IMG/VR virus record: IMGVR_UViG_3300010412_000004
Span: 1-64,000 of that record
From: a virus
Reading direction: 5' to 3' (one strand)
DNA length: 64,000 bases
Part shown: in pieces, positions 1 through 64,000 of the stretch
Layout of the letters: each line of letters begins with the position of its first letter
Numbering within the stretch: the stretch's first letter is position 1
The notes under the pieces: model-generated
Told to the model about the DNA's origin: nothing
What the model saw: the letters and a program-made list of their open reading frames with translations, nothing else
Databases searched by the model: none
Translations under genes and position numbers: made by a program

Positions 1-1605
1 ACTCTTTCAACCACTACCAGTTCATTTAGTACCACTACCAGTTCATTTAGTACCACTACCAGTTCATTTAGTACCACTACCAGTTCAACCTTAAGTACTC
101 TTTCAACCACTACGAGTTCATACTCAACCACTACGAGTTCATACTCAACAACTACTTCAACTTATTCAACTCTTTCAACCACTACGAGTTCATTCTCTAC
201 TACAACCAGTTCATACTCTACATACTCAACAACTACGAGTTCATACTCAACAACTACAAGTTCAACCTTAAGTACTCTTTCAACCACTACGAGTTCATAC
301 TCAACAACTACAAGTTCAACCTTCAGCACTCTTTCAACCACTACGAGTTCATACTCAACAACTACAAGTTCAACCTTAAGTACTCTTTCAACAACTACGA
401 GTTCCTTATCCACTACAACCAGTTCATACTCTACCACAACTAGTTCAACCTTAAGTACTCTTTCAACCACTACGAGTTCATACTCAACAACTACCAGTTC
501 AACCTTAAGTACTCTTTCAACCACTACTAGTTCCTTTAGTACCACAACCAGTTCATACTCTACTTTATCTACTACAACTAGTTCATACTCTACTTTATCT
601 ACTACAACTAGTTCATACTCTACTTTATCTACTACAACCAGTTCATATTCTACAACTTCCACAACCTTATCAACTTTATCAACTACAACTAGTTCTTTAT
701 CAACTACAACTAGTTCTTTATCAACTACAACTAGTTCTTTATCAACTACCAGTTCAACCTTAAGTACTCTTTCAACCACTACTAGTTCCTTTAGTACCAC
801 AACCAGTTCATACTCTACTACTACAAGTTCAACATATAGTACTCTTTCTACCACTACCAGTTCTACATATAGTACTTTATCCACCACTACCAGTTCCTTC
901 TCTACCACAAGTTCAACCTTAAGTACTCTTTCAACCACCACGAGTTCAAGTTCAACAACGAGTTCCACTTTATCTACAACCAGTTCCTTCTCTACTACAA
1001 GTTCAACCTTAAGTACTTTTTCAACAACTACCAGCTCTTTTAGTACCACAACTAGCTCAAGTTCAACTACTAGCTCTACTTATTCCACCTTATCTACTAC
1101 AACCAGTTCATATTCTACAACTTCCACAACCTTCAGTACCTTATCTACTACAACCAGTTCCTTCAGCACCACAACCAGTTCCTTCAGCACCACAACCAGC
1201 TCAAGTTCAACTACTAGTTCTACATACAGCACTCTTTCAACCACTACTAGTTCCTTTAGTACTACAACCAGTTCCTTATCTACCACAAGTTCAACATATA
1301 GCACTCTTTCAACAACCACAAGTTCTTCTTCTACTACAAGTTCAACATATAGCACTCTTTCAACAACCACAAGTTCATATTCTACAACTTCCACAACCTT
1401 AAGTACTCTTTCAACCACTACTAGTTCCTTTAGTACCACAACTAGTTCCTTTAGTACCACTAGTAGTACATACTCTACCTTATCTACTACAACCAGTTCC
1501 TTCAGCACCACCTCTACCACTTTTTCTACTTTGTCTACCTCAAGTTCTACCACAACTAGTTCCTCTACAACTAGTTCCTCCTCTACTTTGTCCACCACCA
1601 CTACA
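1..1605 (+). repeat. Degenerate 21-bp / 30-33-bp coding tandem repeats (TTTSS[FYL]S, TTTSSTLSTLS)
   Basis: For example accactaccagttcatttagt occurs three times in tandem at 10-72; copies vary at synonymous positions. Confidence 0.9.
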
Positions 1606-1956
1606 ATACCTCCCGGACAAGGTACTGTTGTATTTGGACATCATACCTCGGTAGATGAAAATAATGATGAGGACTTTTTAACTAATTGGGAAGGAACAGG
1701 AACTATTTCTGGATCTGGAGACTCTGAAAAGTTAATAATCAACGAAGGTGAATATATGCAAATGATTTCACCTTGGAATTTAGGTGTTGGGAAGGCTAGA
1801 ATTACATTAAATAAATATATAGAAGGTTCAGGTCCCTCTATATCAACAAAGTATAAGACAGGTAATTCTGTGGCTAATTGTGAGTCAGATACATGGCATG
1901 ATTACTCTACTTACTTTATGTGTCAGGGTTATTTTTTGGTTAGGTTAGAGAGATAA
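1..1956 (+). CDS. Ser/Thr-rich (mucin-like) putative virion fibre protein, 5' end outside the window, with a ~115 aa globular C-terminal domain
   Basis: Frame 1 reads open from base 1 (TLSTTTSSFSTTTSS...) into the ORF-track segment 1531..1956. About 535 codons are almost only T/S with periodic L/F/Y. Confidence 0.8.
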   Translation, partial: TLSTTTSSFSTTTSSFSTTTSSFSTTTSSTLSTLSTTTSSYSTTTSSYSTTTSTYSTLSTTTSSFSTTTSSYSTYSTTTSSYSTTTSSTLSTLSTTTSSYSTTTSSTFSTLSTTTSSYSTTTSSTLSTLSTTTSSLSTTTSSYSTTTSSTLSTLSTTTSSYSTTTSSTLSTLSTTTSSFSTTTSSYSTLSTTTSSYSTLSTTTSSYSTLSTTTSSYSTTSTTLSTLSTTTSSLSTTTSSLSTTTSSLSTTSSTLSTLSTTTSSFSTTTSSYSTTTSSTYSTLSTTTSSTYSTLSTTTSSFSTTSSTLSTLSTTTSSSSTTSSTLSTTSSFSTTSSTLSTFSTTTSSFSTTTSSSSTTSSTYSTLSTTTSSYSTTSTTFSTLSTTTSSFSTTTSSFSTTTSSSSTTSSTYSTLSTTTSSFSTTTSSLSTTSSTYSTLSTTTSSSSTTSSTYSTLSTTTSSYSTTSTTLSTLSTTTSSFSTTTSSFSTTSSTYSTLSTTTSSFSTTSTTFSTLSTSSSTTTSSSTTSSSSTLSTTTTIPPGQGTVVFGHHTSVDENNDEDFLTNWEGTGTISGSGDSEKLIINEGEYMQMISPWNLGVGKARITLNKYIEGSGPSISTKYKTGNSVANCESDTWHDYSTYFMCQGYFLVRLER

Positions 1957-1959
1957 CAA

Positions 1960-4900
1960 ATGTCCCTTGTTTGTCAAACAAATTCAAGAATTGCTGATGC
2001 CAATAGAAATTGGCAGAGTTCTTGTAATGTGGATATAACTAGTTGGGATAAATCCAATGAGTTTATTATATCTACATGGGCTTTGTCTAATGTTCACAAT
2101 GATGACGCAGATTTTAAATTGCAGTGGAGGAGAATAGGAGGCTCTTTCTCTGATGTTGGAGCAGATACGGAGATAAGATGGGGAACGAACACAGTTCTAA
2201 CTAATGGAGGTAATTTATTATCTGGCAACAGTGCCGGGTGTTTATCCACATGGGATAGTGGGACAGAGAGTGAAGGGGATAATACGGCATACGCCTCTAA
2301 CATAGCGAATGGAAATTATTGGGAAGGTCAATGGGCTCTAGGGTTTGGTTCTGGAGCACTTGATAATCAGGAATATGAGATACAACTCGTTTGTGTTACT
2401 TATCCTGGATCTGCTATTTGTCAAACCTCGATAACTACAGCGGCAGGAGCAACCTCATCATCTACTACAACTACCACCTTCACCACTACAACAAGTAGTA
2501 TCACCACTACATCAAGCACCTCAACGGTATCTACTACAACTACCACCTATAGTACCTTATCAACTACAACCAGTTCCTCCACTACTACTACAACCTTCAG
2601 CACTCTTTCAACAACCACTAGCTCATATTCTACTACTACAAGTTCATTTAGTTCTACTACTACAAGTTCATTTAGCACCACAACTAGTTCATACTCTACA
2701 TTATCTACTACATCTACTACTCTCAGCACTCTTTCAACTACAACCAGCTCTACATATAGTACTTTATCAACCACAACCAGTTCAACATATAGCACTCTTT
2801 CAACAACTACAAGTTCCTTCAGCACCACAACCAGTTCCTTCAGTACTACCACAAGTTCCTTATCTACCACTACAAGTTCATTATCTACCACTACAAGTTC
2901 ATTATCTACCACTACAAGTTCATTATCTACCACTACAAGTTCATTATCTACCACTACCAGTTCCTTCAGTACTACCACAAGTTCCTTATCTACCACTACA
3001 AGTTCATTCTCTACTACTTCTACCACCTTTAGTACCTTATCCACAACAACCAGTTCTAGTAGTTCTAGTACAACCACAACCTCGAGCACTTTTACCACCA
3101 CAAGTTCTACTCTAAGCACTACAACTACGGAACCTCCATCAACCGAGGTAGAAGATGTAGTTATTGATTTTTTACCAGAAACTACAACCACCACCACAAC
3201 CACTTTTTCCTCTACTACCACCACAAGTTCTACTCTGAGTTCTATATCAACAACTACCTCAAGTAGCACAACTAGTTCTACCACAACTAGCTCAACATAT
3301 AGCACTCTTTCTACCACAACTACCACAACAACAAGTTTTAGCTCAACCACCACTACAACCTTCAGTACTTTATCAACAACCAGTTCAAGTACAACCACCA
3401 GTTTTACTACAACTAGTTCCTTCTCTACCACCACTACAACCTTCAGTACTTTATCAACAACTACCAGCTCATACTCTACCACTACCACAACCTTAAGTAC
3501 TTTATCTACTACTACGAGTTCCTTCTCCACCACTACCACAACCTTAAGTACTTTATCTACTACTACGAGTTCCTTCTCCACTACTACCACAACCTTAAGT
3601 ACTTTATCTACCACTACAAGTTCGTATTCTACAACCACTACAACCTTCAGTACTCTTTCTACCACTACAAGTTCTTCATCAACTACCAGTTCAACCTATA
3701 GCACCTTATCAACCACAACTAGTTCTTTCTCAACTACTAGTTCAACCTTCAGCACCCTTTCTACCACATCTAGCTCTACACTGAGTACTACCAGTACTTA
3801 TTTAACTACTAGTTCTTCGAGTAGTACATATTCAACAACGAGCACGAGTGAGACCTCCACAAGTACCTATAGTACTACTTCCAGCACAGAACCACCATTA
3901 ACTACTTATTCTTCTACAACCAGTTCTAGTAGCACCGTTTCTACTACAACCTCAACTTACTCTACTACAACTAGTTCTTTAAGCACCACAACTTCAAGTT
4001 CTTATACAACTACAACAAGCACATATAGCAGTACATCAAGTACGGTATCGTCAAGCAGTACGCTGAGTTCAACGACTTCTACGCATAGCACAACTACAAG
4101 TAGCAGTTTTTCAACTACCACTAGTTCTTCAGCTTCAACAACTTCGAGCACTTATTCTACTACGAGTAGTAGTTCTACATCAACTACAACTACTCTATCA
4201 ACTACCACGAGTACTACTCTGAGTACCACGAGTACTTATTCTACTACGAGTACTACTCTGAGTACCACGAGTACTTATTCTACTACGAGTACTACTGGAA
4301 GCACATCAACAAGTACATTTAGTTCTTCATCTACTACTACTACAGAAACATATGGAACCTCCTCCAGTAGTACCACAAGTAGTACAACCTACTCTACTAC
4401 TACATCTACTACAGCCTCAACCAGTAGCACCAGCACCACAGAAACTACTACTTCCTCAGGAAGTTCATCTAGTACTACCAGTAGCACATATCCACCTACT
4501 CTCATACCTCATATAGGATTTGAGAGAGATGGTATAGATACAATATTTGAAAGAGACTCAGAAACTTTAGTATTTGAGAGATACTCAGAAACATCAGTAT
4601 TTGAAAGAGACTCAGAAACCTTAGTATTTGAAAGAGACTCAGAAACCTTAATATTTGAGGAGGTGATACAAATGGGTAGTGAATCAGTTCCAGGAGAATT
4701 CTTTAAACAACCATATGAGAGCATGGTCGCCTATGGCGGTTTTTCTAATGTAATGGAGAGTGGGGAGACCATCACATTAGTTAGCAGTACCGCAACAGCT
4801 CTTGATGTAAACGGTTCGGACGCCTCCTCAGATATACTACAGGGAAATCCTGCTATCTATAATGATGATGATGGAAACCCTTGGAGGTTAGGTATTAGAG

Positions 4901-5010
4901 TAGTAGCAGGGGAGGCGTCAAAAAGCCCCTATAAAATAACCTTTAAAATATTGACCTCTCTTGCGAATAAATGGGAGGTAGATTGTTATGTGAATGTGGA
5001 GGAATTATGA
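1960..5010 (+). CDS. 1016 aa putative virion protein: N-terminal globular domain, ~690 aa Ser/Thr-rich stalk, FERDSETLV repeats, C-terminal domain resembling phage fibre-tail adaptors
   Basis: ORF translation; C-terminal KQPYE...GETI...YKITF.ILTS...WEVD..VNVEE pattern. Confidence 0.75.
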   Translation: MSLVCQTNSRIADANRNWQSSCNVDITSWDKSNEFIISTWALSNVHNDDADFKLQWRRIGGSFSDVGADTEIRWGTNTVLTNGGNLLSGNSAGCLSTWDSGTESEGDNTAYASNIANGNYWEGQWALGFGSGALDNQEYEIQLVCVTYPGSAICQTSITTAAGATSSSTTTTTFTTTTSSITTTSSTSTVSTTTTTYSTLSTTTSSSTTTTTFSTLSTTTSSYSTTTSSFSSTTTSSFSTTTSSYSTLSTTSTTLSTLSTTTSSTYSTLSTTTSSTYSTLSTTTSSFSTTTSSFSTTTSSLSTTTSSLSTTTSSLSTTTSSLSTTTSSLSTTTSSFSTTTSSLSTTTSSFSTTSTTFSTLSTTTSSSSSSTTTTSSTFTTTSSTLSTTTTEPPSTEVEDVVIDFLPETTTTTTTTFSSTTTTSSTLSSISTTTSSSTTSSTTTSSTYSTLSTTTTTTTSFSSTTTTTFSTLSTTSSSTTTSFTTTSSFSTTTTTFSTLSTTTSSYSTTTTTLSTLSTTTSSFSTTTTTLSTLSTTTSSFSTTTTTLSTLSTTTSSYSTTTTTFSTLSTTTSSSSTTSSTYSTLSTTTSSFSTTSSTFSTLSTTSSSTLSTTSTYLTTSSSSSTYSTTSTSETSTSTYSTTSSTEPPLTTYSSTTSSSSTVSTTTSTYSTTTSSLSTTTSSSYTTTTSTYSSTSSTVSSSSTLSSTTSTHSTTTSSSFSTTTSSSASTTSSTYSTTSSSSTSTTTTLSTTTSTTLSTTSTYSTTSTTLSTTSTYSTTSTTGSTSTSTFSSSSTTTTETYGTSSSSTTSSTTYSTTTSTTASTSSTSTTETTTSSGSSSSTTSSTYPPTLIPHIGFERDGIDTIFERDSETLVFERYSETSVFERDSETLVFERDSETLIFEEVIQMGSESVPGEFFKQPYESMVAYGGFSNVMESGETITLVSSTATALDVNGSDASSDILQGNPAIYNDDDGNPWRLGIRVVAGEASKSPYKITFKILTSLANKWEVDCYVNVEEL
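2431..4500 (+). repeat. Ser/Thr-coding low-complexity repeat region
   Basis: Tandem accactacaagttcattatct units at ~2866-2950 and many variants. Confidence 0.9.
4519..4653 (+). repeat. 27-bp tandem repeat, five copies (FERDSETLV)
   Basis: Units start at 4519, 4546, 4573, 4600 and 4627 (tttgaaagagactcagaaaccttagta consensus). Confidence 0.9.
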
Positions 5011-5408
5011 CAGGAAAAAAACAAGAATGGACAGGAGTAGAAAGGAGGGAAAATCCAATGGCCTGCTCTTCTATATGCCCTCCTATAGTTATAGAACTTA
5101 AGGAGGTATATAAGAGCATACAATCAAAGACATCTTCAAAGTTGTTCTATTGGATAGTAGGGGGATTGGCATTTTTTGTGGTAATCGTGGTAGGAGGTGC
5201 TCAATGGAAGATGGCCGCTGATATCAGTTCTATAAATACTAATGTGGAGGTAGTAAGACAAACCGTGAATGGACTTGCTACGAATGTGCAGTATCATATC
5301 ACTATAGATGATGCCCGTCACCTAAGAAATGAGGACAAGATAGAAAAGAATAAGGATGAGCTTCAGAAACTCTATAAAGATAGGAATAGGTGGGAGCGTC
5401 ATCCTTGA
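5007..5408 (+). CDS. Single-TM membrane protein with C-terminal coiled coil (holin or i-spanin-like)
   Basis: ATGA overlap with the upstream stop, ggagg RBS, TM segment LFYWIVGGLAFFVVIVVGG. Confidence 0.55.
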   Translation: MTGKKQEWTGVERRENPMACSSICPPIVIELKEVYKSIQSKTSSKLFYWIVGGLAFFVVIVVGGAQWKMAADISSINTNVEVVRQTVNGLATNVQYHITIDDARHLRNEDKIEKNKDELQKLYKDRNRWERHP

Positions 5409-5439
5409 AACCACAAACCTTAATTTAAGGAGGCACAAA

Positions 5440-5937
5440 ATGAAAAAGAATTTATTGATGTTGGTAGTTTTGTCAATGGTTGCGATGGTTACTATGGGGG
5501 AAGGCTCTTGTACCAACTGGGGATGGAATATGGCTAATATTTTTCCTCAGCCAAAGGAGAGCATCTGCAGTACCATTCCTGAAGGCGAAAGTTTTATCTG
5601 CCAAAGACTCAGAAATCCTGAGTTTACTCACTCTGTTCTCTATATTTCAAATGCCGCTCTTCTTGACAGTATGAATCTAGAGGGCATAGAAAGAGAGGAG
5701 GAGGTGATTAATGATGTGATTTGGTATATAGACCAACCTTCCATCTCCTATGCTATGTTTGAGAAGTACGTTCTGGAAAAGAGTCAATCCTTGGTAGTGA
5801 TTGCGGCCGCGTCAGAGTTGAGTATGTTTCAATTCAATAACAATCCTATTTTGCCAGCGGATAGGGATATGATTAAGTGGTCTCTTAATCGTACAAAAGG
5901 ATTGATCGACATCGCAAAGAAGAGGAAAAGTGGTTAG
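5440..5937 (+). CDS. Putative lipoprotein
   Basis: aaggagg RBS; MKKNLLMLVVLSMVAMVTMGEGSC signal peptide ending in a lipobox-like GSC. Confidence 0.6.
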   Translation: MKKNLLMLVVLSMVAMVTMGEGSCTNWGWNMANIFPQPKESICSTIPEGESFICQRLRNPEFTHSVLYISNAALLDSMNLEGIEREEEVINDVIWYIDQPSISYAMFEKYVLEKSQSLVVIAAASELSMFQFNNNPILPADRDMIKWSLNRTKGLIDIAKKRKSG

Positions 5938-6634
5938 CAGGTATCCCTCCTCTAAAAGGGGGAGGGATTCTCTTCCTGAGTTTAATGTAATTGTTCCGGT
6001 AGTAAGGTTAGATCTTTGTAAAGATTTAATCAATTCTATTGAAGAGAATACTATTCTTCCTAAACGTGTAATCATTATAAATAACACAGGTAGAAGGTAT
6101 TTTCCTAGGTCTAAGAAACTTAAAATTGAGGTTTACCCTAGCATTTCGGGAGATGTAAATGAATCTTGGAATCTAGGTGTATCCCTTGTAGATATAACAG
6201 TGGATTATGTATCTATACTAAATGATGATATTGTATTAAATAAATGGTTTTTTCAGAGAGTAGATGAGACCTTAAGGTCTCATAAAGATTGTGGAGTAGC
6301 CTGTCCTTTATCCGTCTCAACTCTAGAGGAAATGGGTAATGGTAAAAAAAAGCCCTGTATAGTTAGAATGGAAAGAAGAGAAGGCTATGCTTTTACGTTT
6401 AGAAAGAAATTATTGGATAGGATACCTCCTATCCCTATACATAGAATTAAAATATTTCACGGTGATGATTGGTATTGGTATTGGACTCTTACCCACACTC
6501 ATTTCTGGTACCAAGATTTAGGAAATATAATCTTTCATCATGTAGGTTCTTCAGTCCTACTCAAAGGATTTAGGGATATCAAGAAGAAGGAGAGAAATGA
6601 GTGGGAAAGGATAATGAATGAACTTGGAGGATAA
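5930..6634 (+). CDS. Glycosyltransferase family 2 (GT-A fold)
   Basis: VIVPV, VIIINN, ESWNLGV, DYVSILNDD (DxD-like) and FHGDDW motifs. Confidence 0.85.
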   Translation: MVSRYPSSKRGRDSLPEFNVIVPVVRLDLCKDLINSIEENTILPKRVIIINNTGRRYFPRSKKLKIEVYPSISGDVNESWNLGVSLVDITVDYVSILNDDIVLNKWFFQRVDETLRSHKDCGVACPLSVSTLEEMGNGKKKPCIVRMERREGYAFTFRKKLLDRIPPIPIHRIKIFHGDDWYWYWTLTHTHFWYQDLGNIIFHHVGSSVLLKGFRDIKKKERNEWERIMNELGG

Positions 6635-7172
6635 TAATAGAGAGATTTCTCCTTATCTTAAGATGGACCGTTTTAGTTATGGTAATATCGTTAGAATAGG
6701 TAAGAACGGTAATATAAAAGTAGGTAGTTTTACTTCTATAGCGAGTGGCGTGAAAGCTATTATGGTAGGACATAATACGGATTGGATTTCCACCTATCCC
6801 TTCTCCTCGAGAGAGATGAGAAATTATTTTAAGAATGGTCTTCCTAGTTCTATACATGGTCATCCTAGAGAATATGGAGATATATTGATTGGTTCAGATG
6901 TTTGGATAGGTCAAGATGTGTCGATAATGGGAGGTATTTACATAGGTCATGGATCAATTATAGGAGCCGGGTCTATTGTTACAAAGGATGTGGCTCCTTA
7001 TTCTGTGGAGGCGGGAATTCCTTCTGTTACTCGTAAAATGAGATTTACTCAAGAACAAATAAATAGATTGCTTGATATAGAATGGTGGAATTGGCCTATT
7101 GGTAAAATTAATAGTAATTTGGATTTGATATGTAGTCCTAATATAGGTGAATTTTTGAGGATACATGGATGA
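6618..7172 (+). CDS. Hexapeptide-repeat O-acetyltransferase (CatB/Vat-like)
   Basis: GSFTSIA, WISTYPF, IGSDVWIG, IGAGSIVTKDV.PY, IEWWNW. Confidence 0.9.
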   Translation: MNLEDNNREISPYLKMDRFSYGNIVRIGKNGNIKVGSFTSIASGVKAIMVGHNTDWISTYPFSSREMRNYFKNGLPSSIHGHPREYGDILIGSDVWIGQDVSIMGGIYIGHGSIIGAGSIVTKDVAPYSVEAGIPSVTRKMRFTQEQINRLLDIEWWNWPIGKINSNLDLICSPNIGEFLRIHG

Positions 7173-7711
7173 CCTTTATATTCAAAAGATATAAAAATAT
7201 GGAATTTGTTCCTCTTATTAAGGAACTCGTTCTGCTTTATGAACCTTATACTTATGTAGAGATAGGGGTTCAAAAAGGATATACCTTTAATCAACTATCT
7301 AAGATGTCTCAGATAAAAAGGGCTGTGGCCGTAGATATTAAAGTTTTACCTTCGGTGATTTCCATAAAAGGAAAAACAGAATTCTATGAAATGTCCTCTA
7401 AAGAATTCTCTAAGGTATGGAAGGATACTATAGATTTACTTTTTATAGATGGAGATCATAAATGGACTTCTGTAATGAATGATTTCGAATCTTTGTCACC
7501 TTTTGTAGCTGATGGACACGGGTTAATTTTGATGCATGATACACACCCGAATCATGAAAGTCTTATGACAGAAGGATATTGTTCCAGTGCGTGGATAGCC
7601 GCGAGTATTATCCATAACAAGTTTAAAGAATTTGAGATTGTAACCCTTCCTGGTCCTTATGCTGGATTATCTATTATAAGAAAGATTAAAAAAGGTCATT
7701 TAGGGAGGTAA
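7169..7711 (+). CDS. Class I SAM-dependent methyltransferase (Methyltransf_24-like)
   Basis: YVEIGVQKG, IDLLFIDGDH, ILMHD. Confidence 0.85.
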   Translation: MTFIFKRYKNMEFVPLIKELVLLYEPYTYVEIGVQKGYTFNQLSKMSQIKRAVAVDIKVLPSVISIKGKTEFYEMSSKEFSKVWKDTIDLLFIDGDHKWTSVMNDFESLSPFVADGHGLILMHDTHPNHESLMTEGYCSSAWIAASIIHNKFKEFEIVTLPGPYAGLSIIRKIKKGHLGR

Positions 7712-7715
7712 TGAA

Positions 7716-8120
7716 ATGAAGATTTATTATCGAGAAGGATATAAGTATCAGATCTGTGAGACCTATTTGTGTAAGATAGAGATAGTTGGATTTAATGTTA
7801 AGTCTGAGTATATCAATTTATCCCCAGAGGGTCTTCTTATGATTTCAAAGGGGTATGCTTGGGATGGCCCAAGTGGATTGACCATAGACACTAAAAATTC
7901 TATGAGAGGATCACTTGTTCATGATGCTTTGTATCAATTAATTAGAGAGAAGAAATTACCTAAGGAAGTTCGTCCTTTGGCTGATGAGGAATTAAAAAGA
8001 ATATGTAGAGAAGACGGCATGAGCAAAGCACGTTCTTGGGTATGGTTCAAGGCGGTAAGAGATTTTGCCTCTTTTGCGGCCAACCCTAAGAATGATAAAC
8101 CCATACTAATTGCACCATAA
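7716..8120 (+). CDS. DUF1353-like phage protein
   Basis: GYAWDGPS and SLVHDALY motifs. Confidence 0.7.
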   Translation: MKIYYREGYKYQICETYLCKIEIVGFNVKSEYINLSPEGLLMISKGYAWDGPSGLTIDTKNSMRGSLVHDALYQLIREKKLPKEVRPLADEELKRICREDGMSKARSWVWFKAVRDFASFAANPKNDKPILIAP

Positions 8121-8132
8121 AGGAGGTATATT

Positions 8133-8411
8133 ATGAAGAGTGGATTTAGATCTACAGAGTTTTGGTTGGTGGCCGCTTTAGTTCTAGTGGTGGCTTTTAT
8201 TGCTACAGGTAAGATAACTACTCAGGATATACAATCAGCTACGGGTAGGATTAGTGATACCTCATCGGCTATACCAGCCTTTATAGATGCCGTGAAATCT
8301 ATAGTCAACCAAATGGGAGATGTGTTGATTGCGGCGGGATTAGTTTGGGCTTATCTAAAGCGTAGGTCTTCACTTAAAGCCCAAGAGATGAAAAAGGAAC
8401 CTACTCAATAA
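8133..8411 (+). CDS. Putative holin (two TM segments)
   Basis: aaggagg RBS; STEFW start, two hydrophobic segments, basic C-terminus. Confidence 0.6.
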   Translation: MKSGFRSTEFWLVAALVLVVAFIATGKITTQDIQSATGRISDTSSAIPAFIDAVKSIVNQMGDVLIAAGLVWAYLKRRSSLKAQEMKKEPTQ

Positions 8412-9018
8412 TTCTAATTTTGCTTGTCTTTCCTATTTTTTCATTTATAAAGGTTTTGTCGGCAGATACATTGATGTCTTCTTGATGGGATATCATAATT
8501 ATTTGGATGTTTAACTTTTCTGATATCATTTTTATCATATCAGAGGTTACTTCCTGAAGGTCAGGAGAAACATTTCTAAAGGGTTCATCCAATACGAAGG
8601 TCCTTCTATTCTTTTTTAAAGCCCAATAAGCTATTCGTAATGCAAAGGAGGCAACATCCTTTACTCCTCCACCACAACTCTCCATAATCTCTTGTTCATT
8701 ATCGTTCTCTTTTAGTAAAAGATCACATTCAGTTTTCCCTCTTCTGAGTGTGATCTTTGCTATAAATTCAGGCCAATTAGGATTGACCGCCTTAAGAGCT
8801 GTGGTTACAGGTTTAGAGAAATGAAACTCTAGGTTTTGTTGAGTTTTTAGAGCTACTTCTTGAATAATGGCATGTGCCTTCCAGGCATTTGCCAATCTAG
8901 ATTCATTATACCTATGTTGGTCATCTAAATCTTCTATTTGTCCCTCTAAGGTGAGTTTCTTAGTTTTCTCCCTATCCAATCTTTTCTCAATATCTGAAAT
9001 TTTCTCAGCTACTACCAA
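8401..9018 (-). CDS. Rad50/SbcC/gp46-like ATPase, C-terminal half
   Basis: Signature SCGGG, Walker B FVLDEPF, H-loop IIMISH. Confidence 0.85.
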   Translation of the reverse strand: MVVAEKISDIEKRLDREKTKKLTLEGQIEDLDDQHRYNESRLANAWKAHAIIQEVALKTQQNLEFHFSKPVTTALKAVNPNWPEFIAKITLRRGKTECDLLLKENDNEQEIMESCGGGVKDVASFALRIAYWALKKNRRTFVLDEPFRNVSPDLQEVTSDMIKMISEKLNIQIIMISHQEDINVSADKTFINEKIGKTSKIRIIE

Positions 9019-9248
9019 TTATATTCCTCCTTTAAGGTTTTAAAATCAGACTCTATTTTATTTTGTAACCTTTCGGCAGATTTGGTTATTTGTTCAAGTT
9101 TAGTCTTGAGTTCTTCCTCGGTGGAAACTCCAAAATCTTTTTTAAGTCCTTCAATGAGCATCTCAAGTTTACCTTCTGTGGAGGACAGTTCTTTCTCTGC
9201 TCTTCTTATCTCATTTCCTAACTTATCTAGTTCAGCCAAAATTGCCAT
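9012..9248 (-). CDS. Small coiled-coil protein, possibly a middle piece of the split Rad50
   Basis: Heptad-like sequence; lies between the Mre11 gene and the Rad50 C-half. Confidence 0.6.
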   Translation of the reverse strand: MAILAELDKLGNEIRRAEKELSSTEGKLEMLIEGLKKDFGVSTEEELKTKLEQITKSAERLQNKIESDFKTLKEEYNW

Positions 9249-10167
9249 GAAGTATCTCCTCTATCATCTCTTTAATTTCAGATTCCACCTTATTAGTATT
9301 GATAAAAGAATAAAGATTCTTTTTGAAGTTTACTCCTTCGAGTTCTGTATCCTCTTTAAGACCTTCAACAAAGGCCAACAGTTGCTCATTTTTTTCTTTT
9401 TCCTCCTCAATCTCATCTATCTTCATCACTTCTTGAATAGGAGTTGCTCCTAAGGATGCTTTAACAGCTTCCCTTGTTTCTGTATCATACATCCATATGC
9501 AGGGGTCATGGCTTATTTGATCTATTGTGGACCTCATTAGGGATCCACAATTTATTAACCATCTATCGTCTTTTTTATAATAGAAACTCTTATGATTATC
9601 CCCGGTCACTATTAGATCAAATTTAGTTCTTTTTAGAAGAAGATCTCCTTTTTCATAGTCCGTCTGACCTTCCCAGAGTTTTTCATCTATAACCATTCTA
9701 TGTGTTACCCATATATGAATGAAATCAGGAAAATCTTTTATCTCAGGAATATCCTCATTCCATCCTGATCCATAGAATATTATTCTACTCCCTGGATCTA
9801 TTAGTATTCTAGGTTCAGTAGGTCCTAAAATATTGATGGCTTTAGAGGATATAAGTACCCCCATTGGAGTATTTCTAATGTCTGAGTTATGATATCTCAT
9901 ATCATGTTGACCAGGAACAGTCAATATGGTTATATTATCATTTAATTTAGAATTTAGAAACTTTTCAATATAAGATGATTTGAGTATATCAGGAGATCTG
10001 AATGAGTCAAACATATCTCCAGGCTGTAGAATATAGGGACATCTATAATTGACAGCTGAGCCCACTATGCGGGCAATTTTTCGGACCTGAGTAGAAGGGT
10101 AATCATCAATCCTATTCCTTGGAGTTTTATCAGTTAGGTGCCAATCACCTGTTATCAGAATTTTCAT
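9232..10167 (-). CDS. Mre11/SbcD/gp47-like metallophosphoesterase nuclease
   Basis: MKILITGDWH, PGDMFD, VPGQHD, GDNH, NCGSL; start moved to ATG 10167. Confidence 0.9.
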   Translation of the reverse strand: MKILITGDWHLTDKTPRNRIDDYPSTQVRKIARIVGSAVNYRCPYILQPGDMFDSFRSPDILKSSYIEKFLNSKLNDNITILTVPGQHDMRYHNSDIRNTPMGVLISSKAINILGPTEPRILIDPGSRIIFYGSGWNEDIPEIKDFPDFIHIWVTHRMVIDEKLWEGQTDYEKGDLLLKRTKFDLIVTGDNHKSFYYKKDDRWLINCGSLMRSTIDQISHDPCIWMYDTETREAVKASLGATPIQEVMKIDEIEEEKEKNEQLLAFVEGLKEDTELEGVNFKKNLYSFINTNKVESEIKEMIEEILHGNFG

Positions 10168-10435
10168 CCGTAGCCTTTGGGGGTTCAGTAGAGGTTGTGG
10201 TGGAACTGCTCGAAAATGTCGTAGGGGATACACCTAAAGTTCCATCAGTCCATCCTTCCCAGTACCCACGTAGGTAATCATTCGAAAAAAAGAATCTACA
10301 CTTTTTACATCTATGGAAAGTTTCTATTGTGGTAGTAAAGAATAAATCCCCAGGAAAACGGGTGAAACTTTTCCTCTCTTTATTCTTAAGGTCACCATTA
10401 CAATATGGGCATTTTCCTGGAATTTTATCTGTCAT
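10145..10435 (-). CDS. Small Zn-ribbon protein with Ser/Thr-rich tail
   Basis: CPYC and CKKC; ends SPTTFSSSSTTTSTEPPK... Confidence 0.65.
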   Translation of the reverse strand: MTDKIPGKCPYCNGDLKNKERKSFTRFPGDLFFTTTIETFHRCKKCRFFFSNDYLRGYWEGWTDGTLGVSPTTFSSSSTTTSTEPPKATDENSDNR

Positions 10436-10469
10436 TCTTTTTACCTTTCTTGGCTAGATTAGACCGTCG

Positions 10470-11390
10470 TCACCAAGGTCTTTTACAAAGGGGACAGACC
10501 CCTTCACTTTTTAAAAGATTGTCATATTTTGATTGTAATTTTTTAACGTGTTCATCTAGTGAATTCTTAACGAACGTCAAGTCTTTTATAGTATTAACAG
10601 CATTTTTTAACTGCCTTAACTGCTCTTCCTTTTCTTTATACATTCCAATACGGTTTTTTAGTGCATCAAATTTTTCTTTTACCTTCAACCAATTAGTGAT
10701 TTCTTTAATATTGTTTTTATACCCACTAACCTTGTCCAGTGATTCTTTAAGTATTAATACCTTGGACATCTGGTTATTAAACTCTATATAATTCTCTTTT
10801 ATATGAACTACAATAGGTTCCACCTTTTCAAGGTATTTGTATTTGAGAAGTTCTTCAGATTTTTTGTTTCTATCCTCCACAATCATTTTTATTTTTATTT
10901 CGGTATCTGATATTATCTTTTTGGCTCTTTTAAGCACTTCTCCAATTATCTCTAGTCCTGCTATTTTATTGAGTTCCTCGGCTATTTTTCCAGGTGTCTC
11001 TTGTAGCAGGAAGTATCTACTGTCTTGACCATGGAGATTAACTTCTCCCATTTTAGTTACATCATTCACCTCTTTGGGAATATCTGTTCTTACTGCCTGA
11101 AGTGGTCCGTCTATTCCAGATACTTCATACTCGTTTTTATTTGGTCCTCTCCTTCTATACACAAATCCATCAGAGAACTCTATACCTACACTCACTTCAT
11201 CATTTTTATCTGCAAAGGTACTTTTGAAGGATTCACCAAGAGGTCTGTTCATCAATGCCCAGCGTATGGCTCTCCATATACTGGATTTACCTCCATGGGA
11301 GGATCCCTTTATTACGTTTACACCAGGAGACAGTTCTAAAACGGTGTGTTTATGAGGTTGGTAATTCTTTATTTCGATAGTTTCAATCAT
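10470..11390 (-). CDS. Rad50/SbcC-like ATPase, N-terminal half ending at the zinc hook
   Basis: IEIKNYQPH, Walker A GSSHGGKSS, Q-loop HGQ, coiled coil, terminal CPLC. Confidence 0.9.
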   Translation of the reverse strand: MIETIEIKNYQPHKHTVLELSPGVNVIKGSSHGGKSSIWRAIRWALMNRPLGESFKSTFADKNDEVSVGIEFSDGFVYRRRGPNKNEYEVSGIDGPLQAVRTDIPKEVNDVTKMGEVNLHGQDSRYFLLQETPGKIAEELNKIAGLEIIGEVLKRAKKIISDTEIKIKMIVEDRNKKSEELLKYKYLEKVEPIVVHIKENYIEFNNQMSKVLILKESLDKVSGYKNNIKEITNWLKVKEKFDALKNRIGMYKEKEEQLRQLKNAVNTIKDLTFVKNSLDEHVKKLQSKYDNLLKSEGVCPLCKRPW

Positions 11391-11531
11391 TGAGTGATAT
11401 ATGCTTTCCTTGCTTTATATTGAATTTTACGTTCTTTATCATTTACAGTGCCACCATTCATTTTTATCCTTGCAAGTGCCCATTTATTCCTTCTGAGTAT
11501 CCTCCGAGCTGTTTTCAATTTCTTGAATGGT

Positions 11532-11864
11532 TTAATCCTTTTCATCAGATTTCTCCCTAATCCTTCTCTCGTTTTTAGTTACCAATTGTTTTATTCTTTC
11601 CTCTACATCTGATAGAAGAGTCAACGCCTCACCTAGTTTAACTGTGAGTTGTATCACTTGTACGTTCATAGTTTGGACAATTATTACTGGTTTTTCTCTA
11701 AATACATCAGCCATATCATCAGATACATTCATTACTTGACTTATTGATTTACGGGTTGGAACTCCAGATTGGGTAGCACTTCTCTCAACCATGTCAAGAG
11801 CACGTTGAATAGTTCCACGTAATTTCCTACATTTGGTCTGGACTGAGCTTAGATAGTTTGGCAT
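11532..11864 (-). CDS. Hypothetical protein
   Basis: ORF with RBS, co-oriented with neighbours. Confidence 0.55.
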   Translation of the reverse strand: MPNYLSSVQTKCRKLRGTIQRALDMVERSATQSGVPTRKSISQVMNVSDDMADVFREKPVIIVQTMNVQVIQLTVKLGEALTLLSDVEERIKQLVTKNERRIREKSDEKD

Positions 11865-11880
11865 TCTCTACCATTTCTCC

Positions 11881-12162
11881 TCATTGATTAAAAGAAAACA
11901 GCCTTCTTGCTCTCCTAACGGGTTCTATCGAAACTCTTTGAGCCCTTTTAGTTTTTCGGGGTGTTGGTTTATCTTTTTTAAGAGCAGATTTCGAGTAGCT
12001 AAGAAAGAACTCATACTCTTGAACACAAGGATAAGATAAGCCATCAACTTCGTGACCTTTTTCACACTCACGAGTCCTTTTGTAATTGGTTTCTTCCAGC
12101 ACATCATTAGGATTTAACCAATGTCTACATTCTGAGCAGAGGTATCCTCTTTTTTCTTCCAT
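11881..12162 (-). CDS. Hypothetical Cys-rich protein
   Basis: CSECRH plus two further Cys. Confidence 0.55.
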   Translation of the reverse strand: MEEKRGYLCSECRHWLNPNDVLEETNYKRTRECEKGHEVDGLSYPCVQEYEFFLSYSKSALKKDKPTPRKTKRAQRVSIEPVRRARRLFSFNQ

Positions 12163-12425
12163 AATTGGATTACATTATTTTTATGAGACTCAAAAAAATC
12201 TTTCTCTTTTTTCCAGAGATTATATACGTCTCTAATTGGTAGTTCTATATCCTTAGAGACTAAACATAAAATAATTAAATCATTGAAGTTTCCAACTTCA
12301 TTTAGGACAAAAATCATATCGTTTGGCTTTTGTCCGTAAATAAAGGAGAGTGAGGATACCGTCCTACAAAATAGTTTCTCTGTTTCCTCTTCTGACAACA
12401 CCTCAAATTCTTCTGAAGGTTCCAC
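12114..12425 (-). CDS. Hypothetical protein
   Basis: aaggag RBS; downstream of the promoter at 12471-12507. Confidence 0.55.
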   Translation of the reverse strand: MEPSEEFEVLSEEETEKLFCRTVSSLSFIYGQKPNDMIFVLNEVGNFNDLIILCLVSKDIELPIRDVYNLWKKEKDFFESHKNNVIQLWKKKEDTSAQNVDIG

Positions 12426-12470
12426 TTTGTTCTCCTTTCAATAGGATAGTTAAGTTCTTGAAATAATTAA

Positions 12471-12507
12471 ATATTATTACTATCCTATAGTAAACACAAG
12501 ATAAATT
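12471..12507 (-). promoter_or_regulatory. Sigma70-type promoter of the AATTTATC-TTG family
   Basis: AATTTATC TTGTGT-17-TAATAT. Confidence 0.65.
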
Positions 12508-12508
12508 T

Positions 12509-13027
12509 TTAGGTTCTTTTCACTCTTTTTATTCTGTCTTGAAACTCTATCATCTCTTTTATCGGCTTATCCTTTTCGTATATCATCATAGCCAGACCAA
12601 AAGCATCACAAAGATTATTATCATTAAATGTGATACTCCATCTCTTGAAGGTGTGGAGTAGCATAAGTTCTTTTTTAGATCCTTTTCCTCTGGGTTGACT
12701 ACCTATCACATATTTCTTTAATTGGGAAGGAGGTGTAACAATGTAAGGAATCTTTAATGCTGTAAATCTTGCTCTAAAATAATAATGGAGTCCTCCAATC
12801 TCAAGTATTTTACCTACTCTTTTTCCAAAGGCAAGACCTTCTATGTTTATCATCTGTATTTTTGAATCAATAACAATCTGTATTACCTCATTAAATATAG
12901 ATAATATCCTTTTCTCCCACCCTTCATCTTTTGAAGAACTTATGAGTTTGGAGGTAAAGATAAGACCCTCATCATCCAGTAGCACTATTCCTGTTCCAGT
13001 GTAACTCAAATCTAATCCTACATACAT
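12509..13027 (-). CDS. ruvC: RuvC-like Holliday junction resolvase
   Basis: GLDLSYTGTG, IEG, PSQLKK, CDAFGLA. Confidence 0.85.
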   Translation of the reverse strand: MYVGLDLSYTGTGIVLLDDEGLIFTSKLISSSKDEGWEKRILSIFNEVIQIVIDSKIQMINIEGLAFGKRVGKILEIGGLHYYFRARFTALKIPYIVTPPSQLKKYVIGSQPRGKGSKKELMLLHTFKRWSITFNDNNLCDAFGLAMMIYEKDKPIKEMIEFQDRIKRVKRT

Positions 13028-13215
13028 TCTGTAATCCTTAATTTATAGCTCTTAGCCATTTTATACCCAGTCCATCCCCAAAGTAGACCACATTTTTCAC
13101 ATTTGATTTTGAATCCTACACTTTTACTATTGATGAATGTATGCCTTTTTGCCTCTTTTAATATTGGTCGATGGCATCTACACGTAGGAGGTGGTAAATA
13201 TTTTCCAGGTTTCAA
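13018..13215 (-). CDS. Small Zn-finger-like protein
   Basis: CRC and CEKC; overlaps both neighbours. Confidence 0.45.
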   Translation of the reverse strand: MKPGKYLPPPTCRCHRPILKEAKRHTFINSKSVGFKIKCEKCGLLWGWTGYKMAKSYKLRITECM

Positions 13216-14035
13216 GTCTCTTTCCTTTCAATAAACTATACATTCCATAATTTTCGCATACTCTAAATATGGTGTCAAGATCCAATTTTTTGAATTCTAG
13301 ATTTGGAATCATGGTACCTCTAAATGGTAGTTTTACGAGTTTTTCATTTTTTTCGATTATTTGTTTTGATTGATATATATTCTGAAGATATTTTCCAGTT
13401 AATTTTCCTTTGAGATATTGTATTGCTCTGGTGGTTCCTATTCCAGGAACACCAGTAACTCCATCCCCAGGACATCCTGCTAGTTTTTTCACTTCCGCCC
13501 ATAGAAAAGGACTTATATGATATTCTTTCTCAAAATCTTGTCCACTATAAAGTACCTTAGTTTTTAACTTCCACATATCACAGTGGTTTAATAATTGGAA
13601 AAGGTCATTATCGTCACTCGCTACTACAAAGTAGGGATGCTTATGATTAATAACGATACTCGCAATGATGTCATCGGCTTCCATACCTGTCTGTATAAAT
13701 ATGTTTTTAAATCCTAGGTTAGGCAAAACCCTAGTTCTAATTTCCCCAAACTGTTGAAAGGCACACTGGTCGATTTCTTTTTGCTCCTCTGTTCTTTCCT
13801 TTTCATGGCGTTTCTTTTTGTACTCAGGACAGATTCTTTTTCTGAAGGACATTCCACTATCCCATGTGAAGATGAATTTGTTGGTTTCAAATTTAGAGGC
13901 TAAGGTCAAAAGTCTGTCAAGAAATCCGAAGATTACACCAGTGTGCCTTTCTTCCCAGGTAAGACCTCCAAACGCATACCTGGTAGAGTGACAGATGGCA
14001 TGGCAATCTAATATGAGTATATAATCAGTAGGCAT
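13178..14035 (-). CDS. 5'-3' exonuclease / flap endonuclease
   Basis: ILDCH, FRK..PEYK..R, EADDII, SDDNDL.QL, HhH motif GVPGIG. Confidence 0.9.
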   Translation of the reverse strand: MPTDYILILDCHAICHSTRYAFGGLTWEERHTGVIFGFLDRLLTLASKFETNKFIFTWDSGMSFRKRICPEYKKKRHEKERTEEQKEIDQCAFQQFGEIRTRVLPNLGFKNIFIQTGMEADDIIASIVINHKHPYFVVASDDNDLFQLLNHCDMWKLKTKVLYSGQDFEKEYHISPFLWAEVKKLAGCPGDGVTGVPGIGTTRAIQYLKGKLTGKYLQNIYQSKQIIEKNEKLVKLPFRGTMIPNLEFKKLDLDTIFRVCENYGMYSLLKGKRLETWKIFTTSYV

Positions 14036-15171
14036 TATCTTATTTTTCTTTTTCTTCTTCCTTTATCTTTAAATGCATCTTCAATTTCTTCCCAAAGATC
14101 AATCACATTATTTTTGATCATATCCTCTAGGTTATGACTCTCCACATAGTGGATTGCAAACTCTATAGATTGATATGATTTTCCATCCCCACATTGGTAT
14201 ACTGAGTCACCTGTCATATCTTTTAACCATTGTAGGTTGGCTCTCACATCATCCAATCCATAACCAAAAACTATGCTGAAGGGAGCATCACGATGGGGGT
14301 CATCCTTAGAATTTTTTACTACTCTAGCCACACAGTTGATCCCTATCGTTTTGGTTACCTCCTTATTTTTAGCTCCTACCTTAACTGTTTTAGTGATAAA
14401 GTTCTCTTTGTTTTTATTTATCTGACGGGCGGTTAAAATCCTGATGCGTATTGAAGACCAAAAAGGTATTCCCTTACCTCCAGGTGTAAAATCTCCACTT
14501 TCACCTGTTCTTATTTGGTTGGTACACACCAGAGTTTTGTATCCTCCCTCCGCGAGTATCACACCTACTTTTCGTAATCCTTCAGAGAACTCTTTAGCTC
14601 TACGCATACCCATCTTATCTCCTTTGTCACTCATCTCTAAATCTGTGGTAAGAGCGGCTAAGGAGTCTGTTCCATAGATGTTTACGGTTTCTTTGTTAGA
14701 CGGGTTCCAAGCTCGTATATCATCAAAAACTTCATGGACATAATGTGGTCTAGAATAGTTATCCCCTTCTAAAGATACTCCATAGATTTCAGCATACTCT
14801 CGGTCGAGTCTTCCTTCAGGATCACGAAACCTAACTTCTCCTCCTGCAGACTGAGCACACCCACAGATTTCAGCCAATAAGGCCGTCTTTCCTAGACCAG
14901 ACTCACCAAAAATCTCTACAATTACCCCTCCTGGTAGTCCTCCTCCTCTCCTTCTACCCCCAAATATGGCTTGGTCAAGAAGTGTGGATCCAGTAGAGAT
15001 TGTAAGGTCAGGTTTGTATTTGGGTTTAGGTGGTTCAGATTTAACTGATTCAGAGTAGGCCGTAGCTGTCTCTTTAGGAGTAGGTTCAGCGGTGTCTTGT
15101 GAAGACTCCTCTATGGCAGTTTCTTGTGGAGGACTCTCTTCTGATGAGGTTCTCCTTCTTAGTAGAACCAT
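14035..15171 (-). CDS. recA: RecA/UvsX-like recombinase
   Basis: ISTGS.LLD.A, VEIFGESGLGKT, DSLAAL, NQIR, TPGGKG. Confidence 0.9.
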   Translation of the reverse strand: MVLLRRRTSSEESPPQETAIEESSQDTAEPTPKETATAYSESVKSEPPKPKYKPDLTISTGSTLLDQAIFGGRRRGGGLPGGVIVEIFGESGLGKTALLAEICGCAQSAGGEVRFRDPEGRLDREYAEIYGVSLEGDNYSRPHYVHEVFDDIRAWNPSNKETVNIYGTDSLAALTTDLEMSDKGDKMGMRRAKEFSEGLRKVGVILAEGGYKTLVCTNQIRTGESGDFTPGGKGIPFWSSIRIRILTARQINKNKENFITKTVKVGAKNKEVTKTIGINCVARVVKNSKDDPHRDAPFSIVFGYGLDDVRANLQWLKDMTGDSVYQCGDGKSYQSIEFAIHYVESHNLEDMIKNNVIDLWEEIEDAFKDKGRRKRKIR

Positions 15172-15183
15172 AATTTCCTCCTT

Positions 15184-16254
15184 TTACTTATTAAGTTGTT
15201 CAGCCTTTAGAGCACAATCATCCCATACTTTACAGGTACCACAATGGGACAGTTGTTCAATATCTACTCCAAAAGTGCCTCCTCCTGGACATTCAGTATC
15301 CGACGAGGATTTCTCTTTTGGTTCTTCCTTGTTTACAGGCGGCTTTCGTGGCCTTCGAGTAGGAGCCTCTTCTTTGGTATCTTCATGCCATGGAGGAGAA
15401 TCCTCTTCCTTTTTTGTGGGTTCTGATTTAGGAATCCTTCTCCTTTTGGTATCCACTCTATCTGAGGTAGGTTCTGGACTCTCATCTCCTGTTTCGGTTC
15501 GTGAAGGCATCCTTCTACCCCAATACATTTTTTCCAGCTCTTCATAGGACAATACTTCGATGTAATCATCAAGACTAATACCTTCATCAAGCGTTTCGTC
15601 CGCAATGGTATAGTCCCTATCTAAAAACTGGTGTGCTACAAATTCTGTATTGGTTTGTCCTGTCCCCTTTCTTTTGAAGTATATTTGTTTTCCTTCATCT
15701 GGATCAGCGAAAAGGACAAACCCTCCTGACCTAGGTTTTTTAGCCAATTCAGCTATGTGTTTTTCCATAAAGAAGTGAGCAACGTCCCATATTTGAACTC
15801 CTTTTTCTTCCTCCGCTGAACTATCATAGCATACAATTTGGTAAATACTTCTTCTCTTAGGGGAGATATCCTTTATAGAGTCATCAGAAAAGGACTCGTC
15901 CTTCCTCTTTTCGTTAATGTCCTCACAGATAGGGCAGGGTTTACCATAATTTCGTGAAGGGCATACAATGGTATTCTCGTCTGGTCCTATTCCCCTATGG
16001 ACCCATACGTCAAGAACATATACCAATTCACCTTTTACTACATCAGGATAGTTCTTAGTTGGATAATTATCTCCTGACAACCAGGGTATAATGTCAATGG
16101 TATGCTCTCCTTCTCCACACTTCCAAAACTTCAACCTTTTGTCGGTTGTTTTGAAGATATTGCCAAACCTTCCTGAGTCATCTTTTTTATCGTAACTCTC
16201 TTGGCTTCTCTTCAATAGGTCATCCCTTAAGGATTTTCTACTTCTAATTGACAT
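15184..16254 (-). CDS. Single-stranded DNA-binding protein (T4 gp32-like)
   Basis: WVH...VCP...GKPCPIC zinc site, DPDEGK, acidic tail; adjacent to recA. Confidence 0.75.
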   Translation of the reverse strand: MSIRSRKSLRDDLLKRSQESYDKKDDSGRFGNIFKTTDKRLKFWKCGEGEHTIDIIPWLSGDNYPTKNYPDVVKGELVYVLDVWVHRGIGPDENTIVCPSRNYGKPCPICEDINEKRKDESFSDDSIKDISPKRRSIYQIVCYDSSAEEEKGVQIWDVAHFFMEKHIAELAKKPRSGGFVLFADPDEGKQIYFKRKGTGQTNTEFVAHQFLDRDYTIADETLDEGISLDDYIEVLSYEELEKMYWGRRMPSRTETGDESPEPTSDRVDTKRRRIPKSEPTKKEEDSPPWHEDTKEEAPTRRPRKPPVNKEEPKEKSSSDTECPGGGTFGVDIEQLSHCGTCKVWDDCALKAEQLNK

Positions 16255-16264
16255 GATTTCCTCC

Positions 16265-16783
16265 TTACTTTGTGGTTTTGAGTTGTCGCCTTCTCAGTCT
16301 TGGATTATTTTGTAACCCTTCTCTTGTTGCTTGTGATACTTGTTTTTCTAAAAATTCTTCCTTTTGTCTATCTGTTACATGAACATCCTCGGCATAATAA
16401 TTTGCCAGAAATAATCTGGTAAGATACTCTAGACTTGATTTCTTATGTTGGGCGGCCCATACCGCTCCTTGTAATATATTTACAGCTCTTTCGGCCTCAT
16501 TTAATTGATTTAGTGAGTCTTGGTACTCAGATTGTGTTATAGCTTTACTTAGAATAGAGGCATCAGTGAGCTTTCCCATATCATATGAGTGGGGGTTTAC
16601 CCTGATGTCCTCCATTATTTCAGACCGCCTAAGATCAAATTTAGCCTTCAGTTTATCCCTTTCTCTTATTGCATCTGCCAGCTTCATTGAATAATTAAAG
16701 TAGAGTCTAGGCTGCCTCATCCACTCTTCATCTAAATTATTTTTGTCTACGTCTAAATCATCATATATCATTTCAAATTCCAT
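16265..16783 (-). CDS. UvsY-like recombination mediator
   Basis: DLDVDKNNLDEEWMRQPRLY start, helical; adjacent to SSB and RecA. Start moved to ATG 16783. Confidence 0.6.
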   Translation of the reverse strand: MEFEMIYDDLDVDKNNLDEEWMRQPRLYFNYSMKLADAIRERDKLKAKFDLRRSEIMEDIRVNPHSYDMGKLTDASILSKAITQSEYQDSLNQLNEAERAVNILQGAVWAAQHKKSSLEYLTRLFLANYYAEDVHVTDRQKEEFLEKQVSQATREGLQNNPRLRRRQLKTTK

Positions 16784-16793
16784 TTTTAAAATC

Positions 16794-16869
16794 TGACAGG
16801 GTTCCTGGTCACGGTCCCTCTGATGGCCCGTATCCCCGGAACGGGTAGTTCCAACAGTGAACCCTATCA
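16794..16869 (-). ncRNA. Candidate structured cis-regulatory RNA
   Basis: GC-rich 76-nt segment closed by UGAUAGGGUUC/GAACCCUGUCA with two internal hairpins. Confidence 0.4.
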
Positions 16870-17076
16870 TTCCTTTTTGAGTTGAGTAAATTTGAGAAAA
16901 GATGCTCCATTAATTTCTATTGATACATTACCATCTTCGATTTTGACCTCAAACATACATCGTGGAAAATATAATTGATGGTTTTCTTTTATCACTCGAG
17001 TTAAGGACATAGGATAGTTAAAGATCTCTACACATCCTTCTCCTACTAAATTGTATCTATTATAGGGCATCTTCAT
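16867..17076 (-). CDS. Hypothetical protein
   Basis: ATGA overlap with dnaX. Confidence 0.5.
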   Translation of the reverse strand: MKMPYNRYNLVGEGCVEIFNYPMSLTRVIKENHQLYFPRCMFEVKIEDGNVSIEINGASFLKFTQLKKE

Positions 17077-18005
17077 AGTTTACATGCCAAATAAAGGTTG
17101 ACAGTTACCCCAGCCAGTTTGCCATGATTGAAACTGGGATCTAAGAATAAGGTTATCATCTCAGCTATTCTATCACTTGGTTTGTTGAGCATCACAGTGG
17201 TTAGATAATTAAGTATACCAACCCTAATTTGTTCCTGCTCTGCATCTACATATTTAAGTAATTTTGCCATCTCTTTAAATTTGTCACCACCAGGAGCGAT
17301 TAATAATTGACATATATCCCTTAAGGAGGTATCTGAGATGTATCCATCTTGGACACCTTTGAGCCTATCTTCAGGTTTAAGATCAATGATTTGATCTAAG
17401 GTTCTAACCGCACATCTACAACTTCCCTCACTCACCCTAGCTATCTCTCTTAATACTTCATCATCTATATCTGCCTTTTCTTTAGAGCATATATCTCTGA
17501 GAAGTTTAATGATTCTAAAGCTAGGTAAGGATTTCATCTCGAAGGTATGACACCTACCTCTAATTGTGTCCAACAACTTTTGAGGATCAGTGGTGCAGAG
17601 AGCAAAGTAGACAAATGAAGGAGGGTGCTCAAGTAAACGTAGGAGGGCGTTTTGGGCATCATTAGTTAGTTTATGACACTCATCCAATATATAGAATTTT
17701 ACATTTCCTCCCATTGGTCTGAAGTTTACTTTCTGTCCTATTTCTCTAATGGTATCTATGCCTCTCGTGTTGGCTGTATCATAAAATTTAAAATCTATTT
17801 CGGCACACCCTAACATAGACTTTATGATTAAAGCCATTGTGGTTTTTCCTGTTCCACTTGGTCCTGTAAACAGAAGAGCATGGGGTAGACCTTTTTCTCT
17901 CTCCATAATAGCCTTTATGGATTTAACCACAGTTTCGTTGCCTATTATATCATCAAGTGTTTTAGGTCTATGTCTAACTTGTAAGCTATACTCTTCTGTA
18001 AACAT
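17073..18005 (-). CDS. dnaX: Clamp loader, DNA polymerase III gamma/tau-like
   Basis: HRPKTLDDIIG, GPSGTGKTT, ILDECHKLT..AQNALL, TIRGRC. Confidence 0.9.
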   Translation of the reverse strand: MFTEEYSLQVRHRPKTLDDIIGNETVVKSIKAIMEREKGLPHALLFTGPSGTGKTTMALIIKSMLGCAEIDFKFYDTANTRGIDTIREIGQKVNFRPMGGNVKFYILDECHKLTNDAQNALLRLLEHPPSFVYFALCTTDPQKLLDTIRGRCHTFEMKSLPSFRIIKLLRDICSKEKADIDDEVLREIARVSEGSCRCAVRTLDQIIDLKPEDRLKGVQDGYISDTSLRDICQLLIAPGGDKFKEMAKLLKYVDAEQEQIRVGILNYLTTVMLNKPSDRIAEMITLFLDPSFNHGKLAGVTVNLYLACKL

Positions 18006-18095
18006 TATAAATCCCTCAAAATTAAAGTCAATAGTGCTTCGATATTCAAACTATTTTTAAAAACTAATGTATTTGTATGCGTTAATTTTTTCCGT

Positions 18096-18548
18096 TTATA
18101 TGAGCCTTCTAATACCTAACAATCTTTCTCTATGATAAGGAGCCACGCTAACTCCATCAGATTGATTCCCACCAAGCACCCAAATTTTGTTTTCTTCTAA
18201 TCCAGAAAAGAATCCAACATGACCTGGAGCATCAAGCACCTCTGGACCTACACTACCATCCCCGCCACCTCTTTTTAGAATAACTACATCGTTTTTGGCC
18301 TCTGCTTTAATAGAGAGTATTGGTATGCCTACTGTTAACCAACTTCGAGCTCTCAGTGATTTAGATCTTGGAAGTCTAAGTAACCAAGCTATATAATTCA
18401 CAAAAGCTGAGCACCATGGCACCTCATCATGTTCTGGCCAATCACCATCAAGTTTGAGCATGGATAGAATTTGAGGATTGTCCTTCTTTCCAGGTATTTC
18501 TTGGATTCCCATAAAACGTAATGCCAAGTCATAGGCTGTTATTTCCAT
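18096..18548 (-). CDS. TIGR02594-like NlpC/P60 peptidoglycan hydrolase (putative endolysin)
   Basis: DEVPWCSAFVN, ARSW, GHVGF, VLGGNQ. Confidence 0.85.
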   Translation of the reverse strand: MEITAYDLALRFMGIQEIPGKKDNPQILSMLKLDGDWPEHDEVPWCSAFVNYIAWLLRLPRSKSLRARSWLTVGIPILSIKAEAKNDVVILKRGGGDGSVGPEVLDAPGHVGFFSGLEENKIWVLGGNQSDGVSVAPYHRERLLGIRRLI

Positions 18549-18614
18549 TATTTAATCCTCCTTGAGAATAAGATCATCTATTTCTACCTTTATAAATTTA
18601 TAGTAATTATTAAA

Positions 18615-19178
18615 TTATTTTTCAAGATAATAATACAACTGCCTTACAAGTCTACAATCATACATGGCGTCATGAAGAGCTGTTTTATCAGGAATTATTC
18701 CACAGGCTTTGAGTACCGTTTCAAGTTTGAAGTTGGGAAGGAGTGATCTTTTATCTGCTAATGCCCATGCCATAATGGACATCATATCAAGATAGGGCCA
18801 CCAGAAGAAAGAGTTGAAGAAGTTGTCACCATGAGTGATCCAAAGTGTTCTACAGAAGTTGTAATCAAATTTGGCATTATATGCGATAAAGAGCATCTTG
18901 TCTTCTTTATTAAATTTGTCTACTCTCTCCTCAAGCCACGCACCAAATAATTCTTTAAGTTCTATTTGGGATAAAGGGAAATCTCTTATTTGTCTATCAG
19001 TATATGGACACAGTTTTACGGCCTCTGGATCTATTTTTGCATCTTTTGGAGGTCTGGCTTTTTCATTGAACATTCCTCTGTATTTACCATCTTCATCATA
19101 GATAGCTGATAACTGCCAAATGTGATAATCCCTATCATTCTTTCCTGTCGTCTCTACGTCTATGAAGCAGAGTTTCAT
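18615..19178 (-). CDS. DEDDh 3'-5' exonuclease (DnaQ-like)
   Basis: DVETTG, AYNAKFD, HDAMYD. Confidence 0.9.
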   Translation of the reverse strand: MKLCFIDVETTGKNDRDYHIWQLSAIYDEDGKYRGMFNEKARPPKDAKIDPEAVKLCPYTDRQIRDFPLSQIELKELFGAWLEERVDKFNKEDKMLFIAYNAKFDYNFCRTLWITHGDNFFNSFFWWPYLDMMSIMAWALADKRSLLPNFKLETVLKACGIIPDKTALHDAMYDCRLVRQLYYYLEK

Positions 19179-19341
19179 CTGATATCTCCTTTATTACCTC
19201 CAAAAGATAGTAGTGAAAATCTCCCTCAGGTCCTACCCAGAAGTAAGACATCATTCTAGGAGCCTTAAGGGAATTTAGGAATTGTATTCTTTCTCTTCCA
19301 GGTTTACCATGTCCTGGATTACCTGCTAAATATAATATCAT
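19135..19341 (-). CDS. Small MI[IL]YxA[GA]-family protein, copy 4
   Basis: MILYLAG...RMMSYF. Confidence 0.7.
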   Translation of the reverse strand: MILYLAGNPGHGKPGRERIQFLNSLKAPRMMSYFWVGPEGDFHYYLLEVIKEISDETLLHRRRDDRKE

Positions 19342-19520
19342 AAGGGTGTAGAAAGAATGCGGCGAATATGATGAGCAATATAATCAATATGGTCATCTAA
19401 CCACTCTGCATATTCTTCTATTACAGCCTTGTCGTCTTGAGTCAAAGGGATATCCTCCTCCTCACAATGACGGTAAAAATCTGCAAGGAGATCCATAAAT
19501 TTTTTCATCCTTATTCCTCC

Positions 19521-22151
19521 TTAATAATTTAAATCATAAATTTTGTTACTCTTTTTACCTACCCATTCCTCTTCTTTCCTAATTACTTCTTCCTTCAAAT
19601 ACCAATTTCCATTAATAGGAGTGAACTCAAACTCCATTTCAAGTGGTACTATTATCCATTTATATTTATCCCTTATATCTTTAGTTGCTACCTGTTCTAT
19701 TGTTTCACATACCATATCTTGTTCTGGTGGGTATGTGTCCGTTATCATACTATCATGTATTTGTCCAGGTTGTCCACTCTCCCATCCCTCTTCTATGGAT
19801 ATTTGGTCAATCTTATTACATGACCAAAGTAGACAATGGAATGCCGTACCTTGAATAGGGGTGTTGATTATGATATTTCTGGTTAAATATCCAGACCTTC
19901 TATGACCAAAGAAAGTTTCTACATATCCTGTTTGTAGATATTCTTTAATTACCTTTTCCTGCCATCTTTTAGTATATTTATATTTGTCCCAGTAGGCTTT
20001 TTCTACTTCTTTACAATGATCCTCAAATCTAGGATATGTACCTATATTTTTTGACATTAGGTGGTCTAACATTGGCTGACCTTCTGTTGTGGTCAGTCCT
20101 CCTTCAACTACATTTCTCCATAGATTTTCAGCACATGCCTTGTACCAAGATCCATAGAGTTGAGGGAATGTCCAATTATTTTTTCCATAGAATCTAACCT
20201 TAGAGTCCACAAGTTTTGGTAGAAGTAGAAATAATTCACAGCATACGTCTCTGTGCATATCCGTACCTTTTTGGTAAAGATATTTTATCCACTCAGGATC
20301 TTCTGTGTAGCACCCAGCTATTCTAACTTCCATGGAGGAATAATCACTCTCTATAAATCTAAAATCCTCCGAGGGTTTAATTCCTGACCTGCAATATTCT
20401 TTTGCTTCCTCATCTCTCACAGGGATATTGTGGATATTAGGATCACTTGAGCTACTTCTAAAAGTTCTAGCTGTTGTAAGATTATAAAAGGGATTGATTT
20501 TGCCCTCGAACTCCTCTTGGAAGAATTGATGGAGGTAGGTGTCTCGTATTTTTTTAAGTTTTCTCCACTTTAGTATTAGATTAGTAAAGTTTGAATTTAT
20601 TGCAGAAAGGGACTCTTCATCAGTAGAGTATCCCTTTTTAGTTTCTCTGGTAGGTTTGTATTTGAGTAGGTCATATAGAAGATATTGGAGGTCTTTGCTA
20701 GAGTTATGATTTATAGGCTTTCCTGTGGAGGTTCTAAATTTATCAGCCTCGTTAGATTTGCTAATTAAACCATCTATCAAATCCATCCTTTTGGTTATGC
20801 CCTCTTTGATATCATTTAGATAGTTTGTGTCTACATTAAATCCTCTTAGTTGCATATGGTTAAAAGTGTGAATGGCATCATGAAATAATTCGTAGGCCTC
20901 TAATAGATGAGGATCTTTTTGTATTGTTGCCTTTTGTCTTAGGGTGAGGCTTTTACAAAATTTGGAATCCAGTCCACAATATAACATTGTTTCGTGAGAA
21001 GGAGCATCTTGAATTTTGTTGTATTCCTCATTTTCTGTTTTAAGGAAAGGTTCAACTTCGTCTTCATAACCTTCTATTCCAAAGTTAATATAGGTTTGAA
21101 ATTTGAGTCCTTTAGTTTCCTGTCTTGAGTCAATTATGTGGGAGGCTATCATTGAGCACCAGTCCACTCCTTTAGGATCACATCCAAGTATTACCTTAGA
21201 CCAGAGCATTTCAAATGCCATATTGTGGGCACTCTTTTTTATTCTGTCTTCTTCCCAAATTTCTATCAGCATTTTAGTTATTATATTAAGCTCTTCATTT
21301 TTCCAATATCCTGGTTTTTGAAAAGGGAAGGAGAAGGTATCTGTATTAGTAGATATACTAGCATAGTATATTTTATGGTCAGGTTTGAATGGTTTTTTGC
21401 CTGTGGTTTCATAATCAATCGCAATAGAAGGTTTATGTATCAATACGTTTCTAAGACTTTCCTCAACTTCATTTAGATTAGTGAGTACTCGAACTTTTTT
21501 TTCCATATTCTCATAATCGGGAAATTTATCTATCTTACTCCATTCTACAGCGTTATCCAAATCTCTAAGATAAGTGGTCCAGAGGTTATCATTCTTTGAG
21601 TCCCTATAAGGAGCCGAAGGGTGATACAGAGGGATTATGTATGATTTAAATTTTTGATCTGGTATATTATATCCTCTCCATCTTGTGATGTTCCTTTTTT
21701 TGAATCTATACATAAAAAAGGATTTGGTCGCCGCACTACCCATCAACCAGATGTATTTAGGTTTAGTATCCTCAATGGCTTTTAATACCCAGGGCCTACA
21801 GAATTTTATCTCCCTCTCTAATGGGGTTCTGTTCTTAGGTGGTCTACAGTTTATGGCATTAATCTTATTACAGTCCTCATGAAGATTAATTCCTCTTTCC
21901 TCGAGCAGGCGTTCAAAAAATTGTCCTACATCCCCTACGAGCTCGTCGTTTAGGGAGTCTTCAGTGGCTCCTGGACTTTCGGCTATTATTAATATATCTC
22001 TGTAACCTTTACCACCCACAGGTATTTTAGGACTTTTTACATTCTTATTCAAACCACATTTATTGCAATCTGGTTCTCCAGGTTTATCGTAAAGTATTTG
22101 GTCCTTGCTCCTAGGAGCTTTTTCTCTTTTGAATTTGAAGAATGTTTTCAT
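19521..22151 (-). CDS. polA: Family A DNA polymerase with N-terminal family-4 uracil-DNA glycosylase-like domain (SPO1-type architecture)
   Basis: UDG: CNKC, AESPG, NCRPP.NRTP, YHPS. Exonuclease: DYET, HNMAFE, YCGLD. Polymerase: DYSSMEVR, R...K....F...YG, QIHDS. Confidence 0.95.
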   Translation of the reverse strand: MKTFFKFKREKAPRSKDQILYDKPGEPDCNKCGLNKNVKSPKIPVGGKGYRDILIIAESPGATEDSLNDELVGDVGQFFERLLEERGINLHEDCNKINAINCRPPKNRTPLEREIKFCRPWVLKAIEDTKPKYIWLMGSAATKSFFMYRFKKRNITRWRGYNIPDQKFKSYIIPLYHPSAPYRDSKNDNLWTTYLRDLDNAVEWSKIDKFPDYENMEKKVRVLTNLNEVEESLRNVLIHKPSIAIDYETTGKKPFKPDHKIYYASISTNTDTFSFPFQKPGYWKNEELNIITKMLIEIWEEDRIKKSAHNMAFEMLWSKVILGCDPKGVDWCSMIASHIIDSRQETKGLKFQTYINFGIEGYEDEVEPFLKTENEEYNKIQDAPSHETMLYCGLDSKFCKSLTLRQKATIQKDPHLLEAYELFHDAIHTFNHMQLRGFNVDTNYLNDIKEGITKRMDLIDGLISKSNEADKFRTSTGKPINHNSSKDLQYLLYDLLKYKPTRETKKGYSTDEESLSAINSNFTNLILKWRKLKKIRDTYLHQFFQEEFEGKINPFYNLTTARTFRSSSSDPNIHNIPVRDEEAKEYCRSGIKPSEDFRFIESDYSSMEVRIAGCYTEDPEWIKYLYQKGTDMHRDVCCELFLLLPKLVDSKVRFYGKNNWTFPQLYGSWYKACAENLWRNVVEGGLTTTEGQPMLDHLMSKNIGTYPRFEDHCKEVEKAYWDKYKYTKRWQEKVIKEYLQTGYVETFFGHRRSGYLTRNIIINTPIQGTAFHCLLWSCNKIDQISIEEGWESGQPGQIHDSMITDTYPPEQDMVCETIEQVATKDIRDKYKWIIVPLEMEFEFTPINGNWYLKEEVIRKEEEWVGKKSNKIYDLNY

Positions 22152-22411
22152 CTCACCGCGCTCAGAGTTTTAATGGATACATATTTAGGAAGAATTATCA
22201 CTTTTACCTTAGGATCCTTAAGTCCTTTTTTTAATTGTTCTACTGTTTTTTTAAGATATTGTATAGGAACATCTTTTGAAAATTGGACTATAATTTTGTC
22301 CTTTGGATAGAGTTTTATTACATCTCCTAAAAGGAGAGAACCATTTAGATCTCTTACTTCGAACTCATTTACTTTTTCATCAATCATTGTCTCTTGTTCT
22401 TCTGATGTCAT
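22148..22411 (-). CDS. Hypothetical protein
   Basis: ORF overlapping the polA start. Confidence 0.55.
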   Translation of the reverse strand: MTSEEQETMIDEKVNEFEVRDLNGSLLLGDVIKLYPKDKIIVQFSKDVPIQYLKKTVEQLKKGLKDPKVKVIILPKYVSIKTLSAVR

Positions 22412-22568
22412 CTTCAGATATCTCCGCCCTTTTGTAATATTTAAGTGTTATTACGGCCTTTTTAGTATAAAAGAAGGCAATAAATCTGTTCTTTATTCCT
22501 TCCTTATATAGAGTTTTTTCCCTTTTGGATTGTAGTCCAGCAGGAACTCCTGCAAAATAGATTATCAT
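22380..22568 (-). CDS. Small MI[IL]YxA[GA]-family protein, copy 3
   Basis: MIIYFAG...NRFIAFF. Confidence 0.7.
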   Translation of the reverse strand: MIIYFAGVPAGLQSKREKTLYKEGIKNRFIAFFYTKKAVITLKYYKRAEISEDDIRRTRDND

Positions 22569-22571
22569 AAC

Positions 22572-23594
22572 TTAAGATGGTAATGCTATAACGTGGTTAA
22601 ACCCTTTTCTGGAGAATTTAGCTACATTCTCTCCAATAACCATTACCGTTGCTTTCTCTAATATTTGACTCAGAAATATTGGATTAATATCAAAGTTAAA
22701 TGAACCTTTGTCCAATTTTTCCACGTCTATAATTTTATTAATCCATCCAATATCTTTCTTTGCCCTTACTCGTATTTGGTTCTTAGATACTTCAATCTTA
22801 ACTTGCTTATCTATATCATGTTTTCCATCCGTCATGAAGGTAATAGAATCAATGTTTGTTTTTAGGTCCATTGGCATTTCTACATCAATCCCTTCTACTT
22901 CTAAATATTTCTCAACTTCAGGATACTCTCCCTCCATGGTTCGTGATGAAAAGGTTACTCCGTCCTCTGTCTTGAAGTGAGCCCATCTGTCCGAAATGTG
23001 GAAGTACTTGAGGTTCTCATAGTTAGTGAGCTCTTTAATATTTCTTGCAGGAATGAGGGTGTCCATTGAGGTTTCTTTATTAAGGGTATATTTGCTAATT
23101 CTTGATTCATCACTACTAACTAAAGAGTCTCCTTTGATTCTCACACAGGTTGCAATTCCAGAAGTCATATCAGTGGAGGCCGAAAACATACATAGGGACA
23201 TACCTTCAAGGAAGTCCTTAGGCAATTCTTCCCATTTTCCTTCAAGGGATCTTAGGTTGAGAAGTTGTATCATTTCTTCTGCCTGCCCTCCAGCCATTAT
23301 AGATATGCCGGCCTCCGTTTTAGAAGTTCTAATAGAGAGCTCGTCCTCCTTTTTTTCCATCGTTACTGTGGCTTCTCCTTGGATACTCATAAGAGTTTTA
23401 TAGAGCTCCTCCGCCGACACACTACATTGGAAGTCTGTTTTGAGAGGATGACTGATACAGATTTCATCATTGTATGTCATTACTTCACTTCCAGTAAAGA
23501 TAAAATGGGTGAACTGCTCAATAATATCTCTTTTAGCCAATCCTGGCTTGACACTTTGAAATACCTTAACTAAGTTAGATTTTTCTGCTATCAT
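22572..23594 (-). CDS. dnaN: DNA polymerase III beta sliding clamp
   Basis: 340 aa; SSDESRIS (ATDGHRLA-like), SRTMEGEYP, INPIFL. Confidence 0.8.
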   Translation of the reverse strand: MIAEKSNLVKVFQSVKPGLAKRDIIEQFTHFIFTGSEVMTYNDEICISHPLKTDFQCSVSAEELYKTLMSIQGEATVTMEKKEDELSIRTSKTEAGISIMAGGQAEEMIQLLNLRSLEGKWEELPKDFLEGMSLCMFSASTDMTSGIATCVRIKGDSLVSSDESRISKYTLNKETSMDTLIPARNIKELTNYENLKYFHISDRWAHFKTEDGVTFSSRTMEGEYPEVEKYLEVEGIDVEMPMDLKTNIDSITFMTDGKHDIDKQVKIEVSKNQIRVRAKKDIGWINKIIDVEKLDKGSFNFDINPIFLSQILEKATVMVIGENVAKFSRKGFNHVIALPS

Positions 23595-23799
23595 TCTTTC
23601 TCTCCTTCTCCTTTGAAAGGTTGAACATTACTCTGTCAAAAGGTTCTCCTGTAAGACCTTCCCAACTTTTTCTTCTAAATTGAAATCCTCCTAGGTCAAG
23701 ATCAAAATAGGAAAAGAGCACATTTCTTTGTTTTCCTTCGGAGGCATTTATATGAGCTTCCCAAAGGTCAGAACCTACAGCCGCGAAATATATTATCAT
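23575..23799 (-). CDS. Small MI[IL]YxA[GA]-family protein, copy 2
   Basis: MIIYFAA...NVLFSYF. Confidence 0.7.
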   Translation of the reverse strand: MIIYFAAVGSDLWEAHINASEGKQRNVLFSYFDLDLGGFQFRRKSWEGLTGEPFDRVMFNLSKEKERKNDSRKI

Positions 23800-24011
23800 G
23801 GGAGTATAATTCCGCCCTTTGTTCTTTTCATAGTATTAAAGGCCTTAACCTTTTCTCCTTTTCTCAAGGCCTTTAATACTTCATTTACTGAGTGTAATTG
23901 TCTTCCATCAGATTGTCTTACTACTACTGCTCCGTTTTTTAAATCTCTACTTATTTTATTTATCAGATTTACTGCATCTATTGTCTCCTGGTCCGAAGGT
24001 TTTTTCATCAT
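23796..24011 (-). CDS. Hypothetical protein
   Basis: aggag RBS; ATGA overlap with the next gene. Confidence 0.55.
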   Translation of the reverse strand: MMKKPSDQETIDAVNLINKISRDLKNGAVVVRQSDGRQLHSVNEVLKALRKGEKVKAFNTMKRTKGGIILP

Positions 24012-24174
24012 GCATCTCCTTTACCTTCAATATATTTACCGCTCCTTTATTATGAAAAAAGGACACCAGGCGGTAATATCCTGGGTAGCCTTTCTTAAAT
24101 ACAAATTCTTTCATCTTCTCCTCAGCTTTAAGATTGTTCATTTGAGGGAAGTTACCTGCTTGGTAGATTATCAT
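23956..24174 (-). CDS. Small MI[IL]YxA[GA]-family protein, copy 1, translationally coupled to dpdA
   Basis: MIIYQAG...RLVSFF; ATGA overlap at 24171-24174. Confidence 0.7.
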   Translation of the reverse strand: MIIYQAGNFPQMNNLKAEEKMKEFVFKKGYPGYYRLVSFFHNKGAVNILKVKEMHDEKTFGPGDNRCSKSDK

Positions 24175-25418
24175 TTGAATAAATCAAATTTTTCTTGTTT
24201 ATGTTGTTTGAAGGCCCAAGGCCACTTTGGCACACTATTTTGTAGGTCTATATAGTACATGATATTGAGCTCATCCCTGAGTTTGTAGCTGTTGGCGAGT
24301 CCTTTTTCTATTACTATTTCTATTTCTCTGGATTTATCTCCCTTTTTGCCTTTAATCCATCTTTCATTCTCTCCAAGTGTATAGTCTCCTGGAACAACTT
24401 TGTATTCTGATTTTCCAAGTTTATATCCTTTTTTATTGAAGTAATCTAAGATGTATAACCGTTCCGCCTTGGAGTAGGTAAGAATATGTTTCCCTTCAAT
24501 CTCCTTCTTTTGAGGAGATCTATCTGATACGGTAACATTGTGAGCATTTCTGGCATAATCAAATTTACCGCCTCTGGTTTTTGGTACACATACGATCCCA
24601 TATTTACCAAATTTAACCCAACTGGTACTGTCAACACTATACCAAGGGTACCTTGTAAGTAATCCTGCCGAAGTAACTGCAAATCCATGAACTTTAACTT
24701 TTGGCATTCCCATGTCATCTGTGAGCATCTCACTCCATATCTTATCTAATCCTTGGTATATCACATTTTCTGGATTAGGTATAATTCCTCCTATGGCAAT
24801 ATAATCATGTCCCCTATCTAGATACATTTTTAACCATTCTGGGGAATTACCAAAGTGCCATACTGGAATAGGTTTTAGTCCTTTGCTTTCCATATATTGT
24901 TGGTTGTACCAAGTTTCTTCTGCATTATTGATCACATCTAGGTTAGCGTAGACTTCTATATAAGGGAGGTATTTTTTGATGAAAAGAACATACTGCCTTC
25001 TATATTTGATATAATGATCAGATTTTAGATAAGAGTAATCATCATTCTTTCTGTCACCAAGGAAACTTCCCATATAGGTATGTGCTCCTCCCTTATGGGA
25101 CCTCATGTGTTTATTATAGAGGCTAGGTGCTCCACTATCTACGAATATTTTAAGGTCTTTTGGAGTAGTTACGGAGTCAGGTTTTAATTGAGATACTTCA
25201 TTTTCTACCGTTCTTATTTTTTCTGGAACTGTTCCTTTTTCCACCATTACCCTCATATCATATTTTTGAATTGTTTTGATGTAATCTCCGGTTCTATCAA
25301 ACCTTATACCAAGGTCTAGTACTCTTTTTACCTCATCAGTACTTGGCCAAATATTACTTCTCCCGGCGTGTTCTCTGGAGAATCCTCTAGGATATATCTT
25401 CATAGTGCTTTTATACAA
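24171..25418 (-). CDS. dpdA: DpdA-like DNA 7-deazaguanine transglycosylase (TGT superfamily)
   Basis: IFVDSGA, YANLDVI, PIPVWH, YIAIGG, KVHGFA, YPWYSVDSTSW; clustered with folE, queD and queE. Confidence 0.85.
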   Translation of the reverse strand: MYKSTMKIYPRGFSREHAGRSNIWPSTDEVKRVLDLGIRFDRTGDYIKTIQKYDMRVMVEKGTVPEKIRTVENEVSQLKPDSVTTPKDLKIFVDSGAPSLYNKHMRSHKGGAHTYMGSFLGDRKNDDYSYLKSDHYIKYRRQYVLFIKKYLPYIEVYANLDVINNAEETWYNQQYMESKGLKPIPVWHFGNSPEWLKMYLDRGHDYIAIGGIIPNPENVIYQGLDKIWSEMLTDDMGMPKVKVHGFAVTSAGLLTRYPWYSVDSTSWVKFGKYGIVCVPKTRGGKFDYARNAHNVTVSDRSPQKKEIEGKHILTYSKAERLYILDYFNKKGYKLGKSEYKVVPGDYTLGENERWIKGKKGDKSREIEIVIEKGLANSYKLRDELNIMYYIDLQNSVPKWPWAFKQHKQEKFDLFK

Positions 25419-26422
25419 TCCAACATATTTTTAATGGCTTGACTTCCATCTAAAATCATTTTATTTTGTAGTTTATTAAGATATTTTCTAAAGTATTTCT
25501 CCTGTTTTTCATCTCTTAATATATTAATGATTTTATCCACACACTCGTCAAAGGTTTTGAATCTAAAAGGTCGTGGATATAATTCTTCATAACTCAGTCT
25601 ATTAGGAACTAAAGGGATACAACCAGACATCACCGATTCCTGCATAGCTATTCCCCAGGTTTCCTGTCTGGAAAAAGATACAGCTATTTTTGATGCCTGT
25701 AGTATATCATAATACTTCTCTTTGGTATTACATATCAACTTAGTTTTTACAAAATCATAATGAGGGAAAATAGGTTTAATTGTCTTCTCTAAGGCGTCAA
25801 AATAGGAGGGTTCTTTTTCAGGATCTAGTCTATGAGGAAATACAATCATATTCATTTTATGGGTATCTACTAACCACTCTGGGTATATTGGCAGACCGGT
25901 AACTGCTATTTTATGACTCAACACTTCTCTTTTTTCCATTAACAATCTTTTATGAAAATCAGTAGCCACAAAAATTTTGTCAACAAGAGTTGTCCATCCT
26001 TTTTCTATATGAGATGCCCAGTAGTCCATCCCCATTCTATGTAGAAAATCATGTTCATCATATGTGCCTGCATGAAGTATTCCACATATATTTATATCCA
26101 ATCTTAAAGCATCTCTAATGTAGGCCAACATTTCAATTCCAGGAAACCATAAATCATGAAATAAAAAGGTATCCTTATCTCTTATTACTCCCTTATCAAT
26201 TAACCTACATATTTCTCTGAGTTGGGCGGCCTTAAATAAGTTCGTTCCTATAATGTCAAGAAAAGATCCTTGCCGTATTTTGTGTGTAATAGGGTCAGGG
26301 TAAATAGTGATATAATCTTTTTCTACCTCGAGCCCATTTGCTTGGAACTCTCTTGGGAACCATTTATTCCACTGAGCAGAGTATCTTTCCTCTAAACTTT
26401 CTATGGGCACATTAATTATCAT
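25400..26422 (-). CDS. GT-B (family 4-like) glycosyltransferase
   Basis: FPHRLDPEK, S..QETWGIAMQES...GC.PLVP. Confidence 0.85.
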   Translation of the reverse strand: MIINVPIESLEERYSAQWNKWFPREFQANGLEVEKDYITIYPDPITHKIRQGSFLDIIGTNLFKAAQLREICRLIDKGVIRDKDTFLFHDLWFPGIEMLAYIRDALRLDINICGILHAGTYDEHDFLHRMGMDYWASHIEKGWTTLVDKIFVATDFHKRLLMEKREVLSHKIAVTGLPIYPEWLVDTHKMNMIVFPHRLDPEKEPSYFDALEKTIKPIFPHYDFVKTKLICNTKEKYYDILQASKIAVSFSRQETWGIAMQESVMSGCIPLVPNRLSYEELYPRPFRFKTFDECVDKIINILRDEKQEKYFRKYLNKLQNKMILDGSQAIKNMLDCIKAL

Positions 26423-26441
26423 AATTCGCCTCTTTGTTTCA

Positions 26442-26478
26442 ATTAAACACTAAACTCATTGAAATTACAAGATAAATT
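26442..26478 (-). promoter_or_regulatory. Promoter of the AATTTATC-TTG family upstream of GT-dpdA
   Basis: AATTTATC TTGTAA-17-TTTAAT. Confidence 0.55.
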
Positions 26479-26485
26479 TTTAGGT

Positions 26486-27847
26486 TTAAATTATTCTTAA
26501 CCTAGCACATATGGCATAGAATATAGCCGCATCTTCTATGGGGAGATGGTAATCTTTAGTATCCTCCTTAATTGCCTCAGCGATCTTCCATCCATTTCTA
26601 TTGCTTAAATATGTCATCATATATTCAATGTAGATACTTTTTAATTTATAAAGTTGAAACCATTTTATATCCTCCTCTTTTATGTCCCTTTTCGTATGTA
26701 TTCTATCAAGCAAAAAAGAGTCAGGCATAAAACTTGGTATTAGTCTCATCGGTCTATTGTTTAGGGTATGTCCTTTGAGGTGAGAGGTTTCATAAATCTT
26801 TGTTCCATGATATACCTGAAAGAATTGACCAAGACCTCCTTCGGTTCCATTTGTTTGTACTCTTCCATAAAGGTCATTCATTTTAAACCCATATTTAGAT
26901 AAGAATTCCCCAGTGGTGTTTAAAGTCTTTAACGTTTCACCAGGATAGAATGTCATGGTTAACCAAAAGATGGGCACATCACACTTCTCAGCCAAATCTA
27001 TGCATCGTGCGACAGGTGACTTACCCATATCACTTCCTAGGTTCTTATCAGCAGTTTCCAGACCTACCTCGATTAATCTTACTCCTGCATCATGAAGTAT
27101 TTTGGTACCATACATAGAGATAAACCTATTTACTGTGGAAACTTCTCCTAAGGCTATGAAATTGAAGCCACCCATTTGGTATGCCCAATGTAATATGTTG
27201 TATGCCCTTTGAGTATCAAAAAAGAAATCTTCATCAGTGAAATGAATATTGTGGTATCCAAAATATTTACACCTTACGAGCATAGTGTGGATTTGTTCTA
27301 AATCCAAAACTATTCTTTTTCTGTTTGTATTTACTGTGGAAGGACAGAAGGAGCAACCTCTTGGACATCCATATGAAGTAAAGAGAGGGTATACCTTTCC
27401 CGAATATTTTCTCAAGTGCATATCACAATCGCTCAACGTGAGGAATCTTAAATATTGATATGTATAAGGATAGTAGAACATTCCATCTTTAATCATATAA
27501 TCTTCCACCTTAAACATATCTAAATCTAGACTTTGGATGAGGGGATAGTATCCAAAAAAGCTGGGTTTAACAGGTAGAAATTTATCAAGCATTTTGCAGA
27601 GTTCGATTTGAGGGTAGGACCATAGAGCTACTAAATAATTATTAGATTTTGGTAGGTCATCTATTCCTGCCATGGTGAAATTTTCTTCTAACCATACAAT
27701 CTCTTCTTCTTTATTCATTAGGTAATAATTGTAGAGTATATAAGGTAAGTAGCAAAAACTACCCCTATTGACTTCAGGAGAGGTTGGGTCAATTATTACT
27801 ATATCCGCCTTAGTAGGGCGTATCCTCCCATTCTGCTCCATTTTCAT
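26486..27847 (-). CDS. Radical SAM protein, probable B12-binding class
   Basis: TSYGCPRGCSFC, IHFTDEDF, IEVGLET, YPGET; ~150 aa N-terminal domain. Confidence 0.85.
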   Translation of the reverse strand: MKMEQNGRIRPTKADIVIIDPTSPEVNRGSFCYLPYILYNYYLMNKEEEIVWLEENFTMAGIDDLPKSNNYLVALWSYPQIELCKMLDKFLPVKPSFFGYYPLIQSLDLDMFKVEDYMIKDGMFYYPYTYQYLRFLTLSDCDMHLRKYSGKVYPLFTSYGCPRGCSFCPSTVNTNRKRIVLDLEQIHTMLVRCKYFGYHNIHFTDEDFFFDTQRAYNILHWAYQMGGFNFIALGEVSTVNRFISMYGTKILHDAGVRLIEVGLETADKNLGSDMGKSPVARCIDLAEKCDVPIFWLTMTFYPGETLKTLNTTGEFLSKYGFKMNDLYGRVQTNGTEGGLGQFFQVYHGTKIYETSHLKGHTLNNRPMRLIPSFMPDSFLLDRIHTKRDIKEEDIKWFQLYKLKSIYIEYMMTYLSNRNGWKIAEAIKEDTKDYHLPIEDAAIFYAICARLRII

Positions 27848-28151
27848 TATCCTCCATAACTCTTACATAACAGGCCTTAAATTGCTCAGCTAATTGTTTA
27901 CATATCATTTCACAACTGGTTCTGCCGAGAAATCTATCCCAATAGGTTATCATGATGAAATCGTCTACCTGTCTCTTCATTTCAATAAATTCTATGTCCC
28001 TATCATCATGGTGAACCTCCCATTTCATCCTTACATGGAAGATGTGACGGTGTGGATATTTTAAATGAGATTGAGTTTCTATGGGACATTCTGGCCAATG
28101 ATGTGTAGCTGTAAAACTTGTATTGATTACAATTTTAGTGGACATCCACAT
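27810..28151 (-). CDS. dpdL: QueD-paralogous T-fold protein with LxxxHRHxF motif (DpdL-like)
   Basis: LKYPHRHIF, DRDIEFI, SCEM, EDNENGA. Confidence 0.75.
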   Translation of the reverse strand: MWMSTKIVINTSFTATHHWPECPIETQSHLKYPHRHIFHVRMKWEVHHDDRDIEFIEMKRQVDDFIMITYWDRFLGRTSCEMICKQLAEQFKACYVRVMEDNENGAEWEDTPY

Positions 28152-28323
28152 ACTCCATAATGATTGTAAGAGCTCTGTTATAATCGCCAGACTTGAGAAT
28201 CTTTTTAATCATTTCTTCCGCCCGCTCCTCTTGACCTGCCTTTTTTAGAGCTTTACTCGCCAAGCCCATAAGGTTGAAAATATTTCCATTTTTACCTACT
28301 AGCTTGCATTTTGGTTTTTCCAT
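28135..28323 (-). CDS. Small conserved phage protein
   Basis: LVGKNGNIFNLMG...ALK..G...SGDY..AL..IMEYV pattern. Confidence 0.7.
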   Translation of the reverse strand: MEKPKCKLVGKNGNIFNLMGLASKALKKAGQEERAEEMIKKILKSGDYNRALTIIMEYVDVH

Positions 28324-28324
28324 T

Positions 28325-28906
28325 TTATCCTCCCATTATTAAGGACATTTCAATCCATCTCATGGCTTCATCACGAGCTTTAAGGTCATCCATTAAAACT
28401 CCACTCAAAGCTGAAGTTGTCATACCAGACCCACTTTGTTGTTTAACCCCTCTACATCTCATACAACCGTGGATAGCTCGCATGGCCACTATGGTACCAT
28501 ATGGTTTAATGTGACGGTCAAATTGTTTGATTACATCATCACATAATGTTTCCTGTAGTTGTGGTCTAAGGGAGTAATGATTGATTAGGCGTGCAGGTTT
28601 TGATGCACCTACGAGAAGTTCTTTAGGTATGTATCCTAACCACGCTTTTCCTTCAAAGGGTAGAAAATGGTGGGAACACCATGATACAAAGTGTATGGTG
28701 TCGAACATGATAAGTTGCTTGTAATCTCGATCATTTGGGAAGGCTTTGAAATCTGTAAATTCCTTCCCTACATTCGCAAATATTTCTTGGTACATTCGCT
28801 CAAGTCTTTGGGGTGTTTCACGAAGGTTGGGGTCAGATAAATCCAACCCCAACTCTTCGCTGATGACTTTACTGAAGTACCAAGCCATCGACTGGCTCAT
28901 GGTCAC
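28325..28906 (-). CDS. folE: GTP cyclohydrolase I
   Basis: ETPQR, CSHHFLPF.G, RPQLQE, HGCM.CRGV. Confidence 0.95.
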   Translation of the reverse strand: MTMSQSMAWYFSKVISEELGLDLSDPNLRETPQRLERMYQEIFANVGKEFTDFKAFPNDRDYKQLIMFDTIHFVSWCSHHFLPFEGKAWLGYIPKELLVGASKPARLINHYSLRPQLQETLCDDVIKQFDRHIKPYGTIVAMRAIHGCMRCRGVKQQSGSGMTTSALSGVLMDDLKARDEAMRWIEMSLIMGG

Positions 28907-28909
28907 CTC

Positions 28910-29419
28910 TTACTTGGCGTCTTCTTCCTCAGTGGTTGGTTCCGGTTCACCTTTTTCCTTGGCGATCCGTTTCTTGGCAATGTTGATGTAGATTGCGATC
29001 CGTTTCTTGATGAATTCTGTATCAGCCTGACCCCTCTCGTTGTAACGTTTGGAGAAGGCTGCCGCGATTTCATCCTCGGACTTGCCCGCCAAAACCATGT
29101 CGTAAGCCAGTTTTTCATTGGAAGGACCAGAAGGCCGTGTGGACTTCTTCTTTTTCTTTGCCTCCATCTTTTCGATTTCCTCAGGGGAGGGGTCCTTCCC
29201 TTCCACGATGCCGTTGTAGAAGACAACAACGGTTTCAGGCAGTTTTTTCTCCTCTTCACTTCCTTCCGCGACGGATTCTACTGCCTTCAGGAAACTCTCG
29301 ACCAGGTCTTCCTTCTTGACCCCAACGGTCTTGAGCTTCACGGGGATGGCACCACTAGAGTTCAGGATACCAATCTCCTTTCGCAGGTCGTTAGCATTTA
29401 CGAATTGTGGACTTAACAT
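28910..29419 (-). CDS. Hypothetical Lys/Glu-rich protein with its own promoter
   Basis: aaggaggt RBS; higher third-position GC than neighbours. Confidence 0.7.
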   Translation of the reverse strand: MLSPQFVNANDLRKEIGILNSSGAIPVKLKTVGVKKEDLVESFLKAVESVAEGSEEEKKLPETVVVFYNGIVEGKDPSPEEIEKMEAKKKKKSTRPSGPSNEKLAYDMVLAGKSEDEIAAAFSKRYNERGQADTEFIKKRIAIYINIAKKRIAKEKGEPEPTTEEEDAK

Positions 29420-29478
29420 AAATTACCTCCTTGTTCCATAAAAGATTAATATTATAGTGTTCTCCAGCCTATGCACAT

Positions 29479-29514
29479 ACTATAGAACAATTTAAAAGGT
29501 ATTGCAAGATAAAA
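29479..29514 (-). promoter_or_regulatory. Promoter of the TTATC-TTG family
   Basis: TTTTATC TTGCAA-17-TATAGT. Confidence 0.65.
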
Positions 29515-29554
29515 GTGTGTTAATTGGTGATATTTTTTAGGAGAACTATCCTGA

Positions 29555-30202
29555 TTATTTTTCTTCCTTTATATGTGCCAGTTTATGTAGCTGGAGATTT
29601 ATCTGAACCATATATAGTTTGTCTTTCCTCATCCAGGTCATTAGGTCATTTACGTTTAAACCAGGAGTTACTGGACTAAAGGCTATTCTTGGAGGACAAT
29701 TTTTGGATTCCTCGTAAACATGTTTTACTATTGATCTCGCCTGTTTGTAATCGCTAAAATTGGTAATTACAAATTTAAGAAAGTCCTCCGCGAGCATACT
29801 GTCTAACCATTTATTATCAAATTTCATACCTATTTTATAATCAACCACCCAGCAATCTACATATTCAAATATTTCCTCATTTTGTGGTAGTAATGATCCA
29901 TTTGTCTCGATAGTGATATTATGATCATTACTTTTTAATTGTTTCAAAAGAGGTAAAAGGTCCTCCTGCAGTAAAGGCTCTCCTCCTGTGAGTGTAACTT
30001 CGATTACACCTAATTTATCTACCTCATGGACAACCTGACTTACTCCCACTTCCTTACCACTATCTACACCCCAAGCATATTTAGTATCACAATAAGGACA
30101 ACTGAGATTACAACCAGCAAATCTAACAAAAGTAGCCCACACACCTTGACCAAGATAGTTTACTTCCCCTTGAATGGATGAAAAAATACTATATACTCTC
30201 AT
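29555..30202 (-). CDS. queE: 7-carboxy-7-deazaguanine synthase
   Basis: IFSSIQGE, FVRFAGCNLSCPYCDT, TGGEPLLQ, IETNG, LQLHK. Confidence 0.95.
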   Translation of the reverse strand: MRVYSIFSSIQGEVNYLGQGVWATFVRFAGCNLSCPYCDTKYAWGVDSGKEVGVSQVVHEVDKLGVIEVTLTGGEPLLQEDLLPLLKQLKSNDHNITIETNGSLLPQNEEIFEYVDCWVVDYKIGMKFDNKWLDSMLAEDFLKFVITNFSDYKQARSIVKHVYEESKNCPPRIAFSPVTPGLNVNDLMTWMRKDKLYMVQINLQLHKLAHIKEEK

Positions 30203-30576
30203 TTGAAATTTACCTCCATATAAGAGTTTTCAGTTTCCCATAATCTTAATCTGGTTATACAACTGATATTTATCACTTTAGGAAGGTCACCATAAAGTCT
30301 TTCGGTTATCCACATGAGTATGTTCTCACCTGTAGGATTTTCTATCTTTGTGTTTATACAGGAGTGATCAAGTTGGTCTATAATCATTTCTTGTACTGCC
30401 TTTTTGAGGTTAGAAAGGTCGGTAACCATTCCCTTCTCAGGAGTCTCTGTTTTCTGTATCCCCCCTTCCACCTCTACCTCTAATTTGTAGCTGTGCCCAT
30501 GTAACTCTTTACATTTACCTTCATGGTGTGGTAGATGGTGTGCCGCCTCAAATCTAAAAATTCTTCCTATTTTCAT
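30199..30576 (-). CDS. queD: 6-carboxy-5,6,7,8-tetrahydropterin synthase
   Basis: FEAAHHL, CKELHGHSY, LDH, NPTGEN, LWET. Confidence 0.95.
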   Translation of the reverse strand: MKIGRIFRFEAAHHLPHHEGKCKELHGHSYKLEVEVEGGIQKTETPEKGMVTDLSNLKKAVQEMIIDQLDHSCINTKIENPTGENILMWITERLYGDLPKVINISCITRLRLWETENSYMEVNFK

Positions 30577-30749
30577 CTTTATTCCTCCTTATCCTTGAAT
30601 TTGGTAGGATTCTTGTTTCTCGCATCTGCTACAAATCTTATACCCCCAGGTTACAGATATTGTATTAGGATATTCTGCAGGATGATTACCCAGATATACA
30701 TAGAAATAATTATGTCCAACTATCCAACAGATAAATTTTCTTATATATA

Positions 30750-32288
30750 TCATTCTTCCTCCTCTCTGTTCATCCCTACATAGTAAAATCCATCTAAATA
30801 AGGTTGACCTAATTCAAGTTGTTGAAGGGTTACTATTTGAGTAAAATCATCAAAATATTTATGTCGATGGGCTAGTATTCCCATCCTCATTATCTTTTTT
30901 CTCTTCTCAGTTTCAGTTTGATTAAGGGTAGCCATTATATCTACGTGAGCCAGCTTCCGTATATCCTCCCCTGTCTGTGTCTTCTTTACATTTTTAGATT
31001 CAAAACTCTGCCTATTAGACTGTGTGGCAGTTACCCAAAGACAGTTCCTCTCTTGAGCTATACCTTTAGCTTTTTTCCAGGTCTCGTTAATTGCGTCTCT
31101 ACCTACCAGGCGTGAATCTTCAGATTTAAGTAGGTCCATATAGTCAAGTATAATTACATCAGGCACAAATTCCTGAGAAAATTCAAGTATTTCTAAATCT
31201 CTGAGTATATCACTTATATTTACAGTTCCAATTGGGTAGGATATTGTCCTAAGGTTTCCTTCTCCATACATATTTTGAAAACCTTTTGAAGATCTTGATG
31301 TTAACGAGTAACTTAGTAAAGGCCTCCTTTCCATTACATACCATATGGCAGGTAAATAATTTCTGTCTGGATGTCCTTTACAGTAAGTACATACCCTATA
31401 TCTTATGTTAGGTGTAAACTTAGGAATCCTCCCTAAATTATCAGCAAGTTTTTCTGTTTGGGTTTTCTCTTTTTTATCGCAATCCCCTTTTTGGTTTCTT
31501 TGGCAGTCAAATATAGGTATGATAAAGTTTCCCTGTCTGTTTTCATTAGAGGAGGTGAGTCTTTTATAAGTTCTTAGGTTAGTCTCTGTCTTATCCATTT
31601 CTAATGATATCTCTACAACTTTTAACCTGTTGGTTAGAGCCGCAAATTTGAACTCTTCTAACCACCAAGTTTTCCCCCTTTTCATAGGACCCATTAGTGA
31701 AACAAGCCATTTCCTTTTGAGCGATCCTAAGAAGTCACCTAATATACCAGGAAGTAATAGAAGGTACTCTTCTTCTCTGAGTAACGTGGATTCTATTTCT
31801 TGAGGCTCAAAAGGATTTGTCCATTTAGATGTAACAAGAGAAACCTTTCTATAATTTGCTACCTCTAACTCAGCCTCATCCACCTTATTTAAATCTATTA
31901 ATGAACTAATCTTTTCTCTATGTTCTAATAAAGCCCTTTTCTTGAGGTAAACTACAGCTCTATCTAAGAAGTAGTCCACATTGTAGTTGGACATATCTTC
32001 GTACATCTGATTTAGGTCAATAAGGAACTCCGCTATTACCTCAGATAGGTCTTCCTCTAACTCCTCCTTCTTTATATTGTAAATGCTTTGAATATGTTCT
32101 TTTGGAGCCTCATCATACTCTTTAAAGTAATTTATACACCATTTAGATATTTCTTTAGAGTACTTAGATTGTAGATATGTAGGTTTCAATATTTCTATAA
32201 TTGACCTTAAGAATCTAGTGGAGGTTATCATCCCTATAATTAGATTCTTTTCATCTACTAGGTCAATTCTTTTTCTTTGAATTCTCAA
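30750..32288 (-). CDS. dnaB: DnaB-like replicative helicase with Cys-rich insertion
   Basis: GPMKRGKT, ISLEM, IILDYMDLL, TATQSNR. Confidence 0.9.
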   Translation of the reverse strand: MRIQRKRIDLVDEKNLIIGMITSTRFLRSIIEILKPTYLQSKYSKEISKWCINYFKEYDEAPKEHIQSIYNIKKEELEEDLSEVIAEFLIDLNQMYEDMSNYNVDYFLDRAVVYLKKRALLEHREKISSLIDLNKVDEAELEVANYRKVSLVTSKWTNPFEPQEIESTLLREEEYLLLLPGILGDFLGSLKRKWLVSLMGPMKRGKTWWLEEFKFAALTNRLKVVEISLEMDKTETNLRTYKRLTSSNENRQGNFIIPIFDCQRNQKGDCDKKEKTQTEKLADNLGRIPKFTPNIRYRVCTYCKGHPDRNYLPAIWYVMERRPLLSYSLTSRSSKGFQNMYGEGNLRTISYPIGTVNISDILRDLEILEFSQEFVPDVIILDYMDLLKSEDSRLVGRDAINETWKKAKGIAQERNCLWVTATQSNRQSFESKNVKKTQTGEDIRKLAHVDIMATLNQTETEKRKKIMRMGILAHRHKYFDDFTQIVTLQQLELGQPYLDGFYYVGMNREEEE

Positions 32289-33445
32289 AACAGGTCCCTT
32301 CTGTCCTCTATTATACCTTCTTTGTATAGATAGGTTGGTAGTCTTTTAGAGAAAGTAAAGTCAGAGCATAAAAATCCTGGTGTTATATCATAGGTTATAC
32401 TATTATCTTTTTCTATACATTCCCAGAGTATGTCTGTAAAATCTTCAACCGAAAAAATACCAAACATTTCTAGGTTCATATAATCTTTATTTTTTTGATA
32501 GAACTCTGTAAGTTTATTAGATGCCGTGATAAACTTAATATCCTCATGTGGAGGGAAACCATTTGGAGGTTCTACTCCTCCAAGTATCTTTTGTATATAT
32601 ATACTTTTAATTCTTTGGGTTACTTTGGGATCCTTATCTTCTTCTAGGTGTAGTGGGTGGGAATGTACAAGTTTTAATTCTTTAGAGAGAAAATCTATAA
32701 ATGGGCTCTTTTTTGAGAAATCGTCCCATATAAAAACATCTAATGCCTTTCCCTGTAGACGTTTTTGGTGGGGTGTTCCGTTTATAGGGAAATAATTTGG
32801 GTCTAATGCAGATAGGGAAAATTTTTTAATGCTCTCTTTCATCTCTTCATAGGAATACTTTTTGTCACTTATAGGTATCCATCCTAATCTAGCCTTTCGT
32901 ATATTTTGAATAGACCTTTCCCATATTTTTGTTCCTTCATTACATTTTCTCAAACCTAGTGCATTCCAGAACTCTATTACTGATAGTATGTCCTTAGTAG
33001 GTTTAATTAGTTCCTTTTTAGTTTTGGTGTATGAGGGAATAACTACCGTCTGGTACCTTATTTTATCAGCCTTGCTTATCTTCACTCTTTTAACTCGGCT
33101 GGCAGGCCGAGTAGATTCACTAAGGACAGATTCTTTATTAGATATATTATTATTAGTATTATCTACTAAAGTAGATAATACAGATGATGATGTATGTAAT
33201 GAAGGATTAGGACTTAGTGAACATATATATTTATTTTGCTTGGCCTGGTCAAATAATTCCTTTTGATTTTCCCTTTCAGTATCAATGAATAAATTACATA
33301 ATAGATAAACTAGGAATTTCTCAACCTCTTCTTCATCTACTTTCAATCTGAAGGACAGTTTTCTTATTAGTTTTTTCAAGTCAGACATAGAAACGTACCT
33401 TATGAACGCCGCACTAGAACGCTGAATTCTGTACGAACTATACAT
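32285..33445 (-). CDS. Hypothetical protein, possible replication initiator or helicase loader
   Basis: Between primase and helicase; N/S-rich linker carrying a DNA palindrome. True start may be 33388. Confidence 0.55.
   Translation of the reverse strand: MYSSYRIQRSSAAFIRYVSMSDLKKLIRKLSFRLKVDEEEVEKFLVYLLCNLFIDTERENQKELFDQAKQNKYICSLSPNPSLHTSSSVLSTLVDNTNNNISNKESVLSESTRPASRVKRVKISKADKIRYQTVVIPSYTKTKKELIKPTKDILSVIEFWNALGLRKCNEGTKIWERSIQNIRKARLGWIPISDKKYSYEEMKESIKKFSLSALDPNYFPINGTPHQKRLQGKALDVFIWDDFSKKSPFIDFLSKELKLVHSHPLHLEEDKDPKVTQRIKSIYIQKILGGVEPPNGFPPHEDIKFITASNKLTEFYQKNKDYMNLEMFGIFSVEDFTDILWECIEKDNSITYDITPGFLCSDFTFSKRLPTYLYKEGIIEDRRDLF
33156..33181. repeat. Perfect 12-bp inverted repeat
   Basis: gtattatctact-aa-agtagataatac. 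Confidence 0.85.
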
Positions 33446-33518
33446 TAGACATAGTTACTACAGCATAAATTTTTTCCTCAAGTAGAATTAAAAAAGAAGT
33501 GTTGGTCCCTTGCTGGAT

Positions 33519-33625
33519 TGTTGAAGAGGATAGAAGACTGGGTAATCGGGAAATTCCAGGCAGTGAGGGACCTTCACTCGCCAAAGAAGGGAGGGCCGTT
33601 ACCCAGCCTTCTATCCCCTCCAACA
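33519..33625 (-). ncRNA. Candidate structured RNA or DNA hairpin with central bubble
   Basis: GGAUAGAAGGCUGGGUAA pairs with UUACCCAGUCUUCUAUCC; inner GGC-AGUGA/UCACU-GCC hairpin. Confidence 0.5.
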
Positions 33626-33681
33626 TTATGTTTACAACATAACACATACCAAAATGTTTTAAAAGATATTTTTTCTTCTGT

Positions 33682-34590
33682 TTAAGTATAATCAAATATC
33701 TCTCTTTTTAGCTGTATCGCCTCCTCTGGCGATAATTTAGCAGGATCTTTTACTCCTAAACCTGTTAGTATATTCACATCAGGTATTACACTTGCAAGGT
33801 TTCCTCCTATCTTATCTGCTCTTATTTGTGCCTCTGGCTCATCATCATAAAGTATGAAAACTCTATATACTCCATGGTCGTGGAGGAATTTAACTTGGCT
33901 ATCAGAACATTTTAAACCAAACATGCAGATTGCTCCATCCCCCATTCTCCAAACATCTGTGGGACCTTCTACTATTAATGCCGTATGAACTAATGAGTCC
34001 CCATTATAGATCCACTCGCTTTGTGGCAGTACACCCTCCTCTGGTCTGCAATTTTTGTACCTGTATTCTGATTTATCAGTAACATCCCTTGATGTAAAAC
34101 CTACAATTTTGTGATTCATAATCACAGGTATAATTATTCTAAATTTATATCTACCTAAATTGTAACAGGCTCTAATATCATACCTATTTATTAGGTCTTG
34201 TGGATCAAAATTTCTACTTTTTAGGTACTCTATGTGAATGTCAGGAAAATCTGTAGTGCTTTCTTTTGGAAGGCTCTGATAACTCAGAGGTTTGTGCCTT
34301 ATTGCCTTTGTATATTTCTCTAAGGTTTGGAACTCCTCAATTATTTCTCTAGCCTTACTCTCTCCTGTGTCCTCAATTTTTCTCACAAGTTTTTGAGGAG
34401 GTCCTTTTTCTCCACATATCCAACAATTAAAGAACTTTGAAGATAGGTTGATGCCTAGGTGGTTAGAGTCATCTCCACACCATAAACATCTTATATTTAC
34501 CCAACCTTCAGATACGTTCTTTCCAGAGGTAGAATATTCCACCCCTCTGCTCTCAAGATAGGATATTATATCGAACAGTTCGATTGTCAT
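33682..34590 (-). CDS. DNA primase (Zn finger + TOPRIM)
   Basis: CLWC...H...CWIC, RIIIPV, VEGPTD, YDDE. Confidence 0.9.
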   Translation of the reverse strand: MTIELFDIISYLESRGVEYSTSGKNVSEGWVNIRCLWCGDDSNHLGINLSSKFFNCWICGEKGPPQKLVRKIEDTGESKAREIIEEFQTLEKYTKAIRHKPLSYQSLPKESTTDFPDIHIEYLKSRNFDPQDLINRYDIRACYNLGRYKFRIIIPVIMNHKIVGFTSRDVTDKSEYRYKNCRPEEGVLPQSEWIYNGDSLVHTALIVEGPTDVWRMGDGAICMFGLKCSDSQVKFLHDHGVYRVFILYDDEPEAQIRADKIGGNLASVIPDVNILTGLGVKDPAKLSPEEAIQLKREIFDYT

Positions 34591-34961
34591 ATAAGAGAGT
34601 CAAAACTTGATGCTTGGGTGTCTGCCTTAAGTTCAACCTCTTCTCTGAAATCACATTTAGAGCAGGTGACCACCGCCGTGGTCATTGCACCATAGAATTT
34701 TTTCATCCCTTGTCCTTTTCCCTCTGTCCTTTCTACTGAGAAAACATCTCCTTCCTCAATTTCAAGATCTTCGGCGTGTTCATGTTCTACCTCAGCGTCG
34801 GTTACCTCAGGATAGGATTCCTCAAGTTCTTCTCCACACTCATTACATCTTTTTATCACCCTGAAGATAGCCGTAATCTGTCCCTCATTTATGTCAAGGA
34901 GATCTATTTCAGGGTCATCCACGTTGATTGCCACAAATTTATTGCATTGGGGACATCTCAT
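34587..34961 (-). CDS. Acidic Zn-ribbon protein
   Basis: Three CxxC pairs. Confidence 0.65.
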   Translation of the reverse strand: MRCPQCNKFVAINVDDPEIDLLDINEGQITAIFRVIKRCNECGEELEESYPEVTDAEVEHEHAEDLEIEEGDVFSVERTEGKGQGMKKFYGAMTTAVVTCSKCDFREEVELKADTQASSFDSLI

Positions 34962-35349
34962 TTTTTCTGCTCCTTTCTTCTATGGCAAGTGATCGAGCTA
35001 CTCTAGCCTGTTTTAGTTTTCTATCTAATATGGTTATCTGTCTATTTTTTCTCGCTATGAATCCTGATAGTGCTTCCTCTTTTGTAGGATAGGCATATTT
35101 TTTTCTCGACTCTTTGCTTATCCATCTTTTCTCAATAATTGACTCTTCTGATATAGGGGATAGAACCATAGGAATACGTTTATTAGATATTGAATATTCT
35201 TTACTGGGATATTTTGATATCCAATATCCTTTGGTAGTTTCATTAATAAGTTCAAATTCTATTAAATAAATAGACACCCTTCCTGGTTGATTGAAACGGT
35301 AGTCCCAATCCATTAACATATCTTCATATCTATAAAATTTCATATCCAC
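34939..35349 (-). CDS. Hypothetical phage protein
   Basis: ETTKGYWI, KRWISK, YAYPTKEEAL. Confidence 0.65.
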   Translation of the reverse strand: MDMKFYRYEDMLMDWDYRFNQPGRVSIYLIEFELINETTKGYWISKYPSKEYSISNKRIPMVLSPISEESIIEKRWISKESRKKYAYPTKEEALSGFIARKNRQITILDRKLKQARVARSLAIEERSRKNEMSPMQ

Positions 35350-36854
35350 CCCTTATCACAATAAATGCTGAGTCTTTCACCAAAATGGTCTACAAACCAT
35401 CTGGCATTATTGTCAAAAAAGTCAACTATTATACCGTGTTCCTTCCCTTCAAAGGCTGTAAGACATCTGCTCGCGGACTGTATCGTGGTGGTTTCAGATT
35501 TACCCCCAGCCGCGTTTATCAGTACATTCAGCGAAGGGATATTGACACCTTCGTTCCATATTGTGGTTACAATTATACACTTAATCCTCCTTTCGTGCAA
35601 GAGTTTTCTGTATTGATGTCTTTCAATACTTCCCTTTTTTATCTTTGCTTCGATATCCCTATAAATATCAAGTTCCTTTTGTACTTCTTGGATGCTCTTT
35701 TGTCCTTTAATTTCTCCAACAGTACGATATTGATCTATTTTATTTTTTAACCTTCTGATTTCCTTTTGGGTCTCAGCATCTAATCCACCACATAAAAATG
35801 GTACTTCATATTGTGGTAGCAGTTTATCAAACATATCTTTGAGGTTAAATCCATGCTCTACTCTTCTAACTATAATTAAAACAGTCATATTTTGTTCAAG
35901 ATATTCCTGTGCCGTCTTCATCACTCTTCTATTTCTAATTCTATTCCTCACTACTCCTTCAAGGTATGCATCATGATAGGAGGAGAAATTTTTGATGTAA
36001 GGTTGAGCAGGTATTTTTACTATTCTTATTTTGGCAGGACTTATCACTTGAGTTTTCAAGGCTTCCTCCTGGGTAACTTCTCCAATAGAAGGTCCTAATA
36101 GACCTTCTAGGGATAACTCAGATTCTATATCAGTAGGTGGTGTGGCCGTAAATCCTATCCTATATGGAGCCAGCATCCTAGAGAGTATGGACCCATAGTT
36201 GGAATTTAGGGAGGCTACATGGTGACATTCATCTACTATGACCAGGTCAAAGTAGGCACTGTATTGGAGTGGGTCTATCCTTATAAAACTTTGATGGAGT
36301 GCTATGGTTAGGGGGGATATTTCACCTTTTCTGCCATCTCCTATCAGAGAGATGGGAAACAAACCTACTTTGGTAAATTCCTCAAATGTTTGATAGAAAA
36401 GGTCTTTGGTGTGACATAGGAAGAGAGCCTTTACGTCCTTTAAGGATGCAATGATTCCTGCCGCCGTAATTGTTTTTCCATATCGTGCAGGAGCTGTCAA
36501 CACTCCTCTCTTTTTTTCTATGGCAGATAAAATTAAAGCTAACTGTCCTTTCCTAAACTCTATATCTTTGAGTCTTGGATCTATAAGAGGCAGTTTTTTT
36601 CTCTCATAGTTTGGACTCGTCCATTTAATCTTCTTATTGAGTAGTTTGGCTTTATCCTTTATTCTGGTTTTAAATCCAGTTAGGAATACTGCATCTGACG
36701 TTACTAAGGTTTTTTGGTATGTGATGTGTTTCCCGCCATAGGCTTGTTTTTTGTAATAGGTCTTCTCAAAGGTGAGTATCTGTCTCACAAAATTTCTCGA
36801 CTCTTCATTTTGTGCTCGGGTGTAAACAGCATTTTGTTCAGTATAATGTAACAT
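35340..36854 (-). CDS. Superfamily 2 helicase (UvsW-like)
   Basis: APARYGKT, VDECHH, GFTATP, EGVNIPSL, QSASRCL. Confidence 0.9.
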   Translation of the reverse strand: MLHYTEQNAVYTRAQNEESRNFVRQILTFEKTYYKKQAYGGKHITYQKTLVTSDAVFLTGFKTRIKDKAKLLNKKIKWTSPNYERKKLPLIDPRLKDIEFRKGQLALILSAIEKKRGVLTAPARYGKTITAAGIIASLKDVKALFLCHTKDLFYQTFEEFTKVGLFPISLIGDGRKGEISPLTIALHQSFIRIDPLQYSAYFDLVIVDECHHVASLNSNYGSILSRMLAPYRIGFTATPPTDIESELSLEGLLGPSIGEVTQEEALKTQVISPAKIRIVKIPAQPYIKNFSSYHDAYLEGVVRNRIRNRRVMKTAQEYLEQNMTVLIIVRRVEHGFNLKDMFDKLLPQYEVPFLCGGLDAETQKEIRRLKNKIDQYRTVGEIKGQKSIQEVQKELDIYRDIEAKIKKGSIERHQYRKLLHERRIKCIIVTTIWNEGVNIPSLNVLINAAGGKSETTTIQSASRCLTAFEGKEHGIIVDFFDNNARWFVDHFGERLSIYCDKGWI

Positions 36855-36931
36855 GATTACTAAAAATCCTGCTTAAGATCCGCGTGAATTCTGCACGAAC
36901 TTCTGTCAATTAATATGTTTATATGCGTTAT

Positions 36932-37633
36932 TTAACTGCCTTTTTTGTTGTATTCCCTTACTCTCCAATCCGCCGTTACTTTTCCTTTTTGCATACCTGT
37001 CATTATCTTGTTGACTTGTTCCTGGGTGCCTTTATCTTTAGGGTTTATTCTATTTATCTCGCTGAGGTGTATTTCTAGGTCTGATATCTTTTTATTGGCT
37101 CTTTTGATATCCTCCTCTTTTTCTTTTATTTTCTCTTCGAGATCTTTATTCTTTTTAATCGACTCTTGGTTTTCTTCTCTTGAGATAGTGAAGGCTTTAT
37201 CTAGTTCTTTATTTTTACTCTCAAGAGATTTTATCTGCTCATAAAGAATTTTTTCCCTCTCTTCGAGTGATTTTCCTCGAAGATACCCATTTATTACCTC
37301 CTTCGCAAACATTTCTACAGTGATTGGAGGTTGGGGTTGTTCTTCTTTATCTGGGGATGTGCTGGGAAGATCTTCGAACAGCCAGCCATAAATCTCTAAA
37401 ATCTTTTGTCTATTAATAATGTAGGTTTGTACCTGCCCTTTACCAAAGGATCCTTTTTTCTTCTTTGGTCTAAGTATACCTTTTTCTATCATTTTTTGTA
37501 TTTGGGTTTGTGATTGCTTGTAAGATAGATTCAGGATTTCGGCTAGGTAGGATGCCTCAAATTCATCCCCTTTTACTAGATGGTATAAAGCTACTGCCAC
37601 GGTTCTGTGCATTATCCTTTTTTTTGATTTCAT
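36932..37633 (-). CDS. Winged-HTH plus coiled-coil protein
   Basis: ASYLAEILNLSYKQ...MIEKGIL; long heptad region. Confidence 0.6.
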   Translation of the reverse strand: MKSKKRIMHRTVAVALYHLVKGDEFEASYLAEILNLSYKQSQTQIQKMIEKGILRPKKKKGSFGKGQVQTYIINRQKILEIYGWLFEDLPSTSPDKEEQPQPPITVEMFAKEVINGYLRGKSLEEREKILYEQIKSLESKNKELDKAFTISREENQESIKKNKDLEEKIKEKEEDIKRANKKISDLEIHLSEINRINPKDKGTQEQVNKIMTGMQKGKVTADWRVREYNKKGS

Positions 37634-37634
37634 T

Positions 37635-37916
37635 TTATTTCCTCCCTTCCCTTTCTATTTTTATTTTAGGTTTAGTCCCCCTTTTATTGAAATAGTATTT
37701 TTGGGTTGGACTTAGGTTGTATCTATTATCACGTATTATCACGGTGGATTTTTCTCTATTTTTGTCCTCTATGCTTTTATAGATTGTGATTTGGTGATTA
37801 GAATTTTCTGGGTAGGAAATAATGTTTCTGCCTTCTTGAATATTATCAGGACCCTCAGACCATACTAAGGATCCTGATAATACCAGAAGAGATATTACAA
37901 ATATGGTTTTTTTCAT
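37635..37916 (-). CDS. Putative secreted protein
   Basis: MKKTIFVISLLVLSGSLVWS signal peptide. Confidence 0.55.
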   Translation of the reverse strand: MKKTIFVISLLVLSGSLVWSEGPDNIQEGRNIISYPENSNHQITIYKSIEDKNREKSTVIIRDNRYNLSPTQKYYFNKRGTKPKIKIEREGRK

Positions 37917-38095
37917 ACGTTCATCTCGGTATTGTAAGACCTGGCATGACGGCAGAGCAAATAGAAACTCTCCAGTTCTCTCTTTTTCATCCTTTTAAGA
38001 CCTTTTCTTGCATTGGTCCAGTAAAAGTGGTGTTTACCGTAGATGTTATCTTTAATTCTGGACAGTATTTCGTCGATGAGTTTCTCTTTATCCAT
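37913..38095 (-). CDS. Hypothetical protein
   Basis: gaggtg RBS; ATGA overlap. Confidence 0.55.
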   Translation of the reverse strand: MDKEKLIDEILSRIKDNIYGKHHFYWTNARKGLKRMKKRELESFYLLCRHARSYNTEMNV

Positions 38096-38115
38096 TTTAG
38101 CACCTCTTTAATTGT

Positions 38116-38150
38116 AAAGTGGAGGAGAAAGGTTTTCTCTCCTCCACTTT
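38116..38150 (-). terminator. Intrinsic terminator-like hairpin
   Basis: aaagtggaggaga / tctcctccacttt 13-bp stem immediately after the stop at 38155. Confidence 0.7.
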
Positions 38151-38154
38151 CTTA

Positions 38155-38973
38155 TTAGTTGTAGAGGCTCTTTCTGATTCGTGTTTCCAGATCGAATCTT
38201 CTTACTTCACTTTCAATTCTGTGAGTGGTGAATTGAGTTAAGATATTGAAGAATGTCCACAATGAGAGGTCCTGTGCCTCCTTCACATAATCACCTCCCA
38301 TTTCCATCAGTGCAAGCCATCTATCCAGCGTCCACATCGTAGAGGTTTCTGGCTCCTCTAACAAGAGATTTGTCTCTTTCTTGTTAAGGTCGAGGTTCTT
38401 GAGTGTATTCTCGTAGGCTTTCATAACGAGAGGAGTGTTGGACCAGTTTTTCCACTCAATAGCCTGCATTTGGATTCCTTCTACACCTTCCTTAATTTTG
38501 TCTTTGGACTCTCTCAAGTCAAGGGCGGGGAGGTGCCTCTTGCTTAATTTTGCGAAGGTTTCTCCGACCACAGCTCCGTTAGAGCAAACGAGTCGGTATG
38601 CTCCTAACATAACTGTGAACTTCCAGCCTAAATCGTAGCTGTTGAATATCTCCAGTGTGGGATTAATGAGGTCACCCTTTTTTCTCTCCCCTACTTGGAA
38701 CTTGACTTCAGAGAAGAGGTAGCGGGCTCTCATCCTGGCTCCGTGGTTATGGAGAGCTACTGTCCTTGAAACTTTACCAAGGTCAAGGGATGCCAAGGCA
38801 TCTTCAGCATTTTCCAGGACGTCCTCATGTTTTACCAGCTTATACTTGTCGCTGGCAATGGCGAAGACCTCTTCAGTTTCTGGATTTCTCACGGCTTTGT
38901 ATCCATTTACCTCGAGGTCTCCGACATACACCGGAGCAAGCTCAACAGCAGGAAATTTGACTTCCTGATGCAT
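38155..38973 (-). CDS. DUF932/DUF945-family protein
   Basis: SDKYKLV.H, NSYD, GAYRLVCSNG, KRH; start at ATG 38973 with aaggagg RBS. Confidence 0.85.
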   Translation of the reverse strand: MHQEVKFPAVELAPVYVGDLEVNGYKAVRNPETEEVFAIASDKYKLVKHEDVLENAEDALASLDLGKVSRTVALHNHGARMRARYLFSEVKFQVGERKKGDLINPTLEIFNSYDLGWKFTVMLGAYRLVCSNGAVVGETFAKLSKRHLPALDLRESKDKIKEGVEGIQMQAIEWKNWSNTPLVMKAYENTLKNLDLNKKETNLLLEEPETSTMWTLDRWLALMEMGGDYVKEAQDLSLWTFFNILTQFTTHRIESEVRRFDLETRIRKSLYN

Positions 38974-38986
38974 AGTACTTGCCTCC

Positions 38987-39451
38987 TTATTTCTCGACGG
39001 TGATTCGACCTTTGTCGTCGATTTTGATCTTCCAGTTCTTGTTGGCACGAAGGTCAGCGATCGTTCCAGATACAGCGGCCTTATTTTTGTCAACAGGCCA
39101 TTCCTCTGGATTCTTTTCGTGCAGGGCTTCAGCCAGTGTAGCGGTGTCCCAGATACCTTCTTGGATCGCCTCGATGATCAGTGATCTCCTTGAAGGCATT
39201 CCGTTTTTGGTGCGTGTCCCCATTTCTTCTGCTGGGGTGGCTTCACCTTTTTCCTCTACAGGATCCTCCACAACCTCCTCGGCGTTTTCTGAGGTGTTGA
39301 TTTTGCAGAACTGATCATGGAGTTTTTCGATGAGGTCCTTCTTGAGGTAGCGTGTGGGTGGACGTGTTTGGAACGTCTTTTCATAGAGTTCCTGGAGCGT
39401 AGGTACCTTCTGTCCCTGAAGGTGTTTGAGGTAGTCTTGATTTGTCATCAT
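38987..39451 (-). CDS. Putative DNA-binding protein (winged-helix-like C-domain), paralogue of 47597..48043
   Basis: SRRSLIIE...LAE.L...NKAAVSGTIADL. Confidence 0.7.
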   Translation of the reverse strand: MMTNQDYLKHLQGQKVPTLQELYEKTFQTRPPTRYLKKDLIEKLHDQFCKINTSENAEEVVEDPVEEKGEATPAEEMGTRTKNGMPSRRSLIIEAIQEGIWDTATLAEALHEKNPEEWPVDKNKAAVSGTIADLRANKNWKIKIDDKGRITVEK

Positions 39452-39512
39452 TTTACCCTCCCTTCTCATTGTTAATGGGTTAATAAAGTTGCTTTCCTCT
39501 GCCTACAGTTAT

Positions 39513-39548
39513 AATATAATAGAAGAAAAGTGCAAAGTCAAGAGAAAT
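39513..39548 (-). promoter_or_regulatory. Sigma70-type early promoter
   Basis: ATTTCTC TTGACT-17-TATATT. Confidence 0.7.
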
Positions 39549-39566
39549 ATTTGGTAAAAATTTAGT

Positions 39567-39938
39567 CTATCTTTCTCTGATGAGCTCTTCTAGGGCTTCC
39601 TTAAGTGGTCTGTGGCTACGTTTTTTAATCTCTTCACATATCGCGTTGAAGATTTTATTGTGGTCAGGATGATTAAATCCTACCATTTGTGTAGCCTCAT
39701 CAAATACTCTATCACCTATTAGGTCTTTTAAGGTATCCTTGTCAGAAAACATATTATCTGCCTCCACATCTCTTTCCCCAGGTGATAGGTATTCCTCTGA
39801 TTGTGAGTAGGAGATATCTTCTATCGCATTTACCAACCAGTTGTAGGAATCCTTCGCCGCTTTTTTAATTTTCTCGGTGTTCATTACATTTTTCCCAAAG
39901 GTTTCAAATGTCCTGGCAATAGTGCCATTATGACCCAT
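39567..39938 (-). CDS. Hypothetical early protein
   Basis: ORF; likely start 39884. Confidence 0.55.
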   Translation of the reverse strand: MGHNGTIARTFETFGKNVMNTEKIKKAAKDSYNWLVNAIEDISYSQSEEYLSPGERDVEADNMFSDKDTLKDLIGDRVFDEATQMVGFNHPDHNKIFNAICEEIKKRSHRPLKEALEELIRER

Positions 39939-40126
39939 CCTCTGGCGTCTAAAGGGAAGGGTCTACCAAACATCGGTGCTTTATCATCATACAGCCATAC
40001 GAAACTCATTGTGGGCAATATTCCAATGGCTTGAAATACAGCATCTACCCAGTCTTGTGGAAGAGCATAATCAAAGGTCATATCTTCCATTCCTAATTGC
40101 TTTATGATTCCGCCTTTTGTAATCAT
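39884..40126 (-). CDS. Hypothetical early protein
   Basis: aggagg RBS. Confidence 0.6.
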   Translation of the reverse strand: MITKGGIIKQLGMEDMTFDYALPQDWVDAVFQAIGILPTMSFVWLYDDKAPMFGRPFPLDARGWVIMALLPGHLKPLGKM

Positions 40127-40146
40127 GTGATCCTCCTTTTTCGTAT

Positions 40147-40182
40147 AATATAGTAAGGATGGCCAAAGAAATCAAGATAATT
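40147..40182 (-). promoter_or_regulatory. Sigma70-type early promoter
   Basis: AATTATC TTGATT-17-TATATT. Confidence 0.7.
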
Positions 40183-40189
40183 TTTTGAG

Positions 40190-40513
40190 TTATTCTTTCT
40201 CTATCTCCATCGTAGCCATTGGATAGATATCCCAGTTTGATTCGTCAGGATTGATGGACATAGTATTTCTGAATCTTTCCTGAGCTTGCTCTGTGAGGTC
40301 ATCCCAATATATCTCGAACGTCTCGGTTTTTATCCTTTCATTATACTCTTTCTCTGCTTGTTTCCATCCTTCTTCCCAGTCTTTAGCGTAGATATCAGAT
40401 CCCCAGAAGTGTTTCTGATGGTTAAGGTATGGATTTACATCATTTGGATCTTCTCCTGGAGAGAAGGCATTTCTACCTTCTCTTCTTCTCCCTGAAGGTG
40501 TGTTGTTTCCCAT
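40190..40513 (-). CDS. Hypothetical early protein
   Basis: aggagg RBS; NPY...WEEGW motif. Confidence 0.6.
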   Translation of the reverse strand: MGNNTPSGRRREGRNAFSPGEDPNDVNPYLNHQKHFWGSDIYAKDWEEGWKQAEKEYNERIKTETFEIYWDDLTEQAQERFRNTMSINPDESNWDIYPMATMEIEKE

Positions 40514-40526
40514 AATTCCTCCTTTC

Positions 40527-40721
40527 TTAAAACATCTCTACCACACGGTAGTTGAAGGAAGCAGGAGAGAAGGAACATATCATCTGATCTTTTAAATCTT
40601 GAGCTTTCTTCTCGGCCTCTTCCTTGTTAGGGGTCTCGTATATTTTATCATCCTCCTTAAGCCAAGCCTGACGGGATCCTGTAATCCCTCCCCAAACGTA
40701 ACATCTAATTCTGTATATCAT
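40527..40721 (-). CDS. Hypothetical early protein
   Basis: aggaggtga RBS. Confidence 0.6.
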   Translation of the reverse strand: MIYRIRCYVWGGITGSRQAWLKEDDKIYETPNKEEAEKKAQDLKDQMICSFSPASFNYRVVEMF

Positions 40722-41147
40722 TTTTTCTCACCTCCTTTCTCTAAAGTATTTGGGTCTGGGCTCATTCCCTCCGTTTGAACCCAGAGCCAAATTCTTTAGA
40801 ATGCCATTGCCATTAGCATTAATATGAGTAAAATAGAAACCATAAGTAGGAAACCAAAGGTAACTTTTATGTAATGAGCGATCTCCTCTATCTTTGGCAT
40901 TATTTTCTCAAGTAATGCGGTTAAAAATTCATCTCTGCTCATCATTCTGAAATAGTCCTCCAATCTTTATCCTTTTCCATGGTCCTTCATTATTTTATTG
41001 GTTAATTTTATGCACTCAGAGTACCTACATTTATATGCAAGTTCTTTGGCTTTTTCCCAACGGGGATCTTCAAGGTATCTCTGAGTTCTGTCCTTTTCGG
41101 GTAATCTCCATAAAGGGGTGTTTCTTTTTATCACTTTTGTCCTCCTT

Positions 41148-41447
41148 TTAGATCACTTCTACCTCTGCATAAGGAACACAGAAAAGATAGGGACGCCGAG
41201 ATTTGAGACCTTCCCCATAAAATCCTGCGTATCCCATTCCTGCCATACGTGAATCCCAAGACCCATACTCCAGTCGTCCATTTGCGTGGGCAATGGGATC
41301 AAAGATCATTTCATGATGTTCAAATAGATGTTCTTCTTTGGAATGATATTTGACAGGATTTTCTACAGATACTATCTTGTTGCGGCACATGGTGGCACGG
41401 AAGAGTATTCCGCTGGTCCCTGCTTTGATCTTGAATAGCTTCATAAA
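41148..41447 (-). CDS. Hypothetical early protein
   Basis: ORF behind ggaggtga RBS; exact start uncertain. Confidence 0.55.
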   Translation of the reverse strand, partial: FMKLFKIKAGTSGILFRATMCRNKIVSVENPVKYHSKEEHLFEHHEMIFDPIAHANGRLEYGSWDSRMAGMGYAGFYGEGLKSRRPYLFCVPYAEVEVI

Positions 41448-41493
41448 TATCACCTCCCTCCCCAGGTTGGCTATATTTAGATCCTTTTTATTA

Positions 41494-41531
41494 AGCATAA
41501 CACTGGTTAAACGTGTAAAGCAAGATAAATT
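41494..41531 (-). promoter_or_regulatory. Sigma70-type early promoter
   Basis: AATTTATC TTGCTT-18-TATGCT. Confidence 0.6.
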
Positions 41532-41537
41532 TTATGG

Positions 41538-41915
41538 TTATTTTTTGCTTCCGTGTCCACAATCAATAGTAGATTTCTGTCCAGGTGCAAATACCCACTC
41601 ATGGTCACATGAGTATTGCTTGATTGTTGGGTAAGGATCGTTTGGATCCTCCATTGCGTTAAGGATTTCTCGTAGTTTGGTCAAGCCATACTCTGTGGTG
41701 CATCCATCCTTATTGCTTCCCAGGTAGAGATCCACTCTTAACCAGTGAAGGTTCTCATCAACGTCAGCTTTGGAAGGAACTTTTTCGATTCTCCTTTTGA
41801 AAATCCAAGAGAGTATATCCTCACTTTGGTTGTCACCGAATATGGTGCGACAGTACGGGCATTTACTGTGACCAGTGGCTCCACACTTTCTGCATACAAT
41901 GTTGGAATGAGACAT
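41538..41915 (-). CDS. Cys-rich hypothetical protein
   Basis: aggaggtga RBS; CRKC...CPYC, CDHEW. Confidence 0.6.
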   Translation of the reverse strand: MSHSNIVCRKCGATGHSKCPYCRTIFGDNQSEDILSWIFKRRIEKVPSKADVDENLHWLRVDLYLGSNKDGCTTEYGLTKLREILNAMEDPNDPYPTIKQYSCDHEWVFAPGQKSTIDCGHGSKK

Positions 41916-41991
41916 TTTTCTCACCTCCTTTCTCTTTTGGATTATACTTCCCAAGGAGCATTAATCCTCCCGTTTAATGCTCCTTAAGAAT

Positions 41992-42213
41992 TTAACCCAG
42001 TTCTACTTCGTCACAGTAGGTGTAAGCCTCTGGGTGAATTGAGAAAGGATCCTTTCCTTTTTCTACCCTTAATATGTTGATTCTTTTGATACAGGGCTCA
42101 CAGATTGGGTCTCTCGTGCCTTTTTCATTGTACCATGAAGGTACCTTCTTTGGATTAAAAGTGAATGGCCTCTTGCAAACTAAACAAGGAGAAATCACAA
42201 AAGCATATCCCAT
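41992..42213 (-). CDS. Small Zn-finger protein
   Basis: CLVC...CEPC. Confidence 0.6.
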   Translation of the reverse strand: MGYAFVISPCLVCKRPFTFNPKKVPSWYNEKGTRDPICEPCIKRINILRVEKGKDPFSIHPEAYTYCDEVELG

Positions 42214-42219
42214 ATTTTA

Positions 42220-42396
42220 TCACCCCCTTCTCAATGATTTTACTATCTTCTCACACTTTGGACACTTGAAGGTCAGAACGTCCCTTCCAAAGAAATCCTC
42301 TTCGATTCCTTTGAATTCTACCGTATCTTCATCAAATTGCTCATTACATTCGGAGCAGGTGACATAGATAGGTCTTGGAGCAAAGAACTTTCTCAT
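42220..42396 (-). CDS. Small Zn-ribbon protein
   Basis: aggagg RBS; CSEC...CPKC. Confidence 0.6.
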   Translation of the reverse strand: MRKFFAPRPIYVTCSECNEQFDEDTVEFKGIEEDFFGRDVLTFKCPKCEKIVKSLRRG

Positions 42397-42665
42397 TTTG
42401 CCTCCTTTCTCTTGCAAATTGGGCATAACTGTGAGCTTTTTTTGCGGTTCTTGAGTTTTCTCTCAAAGTTCCTATCCACCTCATGCCAAATCCTTGCAAT
42501 CCTGAAGCTGATCCCTGCTTCAGTAACTACCTCCAGAAGACGAGCACCACGTCCATTTCGGTGACGCTCTATTCTCCCATCTAAATCTCCATTTTCACAG
42601 TATCCAATATAATGGCGGGCATGGTGGTAGGGCTTTTCAAAGTGAAGTAAGTAGACTTTTCCCAT
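42393..42665 (-). CDS. Small GIY-YIG nuclease-family protein
   Basis: VYLLHF...HYIG...RIERH..G.GA...ERKLK. Confidence 0.75.
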   Translation of the reverse strand: MGKVYLLHFEKPYHHARHYIGYCENGDLDGRIERHRNGRGARLLEVVTEAGISFRIARIWHEVDRNFERKLKNRKKSSQLCPICKRKEAK

Positions 42666-42738
42666 CTTGGTAGTCCCAATTTTAGTGGGTTAGTGTTCCA
42701 GACTTCACTCTCCCTCCCGAAGAGTGAAGTCCAAGTCA

Positions 42739-42951
42739 TCAACTCACTTTGACCAGGACACCTTCTTTCAAGGTTCCTTTTGCATACCATCTGTGAGGTT
42801 CAGGATAGTGCGGTCCTTCCAGGTATACCGTTCCGTCTTTCGGAAGACTGCTGGAGAAAGGACCAGGTTGGTAGACTTCAATCCTTTTCCCACTTGCCAG
42901 GGCTTCTTTCAAAGCCTTCTTGGTCTTAAAGTTTATCGTGGTATAAGCCAT
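42739..42951 (-). CDS. Hypothetical early protein
   Basis: aggaggtga RBS; NFKTKKALKEA...EGPHYP.PH.WYA. Confidence 0.65.
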   Translation of the reverse strand: MAYTTINFKTKKALKEALASGKRIEVYQPGPFSSSLPKDGTVYLEGPHYPEPHRWYAKGTLKEGVLVKVS

Positions 42952-43000
42952 CTTTTCTCACCTCCTTTCTTATATTTTCTCAGCTTTTCTCAACCTAAAT

Positions 43001-43279
43001 CTACTCTTTGTGAAGGATATCTCCTTCGGTTAAAACTTTGATGGCATACTCCATCACGGTTGCGAGTGTATAGAAATGAGCACTAAACCATCCATTCCAT
43101 ACTTCATGTACCTCTTTTAAGGGATCTGTAAACAGGGAAGAGATGGGGTAACTCACAATGCTGTAGGGAAAATCAGACATCGTTGGGTCACCAATTCTCT
43201 CTACTGAAAATACTCCCTCCTCAGTCAAAGATACGATACAGATATACCCGTTGTATCTGCTTACGGTTCTGTGGTCCAT
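43001..43279 (-). CDS. Hypothetical early protein
   Basis: ggaggtga RBS. Confidence 0.55.
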   Translation of the reverse strand: MDHRTVSRYNGYICIVSLTEEGVFSVERIGDPTMSDFPYSIVSYPISSLFTDPLKEVHEVWNGWFSAHFYTLATVMEYAIKVLTEGDILHKE

Positions 43280-43506
43280 TCTTTTTCACCTCCCTTCCCC
43301 TTCTAAGTTCTGGTCATTGGGCTTATGTTCCTCCCTCCACATAAGCCCAGCAATCATAACTTAGTTAGAGGCGACCAGCACCTGAGTGCAGTCCTTCCAC
43401 CTATTGCTCAGCTTGCTGATCCCTTTGCGCCCGAGCGCCTTTCTCCTTGCCATCTTCCAGCTGTTTTTAACCATCCACCTTTTTGCCGTCTTCTTTTTCA
43501 TCTCGA

Positions 43507-43731
43507 CTAACCCTCCCTCTTGGATTTGCATTGACTACATACAATGCCATTGGGTCTTCCGTTTTCATCAAAAGTTACGTTTGGTAGAAGATGACTAAAG
43601 TTTAAGAATCTTCTCCCACACTCACTGCAAACAGTTACGTGGTCATATTCTCCTATCGCTCTCTGCATCAATTTATGGGTAGTGTGTGAGCAACTATTTG
43701 TGAAGTATTGACCACAACTGCATCTTATCAT
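43507..43731 (-). CDS. Small Cys/His-rich protein
   Basis: aggaggtga RBS; CSC, CSEC, CSQC. Confidence 0.55.
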   Translation of the reverse strand: MIRCSCGQYFTNSCSHTTHKLMQRAIGEYDHVTVCSECGRRFLNFSHLLPNVTFDENGRPNGIVCSQCKSKREG

Positions 43732-43799
43732 CTTTTCACCTCCTTCCTTTTGGTCTACTACGGGAAAAACTTGTGCTTGTCTGCGTATGCTTCATTAAT

Positions 43800-43836
43800 A
43801 ATATAAGCAAATTCAACTGATAAAGCACGATAAGTT
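43800..43836 (-). promoter_or_regulatory. Early promoter variant
   Basis: AACTTATC GTGCTT-17-TATATT. Confidence 0.5.
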
Positions 43837-43875
43837 TATGATATTTGTTTTTCTCAATAGCAGTTATGGACATTC

Positions 43876-44091
43876 TCAATCCTTGATAAACTCAAAACAC
43901 TTGTCCATGGCTTTTTCTAATGCTTTTGCCAAATCCACAGCATCTTCCAAATTGTCAAAGAGCCATCCAATGTCACCATTTAAGAAACTCACTTCAAAGT
44001 AATTCGGGCTGTTCTTGTCTGGGTCATATTCGAGTGAGACCACCAGATTTAGATCGTCTTTCCCATATGTCTTCAATTCCATGCTGTCCAT
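43876..44091 (-). CDS. Hypothetical early protein
   Basis: ggaggtga RBS. Confidence 0.6.
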   Translation of the reverse strand: MDSMELKTYGKDDLNLVVSLEYDPDKNSPNYFEVSFLNGDIGWLFDNLEDAVDLAKALEKAMDKCFEFIKD

Positions 44092-44302
44092 CTTTTTTCA
44101 CCTCCCTTCTCTTCGTATTTGACTCAAGTTGTTCTTCCAAGTCGCACTCGCTTCCTCCCTCCCTTGCCAGTGCGACTCAGAAGCTCAACTCTTTACATTG
44201 GTAATCTGTCCATTACCTCCATTACCGTTTGCAACAGTTTGTGCATCGTCCAAAGCATTAGTAATCCAAAACCAATAGACAGTATTAATCTTGCTTTTAC
44301 CA

Positions 44303-44716
44303 TTAGAACCTCCTCCATACGACTCTTAATTTAATGTAGTGGTGTGGTCCGGGTGTGAAGTTACAGCTACCAATCTCCATCTCCCATTGTACATATGGGA
44401 TCATGTAGCATTTTACGGGAAACTTGAGCTCCAGTTTTTCTGCTAATACCACTGCCTTCTCTGCATCTACTACTAAAATACTATACCCTTTCAGTCCTTG
44501 AAGTTTGTCATTATACACTCTTCCCAGCGATTCAAACTTCATAGCATTCCTAATTTCTGACCTTTCTTCAGTTGTCAAAGGTCTGTAACAGCAGGGGAGG
44601 ACTTCTTTGGGAGTTTTGCGACGGGCAAACTCTTCTTTTGGGTCAACCTTCAAAATTTCCTTCCATACCCACTCTTTCCTTTTTCCTAAAATTTCATTGT
44701 ACTGTTCCTGGTTCAT
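44303..44716 (-). CDS. Hypothetical early protein
   Basis: aggaggtga RBS. Confidence 0.6.
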   Translation of the reverse strand: MNQEQYNEILGKRKEWVWKEILKVDPKEEFARRKTPKEVLPCCYRPLTTEERSEIRNAMKFESLGRVYNDKLQGLKGYSILVVDAEKAVVLAEKLELKFPVKCYMIPYVQWEMEIGSCNFTPGPHHYIKLRVVWRRF

Positions 44717-44753
44717 GGTCTCTTCACCTCCTTTCTCTTTTTATTTATTTCAG

Positions 44754-45086
44754 TTAACTCAGTACCTCCATCATATCATCGTATGTATCAAATTTCTGTT
44801 TTTCCCTGCCCACTTCCTTCCAGTTTTCCCTTACGAACTTTTCGTAGTTTCTGCAGGCGGTGAGGATTTCTTCTGGGGAATACTCAAGGTCAAAGCAAAT
44901 TATGTCCCAGTCTGTGTTATCAATAATGCAACCAAATTCCTCCTGCTCGTCAATATACAGACTTACCCTGCTGGGTCCTTCTGTGTTGGGTCTGTGAAAT
45001 ATGACGGTACGCCATGGTTTTCCGTCTTTTTCAACTTCCCAAATCCTGTATCCCTTCTCATAGTCTATTTTTACCGTTTTAAACAT
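44754..45086 (-). CDS. Hypothetical early protein
   Basis: aggaggtga RBS. Confidence 0.6.
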   Translation of the reverse strand: MFKTVKIDYEKGYRIWEVEKDGKPWRTVIFHRPNTEGPSRVSLYIDEQEEFGCIIDNTDWDIICFDLEYSPEEILTACRNYEKFVRENWKEVGREKQKFDTYDDMMEVLS

Positions 45087-45189
45087 TTTTTTTCACCTCC
45101 TTTCTCTTCTTATTTGCTTCAGTTTACCCTCCAGGTCCCACAGAAGCCCTCCCGTATCTTCTTGCGGGACCTAAAGCGTAAACTTGAAA

Positions 45190-45411
45190 TTACCTTCTTA
45201 CACTCGACATAATTACCAGAAATCCCCATCGTGTCAACTTGCTTGTTTTGTTGCACTCTTCGCAAATTCCCGAAGTGTAAAGCAAGTTTGGTTCTGAAAA
45301 TACTTGACGGGCTCCACAATGGGCGCAAGTAAACTTCGCGTACCACGTGTGTCCTTCTTCAAGTAATTTCAACAGCATTGGTTCTAACTCGTCGTATGTC
45401 TTATCCGCCAT
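45190..45411 (-). CDS. Small Zn-ribbon protein
   Basis: aggaggtga RBS; CAHC...CEEC. Confidence 0.6.
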   Translation of the reverse strand: MADKTYDELEPMLLKLLEEGHTWYAKFTCAHCGARQVFSEPNLLYTSGICEECNKTSKLTRWGFLVIMSSVRR

Positions 45412-45449
45412 TTCTCTTCACCTCCTTTCTCATTAAATTTTTCTGCTTT

Positions 45450-45785
45450 CTAACAGTCGTCTCTGACCACTTCTCCGTACCTTGCAATATACACTAATTG
45501 CATGAAGTCTTTTAGGGTGTCTATGCCTGGGATATTCCCTGTGACTTCCCCAGTTTCGGGATCACAATTTGCATACTGCTTGGTTTCTCCATAATAGTCA
45601 TCCATTAAATGCTCTTCTTTTCTGCAAATGTCAATATGCTCTGGGAAGTAACTTTCATGGACTATTGTGATAAAAATGTCTTCTCGTACTTTGTATCCCG
45701 TTATCGCATGACTCGAACCAGCATTAAATCTGTCTTCTTTTCTGTAAATGTCAAGAAAAATATCTGGTATTCTATTTTGTCCCAT
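45450..45785 (-). CDS. Hypothetical early protein
   Basis: aggaggtga RBS. Confidence 0.6.
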   Translation of the reverse strand: MGQNRIPDIFLDIYRKEDRFNAGSSHAITGYKVREDIFITIVHESYFPEHIDICRKEEHLMDDYYGETKQYANCDPETGEVTGNIPGIDTLKDFMQLVYIARYGEVVRDDC

Positions 45786-45845
45786 ATCTTTTTCACCTCC
45801 TTTCCCATAGTAAATTTTCTGTCATACTTCATATTTTCTAAACAT

Positions 45846-45882
45846 AATATAACAGTTACAAGAAGATAATACAAGATAAATT
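45846..45882 (-). promoter_or_regulatory. Sigma70-type early promoter
   Basis: AATTTATC TTGTAT-17-TATATT. Confidence 0.7.
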
Positions 45883-45946
45883 ACACAACATCCATGATTT
45901 TCTCGCCATAAAAATTTCCCAGAAATTTCTCACAAAAATTTCTCAG

Positions 45947-46414
45947 TTAAATTCTCTCCCTCCAAAGTTCACTCAATATCCCTAAAATATCTCCCATTAC
46001 TGTCTCTGAAAATCTTTCCCTTGTAATCACTCTTACCTCATTCCAGTATGCCAGCAGTCTCAATCGTTTAATCTCCTTACCCTCTTTCCAACTTACTTCT
46101 ATCTCACCTTTATTATACCAATCAACTGTATAATCTACCTTACCTCTCTTTACTGTCCATTTACTCTTTAATATCCACGTCTCGACCATCCCATCATAAT
46201 CAATCACTATTTTGCCTTTAGTCTCAATCTTTTTAACTCTTGCCTTTGAACCTTTCCTACTTCCATCCGTCAAACATCCTTCTATTTCAACCGAATCATT
46301 TTTAATCTGGATATTTGTTATTGACTTTAACCAAAGCTCGCTCGAATCAGGTAGAAATTCATTTAAGTAATTAACCATATCTTCCTCAGTCTCCTTAACT
46401 ATATCTCTTTTCAT
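45947..46414 (-). CDS. Hypothetical early protein, first gene of the leftward arm
   Basis: aggaggtga RBS before ATG 46414. Confidence 0.6.
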   Translation of the reverse strand: MKRDIVKETEEDMVNYLNEFLPDSSELWLKSITNIQIKNDSVEIEGCLTDGSRKGSKARVKKIETKGKIVIDYDGMVETWILKSKWTVKRGKVDYTVDWYNKGEIEVSWKEGKEIKRLRLLAYWNEVRVITRERFSETVMGDILGILSELWRERI

Positions 46415-46502
46415 TATATCACCTCCTTCCCTTTTAAATTTAATTCCAATCATCAATTCATACTCGTGGGTATGGTGCTTTGTGTAGTGTGTATATATGC
46501 GT

Positions 46503-46539
46503 AATGTAAGTGGAGATGAGTGATAGTGCAAGATAAATT
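46503..46539 (-). promoter_or_regulatory. Sigma70-type early promoter
   Basis: AATTTATC TTGCAC-17-TACATT. Confidence 0.65.
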
Positions 46540-47242
46540 GATGATATATTATTGTCTTGGTAGATTAGGAGGTGGACTTGATTGAATTGTTTTAGGTCTG
46601 GCGGCGGCTATTGAGTGGATTAATGGGAGGTGTAGGATTGTAAATGATATGGGTGGCTGGCAGGGAGGCTTTGGTATAGAATGGGAGGTTAATCAATCAT
46701 TCTTATCCTCATCTTTATTTCATTAAATGGATGAATTGATGTGGGAGGAGTGTAGGGAAGAGTTGAAATGGGAGATAATAATCAAGGTAGGGGTGGGGTG
46801 GGTGGGATGTGACGACCACCTGAGTATGGAAATGGTGGTCTGGCATACGAAACTTGAATCAATTTATCCAGCCCACCTTCCACTCATACCATTCCAATTC
46901 GAAATACTGGAACCACGAAGGGACGAGAAGGGTTGGGTCAGCCCAAACCTGACCTTCCCGTTGATGATATGGGAGACCGACCAGGTGTACCGAACCTTCC
47001 GCATCGCTCAGTTTGACCAGACCGCCCCATATGTAGCCAGACCATACCAGCTCAACCCATACCGAATCATATTTATTAAATATTATAAATTTACTAACTA
47101 TTAGTAATTTATTAAGTATGTTGTATTTACTTACTAAATAGTATTTAGTAAATATCATTTAGTAAATACTTGTATATTTACTAAATATTATAAAATTTAA
47201 TAAATGTTATTTAGTAATTAAATAAATTAAAATTACTTAATT

Positions 47243-47369
47243 TATGACAAAAAAAGTCATACTTTTTGACAAAAAATGTCAAAGCATTTATGTAATAATA
47301 ACAAGTATTTAACTAAAATTAAATACTTATTTAGAAAATAAATTGCCTCTTTTGACAAAAAAAGTAATT
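47243..47369. promoter_or_regulatory. Palindromic operator-like sites TGAC-N7-GTCA
   Basis: tatgac-aaaaaaa-gtcata (47243), tttgac-aaaaaat-gtcaaa (47265), imperfect copy at 47351. Confidence 0.6.
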
Positions 47370-47596
47370 AACTTATTTATAGCCATAAAATTATTTTTAA
47401 AATAATATGTAATTATCTTAAATACTTATACAATTTAAGACTTTGTTTTGTACTTTGTGCATACTTTTTGCAATAGTTATTAGCATGTCAAAGTCAACAG
47501 CTATATTAATATTGCTCGCTTGCTATAGTGCTTTCGTGCTTGCATTACTTGACTTCTTTACAGTCTACGCGAAGTAGACAGAAAGTGAAGGCAACT

Positions 47597-48043
47597 ATGT
47601 TAAGACACGAAAACACAATACAGAAAGTCTATGCAATGTATATTGACAAAGCAACGACTTTTAATGAAAAAGAAATTGCTTTACGCAAGTTACATAAACT
47701 TTGTGAAAAACACAAAGTCAACTTGCATAGACTTGTTAGTGACTGTACTTTAAATATTAACTATGCAGACAAAGTACAGTCAAAAGCTACTTCAAATGCT
47801 ATGTATGAAGCAGACAAAGCAAAAAGCAGACGTAGTTTAATAATTGAAATGTTACGTCAAAACATACATAGTAAGGACAGTATTGCAGAAGTACTGTCTG
47901 AAGTCTACGAAATTGCAGACTTCAAGACAAATAAGAAAGCAGTTGCAGGGACTTTGTATGACTTGCAGACTAACAAAGCATACTTTGACTATAAAGTATG
48001 TAAAGACGACAGACTTTCTTGCAATTTCAATGTGACTGTCTAA
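47597..48043 (+). CDS. Putative DNA-binding protein, sole gene of the island; paralogue of 38987..39451
   Basis: gaagg RBS; SRRSLIIE...IAEVL...NKKAVAGTLYDL; followed by its own terminator. Confidence 0.75.
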   Translation: MLRHENTIQKVYAMYIDKATTFNEKEIALRKLHKLCEKHKVNLHRLVSDCTLNINYADKVQSKATSNAMYEADKAKSRRSLIIEMLRQNIHSKDSIAEVLSEVYEIADFKTNKKAVAGTLYDLQTNKAYFDYKVCKDDRLSCNFNVTV

Positions 48044-48075
48044 TTGTTAAAAGTAGCACGAAAGCACTTAGCATA

Positions 48076-48116
48076 AAAAAATAAAACACTTTGAAGTCTA
48101 AAGTGTTTTATTTTTT
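48076..48116 (+). terminator. Long AT-rich terminator hairpin
   Basis: aaaaaataaaacacttt / aaagtgttttatttttt 17-bp stem. Confidence 0.75.
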
Positions 48117-48385
48117 GCTTGTTTACTGAAGCAAATTTATTTAATAAATAAATAATATTTAGTAAGTATATAATATTTAGTAAACCCCCCTCAATTTAGT
48201 TTATGAAGACCATTTAGTAAACAGCTACAGAGGGTCTGCCACAATATTCTGAGTAGAATTCATGAGGTCCTCAAAACCAATTCTTCCCGCCCTCCTCCAC
48301 ACTCAAATAATCTACTTGACAACCCTTTTACAGGTGTGTTACTTGTCTATTTCATTACCCTTACGCCTACGAAAGGAAACCTACC

Positions 48386-48985
48386 ATGCGAGATACCGAG
48401 ATGTATAAGCCAGTCCCAACCAAAGGCACTACCAAAGAGGGACTTAAGATTATTATGTTTGATGCCGTACAAAACTGCAGGGCTGAACAATGTCCAATAT
48501 TCAATGACTGCAAATACCTCAAGACCGGAAGGTGCACGGTTGAGATTAATTACCTCCGCGCCGTCTTTGACTCCGTTAACGATATGGTAGGGAAGGACAC
48601 TACACAGGGAGTCCTCAATAAGGTCACCCTCCACCTTCTACCCCTATTCCATCAGCTCATCCGTTTCCAAATCTACGCCTACTCCGTGCAAGATGTCTGC
48701 TACACTACTACAAGAGGGCAGATAAGGGCTCATCCAATATTCAAAGAGATAAGGGACACCCTCAGGTCCATTGAGAACACCCAAGCCTCAATGGGGATTG
48801 ATGGAGAATACATCCGAGCCTTGGGCTCCCTCGGGAGTGGGAGAAAGGGAAGGAGAGCCATTGAGGATGCCGTAAAGTATGGGGAGGACGGATTCAGGGA
48901 GAGGTGGCAGAAAGAGAACTTTGATGGTTCGGTGTTTCCTGAGGGAAGGGCTACCCATCCAAAGCGTTCCGCGAGAGGAGGATAA
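48386..48985 (+). CDS. Putative terminase small subunit
   Basis: Upstream of terL; TTRGQIRAHP resembles the P27-type G..K.NP motif; N-terminal Cys cluster. Confidence 0.6.
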   Translation: MRDTEMYKPVPTKGTTKEGLKIIMFDAVQNCRAEQCPIFNDCKYLKTGRCTVEINYLRAVFDSVNDMVGKDTTQGVLNKVTLHLLPLFHQLIRFQIYAYSVQDVCYTTTRGQIRAHPIFKEIRDTLRSIENTQASMGIDGEYIRALGSLGSGRKGRRAIEDAVKYGEDGFRERWQKENFDGSVFPEGRATHPKRSARGG

Positions 48986-49264
48986 ATGCTCAGATATTTA
49001 TTGGTGTTATTCATACTGCTGGCGAATCCAGTGATCTTACATTTGAAATGGACTACCCAAGCTCATTATGACAGGTATGAAGTGAGGGTCATGGATGACA
49101 GCGGGGTGCTTGACATATACCCTACAGACCTAGAAGAACTTGATTTAGACCTAAGAGACGATAGGATTTATGAGTTCACTATCGAAGGATATACCAATGG
49201 ATCATGGGATACCCTCATGTTCATGCGCTGGCATAGTGGATCGAAGGTTCTTCGGATAAAATAA
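48986..49264 (+). CDS. Small secreted or membrane-anchored beta-rich protein
   Basis: ggagg RBS; hydrophobic N-terminus. Confidence 0.55.
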   Translation: MLRYLLVLFILLANPVILHLKWTTQAHYDRYEVRVMDDSGVLDIYPTDLEELDLDLRDDRIYEFTIEGYTNGSWDTLMFMRWHSGSKVLRIK

Positions 49265-49345
49265 ACGCATATAACGTATGTATTGACATAAAATCGTTTA
49301 AAATTCATTGAATCAGCCTGTGGGCTTTTATAAGGATTTTTCACT

Positions 49346-51223
49346 ATGTTACAACGTGCAAATAGGTTTGAGGCAAGAAAGCCAATCCGTTTTACAGACG
49401 GTGCGGAGGGGATGATAAAGTGGGTGGAGGATTTTGTCTACCTCCCCATCTATCCCTATGTTAGTGAAGAGGATGAGATAGCACCAGTGGAGGCTTGGGT
49501 AAGGGTAGCTGATCTCCCAAAAGATCCTAATCCTAAGACTGGTCGCTCATATTGGAATATGTGGGATAACCAAAAGGAGATCCTCCGCAGAGCCCTTGTA
49601 ATGGAGGGGGGTAGGTTCATATATAGGTTGATAATTCTATGCTGGATGCGTGGGGAGGGAAAGAGTTTGTTGGCCTGCCTCATTCAGCTTTGGAAGTTCT
49701 TCAACTGGACTCGCCAGAAAATTATGCTTGGAGCTAACAGTAAAGATCAGGTAAAGTTCGTTCATTATGATATCATGAGGGATATCATTCTAAACAGCCC
49801 CGAATTGATAGGGGTGGTCGGGGAGAGAAACGTCCAGGAGAAAGAGATTAGGATCTTGGATAGGAACACTGGAGGGGTGGACTGTTTAATCAGGAGCATA
49901 TCCACCGCCAGTGGTATTGTAAGTAACATCACCGGATACACTTTCTCTGAAATGTTTGCGATGAAGAACCCGACCTTCTTCGTGCAACTTGATGGAAGTA
50001 TCAGAAATATACCAAACGCTCTTGGAGTGATTGACAGCACGGTATCTGATAAAGTTCACATATTGCATCAAATGTATAAGAACTGGGTGAAGGGGAAACT
50101 CAGGACCTGTTTCTACAGCTATAGATACACAAAGGAGGCTGATCCTAATAGGTACTGGAACCCTAATATGGATGATGACCAACTCAATGATTACCAAGTA
50201 AAGTTCCCATTTGGAGAATTTGATAGATACTTTTTGAACCTGTGGGAGGCTGGAACAGTTAGAGTATTTAGTGAAGTTGATGTGAGAGCCACTGGGTATA
50301 TTGGAGCGGAGGGATCCTATTTTAATCACAACTCAGTGAAAAATCTGTTGGAGGAGATCGTCAAAAAAGAGGAGGTTTTGAGTGATACTAAAGGAAAAGG
50401 GTGGGTGGAGAGTAGCTTAAATGAAAGGAAAAGAATAGATGAGTTAGAGAAATCGCTCATCCCTGTGGAGAACTTATACAGTCTTAAATCAGGAATGGAC
50501 CGCCAATTCTATTGCCCATTAGAGGATTTAATAAAAGTTGGAGATTTATTCGATACTGATTGGGCTATATTGTTTGGTTTAGATATGGGTGACCCTACCG
50601 CCATTAGAGGACAGGCTAGGAGCATTTTAGTAGGGTTGGCTAAGGGATTGATAGGTTCACGTACCAATCCTTGGGCGGATACACTCAAAATACCTGACCT
50701 TAAGTTCATTTATCTGCTTATATTATTCACTAACGTGGAGAATCACAGCACAGATATGATTAAGAAGATAGTTGATGAGGCTAATGAGGAATATGATGGA
50801 ATAGATACGTTCTGTGCAGAAAGATATGGAACGTGGGATATGACTCAATGGTGTGAGGAAAGGAGCATCAACTTCGAGCCTACTTATCCTAATTATGGAC
50901 GCCAAAGGGATGCCTTCAAAGAGGCCTATACCGTGGTAAAGGAGGGAAGGTTTAAAACTCCTGATATACCTGTGGCGGGATCTAAAACAGATAATTTATT
51001 CCTAGAGGAATTAAGTATATTTGATCATGATCCTATTAAGAAATGGTTTGGTAGCCCTGAAAAAGAAGAGAAAGGAGGGACACAGGACGATTCGGTATAT
51101 AGCTTAGGATGGTGTATGTATGGAGGACGTATGTTAGGACCTCAGGACTTTAGAGTTCGAAAAAATGTATCCAGCTTTGGAATGTTCATACCTGCCACTG
51201 GATTAGTCGGAAAATATACTTAA
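49346..51223 (+). CDS. terL: Terminase large subunit
   Basis: Q-motif WDNQKE, Walker A WMRGEGKS, GANSKDQ, nuclease GLDMG and TQDDSV. Confidence 0.9.
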   Translation: MLQRANRFEARKPIRFTDGAEGMIKWVEDFVYLPIYPYVSEEDEIAPVEAWVRVADLPKDPNPKTGRSYWNMWDNQKEILRRALVMEGGRFIYRLIILCWMRGEGKSLLACLIQLWKFFNWTRQKIMLGANSKDQVKFVHYDIMRDIILNSPELIGVVGERNVQEKEIRILDRNTGGVDCLIRSISTASGIVSNITGYTFSEMFAMKNPTFFVQLDGSIRNIPNALGVIDSTVSDKVHILHQMYKNWVKGKLRTCFYSYRYTKEADPNRYWNPNMDDDQLNDYQVKFPFGEFDRYFLNLWEAGTVRVFSEVDVRATGYIGAEGSYFNHNSVKNLLEEIVKKEEVLSDTKGKGWVESSLNERKRIDELEKSLIPVENLYSLKSGMDRQFYCPLEDLIKVGDLFDTDWAILFGLDMGDPTAIRGQARSILVGLAKGLIGSRTNPWADTLKIPDLKFIYLLILFTNVENHSTDMIKKIVDEANEEYDGIDTFCAERYGTWDMTQWCEERSINFEPTYPNYGRQRDAFKEAYTVVKEGRFKTPDIPVAGSKTDNLFLEELSIFDHDPIKKWFGSPEKEEKGGTQDDSVYSLGWCMYGGRMLGPQDFRVRKNVSSFGMFIPATGLVGKYT

Positions 51224-51257
51224 TCTAAATAAAATCCAGCGGTGCGGCAAAATTTAC

Positions 51258-51287
51258 TTGACAGCCCTTTGCCTTTTCTGTTATACT
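51258..51287 (+). promoter_or_regulatory. Sigma70-type promoter for the head operon
   Basis: TTGACA-18-TATACT with extended -10 TG. Confidence 0.7.
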
Positions 51288-51325
51288 TGGTATTATCATT
51301 ATTCTTTTTGTAGATAGAGGATATT

Positions 51326-52930
51326 ATGGCAGAAAAGGATGCTCTCCTTGATGAAACCGTAGTTCAATATCTCCAGAAAATTCCTGATGACGTTTTATCC
51401 CATATTGCCTTCAGCGTTCCATGGCAACATGGTGTGAGTGATTATGGAGGACTCGAATCTTCTACTGATGAAGATGGGTTTCCTGTTCTACCTGTTGAAG
51501 GAGGGAAGGAAACTCCTAATACCATTAGGAAGATACTCCAAAGCACCTGTTGGGATAAGGCTCATGATAATCCTCATATCAATACTTCTGTGAGAGGATT
51601 GGTAGGTAGAATAACAGGATGGGGATTTGAGACTACAAGTGAGAGTCTTAAGGTGCAAAGGGCTATAGAAGAGATAGAGCTTGATGAGAGAAATCGGCTC
51701 TATTATTTTTGGCCTAAATACATAGCAAGACTACAGATAGAAGGAGAGCTCTATGTATGTCTTACCCTCCATGCAGATGGATTCGTGGAGATAGATTTTA
51801 TTGATCCTTCCACAGTTGATGGTAGTGTAGGCGGTAACTGTGGAATAATTTTCCATCCAAATAAAACATTGATGCCATTGATGTATAACATTCGAAAGAA
51901 TGGTGTCAACCATCAACAGATTCCCTCCATTTTTTGTGCAAGATACCCTGAATTACTAGCATTAGCGGCAGAAGATGACCAATTTGATGCCAAATTACAG
52001 GGAAAAAGCAAGTCTCGAAAGCAGGTTTTCAGTAGGTTTAAGGGTTATAACAAGTTCATCGTCGGTTTTGATAAGGGATTCGTGACTAAAAGAGCGGTTT
52101 CCTACCTCAGAACAACTTTGCAGTGGATCAACCATTACGAAAATCTTAAGAAATATGAAATAGATCATAAGAAGTCCGCAGGCTCCTACCTATGGATTTT
52201 TAAGATAATAGACCCAAAGAGCTTCAAACTTTGGTTGAGCTTGTCTGATGAAGACCGTAAAAAGACGGGAATAATGGCAAAGAAAAGTCCTGGATCCTCT
52301 CTAGTTCTACCTCCTGGTATGGAGGTAGAAGTTGTAAATCCTACCTTAACTTCTATTAAAGATCAGGATACTGATGTATTGGAAATGATAGGTAGTGGAC
52401 TGAATGAGCCTGGAGACGTTTTAACGGGCACTCCAAGAGGTCCTTATGCCTCAGTAAAGGCCTCTAGAGGACCTATGTCAGATAGAGTGTCTGATGAAAT
52501 TGCGTATTTTGATCGTTGGTATAAACATCATTTCTGGAGTTCTATCTTTTTTTTAAAGTCCTCTGTATCCAATTTTCCAAGTAGTATTACAGTGGAGGAG
52601 GCTACTGAGTTTGATGGGGGAGAGCCGAAATTTGAGAAAGTTAAGAGACGGCCTGAACAACTCATTGACGTTTCTTACCCATCATCCGAGGTAATTGATT
52701 TGGAATCAAGGTCAAGGGCTTTATTGGGGGTAAAGCACGGACCTATGAGCGAACAACTCGGTATTCCAAATAGTGAGGTAGCACGTAGAATAGGTATTGG
52801 AGGATATGCTCGTATGAGATTGAGGAAGGCTACCGAAGATAAGAAATTTCCAGAATTGGTATATGAGGCAGGTGTTGATACGGAGTCTGTTCAAGAGTCC
52901 GTGGAGGGGGAACCAGGTAAAAAAGAATAG
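51326..52930 (+). CDS. Portal protein
   Basis: 534 aa between terL and protease; NPH...V...V..ITG.GF, EGELYV, FIDP. Confidence 0.8.
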   Translation: MAEKDALLDETVVQYLQKIPDDVLSHIAFSVPWQHGVSDYGGLESSTDEDGFPVLPVEGGKETPNTIRKILQSTCWDKAHDNPHINTSVRGLVGRITGWGFETTSESLKVQRAIEEIELDERNRLYYFWPKYIARLQIEGELYVCLTLHADGFVEIDFIDPSTVDGSVGGNCGIIFHPNKTLMPLMYNIRKNGVNHQQIPSIFCARYPELLALAAEDDQFDAKLQGKSKSRKQVFSRFKGYNKFIVGFDKGFVTKRAVSYLRTTLQWINHYENLKKYEIDHKKSAGSYLWIFKIIDPKSFKLWLSLSDEDRKKTGIMAKKSPGSSLVLPPGMEVEVVNPTLTSIKDQDTDVLEMIGSGLNEPGDVLTGTPRGPYASVKASRGPMSDRVSDEIAYFDRWYKHHFWSSIFFLKSSVSNFPSSITVEEATEFDGGEPKFEKVKRRPEQLIDVSYPSSEVIDLESRSRALLGVKHGPMSEQLGIPNSEVARRIGIGGYARMRLRKATEDKKFPELVYEAGVDTESVQESVEGEPGKKE

Positions 52931-52938
52931 GAGGTAGT

Positions 52939-54609
52939 ATGCCTTGGGCGGTAGGAGATGTTGATAGGCACAAGAAGGGCCTTACTCCTGCACAGAAGAA
53001 AAAGTGGGTATCTATCGCCAATGGAGTTCTAAGGAGTTGCCAATCCTCTGGAGGTTCGGATTGTGAAGGTAAGGCTATAAGAATTGCAAATTCTAAATTT
53101 ATGCTTTTGAGTGAAGGTTCTCCCTGGACGGTAAATGATTTGGAAGAACATTATGAGTTTTTCCAGATTATGGAGGGGGAAAATGATATTCAGAGCTTGC
53201 AACGTTCTTCTAGTAGAGATAGACCTGGAGGATCAAACGCTGGAAGATACAAAACTAAAGGACCTTATTGTGGACCTTCAGGAGGTGCACCGGCAGGGAC
53301 TTATCCTGTTAATACGAGAGCGAGAGCGAGAGCCGCTGTTAGTTATGCCAGGCATGCACCCAATCCGTCTGGGATAAAAAAATGTGTGTGTAGACATTGG
53401 CCTTCTTTACCTTCATGTAGAAAAAACAAAGGGAGTGATACAATGGAACAAAAAATACCGAAAGGAGCACTAAGATTTGTTGACCAAGGCTGCCACGCCC
53501 ATGTGGAGTTACAAGATGCAGGGGAAGGCAAAACTAAACCTAAAATGAAGATGACGGCCTATACCGGAGGTATTATTAAAGGTCATTGGTACTGGGGGGA
53601 TCTGGCAATCGACCTTGAAGGATTGAAATTTGATCAATCAAGGTATCCAATTTTAGAGGATCACAATACAGCGAGAAAGATAGGCCATATGTCTAAGCCT
53701 AGTATAGAGGAAGGGAAATTGACTATTCCTGAGGATGTGGTGTTTCTGGACAACGATGCGGCGAATGAGTTTATTAAGAATACTACTACTAAACCTCCCT
53801 TTCCTTATCAGGCTAGTATTTATGCTAAGCCTATTGCTGTTGAACGGTTAGAAGAAGGCGCCAAGGCAAAGGTTAATGGATTTGATATGAAAGGTCCTGG
53901 TTCCATTTGGAGGTCGGCTATTTTTAAGGAGGCCTCGGTTTGTGTTTTTGGATGGGATAGTAAAACCAGTGCCTCCGCCTTTTCTAAAGAGGAGATGGAG
54001 GATGTGGACTTTGAGGAAGAGGAAGTCGTCTCCATCGAGGAAAAAATTCAATTAAAACGTAGGAAGGAGGTGAAAACAATTATGAACCTGGAAGAACTCA
54101 AAGAACAATACCCTGATCTCTTTGAGGAGGTTACTCAGTTGGGAATTGCCCAAGCCAAAGAGGAATTCAAAAAAGTTGAGAATTCCTTTACGGTTAGTAT
54201 GAAAGCCCTTGAAGAGAAAGTGGAGAAACTGTCGGTCAGGAATTTGGATTTGGAGAAAAAGGACATCGAGAGAAGTGAGAAAGAGCTCAAAGCTCGTTCC
54301 CGTGACGTATGGATGAACAAGCTCTCCAGTAGTGCCATTCCTGAGAGGTACTTCGATAAAATCATGGCCCATGTTGACCATAACAAGTTCGTCAGTGAGG
54401 GTGTTTTTGATGAAGCTAAGTTTGTTGAGGCCGTAGTGGCGGAAATCAAAGATTGGGAAGATCGAGGTATCACACAGACAGTTCTGGGATCCGGGTTTTC
54501 GGAGAGACAAGTCGGTGATCAGAAAACAGGTAAGGCAGACAATACTGATGTAAAGTCTACTACCGCTCGTCTTCTGAGCCATGTGGGTCAAAAGCCCAAG
54601 CAAGAATAA
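52939..54609 (+). CDS. Prohead protease/scaffold fusion with extra N-terminal domains
   Basis: AYTGG, PILEDH...IG, YQASI, EASVCVFG.D..T; coiled-coil C-terminus. Confidence 0.8.
   Translation: MPWAVGDVDRHKKGLTPAQKKKWVSIANGVLRSCQSSGGSDCEGKAIRIANSKFMLLSEGSPWTVNDLEEHYEFFQIMEGENDIQSLQRSSSRDRPGGSNAGRYKTKGPYCGPSGGAPAGTYPVNTRARARAAVSYARHAPNPSGIKKCVCRHWPSLPSCRKNKGSDTMEQKIPKGALRFVDQGCHAHVELQDAGEGKTKPKMKMTAYTGGIIKGHWYWGDLAIDLEGLKFDQSRYPILEDHNTARKIGHMSKPSIEEGKLTIPEDVVFLDNDAANEFIKNTTTKPPFPYQASIYAKPIAVERLEEGAKAKVNGFDMKGPGSIWRSAIFKEASVCVFGWDSKTSASAFSKEEMEDVDFEEEEVVSIEEKIQLKRRKEVKTIMNLEELKEQYPDLFEEVTQLGIAQAKEEFKKVENSFTVSMKALEEKVEKLSVRNLDLEKKDIERSEKELKARSRDVWMNKLSSSAIPERYFDKIMAHVDHNKFVSEGVFDEAKFVEAVVAEIKDWEDRGITQTVLGSGFSERQVGDQKTGKADNTDVKSTTARLLSHVGQKPKQE
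54082..54609 (+). CDS. Nested in-frame scaffold protein
   Basis: aaggaggtga RBS before in-frame ATG 54082 (MNLEELKEQYPDL). Confidence 0.65.
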   Translation: MNLEELKEQYPDLFEEVTQLGIAQAKEEFKKVENSFTVSMKALEEKVEKLSVRNLDLEKKDIERSEKELKARSRDVWMNKLSSSAIPERYFDKIMAHVDHNKFVSEGVFDEAKFVEAVVAEIKDWEDRGITQTVLGSGFSERQVGDQKTGKADNTDVKSTTARLLSHVGQKPKQE

Positions 54610-54663
54610 TCCTAAAAAGTTTTACGGCCATATTAACTCCTAAATGGAAGGAGGTGAATAAGT

Positions 54664-55359
54664 ATGACATTAATTCGTGGAGGGGATACCCCTCATGTTC
54701 TTCATGGTGTAGCCAAGGACTATAAACGTCTTTACTATTCAGACCATCTGGCTGCCTTAAGAGTTGATGTTACTCTTCAGGCTGGCTATGGTCTGGTAGA
54801 ACAAGGTTCTGCTCTAGCTATGAACATTTCAGCCGCTGGTAATATTGGGAAGTTGGTTCCGTACAATCCTACTTCCTGGGATTTTTCCTCACTCCATCCA
54901 GGTCGTGCCTTCCTTGTTGCCAATACTGGAACAACGGATAAATTCGTCTATGTGGCGATGGAGGACAGTTATAAATTCGCTATTGGGGATGATGTTATCC
55001 TTAATGATAACACAACCTCGGCTGAAAACAAAGGTGCGATCACAGCTATTGATAGAACCTCTGAGGTTCATCGGGCTAAGATCACCTTTACCGCGGCAAT
55101 TGGTGGTACAGCTTTCTTGACCACCCGTTATGCGTATCTTGCCGTGGAGGCAGGAGATAATACCAACAATTATTCAGATTGTGTTGGTATTCTGGAGAAA
55201 TCAGTTGACACCGGCGCTGGTCAATACGCCAAAGGTGCCAACGCCACCTTGATCATTGGTAACGCGGTCCTTTATGAGGGTCTGCTCACCAATGTTGACT
55301 CGGCGGCAAAAACAGACCTGTCCGCTGGTTCATTTGGACAGTACCTTTATATGAGATAA
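54664..55359 (+). CDS. Head decoration protein
   Basis: Just upstream of the capsid gene; VTL.AG.G....G..LA...GKLVPY, VGIL. Confidence 0.7.
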   Translation: MTLIRGGDTPHVLHGVAKDYKRLYYSDHLAALRVDVTLQAGYGLVEQGSALAMNISAAGNIGKLVPYNPTSWDFSSLHPGRAFLVANTGTTDKFVYVAMEDSYKFAIGDDVILNDNTTSAENKGAITAIDRTSEVHRAKITFTAAIGGTAFLTTRYAYLAVEAGDNTNNYSDCVGILEKSVDTGAGQYAKGANATLIIGNAVLYEGLLTNVDSAAKTDLSAGSFGQYLYMR

Positions 55360-55387
55360 AAATTCACTACGGAAGGAGGTGAAAAAT

Positions 55388-56716
55388 ATGCCAAGAGGTG
55401 CTTCCGACATTCCAGAACTGAGGTTGGAGGTTTTACAGGATTTCATGGAAACCTTCATGACTCCTCCCAACTTCGTTCTGCAAAATATGTTTCCTACTCG
55501 TCAATCGCCGTCGAGTACCATTAAGTGGGAAAGTCGTAGAGGAGGAAGAGGTTTAACACCCTTTGTTCCTCCAGGTGCTCCTGCACCACAGACGGCACCG
55601 CTCGGTGTTGCACAACATCAAGCGGAGGCGGCATACTGGAAGGAGAAAATGCCGTTCGACGAGGAATTTCTTAATAACCTACGTAGACCAGGTACCACGG
55701 TAGAGCATCAGTCGGCGGAACAAACGCTGGCTGAGAATTTGGCGAGTCTTAAAAATAGGTCTAGTCGTAGAAAAGAGTGGATGTTCGCTCAGATGCTCTT
55801 CAATAATGGTTTCAGCTATAAGGTGAAGCAGGGATATATGGCGTCGGTGGATTATCAAATTCCATCTGTCAACCGTGTAACCCTAGCTAGTGCTCGAAAC
55901 TGGAACAATGGAGGTAGTAAAAACATTCTGGAGGACATTCAATCAGGTAAGCAGGTAATTCATGATGCTTGTGGTGCGAAGGTGAATATCGCCCTTTTTA
56001 ACTCGAGTGTCTTAAAACTGCTCGCCAACGATTCGGCTATCCAAACCCTTTTGAGAAAGGATGCTTTCGGTCTTGGTAACCTTTATGGTAACCTAGCGGC
56101 CAACGTCCACGACATCATTGGGGTGAACGCTGCCGTGCTGGGAGCCTTGCTTGATATTGATCAATTCATAGTTTATGATGAGCAGTATGAGATTCAAGCC
56201 TGGCTGACCGCCGCCGTAACAGGCGGATCCACTACCTGGGTTTCAGTTGACTCTTCCCAAGATTTTGAGGCTGGAGGAGTTCTTAAAATCCATGATCAGA
56301 GCACTGGTGATTGGGAGGAAAGGGTAATTCTTTCTGTGAGTCAGGAAACTCAAAGAATCCAGATTGAGTATCCTACCACCTATAATTACCTGCCAGGTCA
56401 GGATTTTGTCCGTATGGCTAAGAAGTACGTCCCGGATGACAAATTCGTGATGATGGCCACACGAGTAGATGGTCAACCCATTGCCCAATACTATGAGGCT
56501 CCCTTTGGGAGGGCTCGTAGATGGGGACAGTATGTGGACCAGAGTGAAGATTGGGATCCTGAAGTTGTTTGGATCCGCGTTCAAGATAAAGGCCTCCCTG
56601 TTCTAATGCAGAGAGATGCCATGTATGTCCTCACGGTGTGGACACCGCCTGAGTTAGCGGCTACGTCAACCACAACCACTACTTCTTCAAGTAGTACGAC
56701 CACGACCACCGCGTAA
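55388..56716 (+). CDS. Major capsid protein (lambda gpE-like) with inserted domain and C-terminal S/T tag
   Basis: LTPFVPPG, RRKEWMFAQ.L..G, VDY, DP...WIRV..KGLPV; ends TSTTTTTSSSSTTTTTA. Confidence 0.85.
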   Translation: MPRGASDIPELRLEVLQDFMETFMTPPNFVLQNMFPTRQSPSSTIKWESRRGGRGLTPFVPPGAPAPQTAPLGVAQHQAEAAYWKEKMPFDEEFLNNLRRPGTTVEHQSAEQTLAENLASLKNRSSRRKEWMFAQMLFNNGFSYKVKQGYMASVDYQIPSVNRVTLASARNWNNGGSKNILEDIQSGKQVIHDACGAKVNIALFNSSVLKLLANDSAIQTLLRKDAFGLGNLYGNLAANVHDIIGVNAAVLGALLDIDQFIVYDEQYEIQAWLTAAVTGGSTTWVSVDSSQDFEAGGVLKIHDQSTGDWEERVILSVSQETQRIQIEYPTTYNYLPGQDFVRMAKKYVPDDKFVMMATRVDGQPIAQYYEAPFGRARRWGQYVDQSEDWDPEVVWIRVQDKGLPVLMQRDAMYVLTVWTPPELAATSTTTTTSSSSTTTTTA

Positions 56717-56744
56717 TAGTGGCTGGTTGGAAGAGGATCAATCG

Positions 56745-57002
56745 ATGAATATCGAAAAGGTAATAATTAAGGTTACACTTAAAGGTGTTTCTAATCAATG
56801 GGAAGAAGGGGAGGTGTTATTTCCTCCCCTTCCCCAGGAAATTTTGCAAGAAATTGACCTAGGTAGGGATACCGTTGAGGTAGTAAAAATGGATGAAATT
56901 CCAAATAACATAATAGGATTACCTTCAATTACTACCTTAGTAAAAACCAAATCTACTTTGAAAAGAGAGGAAACCCGTATAAAGAGAGTCAGGAGAATGT
57001 AA
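56745..57002 (+). CDS. Small head-associated hypothetical protein
   Basis: gagga RBS; follows the capsid gene. Confidence 0.55.
   Translation: MNIEKVIIKVTLKGVSNQWEEGEVLFPPLPQEILQEIDLGRDTVEVVKMDEIPNNIIGLPSITTLVKTKSTLKREETRIKRVRRM

Positions 57003-64000: not shown

What the first reader, a model, noticed from the sequence alone, without database searches (positions are those of the whole stretch)
19135..24174. Four small MI[IL]YxA[GA] paralogues downstream of dpdA: interchangeable modules of a split transglycosylase?
Seen: four 62-74 aa ORFs share two motifs: MIIYQAG..RLVSFF (23956), MIIYFAA..NVLFSYF (23575), MIIYFAG..NRFIAFF (22380) and MILYLAG..RMMSYF (19135). The first is coupled to dpdA by an ATGA overlap; the others are interleaved with dnaN, polA and the DnaQ-like gene. 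From my recollection of phage DpdA-like proteins, a (L/I)Y(F/L)AG...LxSY unit forms the first strands of the barrel before the DSGA motif. The 415 aa DpdA here has only a degenerate MKIYPRG at that position. Inference: the barrel is completed in trans by alternative small subunits, which could change sequence or base specificity or regulate the enzyme.
Basis: partly seen in the sequence, partly recalled or inferred. Interest (0 to 1): 0.8.

Follow-up and report, generated by a model that had tools for sequence, protein, structure and literature searches.

The report
Split phage DpdA with spare barrel-quarters
This uncultured phage's DNA-modifying enzyme DpdA, which swaps guanine for a 7-deazaguanine, appears to lack a working first quarter of its barrel fold, and four small conserved genes scattered among the replication genes each encode a different version of that quarter; I found no paper describing this layout.

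Summary
Exactly four ORFs in the 79 kb phage genome begin MI[IL]YxA[GA]. All four lie on the dpdA strand within 5 kb downstream of dpdA; no shuffle gave a match.

They are homologous to the first beta-alpha-beta-alpha unit ("N-unit") of single-chain phage DpdA, shown by reciprocal, non-circular HMM tests. Across 82 related DpdA loci the unit occurs in three forms: fused at the N-terminus, fused at the C-terminus (a circular permutation), or encoded as separate small genes beside a DpdA core that starts at the DSGA strand.

The window's DpdA models with six confident barrel strands and an 83-residue N-terminus of low confidence that matches no N-unit profile. A complex model places the ATGA-coupled 72 aa protein between the last barrel strand and the DSGA strand (ipSAE 0.87; best control 0.00).

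The four window genes belong to four separate, syntenic orthologous groups. They are conserved about as well as dnaN and polA.

Trans-completion by the first small protein is well supported. That the other three are interchangeable alternatives, or that they alter specificity, remains inference.

This scan has already reported the same architecture in at least ten other genomes. I found it in no paper and in no cultured phage.

The parts
24171..25418 (-). dpdA core subunit (415 aa): DNA 7-deazaguanine transglycosylase of the TGT fold. The barrel strands run from the DSGAPS strand (residue ~90) onward. A C-terminal beta-rich extension ends in the motif WPWAF.
   Evidence: phrog_887 E 1e-37, matched over residues 90-322. 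The AF2 model is confident over residues 90-415 and shows six barrel strands. VIA-align gives Z 13.9 to TGT and Z 13.4 to bacterial DpdA 7ui4. D94 and D263 are invariant across 56 relatives.
25152..25418 (-). N-terminal extension of DpdA (residues 1-89): probably a vestige of a type-E N-unit. It reads MKIYPRG where relatives have M-x-I-Y-x-A-G, and RTGDYIK where relatives have RLxSFYY.
   Evidence: About 0 bits against all five N-unit profiles. The only similarity is local, to the intact N-unit of P0040 (RVLDLGIRFDRTGDY against RVMELGIRYERLNSF). pLDDT is below 50 over residues 1-83 and no strand is modelled. A similar degenerate extension occurs in the close relatives P0013, P0014, P0019, P0022 and P0032.
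23956..24174 (-). Type-E N-unit (72 aa; AGNFPQM ... YRLVSFF): the best candidate for the small subunit that supplies barrel strands beta1 and beta2. It is ATGA-coupled to dpdA.
   Evidence: Complex model ipSAE 0.87 in three runs, best control 0.00. Residues 2-4 contact DpdA 260-263 and residues 33-39 contact DpdA 90-93. Its cluster has 18 members, one per locus. 264 library representatives match the type-E profile. Among the top 150, 108 are stand-alone proteins, 17 are fused C-terminally to DpdA cores and 3 are fused N-terminally. 43% identity to the C-terminal segment of the permuted DpdA P0165.
23575..23799 (-). Type-D N-unit (74 aa; FAAVGSDLW ... VLFSYF, followed by a conserved GGFQFRRKSWExLTGxPF tail). 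It is ATGA-coupled to orf71 and overlaps the start of dnaN by 20 nt.
   Evidence: Relatives P0008-P0011 are 61-68% identical with 33 invariant columns. The profile built only from fused N-termini hits it at 8e-4. Orthologues are present in L004, L005 and L006. No fused or longer form was found.
22380..22568 (-). Type-G N-unit (62 aa; FAGVPAG ... RFIAFFY ... TLKYYK). It starts 3 nt after the dnaN stop codon and lies upstream of orf87 and polA.
   Evidence: The profile built only from fused N-termini hits it at 3.4e-7. It resembles the AGVPGGG unit fused to the DpdA of L003, L014, L026 and L032. Orthologues lie directly before polA in L004 and L006, at 48-49% identity.
19135..19341 (-). Type-F N-unit (68 aa; LAGNPGHGKPG ... 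RMMSYFW). It is ATGA-coupled to orf56 and overlaps the start of the DnaQ-like exonuclease gene by 44 nt.
   Evidence: The profile built only from fused N-termini hits it at 9.9e-7. Its cluster has 33 units in 28 loci and also contains the type-A units found upstream of dpdA; type-A-like units are also found fused to the N-terminus of DpdA cores (L023, L037, L051). Orthologues are present in L004 (48%) and L006 (37%).
18615..23594 (-). Context: replication genes interleaved with the small ORFs. These are dnaN (22572-23594), orf87 (22148-22411), polA (19521-22151), orf56 (19338-19508) and a DnaQ/RNase T-like exonuclease (18615-19178).
   Evidence: ORF list, PF00929, and the same gene order in L004 and L006.

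Best explanation
DpdA in this phage is a split TIM-barrel enzyme. The 415 aa protein carries six of the eight barrel strands and both conserved aspartates, but its own N-terminal unit has decayed. The 72 aa type-E protein, translated by ATGA coupling straight after dpdA, inserts its two strands between the last barrel strand and the DSGA strand. This closes the barrel and supplies the beta1/alpha1 and beta2/alpha2 loops on the DNA-binding face. The other three small proteins (types D, G and F) are old, separately conserved versions of the same two-strand unit, each with its own loop sequence. They most likely dock in the same slot as alternatives, giving enzyme isoforms that differ at the DNA-contacting face. 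Each of the four is translationally coupled to the gene before it, and D, G and F are embedded in the replication operon (dnaN, polA, dnaQ-like), so they would be made together with the replisome. What is shown: the homology, the conservation, the fused/split/permuted series and the modelled interface for type E. What is inferred: that D, G and F use the same slot, and any effect on sequence context or regulation. My estimates for the steps are: homologous real genes 0.97; type E completes the barrel in trans 0.8; D, G and F are interchangeable alternatives about 0.45; they change DNA-context specificity about 0.3.
For: Uniqueness and placement: four matches in the genome, none in shuffles.

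Homology: a profile built from small ORFs alone hits the N-termini of 19 DpdA ORFs (4e-12 to 4e-4; best decoy 0.21). A profile built from fused N-termini alone hits 94 small ORFs, including all four of the window.

Architecture series in 82 loci:
- 41 core-only DpdA, of which 34 have a small unit at iE<1e-3 and 5 more have a divergent one by eye.
- 19 N-terminally fused.
- 9 C-terminally fused (permuted).
- 13 with an N-terminal extension that no N-unit profile recognises, the window among them (9 of these carry small units).

A profile built from the C-terminal segments hits type-E small ORFs specifically (2e-6 to 7e-4; the window ORF at 3.7e-3; best decoy 0.49).

In a library of 1.84 billion representatives, the top 150 type-E matches comprise 108 stand-alone proteins, 17 C-terminal fusions to DpdA cores and 3 N-terminal fusions.

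Structure models: the window DpdA has six confident barrel strands, and residues 1-83 have pLDDT below 50. The fused L003 DpdA has eight strands, the first two lying in the N-unit.

Complex: ipSAE 0.87 in all three runs, best control 0.00, at least 93% contact agreement between runs, partner pLDDT at least 82. This mark was reached by 58 of 80 solved complexes and 2 of 110 mismatched pairs; these counts hold only roughly because I used my own alignments. The contacts match barrel closure: beta1 with residues 260-263 and beta2 with residues 90-93.

Selection: the four types sit in four different clusters with about one member per locus. Gene order is conserved in L004 and L006. Identities of 35-49% compare with dnaN at 47% and polA at 42-45%.

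[quoted passage not shown] Phage DpdAs are motif-specific (abstracts of PMC7544227 and PMC10484667).
Against: Only type E was modelled with the core, and the core's residues 1-83 were cut off for that job, so competition from the enzyme's own N-terminus was not tested. Halves of a split protein can pass a complex model through likeness to solved single-chain TGT structures, so the pass shows compatibility rather than binding. The structural alignments of the full model start at residues 1-2, so I cannot exclude that the MKIYPRG segment lies near the beta1 position. The degenerate extension is conserved in a subclade, which suggests it has some function. In the fused L003 model the N-unit has a pLDDT of only about 50. 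Fifteen of 19 phages with a cis-fused unit still carry extra small units, so the extras must either compete with a tethered unit or do something else. No fused counterpart of type D was found. There is no expression or protein evidence.
Confidence: 0.6

Rival explanations
1. Only the type-E protein is a DpdA subunit. Types D, G and F descend from the same unit but have taken on other roles. They might dock on replisome proteins encoded nearby, tether other domains, or act as competitive regulators or inhibitors of DpdA assembly, either the phage's own or that of a competing phage.
For: Type E alone has C-terminal fusion partners, and the nine permuted loci carry no extra small units. Type D has a strongly conserved extra tail (GGFQFRRKSWExLTGxPF) and no fused form. 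In L004 the type-G unit is fused to a DUF4326 domain. In the window, L004 and L006, G and F are translationally coupled to polA, dnaQ or the clamp-loader gene. Phages with a cis-fused unit still keep extra units.
Against: The residues shared by all four paralogues (positions 1-7 and the RLxSFF-like strand) are the ones that contact the core in the model. Units resembling types G and F/A are found fused to the N-terminus of DpdA cores in other phages. A 60-residue two-strand unit is unlikely to be stable alone, and no other partner with an open barrel was found in this genome (one DpdA match only).
Confidence: 0.27
2. The window's DpdA is complete in cis: its divergent 89-residue N-terminus still supplies the two strands. 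The small proteins would then be accessory factors that bind elsewhere, or only transiently.
For: The extension begins MKIY and is conserved in length and in an RTG[DN][HY]W-like motif among close relatives. Structural alignments of the model begin at residues 1-2. The alignment used for the model is shallow over this region.
Against: About 0 bits against every N-unit profile. No strand is modelled and pLDDT is below 50 over residues 1-83. The hydrophobic beta2 motif is replaced by T-G-D. The closest large relative (L004, 62% identical core) has no extension at all yet carries the same four small genes.
Confidence: 0.1
3. The small ORFs are non-functional leftovers of partial duplications of the dpdA 5' end, or are gene-calling artefacts.
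For: They are short, have no Pfam or PHROG match, lack a Shine-Dalgarno sequence of their own, and have tails that run into the next gene.
Against: Four distinct orthologous groups are kept intact and in the same order in phages whose essential genes are only 42-47% identical. The survey found 148 matches (domains at iE<1e-3: small ORFs plus fused units) against 0 decoy matches, with every stand-alone unit on the dpdA strand. 128 library representatives match type E at E<=1e-10. Natural fusions to DpdA exist.
Confidence: 0.03

Closest known systems
Single-chain phage DpdA1 (Escherichia phages CAjan and 9g, Seuratvirus/Nonagvirus; phrog_887)
   Same: It is the best database match of the core (31-32% identity over residues 75-332; phrog_887). 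It has the same DSGA and YPWYS-x-DS motifs. The CAjan protein begins with the same unit (MNVFMAAV...ILESYHY) that the small ORFs encode.
   Different: CAjan DpdA is one chain of 306 aa, and neither small neighbour of its gene resembles the unit. Here the unit is decayed in the enzyme and is encoded four more times as separate genes. The core also has an insertion after DSGAPS and a C-terminal extension of about 90 residues that CAjan lacks.
Bacterial DpdA of the Dpd system (Salmonella Montevideo, PDB 7ui4; PMC10164549)
   Same: The same TIM-barrel transglycosylase fold (Z 13.4, 257 residues aligned, rmsd 3.8). The paper assigns DNA binding and possible sequence recognition to the beta1/alpha1 and beta2/alpha2 insertions, which are the parts that the small proteins encode.
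   Different: It is a single chain, monomeric, has a CXCX2CX22H zinc site and works with the DpdB ATPase. The window protein has a single cysteine, so it has no such site. I looked for no DpdB and saw none among the ORFs of 17000-27000.
Eukaryotic tRNA-guanine transglycosylase heterodimer QTRT1/QTRT2 (own knowledge; QTRT1 structures 6h45 and 7nq4 are)
   Same: A TGT-family enzyme built from two different polypeptides that derive from one ancestor.
   Different: Both QTRT chains are full barrels that dimerise. Here one barrel is shared between a six-strand chain and a two-strand chain.
Exchangeable specificity subunits of Type I restriction-modification systems (HsdS; own knowledge). It may work like this, but it is not a member.
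   Same: One catalytic machine and several alternative small specificity-bearing parts encoded nearby. This is the working model for the four units.
   Different: The fold and chemistry are unrelated, and here exchange of parts and a change in specificity are not shown.
Dissected or permuted (beta/alpha)8 barrels made in the laboratory, such as the HisF half-barrels
   Same: Barrel fragments can fold and reassemble, and barrels tolerate circular permutation. This makes the natural series seen here physically plausible.
   Different: Those are engineered halves. This is a natural 6+2 split with several paralogous two-strand pieces, alongside natural permuted forms.

Membership tests
TGT/DpdA transglycosylase superfamily (the 415 aa core) | TIM-barrel fold of the TGT type | tested here: met
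   VIA-align Z 13.9 (253 residues aligned, rmsd 4.1) to QTRT1 6h45 and Z 13.4 to DpdA 7ui4. Only six barrel strands are modelled with confidence.
TGT/DpdA transglycosylase superfamily (the 415 aa core) | Sequence membership in the phage DpdA family | tested here: met
   phrog_887 E 1.2e-37 and phrog_7068 E 1.7e-15. No Pfam match at E<=1.
TGT/DpdA transglycosylase superfamily (the 415 aa core) | Two conserved aspartates (the DSG motif and the later S-x-DS strand) at the catalytic face | tested here: met
   D94 and D263 are invariant in 56 relatives. Their catalytic roles are taken from the TGT and DpdA literature and were not tested.
TGT/DpdA transglycosylase superfamily (the 415 aa core) | A complete eight-stranded barrel in one chain | tested here: not met
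   Residues 1-83 have pLDDT below 50 and no strands. They score about 0 bits against the N-unit profiles. This rests on a model and is not a measurement.
Bacterial DpdA (bDpdA) subfamily | Structural zinc site CXCX2CX22H | tested here: not met
   The protein has one cysteine (sequence). The motif is described in PMC10164549.
DpdA N-terminal (beta/alpha)2 unit (the four small ORFs) | Motif 1 (M-x-h-[YF]-x-A-[GA]) at the start and motif 2 (R-L-x-S-[YF]-[YF]-like) 25-35 residues later | tested here: met
   Alignments.
DpdA N-terminal (beta/alpha)2 unit (the four small ORFs) | Significant profile similarity to the N-termini of single-chain DpdA, tested without circularity | tested here: met
   A profile built only from fused N-termini gives 3.4e-7 (G), 9.9e-7 (F), 7e-4 (E) and 8e-4 (D), with a best decoy of 0.45.
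DpdA N-terminal (beta/alpha)2 unit (the four small ORFs) | Encoded beside dpdA on the same strand | tested here: met
   All four lie within 5 kb downstream of dpdA. In 82 loci every stand-alone unit is on the dpdA strand, and most are immediately adjacent to dpdA.
DpdA N-terminal (beta/alpha)2 unit (the four small ORFs) | Physically completes the DpdA barrel | tested here: inconclusive
   Type E only: the complex model scores 0.87 against 0.00 for the best control, with the expected strand pairing. This is a prediction that may pass by likeness to single-chain TGT.

The most novel reading that the evidence does not exclude
One catalytic DpdA core works with four ancient, separately conserved quarter-barrel subunits. 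Each is translationally coupled to the gene before it, and three of them sit among the replisome genes (dnaN, polA, dnaQ). Each replaces the two loops that contact DNA next to the flipped guanine. The phage would thus make several transglycosylase isoforms with different sequence contexts and so cover far more of its guanines than a single motif-bound DpdA. This would be a natural case of enzyme specificity being diversified by swapping barrel strands between polypeptides.
Probability: 0.3. Interest if true: 0.9.

Novelty: new variant of a known kind. Interest (0 to 1): 0.77.

Why it matters
DpdA is the signature enzyme of 7-deazaguanine DNA modification in phages, and every version characterised so far is a single chain. 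A natural 6+2 split of a TIM barrel would be an unusual example of barrel modularity in nature. Here it is seen alongside N-fused and circularly permuted versions and several conserved alternative two-strand pieces. It would also give a concrete, testable handle on how these enzymes choose their DNA motifs. On the practical side, it warns that 'truncated' DpdA genes in metagenomes are probably not pseudogenes, and that expressing them alone may fail. Cui et al. (PMC10516641) report that attempts to test some DpdA subfamilies in E. coli were unsuccessful; whether that failure is related is unknown.

Tried and rejected
- Pfam and PHROGs gave no credible family for any of the four small ORFs.
- blastn of the region against cultured phages found nothing.
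- tblastn of type-E, type-F and type-B units against 50,697 phage records found nothing at E<=1. No isolate with this layout is therefore in hand.
I took genomic context from IMG/VR loci instead.
- Sequence search of the PDB gave only a weak match to 7ui4.
- Foldseek and VIA confirmed the TGT fold. Their first-to-last ranges could not show whether the enzyme's own N-terminus occupies the beta1 position.
- A search for longer (fused) forms of type D found none.
- The ESM Atlas gave only unnamed, mostly viral clusters at scores of 0.85, below the level at which a hit is more than a lead.
- Phase-variable simple repeats, reported by earlier notes for other genomes, are absent here; only A6/T6 runs occur.
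- A DNA-level repeat or regulatory motif as the cause of the shared start is rejected: the second motif is conserved as protein with different codons, and the orthologues are 35-49% identical as proteins.
- Literature searches for a split, permuted or heteromeric DpdA returned nothing relevant.
- Read laying: contigs from two RNA libraries of different studies cover 22758-22945, 23824-24082 and 24144-24297 without differences. Contigs from RNA libraries do not prove transcription, and stretches without cover say nothing.

Full report
**What is there.** The window is part of a 79,012-base IMG/VR virus record. On the minus strand, dpdA (24171-25418, 415 aa) is followed by four small ORFs:
- 23956-24174 (72 aa)
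- 23575-23799 (74 aa)
- 22380-22568 (62 aa)
- 19135-19341 (68 aa)

The pattern MI[IL]Y.A[GA] occurs four times in all six frames of the genome. Each occurrence is at the first codon of one of these ORFs, and 200 shuffles gave none. All four also share a second motif, a hydrophobic strand ending [SA]-[FY]-F, 25-35 residues further on. Three of them start with an ATGA overlap onto the stop codon of the preceding gene; the fourth starts 3 nt after the dnaN stop. Their 3' ends overlap the next gene by 20-56 nt. The apparent C-terminal similarity between them is the AAGGAG-plus-ATG signal of that next gene.

**What the small ORFs are.** Pfam and PHROGs do not recognise them. The experimentally studied DpdA of phage CAjan begins MNVFMAAV...(30)...ILESYHY...(15)...FLDSGAF. 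A related viral contig (L003) has a 342 aa DpdA beginning MIYFAGVPGG...RLWSYYW...FLDSGAF. The two motifs of the small ORFs are thus the first two strands of single-chain DpdA, which lie before the DSGA strand. From my own knowledge, Z. mobilis TGT has the same order: AFMPVGT, ILGNTYH, ILTDSGG.

I tested this without circularity on the ORFs of 82 DpdA loci (81 from IMG/VR plus this genome):
- A profile built only from stand-alone small ORFs hits the N-termini of 19 DpdA ORFs (4e-12 to 4e-4; best reversed-sequence decoy 0.21).
- A profile built only from fused DpdA N-termini hits 94 small ORFs, including all four of the window (3.4e-7, 9.9e-7, 7e-4 and 8e-4; best decoy 0.45).

I call this beta-alpha-beta-alpha piece the N-unit.

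**The architecture series.** Most close relatives of this DpdA start directly at the DSGA strand, for example MSLFVDSGAPS. In the 82 loci the forms are as follows:
- 41 DpdAs are core-only. Of these, 34 have at least one small N-unit gene at iE<1e-3, 5 more have a divergent one immediately downstream by eye, and 2 have none (one of those two is a truncated ORF).
- 19 have the unit fused at the N-terminus.
- 9 have it fused at the C-terminus, after the usual WPW-x-F end. These are circularly permuted barrels.
- 13, including the window, have an N-terminal extension that no profile recognises.

A profile built only from the nine C-terminal segments hits type-E small ORFs, and only those (2e-6 to 7e-4; the window's 23956 ORF at 3.7e-3; best decoy 0.49). 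This matches the gene order, in which the core is followed by type E.

A type-E profile searched against 1.84 billion representative proteins found 264 matches at E<=1e-3 and 128 at E<=1e-10. Of the best 150, 108 are stand-alone proteins of 100 aa or less, 21 are longer proteins without a DpdA core, 17 are fused to the C-terminus of a DpdA core, 3 are fused to the N-terminus, and one has an ambiguous position. Among the 21 without a core, one (P0254) is a repeat-protein false positive. These natural fusions are the strongest independent argument that the type-E protein and the core form one barrel.

**The window's own enzyme.** AlphaFold2, run with 56 relatives, models residues 90-415 with high confidence and six barrel strands. 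Residues 1-83 fall below pLDDT 50 and contain no strand. The fused L003 enzyme models with eight strands, the first two in its N-unit, although that part reaches only pLDDT of about 50. The window's first 92 residues score about 0 bits against all five N-unit profiles. The only trace is a local match to the intact unit of relative P0040, in which the strand motif RLNSFYY is replaced by RTGDYIK. Close relatives carry similar degenerate extensions, beginning MKLYYPH, MKGYLKG or MNIYMTG. The extension therefore looks like a decayed type-E unit, but its conservation suggests some remaining role. The structural alignments begin at model residues 1-2, so I cannot exclude that it lies near the beta1 position.

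**The complex model.** I submitted DpdA residues 84-415 with residues 1-60 of the 23956 protein, each with its own alignment. The score was ipSAE 0.87 in all three runs against 0.00 for the best of three controls. The runs agreed in at least 93% of contacts and the partner's pLDDT was at least 82. This mark was reached by 58 of 80 solved complexes and by 2 of 110 mismatched pairs in the tool's calibration; those counts hold only roughly because I used my own alignments. Partner residues 2-4 contact DpdA 260-263, the last barrel strand, which carries D263. Partner residues 33-39 contact DpdA 90-93, the strand leading into DSGA. This is the beta8-beta1-beta2-beta3 order of a closed barrel. The caveat is that pieces of a split protein can pass through likeness to solved single-chain TGTs, so the result shows compatibility and not binding.

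**The four are not recent copies.** Clustering 122 stand-alone units gives large groups with about one member per locus. The four window ORFs fall into four different groups:
- E: 18 units in 18 loci
- D: 10 units in 10 loci
- G: 3 units
- F together with the type-A units found upstream of dpdA: 33 units in 28 loci

The order is the same in the window, L004 and L006: radical SAM, glycosyltransferase, dpdA, E, D, dnaN, G, polA, F, then dnaQ or the clamp loader. The small proteins are 35-49% identical between these phages, about the same as dnaN (47%), polA (42-45%) and the clamp loader (42-44%). That argues for purifying selection on each of them.

Each type has its own conserved loop after strand 1: AGNFPQM, AAVGSDLW, AGVPAG and AGNPGHGK. 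The residues shared by all types are the ones that contact the core in the model. [quoted passage not shown] Phage DpdAs are known to be motif-specific (abstracts of PMC7544227 and PMC10484667). This is the basis for reading D, G and F as alternative modules that change the DNA-contacting face. It is an inference.

**What speaks against the simple 'missing piece' reading.** Fifteen of 19 phages with a cis-fused unit still carry one to three extra small units, whereas the nine permuted ones carry none. Some enzymes have two units in tandem at the N-terminus (L016, L078). Type D has a conserved extra tail and no fused form. In L004 the type-G unit is fused to a DUF4326 domain. The extra units must therefore either compete with a resident unit or serve another function, such as tethering or regulation. 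I give that rival 0.27.

**Comparison with what is known.** The core is a DpdA1-like member of the TGT/DpdA superfamily. It matches phrog_887, is 31-32% identical to Seuratvirus DpdA, and has Z 13-14 to TGT and to 7ui4. It lacks the bacterial zinc site, having only one cysteine. Papers on DpdA subfamilies and structure do not mention truncated, split or permuted forms, and no cultured phage in the collection has a match to the units.

Within this scan the same architecture has been reported before in at least ten other genomes. Some of those notes describe tandem arrays with slippery repeats; I found none here. Three things are particular to this window:
- The four units are dispersed through the replication operon, in conserved synteny.
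- A vestigial unit is still attached to the enzyme.
- The C-terminally fused, permuted relatives tie type E to the core.

**Ecology and expression.** Near-identical DNA occurs in marine sediment, mangrove, soil and sludge metagenomes of seven studies. Contigs from two RNA libraries of different studies cover parts of the region, including the dpdA/type-E junction, but this does not prove transcription.

**Verdict.** The split-enzyme reading is well supported for the ATGA-coupled unit. Interchangeability and any specificity change by the other three remain open. Relative to the literature this is a new variant of a known enzyme family.

Noticed in passing
L004:14394-14828: In the closest large relative, the type-G N-unit is fused in frame to a DUF4326 domain (PF14216, E 1e-19), directly upstream of polA. 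If the unit docks on DpdA, this would tether an unknown domain to the enzyme.
   Followed up: partly
L016:8972-10138; L078:9695-10906; L069:9797-11727: Two DpdA genes (L016, L078) carry two N-units in tandem at the N-terminus. One contig (L069) has two full-length dpdA paralogues in tandem, each with its own unit.
   Followed up: no
window 25152-25418 (DpdA residues 1-89): The degenerate N-terminal extension keeps a motif (R-T-G-[DN]-[HY]-[WI]) in several close relatives (P0013, P0019, P0022). It may therefore have acquired a function of its own.
   Followed up: partly
P0228 (179 aa), P0265 (253 aa), P0207 (741 aa): Some type-E units are followed by additional sequence that is not a DpdA core, or by a much longer protein after the core. 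I did not identify these extra parts.
   Followed up: no
window 19178-19200, 22411-22430, 24011-24030 (minus strand, 3' ends of the small ORFs): The genes downstream of three of the small ORFs (types E, G and F) carry AGGAG/GGAG Shine-Dalgarno-like sequences inside the small ORF. The small ORFs themselves have none and rely on stop-start coupling.
   Followed up: partly
window 25400-27847: A GT-B-like glycosyltransferase (weak PF00534 match) overlaps the dpdA start, and a 453 aa radical SAM protein (PF04055) lies upstream. Both are conserved in the same order in L004-L007, which suggests a further-modified 7-deazaguanine.
   Followed up: no
whole stretch 19100-25450: Near-identical DNA is present in marine sediment, mangrove, soil and sludge metagenomes from seven studies (2020-2025).
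   Followed up: partly
P0254 (777 aa): A repeat protein with at least 14 copies of a unit of about 55 residues matches the type-E profile by its RGWFRCDTWFHHDY-like repeat. I treated it as a false positive.
   Followed up: no

What the first reader, a model, noticed from the sequence alone, without database searches (positions are those of the whole stretch)
47064..48184. Sharply bounded 1.1 kb island avoiding GG/CC and GAT/GAG: possible modification-free segment at the genome end
Seen: only 4 GG and 2 CC dinucleotides in ~1120 bp by manual count, although GG/CC is abundant elsewhere in the window. Within gene 47597..48043 I find no CC, GAT, ATC, GAG or CTC. All 10 Asp codons are GAC despite the AT-rich genome, all 9 Glu codons are GAA, and there is no Pro, no Trp and one Gly. 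The surviving GGs are the RBS, one Lys-Asp junction and the Gly conserved in the paralogue. Even the terminator is a long A/T stem. The island sits between the early arm and the terminase, where genome ends or pac sites often lie. Known: phage DpdA enzymes replace G in short sequence contexts. Inference: the avoided words reveal the modification target (GG and GA[GT]), and this segment stays unmodified so that host RNA polymerase or terminase can read it. An alternative is purging of restriction sites from first-injected DNA.
Basis: partly seen in the sequence, partly recalled or inferred. Interest (0 to 1): 0.9.

Follow-up and report, generated by a model that had tools for sequence, protein, structure and literature searches.

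The report
Word-free gene cassette in deazaguanine phage
An uncultured phage that chemically modifies its guanines keeps one small gene unit next to its DNA-packaging genes free of GG/CC, GAT and GAG, even rewriting the protein without proline or tryptophan. Relatives do the same with their own banned words, so something in infected cells reads these two- or three-letter words, most likely the phage's own guanine-modifying enzyme.

Summary
The island 47064-48184 has 4 GG and 2 CC (36 expected), 3 GAT/ATC (39 expected) and 2 GAG/CTC (14 expected). The signal lies in the 635-bp core 47441-48075. Redrawing the gene's synonymous codons from genome usage gives 43±5.5 banned words; 3 are present and 1 is the minimum possible.

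It is neither an import nor chance. About 20 relatives (TerL 47-57% identical) carry one GG/CC-free stretch of 0.4-1.2 kb, 0.8-2.8 kb upstream of terL, and only one per complete genome. Each holds one small basic ORF from at least three unrelated protein families.

The banned set differs by lineage: GG/CC in most, GG/CC+GAT+GAG in this genome and its closest relative, and only GGA/GGT in another.

Six of seven near-complete DpdA-encoding genomes have an island, and the one DpdA-less genome has none. The units are also unusually rich in hairpins on both strands.

The best reading (about 40%) is a control unit kept free of the target words of the phage's own 7-deazaguanine enzyme. No modification data, genome ends or expression data were available. 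CAjan and iggy, whose motifs are known, have no such island.

Earlier notes of this scan report the same rule in this clade and in other phage families. I found nothing in print.

The parts
47064..47240 (.). Left AT-rich array of TTTAGTAA(A)/TTTACTAA repeats. It includes the left arm (47072-47118) of an imperfect terminal inverted repeat.
   Evidence: Arms 47072-47118 and 48138-48184 are 47 nt long and 85% complementary. Five of the six exact TTTAGTAAA copies in the window lie at the island edges.
47242..47368 (+). Three copies of an operator-like element, TGAC-N6/7-GTCA, each carrying TTGACA or ATGACA followed by an A run (47242-47260, 47264-47282, 47350-47368).
   Evidence: Direct-repeat family D6. 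The relative G011 has the same kind of TTGACA-N-TGTCAA palindromes upstream of its island gene. The sigma-70 consensus scan found no more sites than chance.
47441..47596 (+). Leader of the unit. It holds the 5' arm of the stem that brackets the gene (47527-47540) and the ribosome-binding GAAGG, one of the four surviving GG.
   Evidence: Perfect 14-nt inverted repeat 47527-47540 / 48055-48068. It pairs as a stem of about 19 bp in both the minimum-energy and centroid folds. GG at 47590.
47597..48043 (+). Island gene of 148 aa (pI 9.1). It has an N-terminal DUF2786-like helical hairpin and a C-terminal winged-helix-like domain, no Pro, no Trp and one Gly.
   Evidence: Codon and word counts. 58 family representatives. 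AlphaFold model with pLDDT 88. Weak Foldseek matches to the winged helices of Fur/PerR/Zur, FoxP and histone H1. DUF2786 matches 5 of 42 family members.
48055..48068 (+). 3' arm of the stem that brackets the gene.
   Evidence: Analogous stems bracket the island ORF in G011 (18 nt, 100%), L058 (30 nt, 97%) and L013 (52 nt, 85%).
48076..48116 (+). Terminator-like hairpin made almost entirely of A/T, followed by a T run.
   Evidence: 17-nt perfect arms with a 7-nt loop. It folds in both predicted structures. The consensus terminator scan, which requires G-C pairs, does not call it.
48138..48221 (.). Right array of TTTAGTAA repeats with an 18-bp period; it is the right arm of the terminal inverted repeat. 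The last copy lies just beyond the GG/CC-free zone.
   Evidence: Contigs from three other runs (X14, X18, X20) lack one 18-bp unit at 48129-48168.
38987..39469 (-). Paralogue of the island gene written in ordinary composition (160 aa, with Pro, Gly and Trp), in the early arm next to a DUF932 gene.
   Evidence: 39% identity over the C-terminal 76 aa, E 4e-11. RNA fold z is -1.5, against -8.6 for the island unit.
24171..25418 (-). DpdA-type DNA guanine transglycosylase, the candidate reader of the banned words.
   Evidence: phrog_887, E 1.2e-37. tblastn to the DpdA of CAjan and iggy gives 31-36% identity, E 1e-28 to 2e-29. PF01702 was not detected by the genome search.
28325..30576 (-). 7-deazaguanine precursor genes: FolE (28325-28906), QueE-like (29555-30202) and QueD-like (30199-30576). 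No QueC was found.
   Evidence: Pfam GTP_cyclohydroI, E 1.2e-44. phrog_2076 at 2.4e-40 and phrog_2389 at 1.2e-19. QueC family absent.
48386..51223 (+). Packaging genes to the right of the island: a 199-aa ORF in the small-terminase position (48386-48985), a 92-aa ORF, and terL (49346-51223).
   Evidence: terL matches phrog_9 at 1.8e-11. 119 relatives were found in IMG/VR. The 199-aa ORF has no family match, and its role is inferred from position only.

Best explanation
The island is a self-contained control unit. It consists of a small basic winged-helix protein gene with its leader, a stem that brackets the gene and an A/T terminator, all flanked by inverted arrays of iteron-like repeats and by operator-like palindromes.

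Its DNA is kept free of the two- or three-letter words that the phage's own guanine-directed modification enzyme recognises. That enzyme is the DpdA-type transglycosylase, fed by FolE, QueD and QueE. Under this reading the unit is the one part of the genome that can never carry 7-deazaguanine.

Proteins that read bases in the major groove could then work on it whatever the state of the rest of the genome. Candidates are the host RNA polymerase, the unit's own DNA-binding protein and perhaps the terminase. A likely moment is on the incoming, fully modified chromosome.

Shown:
- The word ban reaches codon and amino-acid level.
- It is kept in diverged relatives at the same place.
- The banned set differs between lineages.
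- The DpdA pathway is present.

Inferred:
- That the banned words are the DpdA targets.
- That modification would harm the unit's function.
- That the unit is expressed first.
For: 1. The ban is near the theoretical limit: 3 banned words against 42.8±5.5 under synonymous redrawing, with 1 the minimum possible.

2. About 20 TerL relatives have one GG/CC-free run of 400-1186 bp at 26-41% GC, ending 0.8-2.8 kb upstream of terL. Each complete genome has exactly one. The noncoding flanks are significant by themselves, with P from 1e-5 to 1e-8.

3. The cargo belongs to at least three protein families with no profile similarity, so the rule belongs to the place and not to a gene.

4. The banned set varies by lineage.
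- G000 and G011 share DpdA at 64% identity, while their island proteins are only about 40% identical. Both ban GG/CC, GAT/ATC and GAG/CTC; in G011 the counts are 4/49, 4/52 and 1/18.
- G001 to G004 ban GG/CC only.
- G007 has a distant DpdA and bans only GGA/TCC and GGT/ACC. Its island protein has 11 Gly, all GGC or GGG, against 67% GGA+GGT in the rest of the genome.

5. Published DpdA motifs are of the same kind: GA and GGC in CAjan (PMC7544227), GA in iggy (PMC10484667). Insertion happens after replication (PMC10516641).

6. DpdA is present in six island-bearing near-complete genomes (G000, G001, G002, G003, G007, G011). It is absent from the one complete genome without an island, G006.

7. 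Weak support: 6-bp palindromes that hold the banned words are less avoided than the others in 8 of 8 genomes of the DpdA group. The order is reversed in G006.
Against: - No modification data exist for any of these phages, so the link between banned words and modified words is untested.
- CAjan and iggy, whose motifs are known, have no GA-free island. Neither do RHEph06, a Stenotrophomonas phage or Alteromonas R7M.
- G012 encodes DpdA (98% complete) but has no island.
- G001 has a DpdA as distant as that of G007, yet bans the same GG/CC as G002 and G003.
- DpdA lineage and phage lineage, and hence host, cannot be separated with these genomes.
- The palindrome test fails on the positive controls CAjan and iggy.
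- CCGG and GGCC are still depleted genome-wide in G000, at 0.36 and 0.63.
- Earlier notes of this scan report GG/CC-free cassettes in phage families for which no DpdA is recorded in the notes I read. I did not check this.
- The reading does not explain the very dense hairpins.
Confidence: 0.4

Rival explanations
1. The unit is a nuclease-proof or PAM-proof pre-early cassette, like the first-step-transfer DNA of T5. It would enter or act before the rest of the genome is protected. It therefore must not contain the short words read by a host nuclease or CRISPR PAM reader, or by a frequent-cutting nuclease the phage uses against host DNA. The repeat and hairpin arrays would act as an entry pause or as binding sites.
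For: - In T5 only the first-step-transfer region is sensitive to EcoRI and to CRISPR. Its injection stop region is packed with repeats, inverted repeats and palindromes (bioRxiv 10.1101/866236).
- Here the unit lies next to the packaging genes and is bounded by inverted repeat arrays.
- It is unusually rich in hairpins on both strands. RNA fold z is -8.6 and -7.5 for G000 and -14.4 and -10.8 for G011. Against codon-order shuffles z is -7.1 and -8.5, while three control genes lie near 0.
- Words of two to three letters are the size of CRISPR PAMs. This rests on my own knowledge and was not tested here.
Against: - No physical genome end, entry order or expression timing could be examined, because only contigs were available.
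- The breakpoints of the circularly assembled relatives do not fall at the island.
- The cargo proteins are basic, probably DNA-binding proteins (pI 8.7-10.2). They are not acidic DNA mimics, and they show no likeness to T5 A1, A2 or Dmp.
- Cutting anywhere else in the genome would still kill the phage, unless entry happens in two steps.
- If modification protects banned-type words elsewhere in the genome, there is no need to remove exactly those words here.
Confidence: 0.25
2. The constraint acts on the transcript. The RNA would have to lack GG and CC, and be tightly folded, in order to escape a ribonuclease or an RNA-binding regulator, or to avoid internal ribosome-binding-like sites and their masking.
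For: - The unit folds far better than shuffled sequence, and slightly better on the sense strand: -8.6 against -7.5, and -14.4 against -10.8.
- A stem that brackets the ORF recurs with different sequences in G000, G011, L058 and L013.
- In G000 one of the few surviving GG is the ribosome-binding site.
Against: - Both GG and CC are banned whichever strand carries the ORF.
- Many relatives have no GG at all, not even at the ribosome-binding site, across 1.0-1.2 kb including 200-790 bp flanks.
- Both strands fold almost equally well, which points to Watson-Crick inverted repeats in the DNA.
- The extra bans on GAT/ATC and CTC have no obvious RNA reading.
Confidence: 0.1
3. The unit is a mobile or invertible cassette bounded by terminal inverted repeats. 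Its odd composition would come from a donor or from its own mode of transfer.
For: - The terminal inverted repeats are 47 nt long, 85% complementary in G000 and 91% in G011.
- The whole unit lies in opposite orientation relative to terL in G000 and G011, and in either orientation among the other relatives.
- An 18-bp repeat unit varies in copy number between samples.
Against: - There is a single copy per genome, always at the same place.
- There is no transposase or recombinase in the unit, and no target-site duplication is visible.
- No contig without the island or with it inverted was seen in four runs.
- The island protein has diverged about as much as TerL between G000 and G011.
- No genome is known to me that avoids GG/CC globally.
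- The recoded and ordinary forms occur within one protein family, and the ordinary paralogue lies in the same genome.
Confidence: 0.05

Closest known systems
Motif-specific 7-deazaguanine modification of phage DNA by DpdA (CAjan: GA and GGC, PMC7544227; iggy: GA, PMC10484667)
   Same: The genome encodes a DpdA homologue (31-36% identical to the tested enzymes) together with FolE, QueD-like and QueE-like genes. The published motifs are two- to three-letter words starting with G plus a purine, the same kind as the words banned here.
   Different: No motif-free island has been described for those phages, and I found none in CAjan or iggy. In this phage neither the modification nor its motif has been measured. 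QueC is missing, and a second radical SAM gene and a weak glycosyltransferase-like gene lie in the cluster.
First-step-transfer (pre-early) DNA of phage T5/BF23 with its injection stop region (bioRxiv 10.1101/866236)
   Same: [quoted passage not shown]
   Different: The T5 segment is about 10 kb, lies inside a long terminal repeat at a proven genome end, and encodes A1, A2 and Dmp. Here the unit is about 1 kb with one winged-helix-like gene, and no genome end or two-step entry is shown. The ban is on two- to three-letter words, not on a 6-bp site.
Restriction-site avoidance and CRISPR PAM depletion in phage genomes
   Same: Selection removes short DNA words that a nuclease system reads.
   Different: Those effects, as I know them, are genome-wide, partial and concern whole recognition sites. 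This ban is local (one island per genome) and nearly absolute. It concerns any occurrence of a two- to three-letter word and reaches the amino-acid composition of the protein.
DUF2786 (PF10979) plus winged-helix small proteins of phages and plasmids
   Same: The island protein's family carries the DUF2786-like N-terminal helical hairpin (5 of 42 members match, best E 2.5e-6). It also has a C-terminal three-helix, two-strand domain resembling winged helices.
   Different: The function of the family is unknown. The island copy scores below the Pfam cut-off (E 0.015). It belongs to a recoded sub-group without Pro or Trp and with a single conserved Gly.

Membership tests
Phage DpdA / 7-deazaguanine DNA modification system (genome context) | A DNA guanine transglycosylase of the DpdA family | tested here: met
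   phrog_887 at E 1.2e-37. tblastn to the DpdA of CAjan and iggy gives E 1e-28 to 2e-29. Pfam TGT was not detected by the genome search.
Phage DpdA / 7-deazaguanine DNA modification system (genome context) | Precursor synthesis genes FolE, QueD, QueE and QueC | tested here: inconclusive
   FolE, QueE-like and QueD-like genes are present. QueC was not found. Published QueC-less phages are proposed to make other derivatives (PMC10516641).
Phage DpdA / 7-deazaguanine DNA modification system (genome context) | 7-deazaguanine bases present in virion DNA at a defined short motif | not testable with these tools
   Only assembled contigs of public runs were available. There are no raw long reads and no mass spectrometry.
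T5-type first-step-transfer region | Lies at a physical genome end, inside a terminal repeat | not testable with these tools
   Contigs cannot show molecule ends. The assembly breakpoints of the circularly assembled relatives are not at the island.
T5-type first-step-transfer region | Cis-acting stop region rich in repeats, inverted repeats and palindromes | tested here: inconclusive
   Repeat arrays, palindromes and excess hairpins are present. Their function is unknown, and no DnaA-box pattern was looked for.
T5-type first-step-transfer region | Pre-early genes of the A1/A2/Dmp kind | tested here: not met
   The unit holds a single 148-aa gene for a DUF2786-like plus winged-helix-like protein. 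It has no other Pfam or PHROG match.
Classical restriction-site avoidance | Depletion of whole recognition sites of 4-8 bp across the genome | tested here: not met
   The ban covers every GG/CC, GAT/ATC and GAG/CTC whatever the context, and it is confined to one island.
Transposable element bounded by terminal inverted repeats | Terminal inverted repeats | tested here: met
   47 nt, 85% complementary in G000 and 91% in G011.
Transposable element bounded by terminal inverted repeats | Transposase, target-site duplication, several copies or empty sites | tested here: not met
   No such gene is present. No duplication is visible at 47063/47064 or 48184/48185. There is one copy per genome. No joint lacking the island was found.
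Winged-helix DNA-binding proteins (island gene product) | A three-helix bundle followed by a beta-hairpin wing | tested here: inconclusive
   The AlphaFold model (pLDDT 88) has helices 78-88, 93-103 and 109-126 and strands 131-134 and 140-143. Foldseek matches to Fur/PerR/Zur, FoxP and histone H1 domains have probability 0.85-0.97 but E values of only 0.2-0.7. DNA binding was not tested.

The most novel reading that the evidence does not exclude
The banned words are the recognition code of each phage's own DpdA-type guanine-modifying enzyme: GGN+GAK in this phage and G011, GGN in most relatives, GGW in G007. The cassette would be a control unit that must stay unmodified, a kind of genome feature not described in print. 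If so, the target motif of an uncharacterised DNA-modifying enzyme could be read directly from a genome sequence. It would also mean that modified phage genomes need a stretch of plain DNA to start or steer infection.
Probability: 0.35. Interest if true: 0.9.

Novelty: categorically new. Interest (0 to 1): 0.8.

Why it matters
A ban on a two- or three-letter DNA word strong enough to remove three amino acids from a protein, held over long divergence and changing its vocabulary between lineages, means that some factor in infected cells reads those words on about 1 kb of DNA. No described mechanism predicts this.

If the factor is the phage's own guanine-modifying enzyme, two things follow. Enzyme specificities could be read from sequence alone. 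And hypermodified genomes would need an unmodified control segment, which bears on how such phages start infection, package DNA and evade defence.

If the factor is a nuclease or a CRISPR PAM reader, the islands mark the genes a phage must protect first.

Either way the islands are easy to find by computer. They give clear predictions that can be tested with enzymes cloned from metagenomic sequence.

Tried and rejected
The contigs of the closest homologues (P0002 to P0004, 69-72% identical) could not be fetched.
- Searches of the INPHARED phage collection with the island DNA, TerL and the island protein found nothing.
- Neither the IMG/VR scan nor the JGI metagenome scan with the island protein found a relative.
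- Read laying returned only contigs. This gives no information on termini or transcript ends. The RNA-library contigs touch 46809-47051 and 48007-48190 but not the ORF, so I draw nothing on expression from them. No joint without the island or with it inverted was seen.
- The sigma-70 promoter scan found fewer sites than shuffled sequence, and the terminator scan found none.
- The genome-wide search for TTGACA followed by an A/T run showed no pattern.
- Rfam gave only sub-threshold chance matches.
- The fold from the four-sequence alignment was poor (pLDDT 49) and was replaced by the 42-sequence fold.
- hhalign found no relation between the three island protein families.
- The PDB sequence search gave nothing meaningful.
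- Chance or a low-GC artefact is rejected.
- Recent import from a genome that avoids these words is rejected: relatives keep islands in place, and the ordinary paralogue lies in the same genome.
- The test of whether palindromes holding the banned words are less avoided is kept only as weak evidence, because the known-motif controls CAjan and iggy do not show the effect.
- Looking for motif-free islands in five cultured DpdA phages gave none. iggy has only a modest 835-bp run free of CGA/TCG at the record ends.
Full report
**Setting.**
- The window is the first 64 kb of a single 79,012-bp virus contig (CheckV completeness 91%).
- Genes from about 8.4 to 46.5 kb run leftward. They encode replication and recombination functions: a family A polymerase fused to a UDG-like domain, a clamp, a clamp loader, RecA-like and gp32-like proteins, helicases and a primase.
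- The same arm holds a 7-deazaguanine cluster: a DpdA-type transglycosylase at 24171-25418, FolE, QueE-like and QueD-like genes.
- QueC was not found.
- The DpdA is 31-36% identical to the experimentally studied enzymes of CAjan and iggy, with E values of 1e-28 to 2e-29.
- From 47.5 kb onward the genes run rightward; terL is at 49346-51223.
- The island therefore sits at the divergent junction between the two arms.
- The phage occurs nearly unchanged in marine sediment, mangrove, soil and sludge metagenomes from seven studies.

**The observation.**
There are four GG and two CC in 1121 bp of 25.5% GC, where about 20 and 17 are expected. Elsewhere in the window GG and CC are over-represented.
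- GAT/ATC is 3 against 39 expected and GAG/CTC is 2 against 14. GAC/GTC and GCA/TGC are enriched about threefold.
- The signal lies in the 635-bp core 47441-48075. There GG/CC is 4 against 36.7, GAT/ATC is 0 against 23.3 and GAG/CTC is 1 against 12.2, and none of 2000 shuffles reached these values.
- The 14-16% GC flanks are too poor in G and C to be significant for GG/CC alone.
- I kept the protein fixed and redrew synonymous codons from the genome's own usage. This gives 42.8±5.5 banned words (lowest of 5000 draws: 25). The gene has 3, and 1 is the lowest number possible.
- The protein has no Pro, no Trp and one Gly.
- In 600-bp windows the island scores 0.06, against a genome mean of 1.23±0.21.

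**Anatomy.**
- The unit is bounded by imperfect inverted arrays of TTTAGTAA(A) repeats: arms 47072-47118 and 48138-48184, 47 nt, 85% complementary.
- Inside, in order, lie three TGAC-N6/7-GTCA elements, a leader and the 148-aa ORF. A perfect 14-nt inverted repeat brackets the ORF (47527-47540 and 48055-48068), and an A/T hairpin with a T run follows.
- The protein family has 58 representatives.
- With a 42-sequence alignment it folds at pLDDT 88 into an N-terminal helical hairpin (DUF2786-like) and a C-terminal winged-helix-like domain.
- The protein is basic, with pI 9.1.
- A paralogue of ordinary composition lies at 38987-39469.

**Relatives.**
- TerL finds 119 related IMG/VR contigs at 47-57% identity.
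- About 20 of them have a GG/CC-free run of 400-1186 bp at 26-41% GC, ending 0.8-2.8 kb upstream of terL. Examples are L012/L013 (1186 bp), L054 (1145 bp), L075 (1023 bp) and L074 (1016 bp).
- In whole genomes there is exactly one such run, and the next longest is 60-150 bp.
- The noncoding flanks are significant by themselves.
- Each island holds one small basic ORF without Pro, Gly or Trp, on either strand.
- The ORFs fall into at least three families with no profile-profile similarity. The rule therefore belongs to the locus and not to a gene.
- The G000 protein family itself comes in two forms: an ordinary one, and a recoded one without Pro or Trp and with one conserved Gly.
- A recoded member lies in the island of G011, an 87.8-kb genome.
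- G011 shares the whole architecture of G000, in the opposite orientation to terL. It has terminal inverted repeats (47 nt, 91%), TTGACA-N-TGTCAA palindromes, a perfect 18-nt stem bracketing the ORF, and an A/T terminator.

**The banned set differs between lineages.**
- Most relatives ban only GG/CC; GAT and GAG are at normal levels.
- G011 has the DpdA closest to G000 (64% identity) and bans the same extended set as G000: GG/CC 4/49, GAT/ATC 4/52, GAG/CTC 1/18. It does so although the two island proteins are only about 40% identical.
- G007 has a distant DpdA and bans only GGA/TCC and GGT/ACC over about 1 kb (1 and 4 found, against 25 expected each). Its island protein contains Pro and Trp.
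- All 11 Gly in the G007 island protein are encoded by GGC or GGG, whereas the rest of that genome uses GGA or GGT for 67% of Gly.
- This shows that a specific short word is being read, and that the word has changed during evolution.

**Link to DpdA.**
- Among near-complete genomes, G000, G001, G002, G003, G007 and G011 encode DpdA and have an island.
- G006 lacks DpdA and has no island.
- G012 encodes DpdA but has no island.
- Published DpdA motifs (GA and GGC; GA) are words of the same style.
- Against a general rule, CAjan and iggy, whose motifs are known, and three other cultured DpdA phages have no word-free island.
- One indirect test compared 6-bp palindromes that hold the banned words with those that do not. 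It points the expected way in all eight genomes of the DpdA group and the opposite way in G006. It fails on the CAjan and iggy controls, so I give it little weight.

**A second oddity: dense hairpins.**
- The units fold far better than shuffled sequence. The z-score is -8.6 for G000, -14.4 for G011 and -4.5 for G002, against -1.5 for the ordinary paralogue.
- The effect holds against codon-order shuffles of the coding sequence alone: -7.1, -8.5, -4.7 and -3.9 for four island genes, weaker (-1.4 to -2.9) in four other island genes, with three control genes near zero and the ordinary paralogue at -2.0.
- It is almost as strong on the antisense strand. It therefore reflects dense Watson-Crick inverted repeats, even inside the gene.
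- None of the explanations accounts for this well.
- It recalls the repeat- and palindrome-rich injection stop region of T5. It would also fit a very stable, processed transcript.

**Weighing the explanations.**
- The main reading is a unit kept free of the phage's own modification words. It explains the two- to three-letter size of the words, their G-purine style, their change between lineages, their strand symmetry, the inclusion of noncoding flanks and the association with DpdA. I put it at about 0.4.
- The T5-like reading, first-acting DNA that must avoid a nuclease or PAM reader, explains the position, the arrays and the hairpins. It needs two-step entry or some equivalent, for which there is no evidence (0.25).
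- A transcript-level constraint fits the folding but not the symmetry, and not the absence of GG at the ribosome-binding site in the relatives (0.1).
- A mobile cassette fits the inverted repeats and the two orientations, but nothing else (0.05).
- Chance and low GC content are excluded.

**Earlier notes of this scan.**
- Notes by other agents, which are unchecked AI notes, report the same rule in what appear to be relatives of this clade: uncultured 89-91 kb DpdA phages.
- They also report it in unrelated phage and phage-plasmid families.
- I treat these as leads and not as evidence.
- They agree with what I found here independently.
- They also warn that the cause may be broader than DpdA.
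- I found no description of such islands in the searchable literature.

Noticed in passing
window 48129-48168: One 18-bp unit of the right repeat array is missing in contigs from three other runs (soil DNA, sludge DNA and a soil RNA library). The array therefore varies in copy number between populations, while the rest of the island is identical.
   Followed up: partly
G007 (record of L042), whole 80,338 bp: The tetranucleotide CTAG does not occur at all in this 80-kb relative (o/e 0.00). It is also rare in G006 (0.17) and G001 (0.25). This looks like strong avoidance of a host restriction site.
   Followed up: no
G006 (record of L072), whole 89,318 bp: The one relative without DpdA avoids 6-bp palindromes far more strongly (mean o/e 0.12-0.29) than the DpdA-encoding relatives (0.44-1.03). 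GGA/TCC is depleted there (0.59), whereas it is enriched (1.25-1.69) in all the others.
   Followed up: partly
window 19521-22151 (-): The family A DNA polymerase carries an N-terminal uracil-DNA-glycosylase-superfamily domain (Pfam UDG, E 3.6e-17) ahead of its 3'-5' exonuclease and polymerase domains.
   Followed up: no
window 25400-27847 (-): Between dpdA and folE lie a 340-aa ORF with a weak glycosyltransferase-like match and a 453-aa radical SAM protein, and QueC is absent. The guanine modification may therefore be something other than preQ0.
   Followed up: no
window 1-5000: This stretch has strongly skewed, repetitive composition: GC skew down to -0.66, a 1.6-kb run free of CCC/GGG, and tandem repeats at the contig start. 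Notes of other readers describe Ser/Thr-rich tail proteins here.
   Followed up: no
L124/L125 (Pseudomonas phage iggy) 59889-60628 and 1-95: An 835-bp run free of CGA/TCG (18-21 expected) spans the record ends at the divergent junction of iggy. It is only modestly above the background of such runs in other genomes.
   Followed up: no
L110 7291-7438 (G011): A tandem array of thirteen 8-bp units (TAGTAATG/TAGTAGTA type) lies inside the GG/CC-free zone, upstream of the operator-like palindromes. G000 has no counterpart.
   Followed up: no
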